A stretch of 64,000 bases of DNA from positions 114,514,001 to 114,578,000 of the forward strand of contig OZ024741.1 in NCBI GenBank assembly GCA_964016885.1, written 5' to 3'. The notes below the pieces were generated by a model. That model saw only the letters and a list, made by a program, of their open reading frames with translations. It made no database searches and was not told the DNA's origin. Made by a program: the position numbers and the translations under genes. Origin of the DNA: Eledone cirrhosa (lineage: Eukaryota). Shown here piece by piece: positions 1-64,000 of this stretch (positions are counted from its first letter, which is position 1; each line of letters begins with the position of its first letter).

Positions 1-454
1 TAAAGCAAGATAAATGCAAATAATAATAATAATAAGAAGAAGACACACATGGTGGATAGAAGGTCGAGAAATCGCTCCCGTAAGTTTTGATTTTTTTAAC
101 ATATTTAAATCAATTGTGAAATAACAATTCTTAGTACAAATGTTGCATAAGACATCCAGCCTGAGTCCCAAAAAATTCGGATCCACAATATATTGTTATA
201 TCGCTCAAATATTCAATTTTGTATTATACATTTTATATTCAAAAAGAAAATGGTTATAAATGGAAGGAAACCCCCTCTGTCTACACTATATAGAACAGCC
301 AAATAACAGCAATTTCACCAACATCAGAAACTAGATACACCACCTACCCCATCACCCCTCTGTGTACACTAAACACAACAGCCCGATAACGGCAATTTCA
401 CCACCACCACCACCAATCTCAGCATAATAATAATAATTACTATTACTATTGCCT

Positions 455-1620
455 CAAGTTTTAGTTTTAACAAAATGTTTAATTCCAATAAATGTCAACA
501 CATACACGCGACTAACGATAATTTCACTAAAGATAATTTCACCACCAATACCACCACCACTACCACGATGAAAACTCTGGTCAAGTCGACTCAAATTTCT
601 ACTCCAACTTCAACACCATCACTACAGTAATACGACCACATCACCACCACCGCTGCCTCACTATCGCTACCGCCGCTATTCTCTCACACTACCTCCTGCT
701 AGTTGCTGCTAGCACAGCGCCGCCATCGGCGCCGCTGCCTCAATATCACTACCGCCGCTATTCTCTCCCACTACCCCCTGTTACATTGTAGAATTCTCAC
801 TAAAAGAGGAAAACATCGAAATATATAAATAGACTGAATTGATGACCCGATCAAAATAAATATAAAAAAAAAACAAAAAAAACAATAATCAAAATCAAGT
901 TTTAGTTTTAACAAAATGTTTAATTCCAATATTATGGGTAAATGTCAACGCATATACGCGACTAACGATAATTTCACTAAAGATAATTTCACCACCAATA
1001 CCACCACCACTACCACGATAAAAACTCTGGTCAAGTCGACTCAAATTTCTACTCCAACTTCAACACCATCACTACAGTAATACGACCACATCACCACCAC
1101 CGCTGCCTCACTATCGCTACCGCCACTATTCTCTCCCACTACCTTCTGCTAGTTGCTGCTAGCACAGCACCGCCACCGCCGCCGCTGCCTCAATATCACT
1201 ACCGCCGCTATTCTCTCCTGCTACCCCCTGCTACATTGTAGAATTCTCACTAAAAGAGGAAAACATCGAAATATATAAATAGACTGAATTGATGACCCGA
1301 TCAAAAAAAAAACAACAAAAAAACAATAATCAAAATCAAGTTTTAGTTTTAACAAAGTAATACGACCACATCACCACCACCGCTTCCTCACTATCGCTAC
1401 CGCCGCTATTCCCTCCCACTACCTCCTGCTAGTTGCTGCTAGCACAGCACCCCCCCCCCCCCGCCGCTGCCTCAGTATCACTACCGCTGCTATTCTCTCC
1501 CGCTATCCGCTGCTACATTGTAGAATTCCCACTAAAAGAGGAAAACATCAAAATATATAAATAGACTGAATTGATGACCCGGTCAAAATAAAAAAAAACA
1601 ACAAAAATCAAAATCAAAGC
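455..1620. repeat. Tandem repeat, ~440-bp unit, 3 copies (third internally deleted)
   Basis: CAAGTTTTAGTTTTAACAAA recurs at ~456, ~897 and ~1338. Near-identical ACC/GCC-rich bodies end in A-rich linkers. Confidence 0.9.
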
Positions 1621-1884
1621 AGCACAGCAACAACGAAAAACGTAAAGGAAATAAAAATAAAGAGAAAAACAAACGGACGGACAGAGAAGGGAAGGGAAAA
1701 ACTAAGTCAGACATTCAAACACTACATTACAATGAAACTTATGCTTATTCATTTTTGGGATTTTTTCTGCCTGTTTGTTTGGGTTAGTCTACAGCGTGAT
1801 AATGCCACACAAAAGTCACGTGGAGTGACGAAACCACCGGAGACAAGTAATTCACCGGTGGTTATGTAACCATACATTCGCCAA

Positions 1885-2410
1885 TCTATATATATAAAGC
1901 TGTGGTTGTCTGTCTGTCTATCGATTTTTGGCACACATCTCCTCTTAGAATCTCTGACGGAATTGCACCGAAATTGCTATACTTGTACATTGAGCCCTAG
2001 CGAAGACATCGGAAAAAAATATTTCAAATTGACCCACCCTATGTGACGAAATCGAATCTAATGTATCGATTTTTGAGCGTAAGTGACGAGTTATTTCCCT
2101 TTGTTCTGTTTACATTGAGCGTCTTACGTTGTTTTTCTCTGCGTTGCAGTGTTTACATTTTCGATCTTTGTTAATAAATAACCAGTGCAGTTTTTATCCC
2201 CAGCATCCTCTTTTGTTATAACATTCGGGTTATCGTTATGTTTTCTTAACTTCATAAGGCATATTGTTGGTTGAGGGAATATTAATCAAAAACAGCACAT
2301 GCAAGTCTGCACAGTAGACACTACAGTTTTTAAGCCAAAAAAGAAACTTAACATTGTAACTTTAACACAGCTACTGAGCGACCCCGAGCAACGCCGGGAT
2401 TTACTGCTAG
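1885..2410 (+). mobile_element. Non-autonomous Helitron
   Basis: 5' TCTATATATATAAAG followed by (GTCT)n. 3' hairpin CCCGAGCAACGCCGGG (2383-2398), then CTAG end at 2407-2410. Inserted between A(1884) and T(2411) with no TSD. Confidence 0.85.
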
Positions 2411-2430
2411 TCCTCGATAAGAGTGTTTAA

Positions 2431-4797
2431 ATGTCGAACCTAAACAGTTCGAATAACGGTGAAATGGAGACTAGAATGTCATGTGACAGACTCTCACCCA
2501 ACAAGTGCTCCCTGGCTCAGCAGCAGGGACCTGGCTGTCAACCAAATACTGCTGGTATCGGAGGAAGAAGAAGAAGGAAAGGGACCAGAACCAACTGGAC
2601 GAAAGAATTGAATAGAACTGTTATGCAATGTTACCTGAAGTGTAACCCCAAGGAGAAAGGCTATAGGAAAAGTATGCATAACATCTGGAACGAGATTGGT
2701 CCATTTAAATTAGATGAACAAAAACTGGCCGGGCAGGCTCGGGTAATAAGAACTAATGGGTGGATAAGCGAGCTGGAACTGGAGGAACTGGGCAGAGAGA
2801 TTAGCTTGGAGATGGAGGGTGGAGTATGCCAGGCAAACGAGCCAGTGGGAAATGAAGGTGAAGAGGTCGAGAGAACGGAGGAACCACCCGAAACAGACAA
2901 TGATCTGAATGCTGAGATAAATAATACCTGGAACAGAGATACGGCCACTGAGGAGATGAATGCTGACGGGCTAGGACAAGATTTGGTAGATATCCTAAAC
3001 TTAGTGGTAGATGAATTGAACAATGATAGTGGGAGACCTATGAACCTAAGATTTGTAGACAGGAAAAAGTTAAAAGAAACAACAGCTAAGGTAAACAAAG
3101 TCATCCCATACCTTGAGGCGAGGAGCCTTCACCAGTGCAACAATATCATCAAAGCAACAGCAAATACGGTGAGGAAACTACTTGGTATAAAAGCGAGAGG
3201 AAACAACAGACAAGAAAGAGCAGAGCCTTGGTAGAAGAAATGACTGAGTGGTCAAATCAGGGAAATGAGAAATGACATTGGAAAGCTTGAGTCCCTACTG
3301 AATGGGACACTAAAAAACATAGACACTAAAAATAGACTGGAAATAAAGTACAAAACTAGGAGGAAAAAGCTAAATATTATCATAGAGGAACTGAAGCAAC
3401 GCATTGTAGCAAAAAGTGCAAACATCAGGCGATACGAGAACAGAGTCAGCCAGTATAGACAGAACCGCATGTTCGACAACAACCAGAAGATGCTGTTTGG
3501 ACAGCTTGAAGGGAAAGAAAGAGGCAACGACTTGATCCCTGAGGCGGAACAAACTAAAACATTCTGGAGAGGAATATGGGAGCAGGATGTTAAACATAAT
3601 GACCAGGCAGTGTGGATTGAGACAGTACAGAAGGAGATCAGTGAACAGGCACGCCAACAAACTGATTTGAGTATCACAGTTGAAACTCTTAAGAGGCAGG
3701 CCAAAAAACTAACCAACTGGAAATCACCTGGCCCAGATGGTGTGCAGGGGTATTGGATTAAAAACATAACATCCCTCCACCCGAAACTGACAACCATGTT
3801 CAATGACTGCTTGATGTCAGGTGAGGTACCAGAGTGGTTGACAAAAGGTACCACAGTTCTGATAATGAAAGACCGAATCAAGGGTAATGATGTTACCAAC
3901 TATAGACCTATCACATGTCTGTCCGTAATCTGGAAACTGTTGACAAGCATTATGTCTGAGGAAATCTACCATCACCTCCACACAAACAACTTGTTACCGG
4001 ACGAACAGAAAGGATGCCGAAAGAAGTCACGTGGTACAAAGGACCAGTTACTTATTGATAAGATGGTAATGAGGAATTGCAAGAGGAGACACACTGATCT
4101 TGCCATGGGATGGATAGACTACAAAAAGGAATTTGACATGGTGCCTCATTCTTGGATCACCAAAAGCCTGGAGATCTTCAAGGTGGCAGATAACATCAGG
4201 CAGTTGTTGGGCAAAAGTATGAAGTCCTGGGAAACAGAGTTAACATCAACTGGAGAATCCTTGGGAAGCGTGAAGATCAAGAGAGGTATCTTCCAGGGAG
4301 ATAGTCTGTCCCCTCTGTTGTTTGTCCTTGCCCTGATGCCCCTGACCAGTGTACTGCGAAAAGTGAGAGCAGGATACAGGTTGGGAAAGGGAGGGCTTAC
4401 CATCAATCACCTCCTCTTCATGGACGATCTTAAGCTCTTCGGGAAGAGTGAGAAGGAGTTGGATGTGCTTGTTGACACTGTCCGTATTTTCAGCAATGAT
4501 ATATGTATTTAATTTGGTATTAGTAAGTGTGGAGTCATTGTGATGAAGAGGGGTAAGTTGAGCAGAAGTAACAGAATCCAGATACCAACAGGTGAGATGA
4601 TAAAAGAAATTGACTCTGAAGAAGGATACAAGTATTTGGGCGTTCTGGAGGCTGATGACATCAAGAACAAAAAAATGAAGGAATTGATAAGAACTGAATA
4701 CCTTCGGAGAGTAAGCCCCTTCACGCTTTTTGGAACGCTTCAAAAGGCATGCTTGCTGGGAACAGCAAGAACCCTCCGATACGTCCTGAATATCTGA
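2431..4797 (+). pseudogene. R4/Dong-clade non-LTR retrotransposon ORF (RT), with stops and a large internal deletion
   Basis: N-terminal NWTKELN..MQCY..GYRK..IW. RT motifs KSPGPDG, NYRPITCL, WIDYKK.FD, GIFQGDSLSPLLF, LFMDDLKL. Terminal LQKACLLGTAR. Stops at ~3232 and ~4510. C-terminal CCHC/RLE region missing at ~4714. 3' end runs into (TAA)n at 4874-4913. Confidence 0.85.
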
Positions 4798-4873
4798 GGC
4801 TGCAGGTAGTGGCTTGATATTCATCTCAACAAACTTTCCAGTTAACTAACATCAATGACTGAGACTCAAAGAG

Positions 4874-4913
4874 TAATAACAATAATAATAATAATAATAA
4901 TATTAATAATAAT
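4874..4913. repeat. (AAT)n tract shared as 3' end by the R4/Dong element (+) and Tx1 copy A (-)
   Basis: Direct reading of the sequence. Confidence 0.9.
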
Positions 4914-7798
4914 TTCCTTATTGGTCACAAGGGCTGACATATAGAGGAAATACAATAGACAGGAACAGTGTATGTGTTTGTGTGTGTGTGTGTGTGTGGG
5001 GGGGGGGGGTTAAAATGAAATCAATTAAAAAAATACAACAATAACAATAAACAAAATAATATCAACAATGAAAATTCCCCAATAGGAGGGAGGACCACAG
5101 AGGGGCGACTCAGGAACCCAATCAATCCTGAATCATCCAACGCTCTGAGGGCACCCCTCTCCTCTTCAAATCAGCCAGCCCAAATGCGCATGATCAGGTA
5201 GACCCATTCACTGGGACCATTCTCACAACATTCACCCACCTTTTAGCAAATGTACTAGGGGCTTTCCTCACCACCCTCACTGTGATAACGAGTCAGGTAT
5301 ATCTACATAAAACTCATAGGGCAGACCATCCAAACCAGGTGACACTTACTTCGTGCAGTTGACCAGGACATCCCGAATCTCGAGTGATGTTATCCTTTTT
5401 GCAGCACTCAGCATCGTCTAATTTAGCTGCCAGCTCGCCCTCCTTTCTATTTTTCTATAGCTACTTACCTATTGGAACTAGAGCACCCGACGACCTGTTG
5501 TTGATGACCCCCGCCCCGTTAACGTACACTTAACTAAGGTGGTGACCTGGTCCCTGTAGGCTTTATGCACTGGGTATGACATGTTTAGCTTCCAGGTCCT
5601 AGCCTAGGTTTATCATGCAGATCTCAAATTTCTGAATAAGTGACCGTTCGGAAATGTGGATGACCTATACTATACCTATCAACAAACCTATCTAAATACA
5701 ATCTAGATGATCCTGTGCAGTTGGTCTAGGCCCAACCGGGCACTGTCAGACAGTTTGAACTGGCTGATCAAGTACTTGAGGCTTTTGCACCCCTGTTCCT
5801 ATCAGCTACTCCCACATAATCCCAGCGTGCGTCTAAATAGCCATTCCAGCTACCTGTTATCCATAAAGGGCAAGACATTCCTAGAAAGGTTTCCAGGCAC
5901 CAAAAGAAATCCGGCCGTCTGGCCCCGGTAGGGGCGTAGATGGCCACAAGTATAAAAGCACCACCTTCGCTATTACTCACAACCAGGACCACCATATTAC
6001 TGTCTGGGTCCAGAAAGATCGTCCTTACCTCGAGATCCAGGCCTTTCCTAAAAAGCACTGTCACCCCACTTCCCATTCCAGGCCGATTAAGAGATGCGAA
6101 GATCTGATAGTCGTAAAAAATGGGGGCTAGTGCATGCATGTTGGAAATCTTGGTCACACTGACAGAAGTTACATCCATATCTAGTGACCTAAGGTCGTTC
6201 AGCAAGCGACCTTGCTTCCAGGACAGCCCCAGGCCTCAAACATTGAGACAACTCACTCTTATAATCGCTATGTTGGCTGGTTGATCAAAAGAGAAAAAAT
6301 GGGGTAGACGGAAACTATTTATCCTCTAGGCTCTGTTGGAAATCGGGTGGTTCGACCTCCCTGTCTGGTGGGTGTTCCTTTGGGAACACCTTTAACATTT
6401 TACATTTGGGGTTCCCACGTCTTACGGGAATCTGTCCCTAATGTTTTTATGGTTGAGGTGCCATTCGCACCATCATCAGAGATTGTGACACTTTGAATGT
6501 ACTGGTAGCAAAAATTTCTCCCCCTCTCTCAATCTCCTTACGTTGAGCTACAAGGGCCATCAGTTCTTGGTTGGCCCTTCTTATTAGCACAATGTTTGGT
6601 GTCTGTGTTATTAGTTGTAGTTGTGTGAGTTTTTGCTTGGGTGGTTGTGCTGGTTTTTGGTGTTGTGGTTCTGTTGCTGCTGTTGGTGGTGGTGCTGCTC
6701 TTGCTGGTGCTGGTGCTGCTGTTGATGTAGTTACTGCTACTGATGTTGGTGCCGCTAGTGTTGCCGTTCGCTGCTGGTGCAGTTGTTGAGCTACTTGTGT
6801 TTGCAGCAATGGGGCTTGGTTGTTTCCCGTCTTGTTCCCAAGCCAGTGTTCTCTCTAGGTGTGCCTGACTTCCAAGAGTGTGGCACTACCCTCTCATACT
6901 ACACAGGCTAGGACCCACTGGACGTTCAGTCCCGGCGGTATCCGTCGATTCTGACCCTTCTGTGGTACGAAGGGTATAGGAAGTATTGGTCTGTCAGAAT
7001 GGGGTCTACAGAGTGTTTGACAGCACTGACAGGGCTGCGTATTGCTTGGCTCTGGCAATATGCTCTATATCGGGCATTATGCCTTTCAGTGCCTTTTCGC
7101 ATTCACTTTGAGGTGCTACTTCTGACCGTCACGATTTTATTGTAACAGTTTTATATATTACAGTTTTCTTTTCTTTAGGCAACAGTACCTCGAGCAGCAT
7201 AGCTATTTCTGCTTTTGATTAATTGGGCGGCTTGAGCGAAGAGTTCGTCTTTCTTTAGGATGACCAGAACCAATAGTTCAGTGGCTTTTGCAGCTGTGGC
7301 TGCGAATGTAATTTTGTAATTGTTGTTGTTCCTGTTGCCGTTGCCGCTGCCGCCGCTGCGATGTCGACGCTGCTGCCGCTGGTGACGGTGGCGTTATTGT
7401 TGATATCTGTAATGGTGGTGACATCATTGTTGTTTCTCTCTAGAGCTCCATTCGAATTGCTTTCATGACACCCGCATTGTTTCGGGAATTTTCCCTCTTT
7501 GGCAGGAGTTGGAGAGGGGGGGGGGGGGATAACCTCCATTTTTCTTTTTTACAAACAAAATTGTATGGCATAATTTCAAATTTAAAGTTCATATATATAT
7601 GGGCCCAAGGCCCAAATATTATGAGTTGTCCCTTCTTCGGGGCAAAGACAAAAATCTTATGTCCCCTGTGTAACAAAAAAATTTAAACAAACAAAAAACA
7701 AAACAAAAACAAACCAAATAAACAAACAATATAAAAGGATGTACATAAACAAAACTTACGGAGTGTAAACAGGAGTGGCGTATCGGTCAGAGACAAGC
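4914..7798 (-). mobile_element. Tx1/L1-clade LINE copy A, decayed, most of RT deleted
   Basis: APE endonuclease remnant 5768-6270 (LNDLRSL, YAPTG.RPDFF). ORF1 remnants 6330-7540. SPGLDGLPYE remnant ~5315. 3' end CCCTTGTGACCAATAAGGAA(ATT)n. 5' end abuts a SINE's ATT tail. Confidence 0.85.
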
Positions 7799-8176
7799 AA
7801 TAATAATAATTGTTTCTACTTTCTAGCACAAGGCCAGCAAATACCCAGTACATTACTGGTACTTTATTTTATCGACCCCGTAAGGATGAAAGGCAAAGTT
7901 AACCTCGGCGGGATTTGAACTCAGTCAGTAAAGGGACGTAACTCTATGCTAGAAAGCATGGCGTCCGATCCTCTACCGATACTGTCAATCCATATAATAA
8001 TAATTGTTTCTACTTTTGGCACAAGGCCAGCAATTATCCCAGTCATTACTGGTACTTCCTTTTATCGACCCCTTAAGGATGAAAGGCGAAGCTAACCCCG
8101 GCAGAATTTGAATTCAGATCGTAAAGAACCGTAATTCTATGCCACAAAGCTCTACCGATACTGCTAATCCACCACC
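7799..8176 (-). mobile_element. Two tandem copies of tRNA-derived SINE family 1
   Basis: A box TGGCAGTATCGG-like, B box GAGTTCAAATCC, core GCCTTTCATCCTTACGGGGTCGATAAAATAAAGTACCAG, 3' GGCCTTGTGC..AAGTAGAAACA(ATT)n. Confidence 0.9.
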
Positions 8177-8194
8177 CTTTTTTTAAATTTTTTA

Positions 8195-8790
8195 ATAAGG
8201 TTTCTCTCGCAATAGGTTGCTAGGTGAAGCGTTAATTGGCCTCGGATCAGTCCCTGATCTCAGAGGCTCTATATATCGCACATGATTCTGGTAGTGCTAG
8301 TAATGGTAGAAATGTGGATACTGCCTATGAAGTCATGGATCTCAAAGCTTCTGATAACAGACGTAAGGTGGTTAGGAACTGTGCCTAGCGTCCCAATGAC
8401 GATTAACACGACTTAGTCTCTGCCTTGTGCTTCCAAGGTCTGTATACTTATGGATCTTTTCCGTTTCTTTTTCAACCACATTGTAGTCTTGATGGACTGC
8501 AATATCAATTAGAATCCATGTTTTTGGGGGGAAGTGGGGGTTGTTTGTTTTTACAACAATATCAGAGTGGTTGTGTTGGACCCGGTTTGTGGTCTTAATC
8601 TCGGGGTCTCAAAATAACTCTACTCCCTCACTTGATAAATAGCGTTCATGGGGAGTATTTTTGTACCACTGACAATGCGCTTCAATGCATTTTTTGCACA
8701 GCTCCCAATAAACTCTTGCAACGTTTTGTAACGCTTTTTACGAATTGATCATATCCACTAGCAATATGTGCCAAAAATTCGTCTATAATG
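8195..8790 (-). pseudogene. Decayed 3' fragment of an R4/Dong-type LINE (restriction-like endonuclease domain)
   Basis: Manual minus-strand translation gives IKTTNRVQHNHSDIVV ... WILIDIAVHQDYN, the PD-(D/E)xK RLE signature. Confidence 0.65.
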
Positions 8791-8876
8791 TATCTATAAA
8801 GTACATGACCACAGTCTACTGACTGAAACCAGTAAAATTATAAAAGAGTGTATATATACAATGTGGAAATATTAAC

Positions 8877-9131
8877 CTGAATGTGATATTTTCTTCATAG
8901 AAATGCTCCCAGATACAACACCCATCGTAAAGTTTACGATATGAGACATAAGTGGCATGGTTATGTTCAAAGTTAACATTGACTCCATTTTCATAGAAAT
9001 GGCAACTGGAACGATGTTTATTAAGATGTCTTGTTCACTGTGGCATCCTTTCGAACTTGTGAAGTTAGAGATGTCACCGTATTGATTCTGGACTCCAAAA
9101 TCACAGCTAAATAACTTTGGTCCCTTTTCAA
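8877..9131 (-). CDS. Host gene exon 4 (secreted Cys-rich protein); gene continues downstream
   Basis: T-rich TTTTCAG acceptor, 255 nt open in phase 1 (EKGPKLFSCDFGVQNQYG...KKISHS), G|GTTAAT donor. Confidence 0.8.
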
Positions 9132-9411
9132 CTGAAAAAAAAAAAAAAAATAAATAAAATAAAAAATAAATAAAAAACTAATTATTATTTAATCATTTAT
9201 AAATTTGTATTTTTATTTCGAAAATAAAAATAAATCGATTAAATTCTACCACTCGATCTCAAGTCGTTGTTTATGGAGAATTTTACTGCTGATTTCAGGT
9301 CTAGTTTTATGGGTATGTAAAAATTGGAAGTATTATGGATGTATAACAGGGATATAATAGTTGTGTGATGTACATATGTTGTATATATGGAAACATTATA
9401 GAGTAACTTAC

Positions 9412-9537
9412 GTTCACATTTTGTGGCTTCCTTGGTTTTTACCAAGACAAAACCTTGGTTGCACTGACAATATTTGGCCAAGTGACCTTTGCCACACGTA
9501 CCAGGCCAGCAGTTATGTTTGAACCAGGAACATGTAG
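9412..9537 (-). CDS. Host gene exon 3, EGF-like Cys module
   Basis: TTTTACAG acceptor, C|GTAAGT donor, 126 nt. Encodes TCSWFKHNCWPGTCGKGHLAKYCQCNQGFVLVKTKEATKCE. Phase-compatible with both neighbours. Confidence 0.88.
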
Positions 9538-10787
9538 CTGTAAAATAGATTTAAGAAAAATGTAGGATTTCAGAAAAAAAAAAACAATAAACAAAACAAG
9601 ACAATCACAGGTGTTCATGTAGTAAGGAACGTTTAACTCAGGAAATTTCATATAGGAACAAAGTATTTAACACATGCCTAAGTTAAAATATGCTCCAAAC
9701 CTAGATGCTCATCTGGTTGGGTTTTATCCTGGATTCATTAATGTTAAGTAACTGAGAATACAAGATACCCACTACAGAATTAACCACCATCTGTGGCTGG
9801 TACTTATCTTTTAAAACTGAGTGATTTGGAGCAACGGAAAATGAAATCTACTTCTAAGATAAAACAAATCACTTGGTTCACACTGAACACATAATTTTAT
9901 GACTATGGGCCTAACTCTTTACACTAGATCACACACCTTCACTCCTCCTGCCTTAATTTAATTTAGGAGATGTTCGTAACTCTCTTAAAAGATTTAGATG
10001 CTAAAAATCACATAAATGGTCATGTCCCTCTCCTCCTCATGATGGAGAGTCTGATGGTTGGTGTCAGGTTGTGACGTCAATGAGGTGAAGTATAAACTAA
10101 ACAGAGGTGAATGATCATGTAATCTGATGTTGACCACACGTTGTCTCAGATATGATGGCAGCAGGATGTTGTTGTTTAACCCAGCTCAACTATGATCAAA
10201 GACATAGCTACAACACCCTGACATTATTCAACGTGTCGTTTTTTTTAAAGGCAATAGAGTGGAATTTATGGGAGTTTTAGCTGCTAATTATAGCAGTCCC
10301 AGTGATCACACAGAGGCTCTCCTGCAGGATTTATCAGAAACACACATACTATAATGGGTTGTCTCTGGCACCACTTTATTTTATCAATCCTAAAAGAATG
10401 AGTGACAAAATTGTCTGTAGTGGGATATGAACTGGGAATGTAAAAACCGGAACAATTGTACTCGGACCCCGTACAGCCGAGCTCCTCCGCAAGATCGGAA
10501 CGCCGACGGCCCGTCTGAGGAAGGAGGTTGGGTAGCTGTTGCAGCGGGTGTCACTGGCCATTGTCCGCGGGAATGCTTTTGCTGTCTTGTTCACGGGACG
10601 CAGCACTTCTTCCTCCTTGCCCTAGGCCCAAAGTTCAATCACCCTACCCCTTCACACCTGCCCTCTCTTCTGCGATATCAGACTTCTAGACATCCCCTCC
10701 CCTTATCGTTCTTTTTTCTTTCTTTTTCTCTTTTTTCTCTATATTTCCCTATTCTTTTTTCTTTTGTTTCCTTTTCTTTTTATTATT

Positions 10788-10959
10788 ATGGCCCGAATGA
10801 ATGGGCCTTCTCTGAGTATGTGTCTGTAAATTAAAGGTGGAAAACTGGGAGAGGGCACTTGCCCTGGTGGTCAGGGCCACTGTGGTCTTTTAATGGGCTT
10901 TCTCCACAAATGTCCCTCGGAAGTCTCCCCCCTATTGGGGAATTTTTCTTTGTTATTTT
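10788..10959 (+). mobile_element. 172-bp 3'-terminal fragment of the Tx1 B/D family fused to the 5' end of copy B
   Basis: Near-identical to 16400-16571. Preceded by TTATTATT. Confidence 0.9.
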
Positions 10960-10971
10960 GCAGAGAGAAGA

Positions 10972-12986
10972 TTGTCTCTCTCCCCCCCTTCTTTAAATGT
11001 GTCTCTCTCCCTCCCTTCTCTTTCGCAAGTGACGAAAGAAAAGAAAAGTCTCGTGCAAAGCGTGCAAGATTTCTCCACGACGACGACGACAGCGACGAAA
11101 CAGGTGTGCGGGAAATACGAAAACCCAGTTCATTCGTCTGACGTCAGGAATAATAGCAGTAGCAGCCGTAATAACAACAGCAACAGTGACAATGAAAACA
11201 ACAGTAGCAGCCGCAACAGCATCACCAGCAGCATAAACAACAACAGCATTAGCAGCAGCAACACCAACAACAACCACAGCAACAGCGGCGGAGGCAATAG
11301 TCGTAGTACCTGCAGCAACAACAAAAGTACCAGCAGCTCTGACGACAACAACAACAGCAGCAGCAGCAGAGAGAAACCAATCTCATTTGCAGGTATTGCG
11401 AAAAACTTGGAAACAATCCTCATAACAAATGAGGAATTAGAGGAAGCGAAGAAGATGGTGACAAAGAATGGACACCGAGCAATCTGCAAGGCAGCGGAAA
11501 AATTTTTCGAAACCCAAGAGCACTGTACGGTCACGTACCGTACAGTAAGTACAAAATCCCGTAGGGTGGAAAGAGCCACAGAGGCCCAAATACAAAAAGC
11601 CTTGGGGTCTGTGTGGCAGCGGAAAACGCACATCACCCGAGGCAAAAAATATGCCACCGTAGACGTACTTTTTGCCACACCCCAGGAGGCAAAGGCCCAA
11701 TCAGTAGTGACCCTAAGGAGCGAGGAAATGGTGTTGGTGCCCTCCTACTGCGGGCAAAAAATTGTGAGGGTCAAACTGACCCACGTCCCCCCCGGAATGG
11801 CCCCTTCTTGGCTGGCCGCGTCTGTCCTCGTCGGAATCGAGGACAAAACAACTGTACTGCAAGTACAGAAAAAAGTAAGAGAAGATTGGGTCGGCACCTC
11901 CATTGAGATGCTAATCCAAACCAACCAGGAGTGCATCGAAGCTATCCCGGATGTGATAGACTTCGATAACGGCACTCAACTGCCCATAAGTGTTGAGGGC
12001 AAACGACCGAAATGCTTTCGCTGTGGATCGAAGACTCACCTCAGGGCCTTCTGCAACGAGAAGACCCTGAGAAAGGAGAAAACCCCCCTCCTTCCGAATC
12101 CGGCTCCACGGCTACCAGCAACAGGACAAGCGGCAACCAGGAACGATAGGTCCGTGGCACCCATACCCACGCCACGGAAATCAAAAACAGCAGCAGCAGT
12201 GGAAATATTAACAACAACAATAGCAATACCAAATGCAGCTGCAACAGAGACTCCAGTGCAAACATCACCAACAACAACAAGTGAAAGAGTGGAGCTGGTA
12301 CCCCTCCTCGACCTCACAGAATCAGACATGGAGTGTGAGGTGGGAGAGGGATGGCAAAAGGTCGTAAGAAGGCACAAACGCAGAAGCAGCGCATCGTCGC
12401 CTTTGAAAAGGGAGGAAAGAAATGAGAAAAGGGTAAAGTCTACTGCAAAGAGACCCACAGCAGCAACACCACCAACACCATCACCACCCACACTAGCACC
12501 ACTGGCGACAACCCCACCGCCAACAACACCTTCAACACCACCACCACAAGCACCAACATCGCAAACACAACAACAAAACACACACACACCCAGCAACAAC
12601 GACAAGAAAATAGCAGAACCACACCCCACCCCCAGAAAAACAAATGCACGGCAATAAATACACACAACAAGAAACTAATGACTTACATAATTGAACACAC
12701 AGACATTTCACAACAGGACTACATAATACCAGCACCAATCAAAACGCCAACTAACATAAGACTGCTAAAAATAGCACAGAAACAATACACAAACATTAAA
12801 ACGAAATTCCCCAACGCAGTTGGTGATTTCAGGGACCTAGGAGGAACCATCAATCGAAGAGTATATTCAGACATTCTCTTAGAAGAGCCGACGACCAGCC
12901 GAAGGGACGATTCAACGGTCCCTTCACCAGACGATCAAGTGAAAAGGGATGTAAAAACCATCCCTCCTCTACCAAAAGTACGGTAA
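10972..12986 (+). pseudogene. Tx1 ORF1 (gag-like, CCHC knuckle), 5'-truncated and frameshifted in a (CA)n run at ~12580
   Basis: CFRCGSKTHLRAFC knuckle. The continuous version exists in copy D (26998-29154). B has one extra CA. Confidence 0.9.
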
Positions 12987-13021
12987 GTGGTCTTTCCCAT
13001 CTTTTCCACTCTATTTTAAAC

Positions 13022-16000
13022 ATGACCTCACTCAGAATAGGCAGCATAAATGCGCGTGGCTTGGGGTCGTCATGGAAGCAGGGTCACCTGCTCAACGACC
13101 TCAGGTCACTAAACATAGATGTAGTGGCCATCAGCGAGACCAGAATCTCCGAAGCACGGGCCTTCGCACCGATCTTCGGCGGCTACGATGTGTACGCATC
13201 TCCCAGCCGTCCTGGATCGGGTGGAGGAGTTGCTGTGCTTTTTCGGAGAGGTTTGGATCTCGCCATACGGGCCATCTTCCTGGACCCAGAGGGTAAGCTG
13301 GTGGTGCTGGACGTGACCAGCGGAGACGGGCAAGCTTTCAGGCTAGTGGCCGTCTATGCCCCGACAGGAGCAGGGCGGCCTGATTTCTTCCGGCGTCTGG
13401 AGACCTTTCTTGGAACGTCCCGCTCTTTAGTGTTAGTGGGCGACTGGAACGGGATCTTAGATGCACGCTGGGACTGTGTGGGATTAGCGGATAGGGGTGG
13501 AGGGTGCAAGAGCCTCACCAACCTGCTCAGGCGTTTTGAACTGTCTGACAGGTACCGATTGGATTTCCCGAATGTGCCAATGTGGACTTGGACAAACCGC
13601 ATAGGGTCATCCAGATCATATCTAGATAGAGTATTTTGTAGGGAAATAGATAGGTCTATCATAGGCTGTCCACAATTCAAGATAGTCAGCTACACGGACC
13701 ACAAATTCGTGATCTGTGTGCTTGACTTAGATAGGCTTCATAGACGAGGAACCGGCTACTGGAAGCTAAACGCGTCCTTACCAGCGCGCAAGGCCTACAG
13801 AGACCGGATTAGCGAACTAGTTAAGCGGGCGTTGACGGGGGCCATCGTCAACAACAAGTGGTGGTTTGCTCTGAAAAGAGCGATTAGAATAGAATCGATT
13901 AGGTTTAGTAAGGCTTTAGCAATAGAGAAAAATAGAGCAGAGGGAGAACTAGTTAGAAAATTAGACGAGGCGCTTAGCAAAGGCATTGCGACCGACGTGC
14001 TTGCGGCGAAATTGGCCCTTGACCAATTCTTCAATGCAAAGCACGAAGGCTGCGTTGTCATAGCAAGGGTGCGTGCTCTCAGACACGAGGGGACGAAAGC
14101 CGTTCAATGGGCCCGAGTGGCGGAGGCGCGTCGTGGCAACAAAGCCACGATCCGGTCTTTGGTGGACCACGACGGGCGCATGCTACTCGATCCCGGGCAA
14201 ATGTGTGAAGTTTTTCAGCGACACTTCGCTCAGCTGTTCGGGGGCAGCGGTGGGCCGGGTAGAGGGATGGACTTTAGTGTCTACCTCGACGGACTGCCGC
14301 GGCTCTCGGCCACTGAGGCGAAGTGTTGCGAAAAGCCGATAACAGCCGCTGAAGTAAGGGAGGCAATGACTGGCTGCACAAGGGGTAAATCGCCTGGTTT
14401 GGATGGTCTGCCCTATGAACTTTACGTACAGATGCCAGAATTGTTCGGAGGCCTCTTGGCGGACGTCTACTGCAACTGGCAACAGAACGGGAGAATTCCC
14501 AGTTCTGTGAGCCGAGGAGCGGTGGCACTGCTGAGAAAGGATCCGAACAAGGGGGATAACATAGACAATTTCCGGCCCATAACTCTGCTAAACACAGAGT
14601 TCAAGATTTTGGCCAAGGTGCTAGCAAAGAGGTTGGCGCTTGTCGTTGGTGGTCTGGTGGGAGAGGCGCAAACATGCGCCATTCCCGACAGATCCATCCA
14701 CGACAACCTCCACCTCATGCGATACATCATAGAGAGGGTAGCTAAGGAACCTGGCACGGGTGGGTCCTTGATCAATTTAGATCAGTCGAAAGCTTTCGAT
14801 AGGGTCGACCATCGTTACCTAGCGGCAGTCCTGAGGGCGGCTGGCTTTGGGCCCGTCTTCAGAGGCAGGATCGCTGCCATGCACAGCGACATCTGCTCTG
14901 TGGTGAGAGTGAACGGTCACCTGTCGGAACCGTTCAACATCATGCGCTCGGTCCGCCAAGGATGTCCCCTCTCGTCCCTCTTGTACGTATTGACTCTCGA
15001 GCCATTACTGCACAAACTGGAGACGTTGAGGGGAGTCCCGCGCGAACTAGGATGCGGAAGATCCGTGTCAGCATATGCGGACGATGTCACCGTAGTGGTG
15101 TCGAACGCCAAACACATCGAGGCGATCGGCACTACACTAAGAGAATACGAAGCGGTGACAGGAGCAATGATCAACCAGGAAAAGTCAGTGGGCCTGCAGC
15201 TCGGCACCTGGAGAGGCAGGTCCATGCCGTCCAACAGCGTCGTCGGACACTGGACGGACGGACCGGTTAAATTGCTAGAGTTCTGGTTCGGTCCGGACCT
15301 CCAGACGGACAAAAACTGGGACGAGGTGACGAGCAGGGTGGCTTCTCTCACCCAGAAATGGGCGGAGAGGAAGCTATCCCTGAAAGGTCGAGCGGAGGTG
15401 GCTAACGCGTACATCGCTTCTGTCATCTGCTACCGCCTGACCGTCGTACCTTGTCCTAAGCCTCGCCTGACTGCGCTGGAGCGTTTGCTCTTTCGCTTTT
15501 TGTGGAAGGGACGTGCTCCGATGGTCAGGCGGTCCATCTGTTGTCAACACCCGCTACGTGGAGGGCTGGGCATGCCGTGGCTGATGATGCGCAGGCACGC
15601 GCTCAGGCTACGACATCTCCACCTCTTCCTCGACAGTGATCAGGTGTGGTCGCCGTTTGCTAGGCGCGTATTTCCCCAGCTCGTTTCCTTGACGGAGCTG
15701 CAGTCCTGGGTCAAGCGAAGACCGAGAGGGAGCGCCTGGAGACTGGAATGTCTTCAGGCGCTCACAGCCCTCGACCAATCGGGCAATGTGATCGGTGGAA
15801 ACTCCACCTCGGCGTTCTATAGAGGATTAGTGGAGGGTAAGAGCGACGACGTACTTGGGGAAACTCTAGGCGTCGACGAAAATCAACTAGCCAATCTCTT
15901 CGGAAGAACTTTCGGGCCGGGGCCTATGGACAACTTCCAGAAATCTCTGGCCCGGCAGTGCTACCGAGGAGCCTTGCCAGTTCGGGATAAACTCTACAGG

Positions 16001-16441
16001 CATGGAGGTGCCGTCAGCCGGGCTTGTCCGAGATGCGCGCAGGGCGACGAAACCGTCCTGCACGCACTCGTCCAGTGTCCGAAAATTGCTGACTTGTGGG
16101 TTTATGTCGAACACCTGCTGTCGCGTTTAGGACGGAGCCGGCTATCATCTGAGTCCATCGTGAGGATTGCCCCGCCCTCCTCCTTTAGCCGGGAAGGGCA
16201 GGCAGTTTTTATCTGTCTGGTGGCCATGGCGAAAGAGATAGTATGGTGGACACGTTTGAAAGGGCTGAAGACGAGCACTTACCTCTTCGGTGATGCTCTG
16301 ATTGACTTTTTCAAATTTCATTTGAAAAGGAAAATCAGAGTAGAGAGGGAAGTGCTCTCTTCCCAGCATTTTGTTGAAAGATGGTTGAGAGAAGCAAGAA
16401 TGGCCCGAGTGAATGGGCCTACTCTGAGTATATATCTGTAA
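13022..16441 (+). CDS. Tx1 ORF2: APE endonuclease + reverse transcriptase + C-terminal zinc finger, 1139 aa, uninterrupted
   Basis: SINARG, SET, YAP, GDWN, SYLDR, TDH (endonuclease). KSPGLDG, FRPITLLN, LDQSKAFD, QGCPLS, YADD (RT). CPRC...ETVLH...C (zinc finger). Confidence 0.97.
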   Translation: MTSLRIGSINARGLGSSWKQGHLLNDLRSLNIDVVAISETRISEARAFAPIFGGYDVYASPSRPGSGGGVAVLFRRGLDLAIRAIFLDPEGKLVVLDVTSGDGQAFRLVAVYAPTGAGRPDFFRRLETFLGTSRSLVLVGDWNGILDARWDCVGLADRGGGCKSLTNLLRRFELSDRYRLDFPNVPMWTWTNRIGSSRSYLDRVFCREIDRSIIGCPQFKIVSYTDHKFVICVLDLDRLHRRGTGYWKLNASLPARKAYRDRISELVKRALTGAIVNNKWWFALKRAIRIESIRFSKALAIEKNRAEGELVRKLDEALSKGIATDVLAAKLALDQFFNAKHEGCVVIARVRALRHEGTKAVQWARVAEARRGNKATIRSLVDHDGRMLLDPGQMCEVFQRHFAQLFGGSGGPGRGMDFSVYLDGLPRLSATEAKCCEKPITAAEVREAMTGCTRGKSPGLDGLPYELYVQMPELFGGLLADVYCNWQQNGRIPSSVSRGAVALLRKDPNKGDNIDNFRPITLLNTEFKILAKVLAKRLALVVGGLVGEAQTCAIPDRSIHDNLHLMRYIIERVAKEPGTGGSLINLDQSKAFDRVDHRYLAAVLRAAGFGPVFRGRIAAMHSDICSVVRVNGHLSEPFNIMRSVRQGCPLSSLLYVLTLEPLLHKLETLRGVPRELGCGRSVSAYADDVTVVVSNAKHIEAIGTTLREYEAVTGAMINQEKSVGLQLGTWRGRSMPSNSVVGHWTDGPVKLLEFWFGPDLQTDKNWDEVTSRVASLTQKWAERKLSLKGRAEVANAYIASVICYRLTVVPCPKPRLTALERLLFRFLWKGRAPMVRRSICCQHPLRGGLGMPWLMMRRHALRLRHLHLFLDSDQVWSPFARRVFPQLVSLTELQSWVKRRPRGSAWRLECLQALTALDQSGNVIGGNSTSAFYRGLVEGKSDDVLGETLGVDENQLANLFGRTFGPGPMDNFQKSLARQCYRGALPVRDKLYRHGGAVSRACPRCAQGDETVLHALVQCPKIADLWVYVEHLLSRLGRSRLSSESIVRIAPPSSFSREGQAVFICLVAMAKEIVWWTRLKGLKTSTYLFGDALIDFFKFHLKRKIRVEREVLSSQHFVERWLREARMARVNGPTLSIYL

Positions 16442-16938
16442 ATTAAAGGTGGAAAACTGGGAGAGGGCACTTGCCTTGGTGGTCAGGGTCACTGTGGCCT
16501 TTTACTGGGCTTTCTCCACAAATGTCCCTCCGAAGTCTCCCCCCTATTGGGGAATTTTTCATTGTTATTTTCATTGTTATTTTTTGTTACATCCTCTGTT
16601 TTTGTTTTTTACACGCAGAAATGCCCATTTGTACCGTCCTGCATTGTCCTGCACTGTCCTTAATGTCTACTTTATGTAAACCCTTGTGGTTAATAAAGAA
16701 ATCATTATTATCATTATTATTATTATTGACGAAAGTGGATGTACGTTTTTTGAAGCTCCGTGAGTAAGCAATTTTTTGAGGATTAATTCTGGAGAATTGT
16801 TTATTTTTTTGTACCGCTGAAGCATTATAAGACATTCATTTGTATCCTGTGAAGGAATAATTCATAATATTTGGGCCTTTTGGCCCAAATATTTCAACTT
16901 TATTTTGGAAAAATAATAATTTTTTTCCTCAAAAAAAC

Positions 16939-18855
16939 ATGGCGGAGCCACGCCCCCTAGAGGCAGGTCTGCTGTCGTGCAACGGCGACTTGAGCGTTGA
17001 GAGGAGAGGTGGGGCGAGGAGCGCCACCAGCACGAGTGTGAGCAGCGACAGTGCCAGCACCAACGGGCCGAGCGGCGCGGAAGGTGGTAACAGCGACAAC
17101 ACCAACACCAACAAGCCGAACAGCGTAGAAGGTGGTAATAGCGAGAGCACCAACAAAACGAACAGCACAGAGAGTAATAGTAGCGACAGCAGCAGCACCA
17201 ACAAGGCCAACAGCACAGAGGGTAACCACGACACAGGGGAGAACAACAACAGCAATAGCAGCAGCAACACCAACAAGAACAACAACAGTGACAACACCAA
17301 CAAGAACACCTTCGCTGCTGTGGCAGCGGCTAAAAGGAGACCATGCTACAGCATCGACTTAACCAACAGAGAGGAAAAGTTGGCCCAGGCCTGGAAAATC
17401 ATAAATCAAGAGCAGACGTGACCTGGGCAAACTTAACTGTCCCGGCAGAAGCCATTGAGGCAGTGGAAAAAAGAACGGTGCATTTCAGATGCATCTCAGT
17501 AGAGACAAAGAGGGCAGCGATAATCGCCCAAGCTGATATAGAAGCCGCACTGAAATACATCAGAGAGGACACAGACTTCATAGAGAGGGGCAGGCAATAC
17601 GGCACCGTTTCGGTGCTGTTCAAGTCTGAAGCCCTCGCTGTGAAGCATTCAATGACCCCTTGCAAAACCAGCAAGGTCATAATGTACCCCTCCCACATGG
17701 GAAAACGAATAGCACGTGTGCGCATTCCCAGGATTCCACCAGGACTTGATATGTGGTGGCTCCTGGGTTGCGTAATCGTGGAAGGAACGGATACAGTCCC
17801 GGTAGAGGAAACGAGAACTGCCAGGGACGACTGGTCCGGGGTTGATCTGGAGATACTGCTCCAAATCAGACCCGAAAACGTAAAAGCAATCCCGGACCAC
17901 ATCCGCCTCCAAAACGGGAGGGTGTTGCATATAATGACTGAGGGCAAAAGGCCGCATTGTTTCCTTTGTGGGGAAACGACACACTTGCGAGCCTTCTGCC
18001 CTCAACTGCCGAAAAGCGCAAGGGGTCGAAAGATTCCACTGCTGGCGACGCCGGGACAAGGACCACCAGCAACACCGTCAACAATGGAACCACCAAAATT
18101 GCACACCCAGGGGGGAAACGAGGAAAGCTCTCCCATTCCCCCTCCCCCCCCCCAAAATACACACACGAACAAGAACATAAACACTCACTCAGACACAAAC
18201 ACGCTCACAGCCACAGACCCCTCATCCTCCAGCAGTGAAGATGAGGGAAAACCAAAGTCCCCCAAAATACAAAAAACAAAACACAAAAAAAAGAAATCCA
18301 CAAAGCACAAACACCCCCACAAAAAAAAATACACACACGACCCACACAAACATTTTCCCCACAGCATCACCAACACAACCACCAAAATCCCCCAAACGCA
18401 AACAAGCTAAACAGACACAAGAACAAATAGACACACAAACATCAGAAACTACAGACACCACACCCACAACAAACGCAGACACAATAGAAACAACACTAAC
18501 AAAGCTATCACCACCACAATCACACGAACAAATAAAACCCGAGCAACAAAACATTAAAAACTTCGTGCTTGCCAGAAGGGCCAACAAGGAATTGATGGCC
18601 CATGTAGCACGAAGCACAAACATCGAAAAAGAGGGGGAAACATTTGAAGCGAGCACATTTCGCGTACCAGATAATTTGCTTCTGATGCGAATGTCGCTCG
18701 CTTCATACAAAGAAATTCGAAAGAGCTTTCCTCGGGATGTGGGAACCCCGAACGTAAAACCCACTTCAAGACTATTAAAGGGGTTCCCAAAAGAAACCCC
18801 ACAAACCATGGAGGTCGAACCACCCGACCTTCACAAGACCCCGGAAGGTAAGTAA
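16939..18855 (+). pseudogene. Copy C ORF1, two frameshifts
   Basis: Three overlapping frames. N/S-rich N-terminus, CFLCGETTHLRAFC knuckle, conserved C-terminal domain. Confidence 0.88.
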
Positions 18856-18884
18856 ACCTTTCCTCTCCCATTCATCCTGCCAGC

Positions 18885-21800
18885 ATGGCCATAAGAGTAG
18901 GAAGTTTAAATTTTCGTGGCCTGGGGTCGCCCTGGAAGCAAGGTCACTTACTCAACGACCTCAGGTCACTAGGAATGGATGTAATTGCCATCAGCGAGAC
19001 CAGAATTTCCGACACACGCGCACTGGCGCCGATTTTCGACGATTATCAGATCTTTGCATCTGTTAGTCGGCCGGGAATGGGAGGTGGAGTGGCTGTGCTG
19101 TTTAGGAAATGTCTGGATCTCGAGGTAAGGTCAATCTTCCGGGATCCTGACGGAAAGTTGGTGGTCCTGGACGTGAGCAATAGCGAAAGTGGTGCCTTTA
19201 GACTGGTGGCCGTCTACGCCCCTACTGGGGCCGGTCGGCCGGACTTCTTTAGGCGCCTGGAAAACTTTCTGCTTACGTCTCGCCCTTTACTGTTAATAGG
19301 GGATTGGAATGGCATCTTAGAAGCACGCTGGGATTGTGTGGGAGTATCTGATAGGAGCGGGGGGTGCAAAAGCCTCAAGTACCTGATCAGCCAGTTTCAA
19401 CTGTCTGACAGGTACCGACTAGATTTCCCTAATGCGCCAGTATGGACCTGGACCAATCGCATAGGGTCATCTAGATCGTACATAGATAGGATTTTCATTA
19501 GGAAAAGAGATAGAAATAGTGTAGGATGTCCACATTTTAAAACGGTTGCCTATTCAGATCACAAGCTTGTGATCTGTATGGTCGACCTAGATAAGACACG
19601 TAGGTTAGGACCTAGCTACTGGAAGCTAAACATGTCGTTTCCGGCACGTAAAGCTTACAGGGACCGGGTCAACAACTTAGTTAAGCAAAAGTTGACATGG
19701 GGGGGGGTTGTCAACAACAGGTGGTGGGGGGGCTCTCAAAAGAGAGATTAGAGCAACCTCGATAGGATTTAGCAAAGAAGTAGCAATAGAGAAAAATAGA
19801 AAGGAGGAGGGGCTGATAGCTAAGTTAGACGAGGCTATTTGTAGTGGCATTGCAACAGACGTGCTAGCGGCGAGAATGGCACTAGACCATTTCTTCAATG
19901 CGAAATACGAAGGTTGCATTGTCAGAGCTAAGGCGCGTGCTCTGAGGAACGAGGGAACCAAAGCTGCCCGATGGGCTCGCTTTGCAGAGACGCAGCGTGG
20001 AAATAAAACCACAATTCGGTCTTTGACGGATCGAGATGGACACGAACTGAGCGATTCCAAGCAGATGTGTGAGGCCTTTCGCCAGCACTTTGCTCGATTG
20101 TTCGGGAGGATGGGTGAGTCGGAGACGGCGGCGGACTTCAGTCCCTACCTCGACGGCTTGCCACGCCTCTCGACGGCCGACGCTGAGCGCTGCGAAGAGC
20201 CGATAACATCAGTCGAAATTCAGGACGCCCTTGTCGGCTGCTCGAGTCGCAAGTCACCCGGTTTGGATGGTCTGCCCTACGAGCTTTACGTAAATATGCC
20301 AGACTTGTTCTCCGATCTCCTCGAAGCGCTCTACTGCAACTGGCAGCAGAACGGGAGCATTCCCAGTTCTGTGAGCCGTGGCGTAGTGACGCTGATAAGG
20401 AAAGACGAGAACAAGAGGGACACACTAGATAATTTCAGGCCCATAACCCTGCTCAACACAGAGTTTAAGATTTTGGCCAAGGTGTTAGCGAAAAGGTTGG
20501 CGCTTGTAGTCAAAGATTTGGTTGGGGAGGCGCAAACTTGCACAATCCCGACCAGGTCCATATACGACAACCTCCACCTCATGCGATACATCATAGAGAG
20601 GGTTGGGTGCAAACCTGGCTTCGGTGGGGCTCTGATCAATTTAGATCAATCGAAAGCATTCGATAGGGTCGACCATCGGTACTTGGAGGCTGTCCTCGAG
20701 GCGGCTGGCTTCGGCCCCGTCTTCAGAAGCTGGATCGCTGCAATGTACAGCGGCATCTGCTCGGTGGTCAAAGTTAATGGCCACCTCTCGGAACCGTTTC
20801 AGATCTCTCGATCGGTCCGTCAAGGGTGCCCTCTCTCCTCACTTCTGTACGTATTGACTCTTGAGCCTCTACTGCGGAAGCTGGAGTTGTTGCAGGGCAT
20901 CCCACTCGAACCGGGACGTAGAAAGGCTGCGTCCGCTTATGCGGACGACATCACCGTGATGGTGTCGGACACCTCGGAAATCGAGGTGATCCGCACCCAT
21001 TTGGAGGAATATGAAAGGTTGACGGGAGCAAAACTTAACCCGGAAAAGTCGGTGGGCTTGCAGCTCGGCACCTGGAGAGGCAAGTCCATGCCGTCCAACA
21101 GCGTCGTTGGGCGCTGGACAGACGGACCGGTAAAGTTGCTCGGGGTTTGGTTCGGACCAGACCTCCAGGTGGATAAGAATTGGGACGAGGTGACGAGCAG
21201 GATAGCCAACCTCACCCAGAAATGGGCTGAGAGAAAGCTATCACTGAAAGGGCGGGCGGAGGTGGCGAACGCGTACATCGCGTCCATCATCTACTACCGC
21301 CTGACCGTCGTGCCTTGCCCCCGTCCACGCCTCGCCAATTTGGAACTGCTCCTTTTCAAATTTTTGTGGAGGGGACGGGTCCCGTTGGTGAGGCGGTCCA
21401 TCTGCTGCCAGCACCCGCTTCGTGGAGGGCTGGGCATGCCGTGGCTAATGATGCGCAGACATGCGCTGAGGCTGCGACATCTCCAGATATTTTGCCTAAA
21501 CGGTGAACAGGTGTGGTCGCCGTTTGTTAGACGGGCCTTTCCGCAGCTCATCTCTTTGACTGAGCTGCAGTCCTGGGTCAAGAAGAGACCGAGACTGGGC
21601 GACTGGCATCTGGAATGTTGCCAGGCGCTCACTGTACTCTGCAAGGTGGGCAATGCGGTCAGTGGAACTTCCACTCAAGATTTCTATAGAGGATTAGTGG
21701 AGGGCAAGTACGATGACGTACTAGGAGAGGCTCTAGGCGTCAACGAAGTAGAACTGACCAGTATGTTCCGGAGGACTTTCGAGCCGGGGACGATGGATAA

Positions 21801-22308
21801 CTTCCAGAAATCCCTCGCTTGGCAGTGCTACCGGGGGGCGCTGCCGGTTCGGGATGAACTCTACAGGCACGGAAGTGCTGTCAGACGAACCTGCCCGAGA
21901 TGCGCGCAGAGCGACGAAACCGTTCTGCACGCACTCGTCCAGTGTCCGTGCATTGCTGACTTGTGGGGTTATGTCGAACAGCTATTGTCGCGTGTAGAAC
22001 GGATCCGGCTATCGTCCGAGTCCATAGTGAAGATTGACCCGCCGCCTTCTTTTCGTCAGGAAGGGCAGGCAATTTTCCTCTGCCTGGTGGCAGTAGCGAA
22101 AGAGGTTGCATGGTGGACCAAGTTGAAAGGACTGAAGACAGACACTTTTCTCTTCGGCCAATCCCTCATCAACTTCTTCAAGTTTCACTTGGAAAGGAAG
22201 GTGAGGGTGGAGAGAGAAGTGCTGCCCCCCAGTACATTTACTGAAAGGTGGGTGAATGTGGCGAGAATGGCCCGCGTGAGTGGGCCTACTCTGATCATGC
22301 GCCTGTAG
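18885..22308 (+). pseudogene. Copy C ORF2 (EN-RT-zf), frameshifted at the G-runs near 19700-19735
   Basis: The 288-aa EN ORF and the 866-aa RT ORF (YADD) overlap at homopolymer runs, so this may be an assembly error. Confidence 0.92.
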
Positions 22309-22575
22309 GCTGGTGAATTCGAGAAGGAGAGGGGTGCCGTTCCCGGGTGCCATAGGAGCGTCGGGTGGCTCAGGACTGGTGGGGTGCTTGAGTCAACTCT
22401 GGGTGGTGATCCCTCTTATTGGGGAACTTTCATTGTTGTATTTTTATTGTTATTTTGTTTTTTGTTATTTATACTTACTCGATCTCTATGTAAACCCCCA
22501 CTGTCCCTGTCTATTGTGTTGTCCCCTATATGTCGGCCCTTGTGGCCAATAAATGAAATCATTATTATTATTATT

Positions 22576-22772
22576 AACATTTTCATTTTCATTGTTTATA
22601 TATATATGTTTCTATGTCTTTTTCTTTTCTTATATAAATAATAAAAATCTTTACACGCACAAAACCCACATCGTACCGTCCTGTACCGTCCTGTACCGTC
22701 CTGTGCCGTCTGTAATATTTTTCTTGATGTCAGCTCTTGTGGCCAATAAAGAAATCATCATTATTATTATTA
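22576..22772 (+). mobile_element. 3'-UTR-only Tx1 fragment with its own AATAAA and (ATT)n tail
   Basis: TTTACACGCA.AAA, (GTACCGTCCT)x3 and CTTGTGGCCAATAAAGAAATC match the 3' UTR of B. Confidence 0.85.
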
Positions 22773-22778
22773 CTGTAA

Positions 22779-22951
22779 GGCAGTATCGGTAGAGGGTTGG
22801 AAGCCATGCTTTCTAGCATAGTTACGCCCCTTTACGGTCTGAGTTCAAATCCCGTCGAGGTTAACTTTGCCTTTCATCCTTATGGGGTCGATAAAATAAA
22901 GTACCAGTAATGTACTGGGTAATTGCTGGCCTTGTGCCAAAAGTAGAAACA
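22779..22951 (+). mobile_element. SINE family 1 with a ~19-bp target-site duplication
   Basis: ATTATTATTATTACTGTAA at 22760-22778 and at 22952-22970. Confidence 0.9.
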
Positions 22952-23059
22952 ATTATTATTATTACTGTAAATAAAAAAAAATTGTTTCAATAGAAAAAAA
23001 AAAATAGTAGCGAAATATAAAATGATTGAAAGGTAGTTTATCCTGTAACTACTCTGCCT

Positions 23060-23275
23060 ATCTACTAGAGGTACAAGGACAGCAATTTTTTCGGTGGGAG
23101 GGAACTGTCGACTAAATCGACTCCAGTGCATTACTGGTGCTTTATTTTATCGACTCCGAAAGGATGAAAGGCAAAGCTAACCACGACGGGATTTGAAATC
23201 AGAACGTAAAGGGCCGTAATTCTATGCCGCGAACCATGTGTCCGACGCTCTACCGATACTGCTAATCTACCGCCC
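23060..23275 (-). mobile_element. SINE family 1 variant
   Basis: Same A/B boxes and central core. The head abuts copy D's tail. Confidence 0.85.
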
Positions 23276-23311
<36 letters not shown>

Positions 23312-23559
23312 TTTCTTTATTAACCACAAGGGTTTACATAAAGTAGACATTAAGGACAGTGCAGGACAATACAGTACGGTACAAATGGGCATTTCTGCGT
23401 GTAAAAAACAAAAACAGAGGATGTAACAAAAAATAACAACGAAAAATTCCCCAATAGGGGGGAGACTTCGGAGGGACATTTGTGGAGAAAGCCCAGTAAA
23501 AGGCCACAGTGACCCTGACCACCAAGGCAAGTGCCCTCTCCCAGTTTTCCACCTTTAAT

Positions 23560-26500
23560 TTACAGATATATACTCAGAGTAGGCCCATTCACTCGGGCCA
23601 TTCTTGCTTCTCTCACCCATCTTTCAACAAAATGCTGGGAAGTGAGCACTTCCCTCTCTACTCTGATTTCCCTTTTCAAATGAAATTTGAAAAAGTCAAT
23701 CAGAGCATCACCGAAGAGGTAAGTGCTCGTCTTCAGCCCTTTCAAACATGTCCACCATACTATCTCTTTCGCCATGGCCACCAGACAGATAAAAACAGCC
23801 TGCCCTTCCAAGCTAAAGGAGGAGGGCGGGGCAATCCTCACGATGGACTCAGATGATAGCCGGATCCGTCCTAAACGCGACAGCAGGTGTTCGACATAAA
23901 CCCACAAGTCAACAATGCTGGACGAGTGCGTGCAGGACGGTTTCGTCGCCCTGCGCGCATCTCGGACATGCCCGGCTGACGGCACCTCCATACCTGTAGA
24001 GTTTATCCCGAACTGGCAAGGCTCCTCCGTAGCACTGCCAGGCCAGAGATTTCTGGAAGTTGTCCATAGGCCCTGGCCCGAAAGTTCTTCCGAAGAGATT
24101 GGCTAGTTGATTTTCGTCGACGCCTAGAGTTTCCCCAAGTACGTCGTCGCTCTTCCCCTCCACTAATCCTCTATAGAACGCCGAGGTGGAGTTTCCACCG
24201 ATCACATTACCCGATTGGTCGAGGGCTGCGAGCGCCTGAAGACATTCCAGTCTCCAGGCGCTCCCTCTCGGTCTTCGCTTGACTCTGGACTGCAGCTCCG
24301 TCAAGGAAACGAGCTGGGGAAATACGTGTCTAGCAAACGGCGACCACACCTGATCACCGTCGAGGAAGAGGTGGAGATGTCGTAGCCTGAGCGCGTGCCT
24401 GCGCATCATCAGCCACGGCATGCCCAGCCCTCCACGTAGCGGGTGTTGACAACAGATGGACCGCCTGACCATCGGAGCGCGTCCCTTCCACAAAAAACGA
24501 AAGAGCAAACGCTCCAGCGCAGTCAGGCGAGGCTTAGGACAAGGTACGACGGTCAGGCGGTAGCAGATGACAGACGCGATGTACGCGTTAGCCACCTCCG
24601 CTCGACCTTTCAGGGATAGCTTCTCCTCCGCCCATTTCTAGGTGAGAGAAGCCACCCTGCTCGTCACCTCGTCCCAGTTTTTGTCCGTCTGGAGGTCCGG
24701 ACCGAACCAGACCCCTAGCAATTTAACCGGTCCGTCCGTCCAGCGTCCGACGACACTGTTGGACGGCATGGACCTGCCTCTCCAGGTGCCGAGCTGCAGG
24801 CCCACTGACTTTTCCTGGTTGATCATTGCTCCTGTCACCGCTTCGTATTCTCTTAGTGTAGTGCCGATCGCCTCGATGTGTTTGGCGTTCGACACCACTA
24901 CGGTGACATCGTCCGCATATGCTGACACGGATCTTCCGCATCCTAGTTCGCGCGGGATGCCCCTCAACGTCTCCAGTTTATGCAGTAATGGCTCGAGAGT
25001 CAATACGTACAAGAGGGACGAGAGGGGACATCCTTGGCGGACCGAGCGCATGATGTTGAACGGTTCCGACAGGTGACCGTTCACTCTCACCACAGAGCAG
25101 ATGTCGCTGTGCATGGCAGCGATCCAGCCTCTGAAGACGGGTCCAAAGCCAGCCGCCCTCAGGACTGCCGCTAGGTAACGATGGTCGACCCTATCGAAAG
25201 CTTTCTGACTGATCTAAATTGATCAAGGACCCACCCGTGCCAGGTTCCCTAGCTACCCTCTCTATGATGTATCGCATGAGGTGGAGGTTGTCGTGGATGG
25301 ATCTGTCGGGAATGGCGCATGTCTGCGCCTCTCCCACCAGACCACCAACGACAAGCGCCAACCTCTTTGCTAGCACCTTCGCCCAAATCTTGAACTCTGT
25401 GTTTAGCAGAGTTATGGGCCTGAAATTATCTATGTTATCCCCCTTGTTCGGATCCTTTCTCAGCAGTGCCACCGCTCCTCGGCTCACAGAACTGGGAATT
25501 CTCCCGTTTTGTTGCCAGTTGCAGTAGACGTCCGCCAAGAGGCCTCCGAACAAGTCTGGCATCTGTACGTAAAGTTCATAGGGCAGACCATCCAAACCAG
25601 GCGATTTACCCCTTGTGCAGCCAGTCATTGCCTCCCTTACTTCAGCGGCTGTTATCAGCTTTTCGCAACACTTCGCCTCAGTGGCCGAGAGCCGCGGCAG
25701 TCCGTCGAGGTAGACACTAAAGTCCATCCCTCTACCCGGCCCACCGCTGCCCCCGAACAGCTGAGCGAAGTGTCGCTGAAAAGCTTCACACATTTGCCCG
25801 GGATCGAGTAGCATGCGTCCGTCGTGGTCCACCAAAGAGCGGATCGTGGCTTTGTTGCCACGACGCGCCTCCGCCACTCGGGCCCATTGAACGGCTTTCG
25901 TCCCCTCGTGTCTGAGAGCACGCACCCTTGCTCTGACAACGCAGCCTTCGTGCTTTGCATTGAAGAATTGGTCAAGGGCCAATTTCGCCGCAAGCACGTC
26001 GGTCGCAATGCCTTTGCTAAGCGCCTCGTCTAATTTTCTAACTAGTTCTCCCTCTGCTCTATTTTTCTCTATTGCTAAAGCCTTACTAAACCTAATGGAT
26101 TCTATTCTAATCGCTCTTTTCAGAGCAAACCACCACTTGTTGTTGACGATGGCCCCCGTCAACGCCCGCTTAACTAGTTCGCTAATCCGGTCTCTGTAGG
26201 CCTTGCGCGCTGGTAAGGACGCGTTTAGCTTCCAGTAGCCGGGTCCTCGTCTATGAAGCCTATCTAAGTCAAGCACACAGATCACGAATTTGTGGTCCGT
26301 GTAGCTGACTATCTTGAATTGTGGACAGCCTATGCTAGACCTATCTATTTCCCTACAAAATACTCTATCTAGATATGATCTGGATGACCCTATGCAATTT
26401 GTCCAAGTCCACATTGGCACATTCGGGAAATCCAATCGGTACCTGTCAGACAGTTCAAAACGCCTGAGCAGGTTGGTGAGGCTCTTGCACCCTCCACCCC

Positions 26501-26962
26501 TATCCGCTAAACCCACTCAGTCCCAGCGTGCATCTAAGATCCCGTTCCAGTCGCCCACTAACACTAAGGTCCAAGAAAGGTCTCCAGACGCCGGAAGAAA
26601 TCATGCCGCTCTGCTCCTGTCGGGGCATAGACGGCCACTAGCCTGAAAGCTTGCCCGTCTCCGCTGGTCACGTCCAGCACCACCAGCTTACCCTCTGGGT
26701 CCAGGAAGATGGCCCGTATGGCGAGATCCAAACCTCTCCGAAAAAGCACAGCAACTCCTCCACCCGATCCAGGACGGCTGGGAGATGCGTACACATCGTA
26801 GCCACCGAAGATCGGTGCGAAGGCCCGTGCGTCGGAGATTCTGGTCTCGCTGATGGCCACTACATCTATGTTTAGTGAGCTGAGGTCGTTGAGCAGGTGA
26901 CCCTGCTTCCATGACGACCCCAAGCCACGCGCATTTATGCTGCCTATTCTGAGTGAGGTCAT
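23560..26962 (-). pseudogene. Copy D ORF2, several frameshifts and stops
   Basis: Five ORF pieces (132, 441, 158, 228 and 143 aa) collinear with B ORF2. Confidence 0.93.
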
Positions 26963-26997
26963 GTTTAAAATAGAGTGGAAAAGATGGGAAAGACCAC

Positions 26998-29154
26998 TTA
27001 CCGTACTTTTGGTAGAGGAGGGATGGTTTTTACATCCCTTTTCACTTGATCGTCTGGTGAAGGGACCGTTGAATCGTCCCTTCGGCTGATCGTCGGCTCT
27101 TCTATGATTATGTCCGAATATACTCTTCGATTGATAGTTCCTCCTAGGTCCCTGAAATCACCAACTACGTTGGGGAATTTCGTTTTAATGTTTGTGTATT
27201 GTTTCTGTGCTATTTTTAGCAGTCTTACGTTAGTTGGTGTTTTGATTGGTGCTGGTATTATGTAGTCGTGTTGTGAAATGTCTGCGTGTTCAATTATGTA
27301 AGTCATTAGTTTCTTGTTGTGTGTATTTATTGCTGTGCATTTGTTTTTCTGGGGGTGGGGTGTGGTTCTGCTATTTTCTTGTCGTTGTTGCTGGGTGTGT
27401 GTGTTTTGTTGTTGTGTTTGCGATGTTGGTGCTTGTGGTGGTGGTGTTGAAGGTGTTGTTGGCGGTGGGGTTGTCGCCGGTGGTGATGGTGGTGCTAGTG
27501 TGGGTGGTGATGGTGTTGGTGGTGTTGCTGATGTGAGTCTCTTTGCAGTAGACTCTACCCGTTTCTCATTTCTTTCCTCCCTTTTCAAAGGCGACGATGC
27601 GCTGCTTCTGCTTTTGTGCCTTCTTACGACCTTTTGCCATCCCTCTCCCACCTCACACTCCATGTCTGATTCTGTGAGGTCGGGGAGGGGTACCAGCTCC
27701 ACTCTTTCACTTGTTGTTGTTGGTGATGTTTGCACTGGAGTCTCTGTTGCAGCTGCATTTGGTATTGCTGTTGTTGTTGTTAATATTTCCACTGCTGCTG
27801 CTGTTTTTGATTTCCGTGGCGTGTGTATGGGTGCCACGGACCTATCGTTCCTGGTTGCCGCTTGTCCTGTTGCTGGTAGCCGTGGAGCCGGTTTCGGAAG
27901 AAGGGGGGTTTTCTCCTTTCTCAGGGTCTTCTCGTTGCAGAAGGCCCTGAGGTGAGTCTTCGATCCACAGCGAAAGCATTTCGGGCGTTTGCCCTCGACA
28001 CTTATGGGCAGTTGAGTGCCGTTATCGAAGTCTATCACATCCGGGATAGCTTCGATGCACTCCTGGTTGGTTTGGATTAGCATCTCAATGGAGGTGCCGA
28101 CCCAATCTTCTCTTACTTTTTTCTGTACTTGCAGTACAGTTGTTTTGTCCTCGATTCCGACGAGGACAGACGCGGCCAGCCAAGAAGCGGCCATCCCTGG
28201 GGGTACGTGGGTCAGTTTGACCCTTACAATTTTTTGCCCGCAGTAGGAGGGCACCAACACAATTTCCTCGCTCCTTAGGGTCACTACTGATTGAGCATTT
28301 GCCTCCTGGGGTGTGGCAAAAAGTACGTCTACGGTGGCATATTTTTTGCCTCGGGTGATGTGCGTTTTCCGCTGCCACACAGACCCCAAGGCTTTTTGTA
28401 TTTGAGCCTCTGTGGCTCTTTCCACCCTACGGGATTTTGTACTTACTGTACGATACGTGACCGCACAGTGCTGTTGGGTTTCGAAAAAATTTTCCGCTGC
28501 CTTGCAGATTGCTCGGTGTCCAGTCTTTGTTACCATCTTCTTCGCTTCCTCTAATTCCTCATTTGTTATGAGGATTGTTTCCAGGTTTTTCGCAATACCT
28601 GCAAATGAGATTGGTTTTTCTTTGCTTCTGTTGTTGTTGTTGTCGTCAGAGCTGCTGTTACTTTTGTTGTTGCTGCAGGTACTACGACTACTGCCTCCGC
28701 CGCTGTTGCTGTGGTTGTTGTTGGTGTTGCTGCTGCTAATGCTGTTGTTGTTTATGCTGCTGGTGATGCTGTTGCGGCTGCTACTGTTGTTTTCATTGTC
28801 ACTGTTGCTGTTGTTATTACGGCTGCTACTGCTATTATTCCTGACGTCAGACGAATGAAATGGGTTTTCGTATTTCCCGCACACCTGTTTCGCCGTTGTC
28901 GTGGAGAAATCTTGTACGCTTTGCACGAGACTTTTCTTTTCTGTCTTCGCTTGCGAAAGAGAAGGGAGGGAGAGAGACACATTTAAAGAAGGGAGGGAGA
29001 GAGACACACTTAAAGAAGGGAGGGAGAGAGACAATCTTCTCTCTGCCGTAGTGATGATTGAGGAAGAAGAAGACGGAATGAGTGGGAGTGACCTATGAAA
29101 CTTCTTTTTCGTAGCCATGTTGTTTTTTTTGTTTAAAATAAATATTGGGCACAA
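26998..29154 (-). CDS. Copy D ORF1, uninterrupted (probable start MATKK at ~29118)
   Basis: 718-aa ORF: N/S-rich region, central folded region, CX2CX4HX4C knuckle, P/T-rich linker, C-terminal domain. Confidence 0.92.
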   Translation of the reverse strand: MCPIFILNKKNNMATKKKFHRSLPLIPSSSSSIITTAERRLSLSLPSLSVSLSLPSLNVSLSLPSLSQAKTEKKSLVQSVQDFSTTTAKQVCGKYENPFHSSDVRNNSSSSRNNNSNSDNENNSSSRNSITSSINNNSISSSNTNNNHSNSGGGSSRSTCSNNKSNSSSDDNNNNRSKEKPISFAGIAKNLETILITNEELEEAKKMVTKTGHRAICKAAENFFETQQHCAVTYRTVSTKSRRVERATEAQIQKALGSVWQRKTHITRGKKYATVDVLFATPQEANAQSVVTLRSEEIVLVPSYCGQKIVRVKLTHVPPGMAASWLAASVLVGIEDKTTVLQVQKKVREDWVGTSIEMLIQTNQECIEAIPDVIDFDNGTQLPISVEGKRPKCFRCGSKTHLRAFCNEKTLRKEKTPLLPKPAPRLPATGQAATRNDRSVAPIHTPRKSKTAAAVEILTTTTAIPNAAATETPVQTSPTTTSERVELVPLPDLTESDMECEVGEGWQKVVRRHKSRSSASSPLKREERNEKRVESTAKRLTSATPPTPSPPTLAPPSPPATTPPPTTPSTPPPQAPTSQTQQQNTHTQQQRQENSRTTPHPQKNKCTAINTHNKKLMTYIIEHADISQHDYIIPAPIKTPTNVRLLKIAQKQYTNIKTKFPNVVGDFRDLGGTINRRVYSDIIIEEPTISRRDDSTVPSPDDQVKRDVKTIPPLPKVR

Positions 29155-29334
29155 AACCCCAATAAGCAGTTATTTAACCCCGAAGGGCCAAATAACGGGC
29201 AGAAAGACCCCTCTCACGAGGAGGAGGGTGTTTTTGTCTACAAGTTCGTTAAAGTTTTAAACAATTTACAATTGTTATAGCGTTAAAAATTTACAATACC
29301 TTACAGAGCCGAGCCTCCGTCAACCATAGCATTC

Positions 29335-30333
29335 AATAATAATAATAATAATAATAGCAATGTTTTCTTTATTGACCACAATAGATTTTCATAAAAATAC
29401 ATTAAAGACAGCACAGGACGGTACAATGTAGGTTTCTGCGTGTAAAAATGAGTATAAACCAAAACCAAAGGATGAAAAAAAAATAGAAACATTAGAAAAT
29501 TCCTCATTTGGACGGAGACTTCCGAGGGTTAGTCGTGGACAAAGTCCACAAAAGCCAGTTTCCTTCATCGCCAGGGTAAGTGCCCGCTCCCGGGTATCCT
29601 CCCTCATTCTACAGGCACACGCTCAGAGCAGGCCCATTCACTCGGGCCATTCTCGCCTCTTTCACCCACCTTACAACAAATTGCTTTGAAGACAGCACTT
29701 CCTTCTCTAACCTGATTTTCCTCTTCAAGTGAAACCTGAAGAAGTTAATCAGTGGGTCGCCGAAAAGGAAATTGTCCGTTTTCAGCCCTTTCGGACGTGT
29801 ACACCATATGACCTCTTTCATCATAGTTACCAGACAGATAAAAACAGCCTTCCCTTCCTGGCTAAAGAAGGGCGGCGGGGCATTAGTGACAGTCGGATCC
29901 GCCCACATGTGACAGCTGGTGTTCGAGATAAACCCACAAGCCAGCGATACTCGGAAACTGGACGAGCGTGAGCACGACAGTTTCGTCGCCCTGAGCACAT
30001 CTCGGATATGACCGGCTGACGGCACTTCCATGCCTGTAGAGCTTATCTCGGACCGGTAACGCTCTCCGGTTGCACTGCTAGGCCAGGGATTTCTGGATGT
30101 TATCTATATGTCCTGGACCGAAAGTCCCGCGGAAGAGAATGACTAGTTGATTTTCATCGACGCCCAGAGTTTTCCCAGAGTTTTCCCAAGAACGTCGTCT
30201 CTTTTACCCATCACTAACCATCTAAAGAACGCCAAGGTGGTGTTTCTACCGATCGTAGTGCCCGATTGGCTGAGGGCTGTGAGCGCCTGAAGACATTTTA
30301 GCTTCTACGTGCTCCCCCTATATCTCCGCTTGA
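29335..30333 (-). mobile_element. 5'-truncated, decayed Tx1 copy E
   Basis: ORF2 C-terminus (FFRFHLKRKIRLE..RWVKEARMARVNGP), 3' UTR, AATAAA and (ATT)n tail. Confidence 0.9.
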
Positions 30334-30436
30334 TTAATGATAAACGCTAATCTAACCATCATAGAATTAATGAATATGAATAGAAACATTAATACCACAA
30401 GGCTAAATAACATTATATATGCATAAACCAAAAATA

Positions 30437-30623
30437 GGGCGGTGGATTGGCAGTATCGGTAGAGGGTCTGACACCATGCTTTGCAGCAAAGAGTTACGGC
30501 CCTTTATGGTCTGAGTTCAAATCCCGCCGAGGTTAACTTTGCCTTTCATCCTTACGGGGTCGATAAAACAAAGTACCAGTAATGTAAAATTGGTGGCCTT
30601 GTGCCAAATGTAGAAACAATTAT
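30437..30623 (+). mobile_element. SINE family 1
   Basis: Full head GGGCGGTGGATTGGCAGTATCGG, B box, core and tail. Confidence 0.9.
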
Positions 30624-31334
30624 ATATGCATCAACCACTGTTGTTATAAAAAAAAGTGAGTACTTCCTTGGATCTACACACAACAATAACAAAATCTGCA
30701 CAAACATGGTAACACAAGATACAAGAAATAAAATAAAAAATATGAGAAAATATCAACAAAACTAAGAATAGGAAATAAAATAAAAATATTAAAGCAATAT
30801 AATATAACAGAAAAAGAAATCTCAGTTACATAAAACAATACTCGCAAAGACACAAAGAATCAGGAGATATGAAAAGTGTCAAAAGGGTTTTGAATAAAAC
30901 TAGCTATTTCACTCCAACCCAAAACGTCTCAACCAAGAATTTAATAGAAGCAAAAATAGAGGCAAATATAGTCCTGAAAGTAAAAGAAGTGGAATAATTC
31001 TGGAGAGGATTATGGGTAGTAGGAGAAGTGAAATTACCAAGCATAGAACTAGCAAGAACAACTAATATAGCGTCTGAACAACTGTGGAAAGATATTACAA
31101 TAGATGATAAAACAGATATGTAACAAAACCTTCAGGATTAACACATACATACAGCATAAAGAAAATAGTATTACTAAGTACTGTATAGGTATTACGAACG
31201 GTACCCTCAATACAATAGAAACAACACCACACACACAAAAACCGCTGCACATAGCCAAGGAACACACAGCTGTGGTTGGTAATGCAATGACAACACACAA
31301 TACAAATAAGATTAATGATGATGATAATAGTGAT

Positions 31335-32015
31335 TGCTACAATAGGAACAAGGCCAGCAATTTCAGGGGAGGGGAAAGCCGATTAAATCGTCCCCAGTGC
31401 ATTACTGGTACTTTATTTTATCGACCTTTAAGGATGAAAGGCAAAGTTAACCTCGACGGGATTTGAACTCGGAACGTACAGGGCCGTTACCGTATGCCGC
31501 AAAGCATGTTGTCCGACGCTCTACCGATGCTGTCAATTCACTGCCCTATATAATAATATAATAATGGTTTCTTATATAGGCACAAGGCCAGCAATTTTGG
31601 GGGAGGGGAAAGTCGATTAAATCGACCCAGTGCGTGACTGGTACTTTATTTTATCGATCCCGTAAGGATGAAAGGCAAAGTTAACCGCGACAGGATTTGA
31701 ACACGGAACGTACAGGGCCGTTACCGTATGCCACAAAGCATGTTGTCCGACGTTCTACCGCTGCTGTCAATTCACTGCCCTATATAATAATATAATTGTT
31801 TCTACTTTTAGCACAAGGCCAACAATTATCCAGTGTATTACTGGTACTTTATTTTATCGACCTCATAAGGATCAAAGGCAAAGTTAACCTCGACGGGATT
31901 TGAACTCAGACCGTAAAGGGACATAGCTATGCTGGAACGCATGGCGTCCGAACCTCTACCGATACTGCCAATTCACGCGTCCGACGCTCTACCGATGCTG
32001 TCAATTCACTGCTCT
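31335..32015 (-). mobile_element. Tandem cluster of three SINE family 1 copies plus a head fragment
   Basis: Repeated core and head, separated by TATATAATAAT linkers. Confidence 0.9.
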
Positions 32016-32038
32016 ATGTAATCATAAAATGTACTCAC

Positions 32039-32179
32039 GATTACATATATTTGGTCCATCTGGCCAGGCTAGAGAAAATTCGGGTCCTCTTTGACTGTAA
32101 AGTTTACACATTGAACAGACAGGTGTTTGACTAGGATTACAATCCATGGTTTGACAGTTCTCTACTGGATTGGAACATT
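32039..32179 (-). CDS. Host gene exon 2 (Cys-rich)
   Basis: TTTTTCTGTCTCTAG acceptor, C|GTGAGT donor, 141 nt. Encodes CSNPVENCQTMDCNPSQTPVCSMCKLYSQRGPEFSLAWPDGPNICN. Confidence 0.88.
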
Positions 32180-32309
32180 CTAGAGACAGAAAAATAAAAT
32201 ATTGTTTTACAGATATAATAAGTAATATATTCGATTACTTCACGAAATTGTAATAAAGCTGTTCATAAATTGTACACACACACACACATATATACACACA
32301 CATACACGT

Positions 32310-32340
<31 letters not shown>

Positions 32341-32352
32341 CACACACATACA

Positions 32353-32410
<58 letters not shown>

Positions 32411-33143
32411 CAATTTAATATAAATTAATATATATGATAAACACTAATACAATTATATAAGTGTTTGTATTGTAAATGACCAAGTTAGCTAGATTGAAAA
32501 ATACTAATTAGATTAATACAGTTTGCCTGTCTCGATTTAAAATAATAAATCAATAAAAACAAACCCATATTGGCAATAGCCGTGGAACTTGGACAAATTT
32601 AAATTTCAAAATCCAAACCTGTTCCGTAGATAAGTTTAAACTTCAAAACCCAAATAAGTTTCGATAATTGAAAAAGTGAAAAATTCCATCTTCTGTTCTC
32701 ATCAGCAAGTACCCAGAAAAATTGATATGTTTCACCTCAAAATATTTAGGAGGACTGATCGACGCACATGGTTTCTCAGCTCCTAGCTACCCCATACTCG
32801 TGCTGCTAGAAATAACAGCCGTTTTTATGGGACTAAAATTTAGCTCAACAAAAGGAGCCGTTATACTACATATATAGAGTTATAAACTCAAACAGTCTTT
32901 TACAATTAATTAGCTCAAAGAAAGAAGTATTTCTGATATATATATATATATGTATTTGCATATGTACATAGTTCGGAGCATTATTTGTGTTCCCACGCAA
33001 ATCTATTTATCCACTATGTAACGTATTGTGTCCGCTCTGATATGCAAATTCTCGTTTGCAACATACGATTTTTGTAAAATCATTGAGTGTGTGGAAATTG
33101 GCGACCCTAGGGTATATCTAATTGCCTGGCTCGTTATAATTAT

Positions 33144-33192
<49 letters not shown>

Positions 33193-33197
<5 letters not shown>

Positions 33198-33540
33198 TAT
33201 GACCCCGACGGCAGAGGTCAAGCCGTTTCGACGGCTATTTCTGGACTAGAAATAGCCGTCGAAATGGCTTGAGCTCTGCCGTCGGGGTCATACTTTTTCC
33301 TATTTCCCACTCTACTACGCTAAGTATTGAGTACTCTTGTGCATTATGGTCCATCTGGTTCCTTACCACAATTCCTTTGTTATGTATATATATTAGAAAG
33401 TGAGGCTATTAGCCGTCGAAACAGCGTGAGCTCAGCCGTTGGGGTCTTGAACATTTTCCTATTACCCACTCTACTACCCTAAGTATTGAGTACTCTGGTA
33501 CGTTACGGCCCACCTGGTTCCTTACCACACTTCCTTGGTT
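33193..33540. repeat. Palindrome-cored dispersed repeat (50-bp arms at 33193-33297) with a partial tandem duplicate
   Basis: Near-perfect inverted arms around GGACT. A related copy lies at ~53100-53263. Confidence 0.85.
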
Positions 33541-33727
33541 ATATATATATATATATACATATGTGTGTGTGTCTTTGTTTATAACCTATAACTTAAAATA
33601 AGTACTGGGCCTGAAGAAAGAAAAATACTGGTGTTGATATGATCAACTAAATGCCTTGATAGTGGTGTCCCAGCATGGCCACAGTCTAATGACTGAAACG
33701 AATAAAAGGATAGCAGTTAGTACTCAC

Positions 33728-34025
33728 GGTTTGGACAGCAATAGTGCGATGGCTGGCATCCACTAGGATAACATTGTTTATAACTGGTGGTGTCTTGAAT
33801 ATTACAGATTGAAGCACATTTCGCTAAGTTGGTCCCAAAGTCGGTACACTGTGCAGTTAATTGTCTCCTGGTAATATCTCCACATTTATGCCTGCATTTG
33901 GACCACGAGGTTGTTATTGATGAAGTACATCTGTTTGGGTTTTTGTGTTTCTTTCCCCAAAACCATGTGCCTTCTGCTTGAAAAGACACCAAAGCAATTA
34001 ACATTAACCATAAGATAGAATGCAT
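33728..34025 (-). CDS. Host gene coding exon 1: signal peptide + TSP1-like Cys-rich module
   Basis: MHSILWLMLIALVSFQAEG hydrophobic leader, WSKCRHKCG..TRR motif, C|GTGAGT donor at 33727. Confidence 0.88.
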
Positions 34026-34486
34026 TATTCATGAAATAAAGAAGTTAATTTTGTTGATGTCTCAGTTGTTCAGCTGATATAGTTAAATTCTTTCATATCA
34101 AAAGTCATTCCTTGCTGAGCTGACTCACCTTATGTAATAGTCACAGTGTATCTGTTGTCTTTACTAGCTACTCCTACAAACACATAGAGAAATGCAGCGA
34201 AAATCTCATTGGTCAGATTAACTAAAGGTTGGGATAATATGATTAATGATTCTTTTAAAGATTTTGGGTGGAGGGGAGCTCAAGAAATATAGTTTAACCC
34301 CGCTTGATTAATTTTTATTTTTGTATTGTTTGTATTTGTTTTGAATTCTATTTGATTTTTTTAGGCAATTTAATTGGAGTATTTCTAAAAATGTTAGATA
34401 TTTGCATAATAATTGGTGGAGCACCTTACTTTACAGATACATGTACGTTTTGACTAATATACTGTTAGCTGTTGGATGTGCAATCC

Positions 34487-34712
34487 AACAACAATAACGA
34501 CAACAACAACAGCAACAATGACAAAGACAACGACAGCAGCAACAGCAGCCGCAACAGCAACAACAACAACAATGACGACGACAACAACAACAATAACAAC
34601 AACAACAATAACAACAACAACAACGACGACAAAAATGACGACAACAATGACGACAACGACAACAACCACGACAACAACAACAACGACGATGACAACAATA
34701 ACAACAGCAACA
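34487..34712. repeat. (AAC/GAC/AAT)n trinucleotide low-complexity tract
   Basis: Direct reading of the sequence. Confidence 0.9.
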
Positions 34713-35499
34713 TGAAGCATTTTAAGGCCATTTTCCCCAGCTCAAAGAGGTTCTTGCAGGTTCTATGACAAGCTTCTCCCTTTTGCGCTATTCTTTGCTC
34801 CCCACATTCACCAAACCTTTGGCTTTCATTTCTTCCTCCATAAAAGTATTGACACTTGAAAGGATATCTGACCATGGAAAATTGCCTCAAAAAAAGGACC
34901 TAAACTTGAGTATAATTTAGTGCTCTACTCATATTAACCCACTGGAAGGATTTACTAAAATAATTAATTATTTCATTTAACAAAAGATTCCTATGTCAAA
35001 TAAGATATATATTTAAAATTATTTATTTTTTTAAAAATAGCAGTTATGTTTGCAATAAAAAATCAAATAATGAAAGTAAGGGGGGAAGAAGGGAGTGAGT
35101 GGTAAATTCTACCACATTTTAGGTAGTATATCTCAGGTCCACCCTTTGAACAAAATGGCGAAAACATTGTTATAGAGAACAGCTACTGTACTTCCCGTAG
35201 CTCCTTCCTCAGGTGGGATGAACTCCTAATTAGGTCAAATTATGTTGGAATATTTTAATTTAAATAGGAACTCCTTAAAATGGGTGGTTTTGTTTTATAG
35301 AACCAGAGGTGGTTTTGGATGGGTTGGTATCAGAAAAGTATCAAAATACTTTAATATCCAAAACGAAGCTTACATTAAATGAAGGAAAGCTCACAAGATT
35401 AAGTGATTAAATGTCAGTTGCAAGTTCCAACTTGACCAACAATTACTTATATAATACTTAGAGGAGACTTAAAATGGATTAATGCTGGCATTTTGTAAT

Positions 35500-36545
35500 A
35501 GTATCTGAGTATAGTATGACCGAAGTGTCAATAAGTTTGATTTACAATCAAGAAGTCCTGAGTTCGATCCCACTGTGTGGCATCTAGAACAAATGTCATT
35601 TACCATAGTCAGTGATCGATCCAAGCCCTGTGAATGAAAGTGAGCAGCTTGAAATTGTTGGCAAAGCTGTCAGATTGACTGTACCAGTAATTCAAAGGGC
35701 CATTATGTCACACATTGTGTGATGCTGGATCCCCTTGATAATTATGGAAAGAGTACACACGTCTGCGGAATGCTTAGGTACGTGGCTTACATATTAATTT
35801 CATGAGCAGGTTGTTCTGTGAAATTGAGTAAATAAAAACTGAGAATTACTTTATATGTACACGTGTTAGTGGACTGCTTAGTTACTTACATATTAATTTC
35901 ATGAGCAGGCTGTTCTGTTAATCAAACAGCCAGAACATTCATCGTCGAAACTGATGTAGATCTATTTATCATAATGGCAGTGATATAGATGGTGGTAGTG
36001 GTGTCATTGTGTTGATGTACTGAGTGTTTAACCCATTTCTGACAATATTTCTGCATGGCTTAGTGGTTAAGATGTCTAGCTCGGGATCATAAGGTCATAT
36101 GTTTAATTCTCAGTGATGCGTTGTAAACTTGAGTGAGACCCTATATTTCATGTTGCTCCAGTTCACTCAGCTGGGCAAAACGAGTTGCTCGTGAAGGGCG
36201 TGAATTATAACACACTGTGCTATGCAGATTCGTCTTGAGAACTAAATTAAGGGTATACAGTTTGTGGAAAGCTTTCATTAATTTCATGAGCAGGCTGTCC
36301 CATTGTTGCAACTACTGGAATACTCATTGAAACAGCTGGAGGTTAACATCTGACAATATTTCTAATGGAATACACTGACTATGTAGTATGAGTCGTTGTT
36401 TTTACATCTGTTAATTCATCATTTCATGGGTTGGAGGAAGATTGAGTTTTTCTCAGTTTCGTGAGGCTATAAGGGCCCAAGAGTGCAAAACTTCCTTCTA
36501 GATGGGATGCCAGTCTTTCGCAAGGTTGTGTGTATGTGTGTGTGT

Positions 36546-36582
<37 letters not shown>

Positions 36583-37010
36583 TGTGTGTGATGGAAGCTC
36601 ATTTAACTTTTAACCCTGTACTGCATGAAACCACATTCGCAAAGCATTCTTGAAAAGTGTAAGACAATACGATGAATACATCACATTAAAAATTAAAGTA
36701 TTTACTTTTCTTTTTCTTACTACAAATTTTCATAACTACCTGACAAATAGAACAGATTCTATAAACATTTGAATAAACAAACCTGTTTTTAGAAATTTTC
36801 TGCTAAGTTATTACAGGATGTTATAAGTTAATAATACATTATTACAGCATATCTACATAAATGTAAATATGTTGTAATAATTAAAAAAGCTTGACTTAGT
36901 GGTTACAAAGTTGGATTCACAATCGTGAGGTTGCGAGTTCGATTTCCGGAACAGGCGATGCATTATGTCCTTGAGCCAGACACTTTATTTCACGTGGCTC
37001 TTACAGCCAG
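35500..37010 (+). mobile_element. Several diverged copies of tRNA-derived SINE family 2
   Basis: TGGCTTAGTGGTTA A box, GTTCGAT B box, and AGACACTTTATTTCACGT..CTC / AATTTCATGAGCAGGCTG motifs at ~35500, ~36055 and ~36890. Confidence 0.7.
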
Positions 37011-37639
37011 GAGTTGTGACCGGTAGATAATATCAGTAATGGAAAATGGAAAGACCAATGGAAACATTGTTTCCTTGGTCCAAGTTGACAAAGTCCACCC
37101 CACTTGGGAGACGCATGAGGTCTGGGATCTTGTCGATCGATTCCTTAATATGTTGTATATGTTATTGCTGTCGCTCTTTTGTCCACAGATCAGCTCAGCA
37201 CAGTTGAAGTAAAGCTATGATCAAATACATTCCAAACACCCCCCCACCCCACAACCTTGCAGAAGACTGACATCCAGCCTAGAAGGAAGCCTTGCACCCT
37301 TGGGCACATAAAGCCGAACGAAACCGAGAAAAGCTCCAATTTTCCTCCAACTCATGAAATGATGAATTAGCAGATGTATATATAAGCATATATAAGTATG
37401 TAGTATATGCTATCATATACACTCCTATTATGCTTAACGCTATCTTAGTACTACAACCAATAAGTGTACACACTCCCACACACTCCCCCCCCCCCCCCCA
37501 CACACGATCAGATGTTCCATCTTACAAAATTTCTCTGATGCCTTGATTGCTGTTGTTGTTGTTATTGATGTGCTCCAGTTTACACCCCTTTAGATTACGT
37601 TATTAACATCGACTTGGTAATGAGAAAGTTAGTTTTTCG

Positions 37640-38050
37640 TCTTCTTCTTCGCCCAGTTATTTTTGAGATGGTCATGGAGTAGAGTCCTCAAACACTCCCC
37701 CCAGATGGTCCTGTCAGAAGCAACCGTCTTCAACCGATTCGGCTGGATCCCCTAGCGAGACCAGCCAAGCTCATGGATGTTATCTAACCATCTTGCTCGG
37801 AGTCTACCCCCGAGTCTCCTGCCAGTTGGTTTTGTCCGTAAAATCTATCCAGCGATTCTTTCCTGTGACATTCTAACCACATGTCCAAAGAATACGATTG
37901 CGAATACAAGCGGCCGAAATGGTATTCCTCCGAAGTGTCTTTGGTGTAACGTTACTCGATAGTGTGCGTAGCTCGGAGATCAGAGAGCCGATCCAGGTAG
38001 GGCCACTACTTCTCCAAATTGAGAGATCACAGCTCCGATACTATGGACTA
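37640..38050 (-). mobile_element. Decayed 3' fragment of an RTE-like LINE
   Basis: Reverse complement reads like an RT C-terminus (FGHVVRM...RLGGRLRARWLD). A related piece lies at 45850-46020. Confidence 0.6.
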
Positions 38051-39092
38051 TGAGAAAGTTAGTTATTTTACTAAATCCTTTCAAATTCTTGGATATCTTT
38101 GAATTATTTACATAAAATAATTAAAAATTTAGTAATGAAATTGATATCAAATGATATATAATGAATTGATATCAAATTGCCTGAAACCATCCCTGGTTCT
38201 ACATAATTATATGTAAGTACTGATATTAAGTTAGGTTTCAAATTATGAAAAAGCTATAGTTTTAAATCCCTCCAAATTATTGACTATTTTCAAAATTATT
38301 TGAAAATCGTAGACCGTGTCTTTCATTAGAAATTGTCCTTGGTACTGTTTGTTTTAAAGTGTGTATATTTATCCTAAAACTTCCCATCATAATTTTATAT
38401 AAGAACCTGTATAAAGTTATGTTCCAAATAACGAAAAGGTTATATACTTATATTACTGAATCTCTCCAAATTCTTGATTATTTTCCAAGGTTTTTGAAAA
38501 TCATAGGCAGTGTCTTTAATTAGAAATATAATAATGGAAATAGTAACCTTTAGATACTAAACTGCAGGAAACCACACCTGGTTTAACAACACAAAACTGT
38601 TTGTTTTTATAGTTTTATGTAAGAACATTTATGAAGTTATGTTCCAAATTATGGAAAAAATTATATTACTAAAATTCTCTAAATTCTTTCATTACTAAAT
38701 CCTTCTAAATTCTTTCATTAGAAATATAGTAACAAAAGGGTTAATGATCTGAATCATCATACCTCACAAAAATCTGACAATCAGTATTTTCCTTCCCCAG
38801 TAAGAAGCGTATACATTTCACGTATATATGCCTCTTCACTCTTCCACTGTCCACTGCCAAGACAGCAGTCATTCTTATTGACACACATTCAAACTACAAC
38901 CAAATAATTAATCTCTTTCAGAATTAATTGGATGTTAAAGGCTTCTGTTTAAAATCCAAATACTCTCAAAACAAGTGAATTTCTGATAAGGTTTTAAATA
39001 ATGCATTTATTATTTAATACAAACAAACACACACACATATATACACGCGTGCATACATACATTCATACATACGTAGGTACGTATGGAAGTAA

Positions 39093-39169
<77 letters not shown>

Positions 39170-39319
39170 TTTGTATTAAACAATAAATACATTATATAAA
39201 GCCTTCGCCTCTGTGTGTTTGTCTGTGTGTCATTGTGTTTGTCATGTCGATATGTGTTTTATGTGTATATGTGGGTTTGTATCTTTCACTGTTTGTTTCG
39301 TTTTTTACTTATTCTGTCT

Positions 39320-39846
39320 TCAGTTGTTATGTTGCGGGCTGTTGCTATTCCACTCATGTTTTCTGTTCAGGCTAGGTCTATCTTCTATTATGTGTGTGGC
39401 TTCCATAATTTGTCTGAGTGTTGCGCCAGTTCTATGTGTGGATAAGATCTTTATTTCTATGTTGTCTATGTTACCTACTGAGCACCCGTGTTCCAGTTTG
39501 GCGTGTTGTTCTAGCATTGATGTGCTTTTCTCCTCTTTAAATTCTCTCCCATGCTACCGATTGTCTCTCCTATGTATCCCGTTGTCTTGTTCCTCACCGT
39601 TCCTCTGTATATCTTATTCTATAGACTATATATCTAGTTAAGCAGTTTAGCTGCGGGTTTATCTTACAGACTATACAGTTTCTATCTGTACAAGGGGCTT
39701 TTCGAAACGGGTATGTCCTACTGATCCGAGATTTTATGGGATGACCTGGTTTTTCTACTACTTTAATCCTTAGGTTCATAGAAAAACCAGGAGCGCCTAT
39801 AAAATCCCGGATCAGTAGGACATACCTCATAGGAAAACCCTTTGTA
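39320..39846 (-). pseudogene. Penelope-like element remnant (Cys linker + GIY-YIG endonuclease)
   Basis: CTDRNCIVC...NC...IVYRI, GYIGET (manual translation near 39570), RQIMEATHI...PSLNRKHEW. Confidence 0.8.
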
Positions 39847-39889
39847 TGGCTGTTCATACAGGCAGAGAAATAAGTAAAATACTAATTTT

Positions 39890-40460
39890 CAGAGGAATTT
39901 TCAAATTGAATGTTACTAAATGGAATATTAGAACACTTCTTGACAGAGAATCATTTACAAATCCAGAACACAGAACTGCTATTGTTCGCAGAGAATTGAG
40001 CAGGTATAATATTGATATAGCTGCACTCTCTGAAACCTGTCTTAGTGGTGAAGGTCATCTATCAGAGAGAGGTGTTAGCTATAGATTCTTCTGGAAAAGA
40101 AAATCAAATGGTGGAAAAACGAATGGAGAAGTAGGTTTCGCTGTCTGGACAGATATCACAAAGCTGGAGCAATAACAAGTCATTGGTGATCGAATAATAA
40201 ACCTGAGAGTTCCTCGTTTCATGACTGTTATCTCAGTGTATGCAGCTACCCTAGATAGTAGCCAGGAATCAATCATAGATTTTAATCAAATTTTACGAGG
40301 GTGTGTAACATGGATTCCACATTCAGACAAGATCTTGCTTCTTAGAGATTTCAATGCAAGTGTGGGAAAGGACGACCAAACCTAGAGTGTTTTAGGTCGT
40401 CACGGCACGGGTAAGATGAATGCCAATGGTCTTCACCTTTTACAATTATGTATTGTATTT
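39890..40460 (+). pseudogene. RTE-clade LINE APE endonuclease fragment
   Basis: WNIRTLLD..RTAIV.RELSRYNIDIAALSET..GEG motif, then stops. Confidence 0.85.
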
Positions 40461-40960
40461 TATATGGACAATGCAATTATTATCAATGTTAAGTTTTAAA
40501 TGTTAATTGTGATCTTAATTGTATTCTTATCTACACTAATTGAAACATATCTAGAAAATAAATGTTGTTAATTTGATATATCTCCTTGGCTAATTTTTCT
40601 CTCATGTTATATTAGGCTCTGTAGTATTTTTATTTTAAATTATCCTGATCCTACACAATGTTTAACCCCTTTGGAGTATTTCGGCTCGCTTAATTTTCAT
40701 TTCACTACCGGTTGAATGAATGGCGCTGAGAGATTAAGGCATCTTGAAACAGCTGTCTGGCATTCTCAATGGCAACATAAATATCTGTGGCATGTTCACA
40801 GGGCAAAAAAAATAAAATGAATTTTTATCGAAAAAATATTCTATCTTTGATAGCGAGGCGCTCATATGTTTTTTGTATATACGCATATAGTATATGATAT
40901 CATATGATATCATATACACCCCTATTATGCTTAACGCTATCTTAGTACTTGTGCCAATAG

Positions 40961-41017
<57 letters not shown>

Positions 41018-41792
41018 TATATATAAACACACACAAGTTTTGATTAGCCTATAGATTCCTTTAGTGAGGTAGAATCTAATTCTTTGTATACTGATGTGTT
41101 CCTGTAATCAATGCTAGGTCTCAAGAGAGCTGTTACTGCTACAACGTTGTAAATATACATAGAGATACAAAAAGTGAGCTAAGGGGAATCTGGAGAGCAA
41201 ATGAACTAACATATTTTATTACATGTTTAAACTTTTGGTCGATAAATAGTATTCTTGATGCCAGGAAATTGATTTAAGTAAACCTTATGTCTGCTGAAAA
41301 TACCAAGAGGCAGTTTAGTTTAGAAATTTTCATAATCATTAAGAACTCATTAGTGATATTAAATTCTTGTGATCTAGAATATATATGATGACTTTTGTTG
41401 CGTTTTTCTTTTTCAATTGCTTTAAAGAGTTCTAGCAGATTTGAGTTATAAAGTCTAACAGTTTGATTGTGTTTATTTCTAATTTTTTTTGATCTCGTTA
41501 AATATTTGTATTATTATCTCCGCTATCACTAATTACTTTTATTATTGTATTTTAAAGTGATTGGTTACAATTGTTTTTTTTTACATTTTTGTTTAGTTGT
41601 CGCAGCTGTTTAACTACATGAATACCCAGATATTTGTAGACATATAGTTTAAACTGCAACTACTCTATCTTATTTTCTAATATAAAGTACCAGTTAAGTA
41701 CAAGTGTTGATTTAATATTTCTTTAAGGTCACTCATGCAAATCTCAAACATTACTGAGAAAATTATAAAGAATCCTTAAATTTGACAATAGA

Positions 41793-41831
<39 letters not shown>

Positions 41832-41872
41832 CGAAACATAAGTCAATTGCATGAACTCATAATCCTTTATTT

Positions 41873-41928
41873 ACTGCTATATATATTTCGATGATAGCCA
41901 TTGAATGGCTATGACCTCATCAGGCAGT
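41873..41928 (-). ncRNA. Minimal type I hammerhead ribozyme motif
   Basis: ACUGC-CUGAUGA-[GGUCAUAGCCAU UCA AUGGCUAUCAUC]-GAAA-UAUAUA-UA-GCAGU. Intact core, stems I and II present, palindromic stem III. Confidence 0.8.
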
Positions 41929-42140
41929 TAGTCAGTTATTAGATATGCCAGCTCTGTGTTTATAGTGTTGATGGTATCAGAGCCTTGGGACAGATGAGCT
42001 TGTAGGAATAATTTAATGTTGTCAGCAGGAATAGTCTTGATTCTCATTGGTCAGTTTGTAGATGGTAGTAGGGTTGGTATTTGACGTCAAAGAGGCAGGT
42101 GGTGTTGTAAAGTTCAAACCGTCAGGCAAGATGACAATAG

Positions 42141-42229
<89 letters not shown>

Positions 42230-42232
42230 CGT

Positions 42233-42400
42233 TAGACCTGTCAACTCTCCTCATCCGACAGAGAGATGTTTTCTCTTGAGAAAATGATGGGTATAACTTT
42301 CATTATGTAAAATCTCCCCATTTTGTCTCATTTCTCCCGGTTTTGGGGCCCTTTTTATCATGGTACTCCCCGTTTGTGTTTTTAGAGGTTGGCAGGTTCG
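42233..42400. mobile_element. Small hAT-like MITE
   Basis: Imperfect terminal inverted repeats ACCTGTCAAC / GTTGGCAGGT. Confidence 0.5.
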
Positions 42401-42859
42401 ATATGTATACATTAAAAAACAAACAAACATTTATTAAAATACAAATAAATAAAAAACTATACAATTTCATAAAAAAGGTAACATGAAAGAAGAGGCTTAA
42501 TAATATTCTGAAGAATGTTATGAAAAGCTATTAAACCGACAAACCCTATAGTATCATCCTTTTTTTCTTTTTAATGAATCCTCAAAATATTTTAATAAAC
42601 TGTTTGTGTTCATATGAATCTATATTCTAGATGTGAATGGAATTATAAGATAGATATTCTTTTGTCTCCTGGGTTATGTTGGAAGTTCCACTCCTCACCA
42701 GAGGGATTTTATGTTTGCAACCATCAAACTATCCTGCCGCAGATGAAAATAAAATTTATCTGGCATGTGTGCTCACTTGGCTTATATCAAGTGGCTAGCT
42801 AGTTTTACTGAAGTTAGTCTTGCAGATATTCAGATCCTTAGCATCACAGATCTCCGGAG

Positions 42860-43200
42860 TATTACTCTTTCTTCATTTTTCTAGGACACCATGGAAGCCG
42901 TCACTTTTCCAGTAAAATCACCAGCTAATTTGCATAGATATTTGTCAGATTTCTTTTATCTGGGACTAATACAAGCTCACTAACTACATCAGTTATCTTA
43001 TCTACCCATTCTTCTATCAACGGAATACCTACTCCACATATCCCACGACTGTTACCCAAATAGAAAAAAAATGCAATTTTGTTCTTTGCCCACGAGGAGT
43101 GAAACCAAGGCATTTCTCCACCTAGTCTCTTGTATACACATCCTTTAAACCTAACATCTCTACAATTACCTAAATAGAAAGAAATGTAGTTTTGTTCTTT
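42860..43200 (-). pseudogene. Decayed RTE-type endonuclease fragment
   Basis: FFYLGNSRGICGVGIPLIEEWVDKITDV motif. Confidence 0.5.
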
Positions 43201-43796
43201 GCCCATGTACACACACACACACGCGCGCGCGCGCGCGGACACATATATACACGCACATATACACACACATATGTACCCATAGAGAAATACACAGAGATTT
43301 GTTTGCAAATAATTGGTGAACAAATGAAATAAATGTCGATAAGGAACTGGCGCCATAAAACGTCTCTTATGAGTATGTGTGTGTGTATATATAAGTATAT
43401 GTGTATGTATGTGTAAATGTCTGTATATATGTGTTGTGTGTGTATGGGTGTACCAATGTTCATGCATGTGTTTATGTGTTTGATTCAACATTTCCTGTTA
43501 AAACAGGACTGGTGTTGAGTCAAAATAGTAGACGAGCTAAATCAGCCAAATATTCAACAATAAAGTAACTATCTGAATGACTTAAATTTAAAGCTATAAT
43601 TGATTAAAAACAAAAACAGTATGAAAAAATAAAATACAAAAACGAAACAAAACAAAAAGTAAAACACCAAAAACAATCAAAAGTGGTACCCAGGAACGGA
43701 CTTTCACCTGCCGAGGCCCTAAGTTTGGTGAAATGTGAGGCCCTTCTCTAAAATAATTCGGGTAAAAAATCTAAAATAATTATACATTATTACTTT

Positions 43797-44393
43797 TGGA
43801 TTGGCAGTATCGGTAGAGGGTCGGACGCCATGCTTTGATGCATAGAGTTACGGCCCTTGCCATTCTGAGTTCAAATCCCGCCGAGGTTAACTTTGCCTTT
43901 CATCCTTACGGGGTCGATAAAATAAAGTACCAGTAATGCACTGGGTAATTGCGGCCTTGTGCCAAAAGTAGAAACAATTATTATTTTTGGTGGATTGGCA
44001 GTATCGGTAGAGGGTCGGAGGCCATGCTTTGCAGCAAAGAGTTACGGCCCTTTATGGTCTGAGTTCAAATCCCGCCGAAGTTAACTTTGCCTTTCATCCT
44101 TACGGGGTCGATAAAATAAAGTACCAGTAATGTACTGGGATAATTGCTGGCCTTGTGCCAAAAGTAGAAATAATTATTTTTATATTAATATATATATATA
44201 TGGCGGTGGATTGGTAATATCGGTAGAGGGTCGGACGCCATGCTTTGACGCATAGAGTTACGGCCCTTGCCATTCTGAGTTCAAATCACGCCGAGGTTAA
44301 CTTTGCCTTTCATCCTTACGGGGTGGATAAGATAAAGTACCAGTAATGCACTGGATAATTGCTGGCCTTGTGCCAAAAGTAGAAACAATTATT
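43797..44393 (+). mobile_element. Three head-to-tail SINE family 1 copies
   Basis: Near-identical units at 43797, 43988 and 44201, each ending AAGTAGAAA(C/T)AATTATT. Confidence 0.92.
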
Positions 44394-44824
44394 TTTATAT
44401 TAATGATAAAGAATAAATAAATGATGTTGCCACAGTGTTAAACTGCTGCCACTAACACAGTGGGTTAAGTTTTGGCCTTTCCACTATCTCGGACATATTC
44501 TCTTGCTAGAATTAAGACTGAACTCCGCCGAAGATTCGCCTCGTCGATCCTGGCTATGTGGAGTTTGGAGATTATTTCGGAATGACCATGTAATATACTG
44601 TGTAGGATGTTAGCTAATACATCAACTGGGCTTAGGACGCGACGATGAAACTGTACAGTTCGGAGCATTCTTTGTGTTCTCCCACATATCCGTTTATTAA
44701 CTATGTAACGTATTGTATCCACTCTGATTTTTGTAAATTCATTGAGTGAGTGGATAACATCGAAACTATACGAAATTTAATTGTCTGGATCATTATAGAT
44801 AATACATACACGCACACATAAACA

Positions 44825-44948
<124 letters not shown>

Positions 44949-45124
44949 TTTTGATGATTTAAAAACTAAGCATGGTCGCACTCCAATAATAATTTCTAAC
45001 ATATTAAGTATTAATGATGTCGGCCCTGGTACATGATTGGTAATTTATTTTACCAACTCCGGAAGACGGAAATGTAAAGTTGACCTCGGTGGGACATGAA
45101 ATCAGAACATTGTATGAATCAGAA

Positions 45125-46803
45125 ATAATTGTTTCTACTTTAGGCACAAGGCCAGCAATTACCCAGTGCATTACTGGTACTTTATTTTATCGACCCCGTA
45201 AGGATGAAAGGCAAAGTCAACCTCGGCGGGGTTTGAACTCAGATCGTAAAGGGACGTAACTATGATGGAAAGCACGGCGTCCGACCCTCTACCGATACTG
45301 CCAGAAATAATACCAAGAGGAATCTTGTCCGACGCTCTAACGATTCTGTCAATTAACTGCCTAACGAAATCATCCGTTGCAATACTGCGAGTATGTCGTC
45401 TTGCCTCAAAGATTATTAGAAAGAAACTCCAGGGACACGTGTGGCGTGTGATAAAGTGTCTTCTCACTTTTTAATTCTTTTATCATTTTCCCACTTTCTT
45501 TGGTACTATACACACATACTCACGCACATCTGTATATAAAACTTACAGGGACGATAAAATAAAGCACCAGTAATACACTGGAGTAGTTGCTGGCTCTGTG
45601 CCAAAAGTAGAACATTATTTAAGTTACGGCCCTTTATGATCTGAGTTCAAATCCCGCTGAGGTTAACTTTGCCTTTCATCCTTACGGGGTCAATAAAATA
45701 AAGTACCAGTAATGTACTTGGTAATTTGCTGGGCTTGTGCCAAAAGTAGAAACAATTATTTAATGTAGAAATGGCTTCTACAGGACTACATTAAATAATA
45801 ATGCTTACACACTACGAGTGTATTGAGCACCTTTTCTAAACGTGGTTACCCCATCGATTTTACTTGGGATCATCATCATCTTCCTGAGATGGTCGTGGGA
45901 CAGATTCCTCAAACACTCCTTCCAGGAGGCCCTGTCAGAAGCACCCATCTCCAACTGATCCGGATGGATCATCAAGCAAGACCAGCCAAGCTCATAGATG
46001 TTATCCAACCATCTTGCTCGGGATCAACATATATATATAGTTTCAGAAGATCTTGCTTCGGGTGAAAACAGTAATTTATTATAAGTATGTATACGTACAT
46101 ACATATATGTGTACAGACGTACAGTAGTATCTATATATATACATACATGCACACATATATATATATATGTACGTATGGGTTTACCGAACATTTATTATAA
46201 TGTTCGGTTTGTTTGTAAAGAAACAGCACGAATTACGCCGTACAGTGCTCGGCAACCATCGTTGCCCTTTTGTTCAACACTGACAAAGGAACGATGTACT
46301 AATTTCAAGCTTATTAGTTATCGTCAGCATCGTATACCTTTCTGTCAGATGATTGAACGTCTGAAAGTATATACTTTCCTTATGCATATCAACGGCTGAG
46401 CAGCCTAATTTGCATATCGAGTGAGTTAGTCGGCCGGGCGCACCGAAAACGATAAATGGAAAAGAATCAAACGAAATTTCATTTCTCACTCTTAGTACGG
46501 CTGATACACAGTAGTATGTATATATATACATACATGCACGCATATATTTATGTACGTATGGGTTTACCGAACATTTATTATAATGTTCGGTACGTTTGTA
46601 CACATATATGTATGGCGGTGGATTGGCAGTATCGGTAGAGAGTCGGACGCCATGCTTTCCAGCATAGTTACGTCCCTTTACGATCTGAGTTCAAATCCCG
46701 CCGAGGTTGACTTTGCCTTTCATCCTTACGGGGTCGATAAAATAAAGTACGAGTAATGCACTGAGTAATTGCTGGCCTTGTGCCTAAAGTAGAAACAATT
46801 ATT
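45125..46803. mobile_element. SINE family 1 copies (45125-45303 -, 45548-45762 + partial, 46613-46803 +)
   Basis: Same core, boxes and tail. Confidence 0.85.
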
Positions 46804-47164
46804 TGCCATATATTCAAACTATAAAAATGGACAGAACACGTGATTTAACAAATGACTCATAATAAACATGTTTTGAAGATTATTAATGTAAATATAGAAA
46901 CGAATGGAAAAAAAAAAAAAAATTTTAGGGGACATAACTTTATACTAATGTGTAAGAGTAATTACCCTTTATATATTATATCGAATATTTACAGTTAAAT
47001 GATTATCCACCAATAAAAAAAAGAAATATATATATATATAAATAAACGAGTGGTTTGGTATTCATTGTATTATATATGTTAACAGGAACTTGACTGTTTT
47101 TGCATGCAGATGGCGTCCCTGTCTTACTGAATTTCTGAACAATATTTTGCATTTAAGCTATGCG

Positions 47165-47261
47165 CAGGCATAGATGTGTGGTTAAAGTGTTCGCTTCGTA
47201 ACGACGGGATTTCGGGTTCATTCACCACTTCGCAGTACCCTGGATAAATATCTTCTACTAT
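47165..47261 (+). mobile_element. 5' half of a tRNA-derived SINE interrupted by LINE F (3' half at 52856-52925)
   Basis: TGTGTGGTTA A box and GGTTCA B box. The sequence resumes after the TSD. Confidence 0.7.
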
Positions 47262-50200
47262 CTATTCGGATTCTGTCTAACACGTGGAAAACGCGCTGGT
47301 GAGTAAATGTTTTAATTTCATTGGAAATTGCATGAACTGAATCTACATTCTTACACCATTTTGTAGATAAGCTGCCACCCGACACTTTGTAGGTGGTAAC
47401 AACCCCAAATAATAAGCCCATCAGGGCGAAAAACGGAGAAATCCCACAAAATTTCTACCGGAATTTTGAATATAGCCAAAATGGCCAAACTCTTTGACCT
47501 CATCTTCACAAAAAACACATCAGAAAATTGTGGAGATGGGCTGTCAATCTAACCTTCCACAGCACTAGTAGCAGGTGAAGGCTGCCTGCCTGCTGTTATC
47601 ATCAACAACAACAACAACAACAGTAACAACAACAGCAACAAAAACAACAACAACATCAAAACTGTCAGCCAACAATTAGACAGAAGTGGTGGAGGGACGG
47701 TAAAAGTGTCAAGCCAACGAACAGTTCGCACCGCTTCATTGAAACACTTCGATATGTTTAAAACACACCCTGACAACAACACCAGCACCACCAACACGAA
47801 AACTGTGAATGGCATAAACCAAAACAACGCCATCAACAACAACAGTGACAACGATAACAAGAAGAACAACAAAACCACAACCAACAACAACACCAACAAA
47901 GGAAAAAAACGAAAACAACATCAACAATAAGAACAATAATAACAACAACAAGACCAATAACTGCAACAAGGAAGTAAACGACAAAATATCATTTGCGCAA
48001 ACCGTAAAGAAAACGGTAAGCTACACTCCGGTAGATATTTCAAATGCAAAAGAGCTTTTGAATAACGCCAGACAGACAATATGTAACTTTTGGGGAGAAC
48101 GGATCATTCTCCATAAACTCTCCCCAGATTTGTGAAGAGAAGCTGCCTTGAAAACTGATTTTCAGGACAATCTAAAAAAAACCACGAAAACCGACTCAAC
48201 TTTCACAAGGCGAAATTGAGTTGGCTTTAAAAAATGCCTTAAAAGACATTGCTTTTATTCAGAAGGGTAGACTCTACGGGAGTTTATCCATTCTAATGAA
48301 AGACCAATTGACGGCACATAAATATTCTGTGTCGCCAATTGTGTCACCGCTGTTCACCTTTTTCCCCACTTACATGGGGAAAAGAACACAGAAAATAAAA
48401 ATCCCAAATATCACACCAAATATTGATATTTGGTGGGTACTATGTGGATTTTTAAACCACGAAACAGTAATATCGGTAGGTAAGTCCCCCGGCGACCTGT
48501 TCAGCGGAACTAGCCTGGAAGTTCTGGTCCAAATGACACCAGAACGAATAGCTAGGATCCCGGAACGTGTGTTGCTGGATGGACTTATATACATAAACAT
48601 TTCGGTAGAGGGTAGGCGGCCCTCATGTTACCACTGCTCAAGCAGGGGTCACCTGAGAGCTTCCTGTCCTCGGCTAACTAGCCCCAAAAAGGCACTACTG
48701 CCAACACCTGCAACACCAGCACAACAATCACCACCACCACCACAACAACAACATAAAAAAATAGTGACAACAAAACAAACGACAAACACAGTACCACCCA
48801 ACCCCTCCCCACCTAAAACAACTCCAGAAACACCCACACACATAACAGCTCCCCAAAATGTACCCCTCCCCAACAACACGGATGAGGCCTCATCATCGTC
48901 ACCCAGTGACGATGAGGGAGAGCCTTTCCGACCAGTAAAAAGAAAAAAGAAAAGACATAACACAAACAAAAATGCAACAAACACACAAACACCAACACAA
49001 GCAACGCAAACAGCACAACCCTCCCCCCTCTGAAAACAAAACACCTATTACAAAATGTAAACACACACAAGAACCACAGACAAAAAGCAACCCAAAACAA
49101 CAAAAATGTTACACCTACATAAATACTAACAATAAAACTTTAACAGACACCATATATAAAAACCCTTCGGTGGAGACCGAAGGGAAAACTTTTACACACT
49201 CTTCGGAGAATCCTAATCTTAAAATGATTAGGATTTCCATCGACACACATAAACAGTTAAAAGAAACATTTTTTAATGACGTAGGTAACCCCTGCGTCAA
49301 ACCCTACAGTCGAGTCCTGTTAAAATGTCCCCCCCCATCCCGCCAGACCCCCCCCACCAAACATCTCTGTCCCCACCCCTCCAGAGACCACCGCCCCACC
49401 AAACAACTCCTCCAACATCCCCATGGAAATTGTGCAGCCTGGTCCCCAGGAGACGAAGAGGTGAGTGATTTCTTTTCCTCTTTTAACTTTTCAGCACCAA
49501 CATGGCCAATATAAGAGTTGGATGTGTGAATGTACGCGGCCTTGGGATGCCCTGGAAACAGGGCAAACTCTTAATGACCTCAGGTCGCACAGTATGGATG
49601 TAGTAGCCATTTGCGAGTCGAGGATCCACAGCGAGCGACAACTGGCCCCCATCTTCGACGACTTTGAGATCTACGCATCTCTCTGTCAGCCGGGAGGTGG
49701 GGGTGGGGTTGCCGTTTTGCTGCGGAAACACCTGGACCTCATAACACAGACGGTACATCTGGACCCGGAGGGTCGACTGGTGGTCCTAGACGTTGACGGT
49801 AGCGAAGGTGGAGCCTTCAGGCTGGTGGCCGCATATGCCCCATCCGGGACACCGCGGCCAGACTTCTTCAAACGTCTAGAGACTTTTCTGGTAACGTCCC
49901 GCTCCCTGCTGTTAATAGGGGACTGAAATGGAATCCTAGATGCACGTTGGGACTATGTGGGAGCATGTCCCGATAGAGGAGGGTGTAACAGCCTCAAACA
50001 GTTAATCGGCCGATTTGACCTGGCCGATAGATATCGACTAGATTTTCCGACTGTGCCACTGTGGACGTGGACTAATCGCAGCGGAACATCTAGATCGTAC
50101 CTAGATAGGGTTCTAGTTAGAAAGAAGGATAGGGACATGTTAAGCTGTCCACAAATGTTCATGGTTGCTTATTCAGATCACAAATTAGTGACCTGCTTAG

Positions 50201-52842
50201 TCAACCTTGACAAAACCTATAGACAGGGACCCGGCTACTGGAAGCTGAACTTGTCGTTACCGACATGCAAAGCCTACAGTAGACGGATTAGCACTTTAGT
50301 TAAGCAGCACTTGACGGGGGCCATTGTCAACAACAGATGGTGGTACTCTCTCAAGAGCACAGTTAGATTAGACTCGATAGGTTTTAGTAAATAATTAGTG
50401 TTAGATAGAAATAAGACCGAAAAGGAACTGGTAGATAAAGTAGAAGAGGCACTTAGGAGTGACAACGTAGCCAGCGTGCTAGCGACGAGAACGGCCTTGG
50501 ACCAGTTCTTCGACGCAAAGCATGAAGGCTGCGTTGTCAGAAGAAAAATACGTGCTCTGGGAAACGAGGGAGCCAAAGCTGTTAGCTGGGCCCGAGTGAC
50601 GGAGGCGAAAAGTGGCAACAAGTCCACGATTCGGTCTTTGAAGGACCAAGACGGACGCGTGATACGTGAGCCGAAGCAAATGTGCGCGGCCTTTCAGCGA
50701 CACTTTGCTCAACTGTTCGGGCAGGGCGGCGCGCCGGGAGGGGCTGTGGATTTCGGTTCATACCTCGACGGCCTACCGCGACTCTCGGACAGCGAGGCGA
50801 AGTTCTGCGAAAGGTCGATTTCGGCCGCTGAGATAGGGGACGCGCTGAGCCAATGCGGCAAACGCAAATCTCCAGGTCTCGACGGTCTACCCTACGAATT
50901 TTACGTAGCAATGCCGGATTGTTCTCCGGTCTCCTGGAAGCGGTCTACTGCAACTAGCAGCAGAACGGGAGAATTCCCAGTTCTGTGACCAAGGGCGTAA
51001 TCACGTTAGCCAGGAAGGACGAGAACAGGGGGATGACATAGACAACTTCCGGCCCATAACTCTGCTCAACACAGAGTTACAGATTTTGGCCAAGGTGTTG
51101 GCAAAGAGGCTGGCGCTTGTCGTCGAAAACCTGGTGGGAGAAGCGCAGACATGCGCAATCCCGACCAGGTCCATACACGCAACCTCCACCTCATGCGATA
51201 CATCATAGAGAGGGTAGGGTGTAAACCCGGCTTCGGTGGGGCCCTGATCAACTTGGATCAGTCTAAGGCGTTCGATAGGGTTGACCATCGTTACCTGGAT
51301 GCGGTGCTCGAGGCGGCAGACTTCGGACCCGTGTTCAGTGGCTGGATTGCTGCAATGCACAGCAGCAACATCTGCTCAAGTGTCAAGGTGAACGGCTACC
51401 GCTCGGAGCCGTTCCATATCACGCGATCCATCCGACAGTACGTACTGACTCTCGAATCACTACTGCGGAAGTTGGAGCTATTGCAGGGCATCGCTTTGGA
51501 ACCGGGACTGCGAAAAGCGGCATCGGCCTACGCCGACGACGTGACAGTAATGGTGTCGAGCACCTCGCAAATCGGGGAGATCGGCACCTTATTGGAGGAA
51601 TACGAAAGGTTCACAGGAGCGAAGCTGAACCGGGACAAATCCGTCGGTTTGCAACTCGGAACGTGGAGAGGCAAACCGATGCCTTCCGATGACGTCGTCG
51701 GACGCTGGACGGAAGGACCGGTAAAGCTGCTCGGGGTCTGGTTTAGTCCGGACCTCCAGGGGGAGAAGAACTGGAACGAGGTGACGGCCAAGGTATTTGC
51801 GCTCACCCAGAAGTGGGCCGAGTGCAAACTATCCTTGAAAGGTCGAGCGGAGGTGGCGAACACTTTTATAGCGTCCGTCATCTACTACCGCTTGACCGTC
51901 GTGCCTTGTCCAGCCAAAACGCTCACCAAAATGGAGCGCGCGCTCTTCCAATTCATTTGGAAGAAACGGGCTCCTTTGGTGAGAAGATCCATCTGCTGCC
52001 AATACCCTTCAAACGGAGGGCTGGGGATGCCGTGGCTGACGATGCGCAAACACGCGCTCAGGCTGCGGCACCTCCACGTATTCCTCACCAGACAACCGGT
52101 GTGGGCCCCATTCGTGAGGCGTGCCTTCCCACGACTCGTCTCGCTGACCGAGCTGCAGTCCTGGGTCCAGCAAAGACCGAGGAAAATGGGCGACTGTCAC
52201 ATCGAATGTGCCCAGGCGCGACGAGGAAACCGTCGCACACGCATTTGTACACTGCCCGGGCGTTACCGACCTGTGGGGCTATGTAGAACGACTATTGTCG
52301 CGGGTGGGACCAATCCAGTTGACCACCGAGTCCATTGTCATGATCAAACCGCCACCCTCCTTCAAAAACGAGGGAGAGGCGGTTTTCCTATGTGTTATGG
52401 CTATGGTGAAAGAGGTTATATGGTGGACGAGGTTAAAAGGGCTGAGGTCAGACAACTTTCTCTCCGGCGAGCAACTGATTCGTTTTTTCAAATATCATTT
52501 TGGAAGAAGAATCAGGATGGAGAGAGAGGTGCTATACCCCAGCAAATTTTATAAAAGGTGGGTGAATGTGGCAAAAATGGCCCGAGTGGTTGGGCCTTCT
52601 CTCTATATAGGTTGAGGAAAAAGAGGAAGAGAGGAGGGGAGTACTCACTCTTGTTGCTCCTGGAGATGAGGGTTGTACATTTTTTCGGGGTGTGTACAAC
52701 CCCTGTGTAACCCCCCCCCCTATTGGGGATTTCAATTATTATTTGTTATTGTATTAATAGTTTTATTTTCATATACCTGTATGTAAACTCCCCATTTGTA
52801 TTTGTCCCCTTCTTCTGTGCCCTTGTGGCTAATAAAGACATT
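47262..52842 (+). mobile_element. Tx1 LINE copy F, full length and decayed, 13-bp TSD TATCTTCTACTAT
   Basis: TSD at 47249-47261 and 52843-52855. ORF1 pieces include CYHCSSRGHLRASC. ORF2 pieces run from ATG 49502 to 52615 with YADD. 3' end GCCCTTGTGGCTAATAAAGACATT. Confidence 0.93.
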
Positions 52843-53099
52843 TATCTTCTACTATAGCTTTAGGCTGACTAATGCCTTGTGAATGAAATTTCGTAGACGG
52901 AAACCGCGCGAAAATCCAGTCCACTGTATCCACAGACACACACACACACGTGTGTGTGTGTCTGTGTCTGTGTCTGTGTGTGTGTGTGTGCGTGTGTGTG
53001 TGTGAGACTCGAAATCTAGTGCTTCAAGAAGATATAGATGAAATAAGTAGCAAACTTTAAAAAAACACTAGGGATAGGTATGATCAATTAAATTAATTT

Positions 53100-53263
53100 A
53101 AGGTGGACCATAACGGACCAGAGCACTCAATACTTACGGTAGTAGAGTGGGTAACAGGAAAATGTTCAAGACCCCGATGGCAGAGCTCGAGCCGTTTTGA
53201 CGGCTATTTCTGGACTAAATTTGAAATGGCTCGAGCTCTGCCGTTGGGGTCTTGAACATTTTC
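53100..53263. repeat. Second copy of the palindrome-cored repeat
   Basis: GACCCCGATGGCAGAGCTCGAGCC ... GGCTCGAGCTCTGCCGTTGGGGTC. Confidence 0.8.
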
Positions 53264-53448
53264 ATATATATATATATATATATATAAGGGATAACAAAAT
53301 ATCGTTATAGGTAATCCAGTTAGAGGTTGTGAATACTTCGTATTATGGATAGTTTAAGCGTACGGCGTTGTTTGACTCAACAAGAGGTTTACGTAGGTGG
53401 CGAGTTTATGATTTCACTTGTATTCCTATATAAGTTTATCTTGGAGTA

Positions 53449-54411
53449 ATAAAATTGAAAAAGTGAAGAATAACATAGTCAACAGTACAAAAAAGGGGTT
53501 CTATTTAGTCTGACAATTGTTTCACTGATTAAGTTGTCTAAAAATTGCTGAACACTTGAAGTAGTGCCACTCAATATCAACCACTTAGATCTATTATATC
53601 CTATTATCATCATTATTATTATAATTGTCATCTTCTGTCAATGAACCAACATCATAACCTCTTATATTTTATTTATATTTAATATATGTCTATCTTTCAC
53701 TTTCTCTTTCTCTCCCTAAATTTATTTCATCTCTGACATTTTATCTTATTTTATCATATTATTTTCACTTCTAACATAACTTACAACTAATTAATCAAAT
53801 AATTAATTAATTATATAATTAATTTATTAAAATAACCAATACACACATAAATATATTTAACATTTTCATGTTTATACCTTCGTATCTCTATATTTTAACC
53901 ACCAACACCACAAATACTCTCAATAATCTTACTATGTTTACTTTTCTCCGCACATATAAACATTTTCTATTTATTTATTTTCATATTTTGTATCATCCTC
54001 GATGTAACTTGTTTATTAGCATTTATTCATTTATTAGCATTTATTCATGATATTTTCCCTTTATTTTTATTTACCTTAATATCTTCTTTATCCTTTTCTC
54101 TCCTCTTTCTATCTTTTTTTCTCTCTATATCTTTGTTTTCCTTTCTCCTTTCTTTTTTCTCTCTTTTTTTCTCTGCATCTTTATTATTAATATTATTAAT
54201 GACGCTGTAATTTGAATTCGTAAAATTACCGGATACATAACAGTTATCTCCGATGATCTGGTTAAGCTAATAACGTATTTGAAATTGAGTGGCACTACTT
54301 CAAGTGTTCAGCAATTTTTAGACAACTTAATCAGTGAAACAATTGCCAGACTGTAAATAAAACCCCTTTTTTGTACTGTTGAGCATGTTATTCTTCACTT
54401 TTTCAATTTTA
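53449..54411. mobile_element. Probable Penelope-like remnant with ~126-bp inverted terminal repeats and a degenerate hammerhead
   Basis: 53449-53575 is the reverse complement of 54284-54411. Hammerhead-like core at 54247-54350. Confidence 0.65.
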
Positions 54412-54452
54412 TATATATATATATATATAGTGAGTGAGTGAGTGAGTGAGTG

Positions 54453-54490
<38 letters not shown>

Positions 54491-57400
54491 ACATACATAC
54501 AGAGAGAAAGTTGAGTGAATGAGATAAACGCTAGAGATTTACATGAACACTTTGTATGGCTTAGTCAATAGTAAAGAGCTGCACAATTTAGATATTCCTA
54601 TAGGATTTTATAATATCGATGATAGAATGGGAGGAATTTTCCATCAAATCGTAGACCTGGCTTATATAGTAATATAGTAATAAAGTTGATCTTCGCTGAA
54701 GGAACACACAGGTTACTGGGTGTTTGTGGTAGCGGTGTTAAACTGAATGCTAGATTAAATCTAATACTCATAATAAGAAATGATTTTGCTGATGAGATTC
54801 AACACTGTTCGGTCGATTCGAAGTTATGGAAATCACTACCCAAATATACCGGACAGTGGAATCGATCGTTAAATCACGTAGTTACGAAAGGAACTTCCAA
54901 ACCGTACAGCTATGTTCTTTAATTGCATTTCTATCTATGGAGCATTGATTGACGATAGATCCCCAGTCCACACGGTTACCAGCCCTGTAAAGGGTTTGCT
55001 TCCAGAGAAGGTCCATGTCTGTCAAGTCGTCCTCCACAGACTTCAACAAGGTCTTGGTGAGTCCGCCTTGTTTCGTACATCCTCCTTCTGGCTTCTATTT
55101 GAGAGATAGCATCTTCTGCCGTTGTACCCTGATGTTATTCAGCAGATTACTCAGCTGAGCCCTTTTGAAGATTGACATCACGACTCAACTATTAATGTCA
55201 CCATCTGTAGGAGTAACGGTATCTAGAATACAGCGTTATCTTGATGTCTCTATACATGTAGTACGAGACAATCCAAACCAGTTCGTGTAGGATAATGAAA
55301 TATTTCCCAATTATCCTGTCTTTTCGCCATAGATAACCACTGCAAAGTGTATGCATTAAATTGCATAAAGTATCGCGTTAGAATTCTACTTAAAGTTTCA
55401 AGATGCATTTCTTTTTAACATAACCAATATCCAAACCTCATGAATTGCGTCATTTGATAGCACGATATAAAATTTTGATTTATTAGACTTCAGAATATTG
55501 CAGCGAAGAAGCGATTTGTAGCCATTATCCTTTCCCAATATCCCTAAAAATTTGGAGTCTTTTCCCCACCCCCACTATTGGCTCAATATGGAATTATTGG
55601 GAGATTACATGGAAACCACAAAATGAATGTGTGATTAAAATAAAAAAATAGCCTCAGTCTCCACCGATTTTGTAAATGTTTCGAAAGAATTTATTCAGTT
55701 ATTTAAGGCAAGACGAACAAATGCCACACAAATGTTTGATTTGAATATCGAACCAGCGGAATATTTCTCAATAGGTTGAGAGCCCACATGGAACGAGGGA
55801 AAGAAATTGGCTTCGAGTTGGATTTTGGCTTAGAGACACCAAAGTAAAATTTTGGTGGATGGGTGGGTGCATAATATATGGAACAGTCCAAAACGCGAAG
55901 CGCCAGTTGGTTCAGCTATGAACTGACTCCGTTGAGGATTTAAGAGTTCGCAAGATTGTAAGTAAATAAATGAATAAAAATAAAGGTAGATATATTTAAT
56001 ATTGCCAGGAAATAATAATTTGCTGCTTGAATAAAGTGAAAGCATTTTGAGTAAAATTCGGCTCGACGGGTGCTCATGTCTTTTTCGATAGCGATTTCTA
56101 TGTAAACGTTAAGTTCATTTGACTCAGTAGAAAAGGTTTTATGTTTAAGAAAAGGAATATCAAGATAGTGTTTGGGCGCATAACTAGGGCTAGTTCTCAA
56201 GAATGTTACTGGCTTTAGATCTTAGATGAAGCAAAACCCCTTATGTAGCTTATACTCTTAAAAACTAAATTAACTCCACAAACTCACTGTCCGCCTATAT
56301 AAATCTGAATATACTTTGTTTTAAAATACTGAACATATTCAAACAACTTAGATAAAGGCAAGGTTGTGTGTTTAAATTCACACGAGGTCCCTTGTTCGAT
56401 TCCAATGCGTGGGCATTTAGAGCAAGCGTCTTTTACCATAGCTTTGACTCGTCCAAGATTAGGTAGACGAAAACTGGAAGTCCGGATGGTTGTACATATA
56501 ATTCAATAGGCCAGCCTTATCACATTGTCTCATACTGATTCCACGGGTTTGTAGAATATACAGTCATGTACATATAGTTCAACGAATTGCCGATTCCAAA
56601 CACCGACAGACTCACCGTCGAAAGTATATATGCACATATGCCACTTCGCTAAAGCCGACATCTCTCCAAGGTAAATTCTAGTACATCTGACCTTAGGGAC
56701 TGAAATTTGCTTCCCTTATAGACGAAAACAGTCTGATATTTTTTTAGTAAGATAAATGAGATTTGATAAAATCTTTTTATGTTAGGCTTTAGACAATAAA
56801 GAAAGGGGGGGGGGGGGGGGCGGGATCAAGACATTAACGACAATGTCGAAAATATTAAGTAGGGAGATTGTGACAAATATTAAGACAGATTTTGTCATAC
56901 AATGAATGAGCAGGTAATTCGTATTTCACAACTAGCGTTCCCTCGACATGGTATTGAACCTTTAATTATAGGAAATTTGGCAAGAGATCTAGTGAAGAGC
57001 AACACTTCTGGAAATATTGTTAAATAAAGTATGAAAGATCAACCCTTAAAAATGTGAAATATAGTACTACATTCATTTACGAATACCGAAATTTTGGTTG
57101 ATATGTTCTGTTTAGCATAAAAGACAAAGCAAAAAACAAACACCTACTCACCCCTTCAAATCCATAAGTTGGGAGTTAGCGCATCAAGAAATGCTTTAGA
57201 ATAAGATTTCAATTGATTAAAGGGCGTTATATTTTAACTTTTATGTTGGAGAGAGAGAGATATTAAAAGGATAGAAGCTGGGTTGTTCAATTATTTTATT
57301 TCACAATTCATTGTATAATTAAATCTTCACGAAGTAACGCATTCCAAGTTATAATCTTTCCCCTACTTATCATAAACCAATAAATAGGATTGAAATTGTA

Positions 57401-58279
57401 ACCTGGGCATTGAAACAAAAACAAACAACATGATGTATCCTTTAAAATGATGCCACTAAAATATTCCCATTAAGCAAATATATTATCGCTTTTAATTAGT
57501 ATTAGAGGTCACAGTTACATCAAGTAAATTTACATTTATGAATCTATATTAAAATATAAAAAAGCCCTTTACAGTTAGAAACATTCAAATTTCAAAACGT
57601 TTTCACTTTGTTAGAATTGAGTAGATGAAAGGTTTGCAATATAATGCGGTTGGAAAACATACATGGTGAAAATTACCTTCACAAATCAACTGGCTATTCG
57701 ACAATAGCAAATTTAACATTCTTAATTTCTACAGAAATCAATATGCATCTAATCCTTTAATTTATATATATTTTTGTTCTATATAAAAATGCATTTTTTT
57801 TTTTTTTTACGAGAATATTGATGAATATTAGACTTAAAATCCACATTGATGTTTGCAAGTTCGATGAAATAGGTTTTCAGAAATTAAAATAAAATCATAC
57901 AGAAAAAAAGTATATATATATATATATATATAGATAAGTTGGTATTCCTTGTGAGATCGTCAGTCTTAATTTTAAAATGCACATTAAACATCCAATTAAA
58001 GCATTTAAAAATAACAGTGAAATAGCATAAACATGTTTTGAAGCCCTAAATCCTTTTTTGATTACTTCCAGTTTTATTCACCGACTTACGAGAGGGGAAA
58101 AACGCAGCCAACAGAATTTTAACTGGACGTTAAGGAATTATTTTAGAAAACAATCTAATTATAAATTTAACTCAGAATTTATATTTTTCACGTACAACCA
58201 TCTAGGATTGAATAAAACATCGATCAATAAGCAGGTGAACTTTACTAGAAGGGCAAACTAGTACGAAATAATGTGTGCT

Positions 58280-58777
58280 TCAGGATTCTTTTGATGTGCT
58301 ATCGCTGGTATCGCAAAATTCGACTACCTTGCAGTAATTTTTATATTTTCTGAGAATGCGGTATATAGGAAGTTCATGAGTTGCAGTGGAATTGGAAGGC
58401 TTTTCGGAAGACCTCTCTAACCCACTTGTCAAGTTATCCACATATACACCCTGGTTGTCTTCTCTTTCGGCTTCAACCCTATTCCGCCGCAAATGGGAGC
58501 GTAGCAATATTTTATTGCGTTTAACAGGACTTGGTGGCAATGAACACGAGTCTTCAGAGTCACTGTCTATTCGCAAAATAGATCTTCTTCGACATCTGTG
58601 GTATATTTTGCTGGTGGATTTATAAGGAATATTAATAGGTTTGCTTTTAATGACAAATGGAATTGTGACTGCCCTTTGTTTTGGGGAAGAATTTGTAGGA
58701 TGAAAAGAATTATTTCCTGGAATATTCGAGCAGGGGAAACTGAAAGCAGTAAATACCTTTGTAAAGATGACTCCCAT
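58280..58777 (-). CDS. Orphan 165-aa basic, Ser-rich protein (putative)
   Basis: Long non-repetitive ATG-initiated ORF in AT-rich DNA. MGxxxTK start, basic clusters, long AT-rich putative 3' UTR. No recognised domain. Confidence 0.5.
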   Translation of the reverse strand: MGVIFTKVFTAFSFPCSNIPGNNSFHPTNSSPKQRAVTIPFVIKSKPINIPYKSTSKIYHRCRRRSILRIDSDSEDSCSLPPSPVKRNKILLRSHLRRNRVEAEREDNQGVYVDNLTSGLERSSEKPSNSTATHELPIYRILRKYKNYCKVVEFCDTSDSTSKES

Positions 58778-59565
58778 TTTAAAATAATTACTTTATCGTC
58801 AGCCACACAATATAAAGTACGTCGACCACGTATTCAGTTTCGTTTTATATTCAAAACGAGTAAGTTCTAAGTTTAAGCGAAGAGTTAAAAAGGAATAATT
58901 ATCTCCTAGCTGTAATAATCGCTAATTGAAACTTCCACCACAGCTGACGACATTGCAATCAAGAAAGTCTTACTAAGTCTATGTATATAAATATTTTCCT
59001 CGATTATAATTGGACAATATTGTAAACTTTAAATTAATACAAAGGTAAATGCGGCAAATTGACGGGGTCATGTGAACAATCCGACTCTCAGCACTCTGAG
59101 TTCAAAGCCTGCCGAGATCAACTTTGCCTTTCAGGCTTTCGAGGTCGATAAAAAACGAACCAGTCCAGTACCGAGTCGATTTTTACTCTGTATCTTTTTT
59201 TCATTTCTCCTCTCTCTCCTTCTCTGGAACAAATCGACTGTGTTCTGACCCGGAGAGGGGATGGGCACGGTCAGCTTTAAAATGTCCAAGATATGCTGTA
59301 TGTCACGACGGTGCCCCTACCACTCCATTAGGAGTTACAGATACATGCGGCTATCAAGTCTAACTAATTTAATTAAATTACAATTATATGCCATAGGAAG
59401 GAACAATCTACTATTAAAATATTGTAAATAAATAATCAACTATTATAAGAATGGATTTGGGGAAATAGAAACAACTTGAGTGTATTACTGGTACACAAAT
59501 ATAAACTTTATATGCATATTACTTCAAAGTAACCAGTCACTATGTACACACACACATATATATAT

Positions 59566-60139
59566 AAATTAGGATTGGTGCTCTGAAATAGCGATGTATA
59601 CATGAATGTATGTATAGTATATTTGCTAATATACCGTATGTTTAATTAAAAACATTTTGAAGACCTTGCGCTATCATTTTAAAGTAGTGATTATGTCACT
59701 TACTTCTTTTTTCGGCAAAGGAAGGGAGAGAAGCTAACAGATTCTGTTTCCCACTGTTGGTGTTCCTCATAGCAACGTACTCCCCTCCTCTTCAGAATGT
59801 TTTTAATTAAACATACGGTATATTACCAAATATACTATACATACATTCATATATACATCGCTATTTCAGAGCACCAATCCTAATTTTTAATATTTGCTGG
59901 ACCGGCAATTGCTCTGTATAATCAGTTCCTGATTATTACTGGAATTCTATAAGAATCCAGCCTCTATAATTTTCGGCAGAGGCGGGGAGGAACACCAACA
60001 GTGTGAAACAGAATATGTCAGCTTCTCTCCCTTCCTTTGCCGAAAAAAGAAGTAAGTGAGATAGTCACTACTTTAAAATGATAGCGCAAGGTCTTCAAAA
60101 TGTTTTTAATTAAACATACGGTATATTACCAAATATACT

Positions 60140-60150
<11 letters not shown>
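59566..60150. repeat. Foldback / nested inverted duplication
   Basis: 59566-59768 has inverted copies at 59797-59886 and 59988-60150. Confidence 0.85.
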
Positions 60151-60190
<40 letters not shown>

Positions 60191-60193
<3 letters not shown>

Positions 60194-60269
60194 GGTGTTC
60201 CCCCCCAAATGTATACACACTTCAACAGCATTTTAATAAATATATGTATACATTTGTTGGGACATCCTG
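60191..60269. mobile_element. Tiny Tc1/mariner-like MITE in a (TA)n tract
   Basis: CAGGGTGTTCCC..AAATGTATACA / TGTATACATTT..GGGACATCCTG imperfect inverted termini. Confidence 0.6.
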
Positions 60270-61249
60270 CATATATATATGTTTCATTCGTATGAAATCA
60301 TCAGAAATCTCTGCTAATTTCAGACGAATGAAACAGTTCTCGTCATGGGGATGTCATTTCTATATAAAATAAAGATGCTTATACTCAAACAACGTATTGA
60401 GTATCTTCTTTAACTGTAGTCCCCCTCCCGATCCCCTTCTGAAATCCACCCATAGATATATAAATAAATTTGAGAGTTCCGCATGATTAAAATCATACAA
60501 AATGAATAAAAAAAGGTGGGTGAAGACAAGGGAAACGGACGAAACACAGGACAGTCCCCTCTCGTCAGTCGACCTCTGGGGATACGTTGTTTCAGTGCTT
60601 AAAAATGGATACAACTAGCTCCACTGCACATAATAACAAATGGACACAAGTCATATTTCAAATGATTAAAATGCCCAAACAATGCGTAAAAAGAATTAAA
60701 ACGTAGTGTTTTATTTAGAATAATCAGTTTAAAGAGACTATTATTAATAAATATAAGATGTTTTGTCTTTCACGCCAGCAACGTTTTAACATAAGTTTTA
60801 GTTGAAGTCATTCTAAAATGTGTTCGAAGTTAAAGGAACAGAGCGTAGATTTTAGGGTATATTTTTGTTTTCCTCTCCTAAATATAACATTTCAGAAATT
60901 GAAAGACAGAGACCTAACATATTACAGAAAAGCATTGATTAGCGGTCGAACAAGTCTTAGTCGAAGCGAAATTTTTAGTGGATCTTTTCTATTTAAGGTC
61001 AGTTTGCAAGAATCATACGCAAAGTCTAGCGTTCATACAGTGGTAAGAAACTCTCATGAGAGCCGGACAGCAGAGATCTTCAGAGAAGACACCCCCATCA
61101 TGCAAGTGTTTCGGCCATTAAGTCTATAATTTTTTCCCCTTTCTTTTCTTTTCCTAATAATAAATTGGGGCATATAGGCGCGCACACATACGTAAGCATA
61201 CATATATGCACGTACATACGTATACATAGGTATGCGTTCATATGCATAT

Positions 61250-62540
61250 ATCCTCCAATATCTGATATAGTGCTATTCATCCATAACACAATTCTCAGGG
61301 AGATTCAATGTGTGATAAGGCTGGCCTTAGAAATTACAAGTGTAACTATGTTTTTCCAACTGAGTGGACAGAAGCGACGTGAAATACAATGTCTTGCTCA
61401 AATATAAACCGAAATCTCTAACCATTAAGCTACGCACCATAAGAACAACACTTATACGTGATACTATCCCATTTTAATGCTTATTTTGCTTCCTGTTGGC
61501 CTTCCCTATTTACATTTTTAATTTAATTTAATTCTATTTTTAATTCATATTCTTATCTTCACTTATCTCCGTGTATCTTGTTTTTTGTTTCTCAACTGTA
61601 AGAAGTGAGGAAAAAAAAAGAAGTGTGAAGGCGTGTGACTTTGTGGTTAGGGTATCGGCTTGCAATCGTAAGGTTGTGCGTTCCATTACCGGCGACGCGT
61701 TGTACCCTTTAGCAAGACACTGTATTTTCACGTTGCCTAAGTCCACTCAGCTGGCAAAAATGAGTTGAACCTGTAGTTTGAATGGCTAGCTTTGTCACAT
61801 TCTGTGTCTCGCTGAATCTCCCTGATAACTACGTTAAGGGTACGCATGACTGTGGAATGCTCAGCCACTTGCACGTTAATTTTATGAGCAGGCTGTCCCG
61901 TTGATTGGATCAACTGGAACACTCATCGTCGTAACCAACGGAATGCGTCAGGTGTAAAAGTACTAAAAAAGCCTTGTTAGTGAAATTGGGTTCAGCCTTG
62001 GCACATATTGTGTCGTGATGATTCGGCTTGGGAATTACACTAAGGGTGTTTGTATATATGGAATACTCAACCAATTTATACGTTAATCCATGAGTTAGAC
62101 GGAAGACCATCATCATCATTGCTTGGTGCTTCAATATTGATTGTGGATCCACTGTTATTGTCAAAATGCCTAATTCAGTTCTTATGTTGGAGTTAACCAT
62201 GATAGAAGTGCTATTAGCACAACCCCATCACCTTACTTTGTGGATGCATCATGGCCGAATGGGTTAAGATTCACTAAAAAAACATATGGTCACAGGTTGG
62301 ATCCTAAGCGTGGAATCTTGGGCAGGTGTCATTTATTATGGCATCGGTCTATCCGAGACTTAAGTGAAACTGTGTTGATGGAAATTGCCAGGAAGTCTGT
62401 CTGATTGACTGTCTTGTAACTCAAAGAGCCAGCCTTGTAATGTTAAATCTGCGAATTATACCCAACTAGTTGCATGCTAATTTCACAAGTTGACTGTTCC
62501 GTTGATTAAACAACTAGAATACTCTTCATAGGAACCAACA
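61250..62540. mobile_element. SINE family 2 copies (61250-61440 -, 61628-61945 +, 62250-62540 +)
   Basis: tRNA-like head plus AAGACACT.TATTT.CACGTTG..AGTCCACTCAGCTGGCAAAAATGAGT core. Another copy at ~56350-56620. Confidence 0.75.
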
Positions 62541-62889
62541 GAGGTCCTCTAACCTCCCATCACTGGGTAATAAAATATTTTTTGCGAGCATTCTAAGTAG
62601 CTTTGTTGCTGGCTAACTTTTGTCAGTTTTAGTTGAACAGATCTAGATTGTGTGAAAGATTCCACTGGACTCATAAAACTACAGCTAGTCTTTCACTGCG
62701 GCGGCATATATATGATTTGAACACAAGTTATCATTTTCAAGATATAGGAATTTATTGAAAGAGGTTTATTTGATATCAGCATGACATCTAATGGTATGGT
62801 AATAGTTTCTATTGCTCTTATTGCCCTATCATGAATCTTTATATTATAAAGTACGATACATCTTTATGGCATTGTATTTGACCATCCAT

Positions 62890-63502
62890 AATAATGGCTT
62901 TTACTTTTGGCATAAGGTCAAGAATTTGAAAGGGGTGGGGACGAAGAAATGCGATTAAATCGATTCTAGTAATTGACCAGTACCTTATTAAATAGACTTC
63001 GAAAGGATGAAAGGCAAAGTTGACTTCGGCAAGATTTTAACATAAAGGGCCAGAGCAAATATCGCAAATCATTTGTGCTACTCTTCAACGGTTCTGTAAA
63101 TTCAGTGCCATTAAACCATCTATAATAACAATTTCTAATTTAGGCACAAAGCTAGTAATTTGAGGGAGGGGAACGTTGATTAAATCGACTCCAGTACTTG
63201 ACTGACACTTTATTTTACCGAACCCTGAAAGGATGAAAGGCAAAGCTGAACATGGCGGGATTTGAACTCAGAACATAAAGGGTCGTGATTAAATGCTGCA
63301 AAGCATTTTGTCCGACGCTCGAACAATTCTGCAAATCCACCACCCTAAACCCATTCATGATAATGATTTCTAATTTAAAGCACAAAGTCAGCAAGTTGTG
63401 GAGAGAGAAAGTCGATTATATCGATCCGAGTAATTGACTGGTACTTTATTTTATCGACATTAGAATGATGAAAGACAAACTTGACCCCCGCAGGATTTGA
63501 AA
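62890..63502 (-). mobile_element. Three diverged tandem SINE family 1 relatives
   Basis: GAAAGGATGAAAGGCAAAG core and GGATTTGAACTC B-box complement. Confidence 0.8.
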
Positions 63503-64000
63503 AACCATCCATAATAATGATAGCTAACCAACAGCCAACCGTGGTGTAAACTATATTGTGTAACAACGAACCCGGGATACTAAAAAGTCAACAATAAGAA
63601 TCTTTTCACAAATTACAATGATCTACGACTTCTGCACTGATCTCCAGTTTCTGTTGTTATGTTAGATTTATCCATCTTTTTGGTAATATAATACTAACCT
63701 TCCATATGTAAATCCTCTAATACTTTTATTTAGTTATCTATTTTCTGAACCGAGTTAAGTTTTCTTTACAGAGAATAAATCAACTTCAATTGATTTGAAT
63801 GCCAAACACACAAGCTGGTAGTAGAATACTTTAGTCAACTCAATCGTTTTATCACTACGACAACATACACACACATTATATATATCAATAGCTGTTAGAA
63901 TAAGTATCAATATTTTATTTGTTTTCTTCCTTTAATATAATATTGAGTTGCTATAGGCAAAATTATTGAAAAACCTTTAGCCTTTACCAAATATACACCC

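Follow-up and report, generated by a model that had tools for sequence, protein, structure and literature searches.

How do chains of retroelements arise in which one element follows another head to tail, with (ATT)n at the joints? The 64,000-nucleotide stretch of DNA analyzed here (the window) was originally predicted to hold three such chains, and all three are present in the sequence. On the plus strand, LINE B (ending at 16727) is followed by (ATT)5, LINE C (16728-22576), (ATT)5, a short fragment U (22577-22772), (ATT)4 and a SINE (22780-22964). On the minus strand, one chain reads E (30333-29335), (ATT)7, D (29334-23276), (ATT)11 and a SINE, and another reads SINE (7991-7799), (ATT)4 and A (7798-4881). 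The plus-strand chain is longer than first described, with a 172-nt piece of B's family and the 3′ piece of an ATT-ending retroelement lying 5′ of B.

The head of the plus-strand chain is this 3′ piece (10450-10789, plus strand), whose translation suggests a restriction-like-endonuclease retroelement, presumably CRE/HERO-like; it has a T-rich end, the last 10 nt of which form an ATT-phase repeat. Behind this repeat lies an older, 5′-truncated piece of the B/D family (10788-10959, plus strand), made up of the end of ORF2 and the start of the 3′UTR, which matches 16400-16571 at 94% and bears several alleles found commonly or as the majority in reads. B itself (10961-16727, plus strand) abuts this older piece with no (ATT)n at the join. 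About 310 nt of its 5′ end are absent, its ORF1 carries a CCHC knuckle and one frameshift, its ORF2 (13022-16441, 1139 aa) is intact with APE endonuclease, RT and zf-RVT regions, and its tail reads ATC(ATT)2ATC(ATT)5. C (plus strand) is full-length, frameshifted and of a family distinct from B (ORF2 DNA 23.5% apart), with (ATT)5 on either side, and U (plus strand) is a 196-nt 3′UTR piece of a further family with a hairpin, AATAAA and (ATT)4 that matches the 3′ ends of B, C, D and E at 73-77%.

On the minus strand, D (23276-29334) is full-length with an open ORF1 and a frameshifted ORF2, flanked by (ATT)7 upstream and (ATT)11 downstream. Directly behind its tail is a SINE (23062-23275, minus strand) that belongs to a second, older subfamily and whose own tail has decayed. 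E (29335-30333) is an older, 5′-truncated sister to B/D. A (4881-7798), which lies outside 10788-30333, is an old, internally deleted L1/Tx1-group copy of 2.9 kb, sister to C, and its 5′ flank is the (ATT)4 of a SINE (7799-7991, minus strand; 4.3% from the window majority, with an 11-nt duplication starting ATTAT); this younger SINE stands between A and an older one (7994-8177, minus strand; 13.9% from the window majority) at the head of a SINE-SINE-A chain. At its other end, the A tail runs into the (TAA)n tail of an opposite-facing, internally deleted, single-ORF non-LTR element with an RVT_1 domain (2431-4902, plus strand), the two sharing one repeat tail to tail. We take this element, whose ends were translated, to be Dong/R4-like from the likeness of its motifs. 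A, C and D had been described as full-length copies starting at ATT|G; all three do start there, with 211-260 nt between the 5′ end and the ORF1 ATG, but A is full-length only at its ends. B and D, which had been treated as separate families, are one family, with 123 substitutions in 5711 columns (2.2%). C, E, U, A and a further LINE, F, belong to other families than B/D, with ORF2 DNA 19-36% apart where comparable. F (47263-52842, plus strand; 47249-52855 with its duplications) is a full-length sister family, 26-29% from B, C and D, that stands outside any chain and serves as an internal control.

The domains PF03372, PF00078 and PF13966 were found on ORF2 of B and C, and the best solved-structure match of ORF2 is L1 ORF2p (E 2.6e-51, versus 2e-21 for R2). 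A separate ORF1 with a CCHC zinc knuckle is a feature of the Tx1 clade, and B, C, D and F all have the knuckle there, in the form CX2CX4HX4C; at the Pfam cut-off, ORF1 yielded no named domain. No named Tx1 reference occurred among 50 and 43 homologs, cluster members or Atlas clusters. The only named animal relatives of B ORF2 are a protein of Argonauta hians and, over a short piece, one of Octopus sinensis, and a cephalopod is accordingly the likely host of this repeat-rich eukaryotic DNA. The layout is of L1/Tx1 type, and the predicted Tx1-clade label fits the domain layout. Dong/R4 elements have a restriction-like endonuclease and a single ORF. A-E carry two ORFs with an APE domain and show ATT on their sense strand, and so fall outside Dong/R4; only the element at 2431-4902, whose RT is nearer R2 (E 7e-26) than L1 (E 9e-14), looks Dong-like. 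The flanks here are (ATT)n rather than the (TC)n or (TTC)n of Kibi and Koshi. A protein-based search of metagenome contigs for other loci confirmed none of 14 candidates, a tail-motif search of metagenome contigs and a SINE-tail search of prokaryote genomes each returned no loci, and viral contigs gave three loci at 27-28% identity.

Is the (ATT)n ahead of these elements more than chance? Five of the seven ATT-tailed or ATT-family LINE pieces in the window (A, C, D, U and 10788-10959) show an ATT-phase repeat of at least 9 nt immediately upstream, and the 5′ junctions of B and E have no (ATT)3; with F included the count is 5/8. In the background, an ATT-phase repeat of 9 nt stands ahead of only 120 of the 128,000 strand positions, which gives p = 1.5e-14 for 5/7, a test that is not blind for A and D, whose 5′ ends were set partly by the end of the repeat, while the C junction was checked on reads. 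A single element interrupted by B and C could have left 10788-10959 and U as its halves, but we think this rather unlikely: by homology the former ends roughly where U starts, yet its likeness to B is 94% and that of U only 76%. Were they halves, U would be no independent insertion and the count would therefore be 4/6. The window holds 26 ATT-phase runs of at least 9 nt, 13 of them behind a LINE or SINE 3′ hairpin (12 distinct tails). Eight of the ten runs of at least 12 nt, sorted by hand with those at 61163 and 437 counted as non-tails, are retroelement tails, and tails are therefore the main local target.

The 5′ end of family C was then followed in public reads, using four of 24 runs (X1, X4, X6 and X24, with three organism labels) on 16719-16800, that is, 9 nt of repeat and the first 73 nt of C; depth in these data does not equal copy number. 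In X1 (11 contigs), the depths sum to a constant 6280 over 16722-16745 and do not change at 16728; junction-spanning words reach a depth of 2100-2108, versus 1900-1954 for interior words. Because the junction words are as deep as the interior, any share of C 5′ ends without the repeat must be small. One low-depth X1 contig departs at 16720 into ATT-rich sequence. In X4 (502 contigs), 36 contigs fit only in part, no position in 16719-16727 shows another letter at the 1% threshold, and the upstream loose ends among those listed are three, all ATT-rich and mutually unlike. X6 gave a single contig continuous through to 16719, and in X24 (raw RAD-seq reads from few loci) 38 of 40 reads reach 16719. 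In these runs, C copies almost always have ATT repeats ahead of their 5′ ends. The original prediction would have fallen had 5′ flanks not been enriched for (ATT)n; for family C the reads do not refute it, and its claim of a same-orientation (ATT)n preference common to several families is supported. As described in the available text of PMC4494074, a family is target-specific when more than 20% of its flanks are of one type, a share exceeded both by the family C reads and by the five of seven pieces in the window. Co-amplification of a B-C unit was rejected, the upstream loose ends differing among contigs.

A high frequency of 5′ (ATT)n would be uninformative on targets if the repeat belonged to the elements, with transcripts starting in or including the upstream repeat. 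We consider this quite improbable. In its favor, the ATT|G phase is constant over C copies in the reads, a constancy that homology-guided 5′ joining would give. The truncated pieces 10788-10959 and U also lie behind (ATT)n, and since two of four truncated copies have (ATT)3 or more upstream, the repeat is not merely part of the LINE 5′ end. In addition, SINE duplications place ATTAT in the pre-insertion site, and the upstream loose ends in the reads turn imperfect and diverge within about 10 nt.

Whether the tails are brought by the elements or taken from the target can be judged from target-site duplications. By a criterion in the available text of PMC2887409, an element-made repeat lies between the two copies of the duplication and a targeted repeat does not. 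Eight of the 11 main-SINE copies have duplications of 8-19 nt (two with one mismatch, and two with 6 and 12 extra letters ahead of the element), and in each the duplication opens with ATTAT immediately where the body ends; a match of at least 9 nt occurred in 0.05% of 2000 random pairs. The "tail" therefore lies inside the duplication in all eight, and a short target goes with a short "tail". The other three copies have no duplication, and ATTAT directly follows the body in all 11. The SINE at the end of the plus-strand chain (22760-22970; body 22780-22951) has a 19-nt duplication (22760-22778 and 22952-22970) that begins in the U tail and passes it by 7 nt, so this SINE inserted after U, into a LINE tail. 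F has a 13-nt duplication starting TATC (47249-47261 and 52843-52855), the 13-mer occurring only at 47249 and 52843, and has no ATT flank and no repeated tail. No duplication was found for E.

These data run against the prediction that each family brings its own (ATT)n tail: SINE tails lie inside the duplication in 8/8 cases, and F is without a repeated tail. By their appearance the tails are mostly target that has been duplicated, not repeat brought by the element, and for the same reasons the new target likely arises mainly by duplication. We regard as unlikely the alternative that a long (ATT)n tail, carried or made by the LINE RNA, creates new targets, the next element entering the upstream tail. 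The D tail (34 nt) does exceed its 5′ run (22 nt), ATTAT also follows the three SINE bodies that have no duplication, the order of E-D and of U-SINE agrees with such growth, and RTE elements make microsatellites between their duplications (PMC2887409, in the text available). Set against this, the longer tail of D fits an off-centre insertion into a longer run, namely the E tail; and in two pairs the upstream member seems to be the younger, B relative to C and the SINE relative to A. Longer LINE tails would be explicable by a split, partly duplicated target alone. An RNA-templated share of the LINE tails may nevertheless exist, since a LINE duplication is hidden within the repeat.

The order of insertion was read from trees and read variants, private-substitution counts being set aside for C and F, in which lineage change is mixed with decay. 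E has a tree branch of 0.19 and D one of 0.015; E is thus older than D, and the E-D pair agrees with tail entry. The branch of A is 0.20, against 0.062 for its sister C, and that of B is 0.003-0.007. For C, among the rows listed, X1 and X6 contigs agree on another letter at 7-8 of some 320 positions of the 5′ end. Of the two neighbors, B is therefore likely the younger and C, downstream, the older, the estimates coming from different regions and references. A younger SINE likely slipped in at the head of A, because the A branch is 0.20 while the SINE directly above is at 4.3% and the next one up at 13.9%. The predicted rule that each element enters the tail upstream of it therefore holds for E-D and U-SINE but not for B-C and SINE-A, where the upstream member looks younger. 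Every (ATT)n in a chain is a tail and a head flank at once, chain neighbors differ in family and age, and the arrays are likely out of chronological order, the chains growing from within. Could the chains instead be post-insertional, through recombination or tandem duplication at a common repeat or through survival in harmless repeats? The join between 10959 and B has lost its junction, so later deletion does reshape a chain. We nonetheless hold this origin to be very improbable: neighbors are 19-24% apart and of different ages, duplications mark separate insertions, and survival alone would hardly leave a family about 2% old so nearly completely flanked by ATT.

What then confers the preference? 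In B, C, D, U and E, AATAAA stands 6-7 nt ahead of the first tail ATT, with no poly(A). A small 3′ hairpin with a CTTGT loop is common to A, B, C, U, F and the SINE; both sides of its stem change from B/D to C and to the SINE, and it is weak, with 3-4 bp and a folding term of only -1.19 kcal/mol. As a putative stringent SINE-LINE pair, the SINE and the LINEs show this hairpin and the ATTAT site in common, and other LINE partners are possible for the SINE. The endonuclease hairpin loop, which lines up with the loop exchanged in the L1 chimeras LTX and LR1, has the sequence RIGSSR in both B and C, whereas D has CIGSSR and F has RSGTSR; its change in F parallels the change of target, in one contrast only.

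We propose that L1/Tx1-group LINEs and the SINE insert at (ATT)n by target-primed insertion, each duplicating its target and so leaving an ATT site on both sides, a reading to which we give a probability of about 0.72. Target-primed reverse transcription is an established process. The APE endonuclease would nick the AAT strand; the RNA would read past AATAAA into ATT units of the donor locus, and a few AUU units would pair with the freed ...ATAAT-3′ end, where copying would start. No poly(A) would be inserted because copying starts at the paired AUU units. A second nick 8-19 nt away would duplicate the target, as is seen for the SINE and F and is consistent with C, D and U. One site would become two in the same orientation, and any family with an ATT preference could enter any junction, on its head or its tail side, to give mixed chains; seeding would proceed mainly via target duplication and not via repeat supplied by the element.

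A possible but doubtful alternative places the preference in priming and not in cutting, with a lax AT-rich nickase and extension only of 3′ ends that pair with AUU; it would alter the first step only, and chains would form all the same. SINE targets as short as ATTAT (0.2% of positions), the end of F at TATC with a matching duplication and no repeat, and the lack of poly(A) behind AATAAA all suit it. On the other hand, the endonuclease loop is the same in B and C, near-same in D and different in F, in step with the target (the single contrast noted above), the family C flank has at least 9 nt of in-phase ATT, and the available text of PMC4494074 has the endonuclease mainly setting target choice. 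More speculatively, and we would lean clearly against it, target choice might be partly inherited from the donor flank and not from the protein, an RNA without a fixed tail reading beyond AATAAA into the repeat of its donor and priming on that repeat. Were this true, sister families 26-29% apart could shift from ATT to TATC or back while the endonuclease loop changed little; because duplication would double the site at every insertion, a self-multiplying ATT/TAA niche would be common to Tx1-type LINEs, an abundant SINE and a Dong-like element facing the other way; and that niche would build transposon hotspots in cephalopod genomes.

Points that count against the proposed target-primed insertion at (ATT)n are the 5′ junctions of B and E, the absence of a duplication at E, and the three SINEs of 11 that have none.

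Microsatellite-targeting LINEs of the Tx1 clade include Kibi at (TC)n, Koshi at (TTC)n and crocodilian Tx1 at (TTCC)n/(TTTC)n (PMC4494074, available text). The elements described here resemble them in being APE-RT LINEs with the repeat on both flanks and several related families per target, and differ in the unit, ATT, and in the cephalopod-type host. In the same source, crocodilian SINEU-3 tandems are attributed to sequential insertion around a duplicated target, likely moved by Tx1-Mar; they share with our chains a duplicated target sandwiched in tandems and a SINE using a Tx1 target, but the SINEU-3 target is a Mariner transposon and not a microsatellite. In humans, CLIQUEs combine Alu, L1 and SVA in mixed chains that show a bias of orientation, and in the available account duplications, tails and A-rich parts add endonuclease sites, raising the chance of later insertion (PMC3215922). 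Our chains are likewise mixed LINE/SINE chains with a proposed feedback by added sites, whereas CLIQUEs have a loose T/A-rich L1 site and poly(A) tails, in contrast to the triplet repeat and much tighter flanks here. In the part of PMC3783187 available, 20 same-strand insertions fall in Alu tail regions, with 10.3 and 17.2 in the comparison columns. Dong, of the R4 clade, targets (TAA)n (PMC2887409, available text), the same triplet microsatellite, although unlike A-E it has TAA on the sense strand, that is, the opposite orientation. RTE elements also have short-repeat 3′ ends beside the element, but according to that text the RTE repeat is new and lies between the duplications, whereas here it lies inside them.

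An annotation of Octopus vulgaris records hotspots as well as recently active families, 13 of L1-Tx1 and 5 of Dong-R4; in the available text and supplement the words "target" and "nested" are absent, and hotspots are given without a target mechanism (PMC13282606). The accessible portions of PMC4640811, PMC3747384, PMC8967140 and PMC4758252 contain no ATT-targeting Tx1. No ATT-targeting Tx1 and no octopus target analysis was found in the literature searched, Repbase, Dfam and subscription papers lying outside the search. The microsatellite-targeted retroelement chains are real and well supported, and in that literature their repeat unit was not found described for the L1/Tx1 group; the feedback principle is already known from human Alu/L1 and crocodilian SINEU. 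ATT joins the repeat units used by APE-type L1/Tx1 LINEs, and ATT-targeted chains suggest a simple cause of retroelement clustering in a repeat-rich, cephalopod-type genome. B, with its intact ORF2, and F, with another target and another loop, form a natural pair for the question of cutting versus RNA-primer pairing.

Further SINE-SINE tandems occur at 31342-31976 and 43797-44404. Like the three chains, they are uninterrupted same-orientation runs of LINEs or SINEs with duplications at the joints, the arrangement by which CLIQUE-type chains are recognized.

The plus-strand chain of retroelements begins with the 3' piece of a retroelement that we take to be of the restriction-like-endonuclease type (CRE/HERO-like; 10450-10789), which has a T-rich tail ending in ATT and is a third element type sharing the ATT niche. 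An element at 2431-4913, presumably Dong/R4-like judging from its motifs, lies tail-to-tail with the internally deleted LINE A, which shares this element's (TAA)n tail; owing to an internal deletion, its C-terminal motif directly follows the end of its RT.

At the 5' end of C, a full-length LINE, the ATT|G phase is invariant in reads from the four public runs X1, X4, X6 and X24 (16728-16760), and this G may have been copied from a cap, or the joining may have been homology-guided. Inverted motifs of the GGGCC/GGCCC type lie 5' of the ORF1 ATG in C (16840-16940) and, on the minus strand, in the LINEs D (29120-29210) and A (7540-7630), and are a possible conserved 5'UTR hairpin; F, a sister LINE, perhaps carries one as well, ahead of its ORF1 ATG (47400-47480).

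Full-length F (47249-52855, including the duplication) has a 13-nt target duplication at a TATC-like site. Both flanks weakly resemble 35520-35680, another SINE type, and on this likeness F apparently inserted into the interior of such a SINE. Its endonuclease loop is unlike that of the ATT families.

Read depth over the 5' end of C (16728-17050) was tens of times higher in X4 than in X1, and that over the 3'UTR of the LINE B was higher in X1 than in X4; the LINE families seem to have expanded unequally among organisms, depth being distinct from copy number. Within P0049, an Octopus sinensis protein annotated as tectonic-3-like, a short stretch with 64% identity to the ORF2 of B is probably a fragment of a LINE that was either exonised or annotated in error.

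SINE-SINE head-to-tail tandems lie at 7799-8177, 31342-31976, 43797-44404 and 45542-45761, and in several the duplication starts within the tail of the preceding copy. The window also holds nested tandem duplications of 450 and 282 nt (454-1618; 89-93% alike) and MITE- or foldback-like inverted repeats of 110-175 nt with ~95% identity (59555-60161 and 53449-54412).

Follow-up and report, generated by a model that had tools for sequence, protein, structure and literature searches.

L1/Tx1-type LINE copies in the window (the whole 64-kb stretch of DNA analysed here) were found to carry a 5' splice site at a short and nearly fixed distance from their 5' ends, in first exons that are otherwise unrelated. 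An earlier note had read the motif as a splice donor, and its recurrence in a distantly related, array-forming group supports a donor signal under selection. On balance, we favor the interpretation that the donor belongs to a short, weakly spliced 5'-UTR intron and also binds U1 near the cap, with transposition proceeding from the unspliced RNA.

Self-comparison and tblastn identified six related LINE copies in the window, A to F. Copies B (10961..16727), C (16728..22576) and F (47262..52842) lie on the plus strand, and A (about 4874..7798), D (about 23280..29334, immediately following the (ATT)n tail of E) and E lie on the minus strand. A is a decayed copy of 2.9 kb with internal deletions, E is 5'-truncated, and B, which is 97% identical to D and has an intact ORF2 (EN, RT and zf-RVT), is without a leader; leaders are present in A, C, D and F. 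RT identity is 69-81% between B and F or C. In ORF2, the Pfam domains Exo_endo_phos and RVT_1 scored above the cut-off, as did zf-RVT (28.1 vs 27.5), and the closest solved structure is human L1 ORF2p (E 3e-51), with R2 at 2e-21. With an APE endonuclease, a reverse transcriptase and a C-terminal zinc finger in ORF2, the copies are L1/Tx1-type non-LTR retrotransposons. A zf-CCHC domain was detected in the ORF1 of F only, with a score below the Pfam cut-off; the look-alikes of ORF1 in the Atlas (0.91-0.93) are CCHC and ZCCHC3-type clusters, and the sequence search with ORF1 returned zero homologues. Copies A, B, C, D and E sit or end in (ATT)n and F lies in a SINE-like repeat; the Tx1 label, which is that of the earlier note, fits this target preference. 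The SINE sequence suggests an octopus-like host, and thirteen L1-Tx1 families are described as recently active in O. vulgaris (PMC13282606). For F, a 13-nt target duplication inside the SINE-like repeat, with its two copies at 47249-47261 and 52843-52855, defines the 5' end. In A, C and D the element begins after an (ATT)n run, so that its first base is uncertain by a few bases; the first base after the ATT run is a G in all three and may be a copied cap.

Several further features were observed around these copies. At the head of B (10788-10972), 172 nt of the ORF2 end and 3' UTR of its own family are joined to early ORF1, which looks like a template switch or a deletion between tandem copies. 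Behind the tail of C (22577-22772) lies an additional short 3'-terminal fragment from a related family, with its own AATAAA and an ATT run beside a SINE, and a different RT-bearing element, 24% identical to the ORF2 of B, lies at 2431-4512 on the plus strand. Among sequencing-run contigs aligned to 16400-30400 (4 of 6 runs), the 15 joints examined out of 3930 all lie in the SINE at about 22780-22960. Depth in run X1 at C-specific sites (16837-22398) is alike at the leader and the 3' UTR, with values of about 1800-4100, a hint that most copies of the C family are full-length. In run X4, which is not on record as RNA, C-family contig depths were about 20 (17194-17687), 197 (17676-18263), 191 (18299-18833), 21 (18804-19379) and 348 (22398); these were not used as evidence because contig depth cannot rank gene parts. 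One high-depth contig of that run begins at 17676, with an AG directly upstream and an in-frame ATG 6 nt further on; this start may mark either an alternative acceptor or a truncated copy.

In the four leaders, the splice-donor consensus was located at the coordinates and offsets that the earlier note had given: TCC|GTGAGT in C (G at 16760, 32 nt in), TCC|GTAAGT in A (7759, minus strand, 39 nt in), TCT|GTAAGG in D (29304, minus strand, 30 nt in) and CTG|GTGAGT in F (47299, 37 nt in). The note had claimed the motif for every full-length copy; it is present in 4/4 copies with a leader, the leaderless B and the truncated E falling outside these, but the description of A as full-length does not hold. 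The motif GT[AG]AG[TG] has a frequency of 0.0010 per site in the window, giving a naive P of about 8e-6 for its presence within 60 nt in 4/4 leaders; because it was picked post hoc and the families are related, this P measures conservation rather than four independent events. Dinucleotide shuffles of the first 200 nt had the motif in the first 60 nt in 1.8-3.3% of cases, depending on the leader, and shuffles of the first 60 nt alone had it in 1.6-9.6%. The leaders had also been described as otherwise dissimilar. This is true of the first exons, for which 6/6 pairs aligned no better than shuffles (49-276 of 300 as good), but not of the sequence farther downstream, where 4/6 pairs beat at least 292 of 300 shuffles; the aligning stretch lies 60-170 nt past the donor, and a hairpin array is common to all four.

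The complementarity to U1 expected of a U2-type 5' splice site was evident when 15 leader examples were scored with a U1 5' end taken from locus L076: the donor was the best U1 match among the 9-22 GT sites of its leader in 13 and the second best in 2. The T-rich stretch claimed behind each donor was also seen, the 52 nt behind the donor containing 38-81% T and, in 10/15 examples, no AG.

An independent test was provided by relatives found in a scan of prokaryote assemblies, where 37 of 39 loci are tandem arrays on 16 contigs of one bacterial MAG (loci L040-L075 and L078; contigs CAXXMW010000002-18, except 15). These contigs are apparently eukaryotic contamination of the MAG, consisting of host-type DNA. 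Compared with the window copies, the array elements are 40-41% identical in ORF2 and 50-52% in the RT domain. The arrays consist of mostly intact Tx1-like LINEs in head-to-tail units of 6.4-6.9 kb, of which one contig contains at least 11. Successive units are not separated by poly(A), and several leader and ORF1 types occur on near-identical ORF2s; the family is unusual in being self-targeting or array-forming. Because the ORF2s are nearly identical and the leaders related, we count the array families as about two lineages rather than eleven. In a quick-method RT tree with unnamed rows, the window copies and the arrays formed one clade (support 97), within which the window group, the array group and family c12 form a three-way polytomy. 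Viral contig scans yielded no relatives, and the metagenome scan yielded 39 loci, mostly at 22-39% identity.

The donor was frequently observed at the junctions of the array units. Among the 60 junctions examined, 36 (the first group) carry AAAA|GTAAGT 50-64 nt after the previous AATAAA, 14 (the second group) carry a GTAAGA donor 99-129 nt after it, 3 belong to family c12 and are without a leader donor, and 7 are truncated units or array ends. Intact array leaders therefore contain a donor in 50/53 cases, and the array exon-1 ends are joined to GTAAG in 54/54. From the 17-20 nt of 3' tail that follow AATAAA at truncated units and array ends, the 36 first-group donors lie 32-47 nt from the 5' end, and in two array-first copies, measured against flanking DNA, the donor is 33 and 37 nt in. 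This matches the 30-39 nt of the window copies. Second-group donors lie about 85-120 nt in. The motif is not general to Tx1/L1 elements, given that c12 is without it and that distant L1-clade loci are not enriched for it: there it occurs within 300 nt of ORF1 in 4/13 (12 usable ORF1 starts plus L076), near chance. The same locus L076, a 27% relative, begins right behind a complete U1 snRNA gene and has a second U1-like copy downstream (3036-3199 and 9961-10137), making it a candidate U1-headed or U1-targeting element.

We found that a potential acceptor can be placed behind each window donor, just ahead of the hairpin array. In C, a predicted 32-nt exon 1 (16728..16759), which begins with the G just after (ATT)n and contains a 4-codon upstream ORF, is followed by a predicted 63-nt intron (16760..16822) running from GTGAGT through T-rich sequence to a weak AAG acceptor; other AGs of this leader are at 16794, which is 35 nt from the donor, and at 16854. 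The C donor is predicted to be paired in a local hairpin (unpaired 0.21). The predicted exon 1 of A (7760..7798, minus strand, 39 nt) is followed by a 94-nt intron (7666..7759), GTAAGT...TTTTTTTGTTACACAG, whose CAG is the sole AG from 20 nt past the donor onward. D has a predicted 30-nt exon 1 (29305..29334, minus strand) with two ATGs, at offsets 2 and 7, and a 67-nt intron (29238..29304), GTAAGG...CTTGTAG; in F, behind the target duplication in the SINE-like repeat, the corresponding segments measure 37 nt (47262..47298) and 68 nt (47299..47366, GTGAGT...TTTTGTAG, ending in TAG). Removal of the predicted introns would change the ORF1 ATG offsets from 211, 216, 219 and 259 to 148, 149, 151 and 165 nt. 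The hairpin array, which in C extends with an A-run to the ORF1 ATG at 16939 (16823..16941, z -4.06), is more stable than shuffles in all four leaders (z -2.4 to -4.1), and the exon-plus-intron part folds like shuffles (z -0.6 to 0.3). Covariation in the leader hairpins, with 15/500 shuffles as good on 4 sequences, is only suggestive.

Acceptors in the arrays are more uneven. All five second-group examples have a long T-tract and a YAG|G 175-197 nt after the donor, so that a YAG is found in A, D, F and 5/5 of these, with AAG in C; in 4/5 the donor is paired with an anti-donor strand (unpaired probability 0-0.02). The commonest first-group leader has no YAG between donor and ORF1 ATG (17/35 scored junctions), only an AAG at 65-67 nt. 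Types c13 and c16 have TAG at 64 nt, and three other first-group types have no AG ahead of a GAG at 104-150 nt. No intron-less, spliced copies were seen among the window copies and array loci; the two ORF2 deletion ends examined in A are neither of them GT..AG.

On these observations, the most probable mechanism is the following. Transcription would start at the 5' end of the element, and U1 snRNP, judging from the complementarity, would bind the leader donor near the cap and aid early elongation, export or translation. Part of the RNA would lose the short leader intron, and splicing would be kept inefficient, through a poor acceptor in some families and through a donor-masking hairpin in others. 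Reverse transcription would use the unspliced RNA, the spliced RNA would serve mainly as ORF1 message, and intron-less copies would not spread owing to a loss of leader sequence or of expression. Several points count against this reading. The acceptor is less well kept than the donor, as the AAG and the earlier AG at 35 nt in C illustrate; the exon bases preceding the donors match the consensus poorly (TCC, TCT, AAA); the leader donor is missing from c12, a member of the clade; not all donors are masked, with unpaired values of 0.58 in A and 0.51 in X; and the donor in the human L1 5' UTR is ascribed to an overlapping RUNX3 DNA site (PMC5860796).

Since the acceptor is less conserved than the donor, the main rival is a U1 landing site that guards early elongation and suppresses premature 3' end formation while being hardly ever spliced, to which we give a minor share of the probability. 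The donor position is kept while most first-group array leaders have missing or poor acceptors; in mammalian cells, a cap-near 5' splice site is described as blocking Restrictor without splicing, more so nearer the start (PMC12211998), and U1 at the donor of the Arabidopsis element EVD as suppressing premature termination (PMC5580714). The number of A(A/T)TAAA signals between the leader and the end of ORF1, 2-5 in first-group and 0-2 in second-group array types, points weakly in the same direction, these being related sequences. However, a textbook acceptor is kept in five second-group leaders and a positional AG in the window leaders, a masked donor would be a poor anchor, and the donor-less c12 has two A(A/T)TAAA signals and still forms arrays. 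Protection from premature polyadenylation by the leader donor would also be weakly placed, as C, D and F have their first sense-strand A(A/T)TAAA 1.1-2.0 kb into the element. Of the alternatives that had been listed beforehand, a 5'-UTR intron and a U1 anchor fit best.

Conservation of the motif as DNA, as a TF site or a downstream core-promoter element that resembles a donor by chance, is unlikely. DPEs are spacing-strict, whereas the distance of the motif from the 5' end ranges over 30-47 nt and up to about 85-120 nt. The short DPE consensus is RGWYV at about +28 to +32; a longer form and its position are given in PMC1636488. RGWYV was found in 0/4 leaders at the DPE position and nowhere between positions 20 and 45 in 4/4, so that the internal promoter motif listed in the earlier note fails, in its DPE-like version, on both sequence and spacing. 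The position does resemble that of Drosophila LINE downstream promoter elements at +29 to +36 (PMC1636488), and the RUNX3 site containing the human L1 donor offers a parallel, in that its mutation cuts RNA to about 18% (PMC5860796). Yet the positions shared between the leaders here are the U1-pairing ones only, and further instances of the motif lie at the ORF1 stop and, for the array elements, past the stop of ORF2.

The recurrence at the ORF1 stop bears on the suggestion that the leader donor is spliced to the CAG just before ORF2, giving an ORF2-only mRNA. In C, a second donor, AAG|GTAAGT, in the ORF1 stop region is followed by a pyrimidine tract and this CAG (18848..18884), with the ORF2 ATG at 18885. 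F has GAG|GTGAGT, a tract, a CAG ending at 49494 and the ORF2 ATG (49461..49504), and A has a tract and CAG behind a decayed donor position, GAG G|ATAAAT (6276..6322, minus strand). In B (ACG|GTAAGT and tract, 12983..13024, ORF2 ATG at 13022) and in D (26960..27001, minus strand), there is no AG between the tract and the ATG. In B, C, D and F, this second donor and the region of the ORF1 stop overlap. The donor is also present after the ORF1 stop in 46/48 array units, 14 nt before the ORF2 ATG, with neither tract nor AG between; c12 lacks it as well, its ORF1 and ORF2 overlapping as TAATG. The inter-ORF tract is predicted to pair with the ORF2-stop region in 5/5 copies (-32.7 to -41.6 kcal/mol; 0-2 of 300 shuffles as good), for C with 22290..22345 (-37.9 kcal/mol, 0/300), and the region of the same copy is the best or tied partner; in B/D and F the predicted helix takes in the second donor. 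This pairing gives the tract an explanation other than that of a splice acceptor.

An ORF2-only mRNA is accordingly improbable. In its favor are the tract and CAG ahead of ORF2 in A, C and F, the translatable SpORF2 RNA described for human L1 (PMC2896524), and the junction, made by hand, of D exon 1 with the first AG inside ORF2 (26948), which puts the ATG at offset 7 in frame; an in-frame ATG, however, often arises by chance when there are two. Against it stand the missing AG in B/D and in the array units, the pairing of the tract and the position of the CAG, just 34-46 nt behind the second donor. Copies lacking exactly ORF1, which the model would lead one to look for, were not seen among the window copies and array loci. 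An ORF1-ORF2 fusion through the second donor was also considered and rejected as a general rule: joining to the first AG would keep the frame in B/D, F and A but lose it in C, and introns of 34-36 nt would be implied in C and F. A candidate 3'-UTR acceptor, TACACGCAG, was set aside as present in B, D and E only.

That the motif arose by chance, or that a spliced-leader or snRNA gene supplied the head of the elements, is very improbable, for although the motif was picked post hoc and each window element has 4-9 sense-strand matches to GT[AG]AG[TG], it was replicated in a second lineage, and the first exons have no common sequence, contrary to borrowing, with zero Rfam matches in the window (no ribozyme or snRNA in the leader).

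The weakly spliced 5'-UTR intron may, more tentatively, be one part of a wider splicing programme, in which the cap-near leader intron is combined with an ORF1-stop donor able to remove all of ORF2, and the anti-donor hairpins and the 3.4-kb RNA zipper would act as switches. If so, a single transcript would yield two products, an ORF1-only message after complete splicing and, when left unspliced, the RNA used for ORF2 and for transposition, an arrangement that would be retrovirus- or copia-like and kept across two hosts at 52% RT identity. A third donor lies just behind the ORF2 stop in 12/12 array examples, c12 included (e.g. L048, 5053-5300), with a T/C-rich TAG about 235-260 nt past it in 11/12, and the two form a candidate 3'-UTR intron.

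Comparisons with known systems point to Penelope of Drosophila virilis, whose 5' intron can be considered the closest precedent. It is described as a 75-bp intron 46 bp from the start, retained in the element, removed from the majority of transcripts, and required for protein rather than RNA production (PMC2377424). As in the reading favored here, that intron is short, near the start and kept through transposition, with splice sites conserved in a diverged relative; spliced and unspliced Penelope RNAs are both present, whereas the Tx1 leader introns are predicted from sequence (PMC2377424). Penelope is, however, a GIY-YIG retroelement of another class, for which intron retention is treated as a class mark (PMC2377424). 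The window elements have two ORFs and an APE endonuclease instead of a single ORF with RT and GIY-YIG, so that they resemble Penelope in function alone. A conserved donor (G98U99) is likewise present in the human L1 5' UTR, and spliced L1 copies (SpIREs) are reported as dead ends; that donor is 97 nt in, a by-product of the RUNX3 site, with acceptors hundreds of bases off (PMC5860796). The donors here, in contrast, are cap-near, have an intron-like tract behind them and are conserved across unalignable first exons. The L1 SpORF2 RNA is the model behind the ORF2-only idea (PMC2896524), but the acceptor before ORF2 is not conserved in the present elements.

In the Arabidopsis Ty1/Copia element EVD, the shGAG donor is described as serving both splicing and U1 protection of the full-length RNA and, as here, is better conserved than its acceptor; EVD is, unlike the present elements, an LTR element, with an intron in the coding region that is coupled to early termination (PMC5580714). 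The Tx1 elements Kibi and Koshi share the ORF2 with EN, RT and zinc finger and insertion in simple repeats, but they target microsatellites, against (ATT)n or a SINE-like repeat here, and the available text of PMC4494074 mentions no leader intron. The parts available of PMC5203782 and PMC2911113 contain nothing relevant to a leader donor. A spliced-leader- or snRNA-headed Tx1 element is not what the unrelated first exons indicate. In the open literature searched, we found no report of a Tx1 leader intron or donor.

LINEs are copied from RNA, so introns are expected to be lost, and splice sites in L1 are regarded as a liability. A donor whose short distance from the cap stays constant, in a first exon that is otherwise replaced over time, is noteworthy in an intron-poor retroelement of 6 kb. 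These results suggest that this lineage relies on U1 and splicing both to make its RNA look like normal mRNA and to balance the outputs of ORF1 and ORF2. If this is true, intron retention, which has been thought typical of Penelope-like elements, would extend to L1/Tx1 LINEs.
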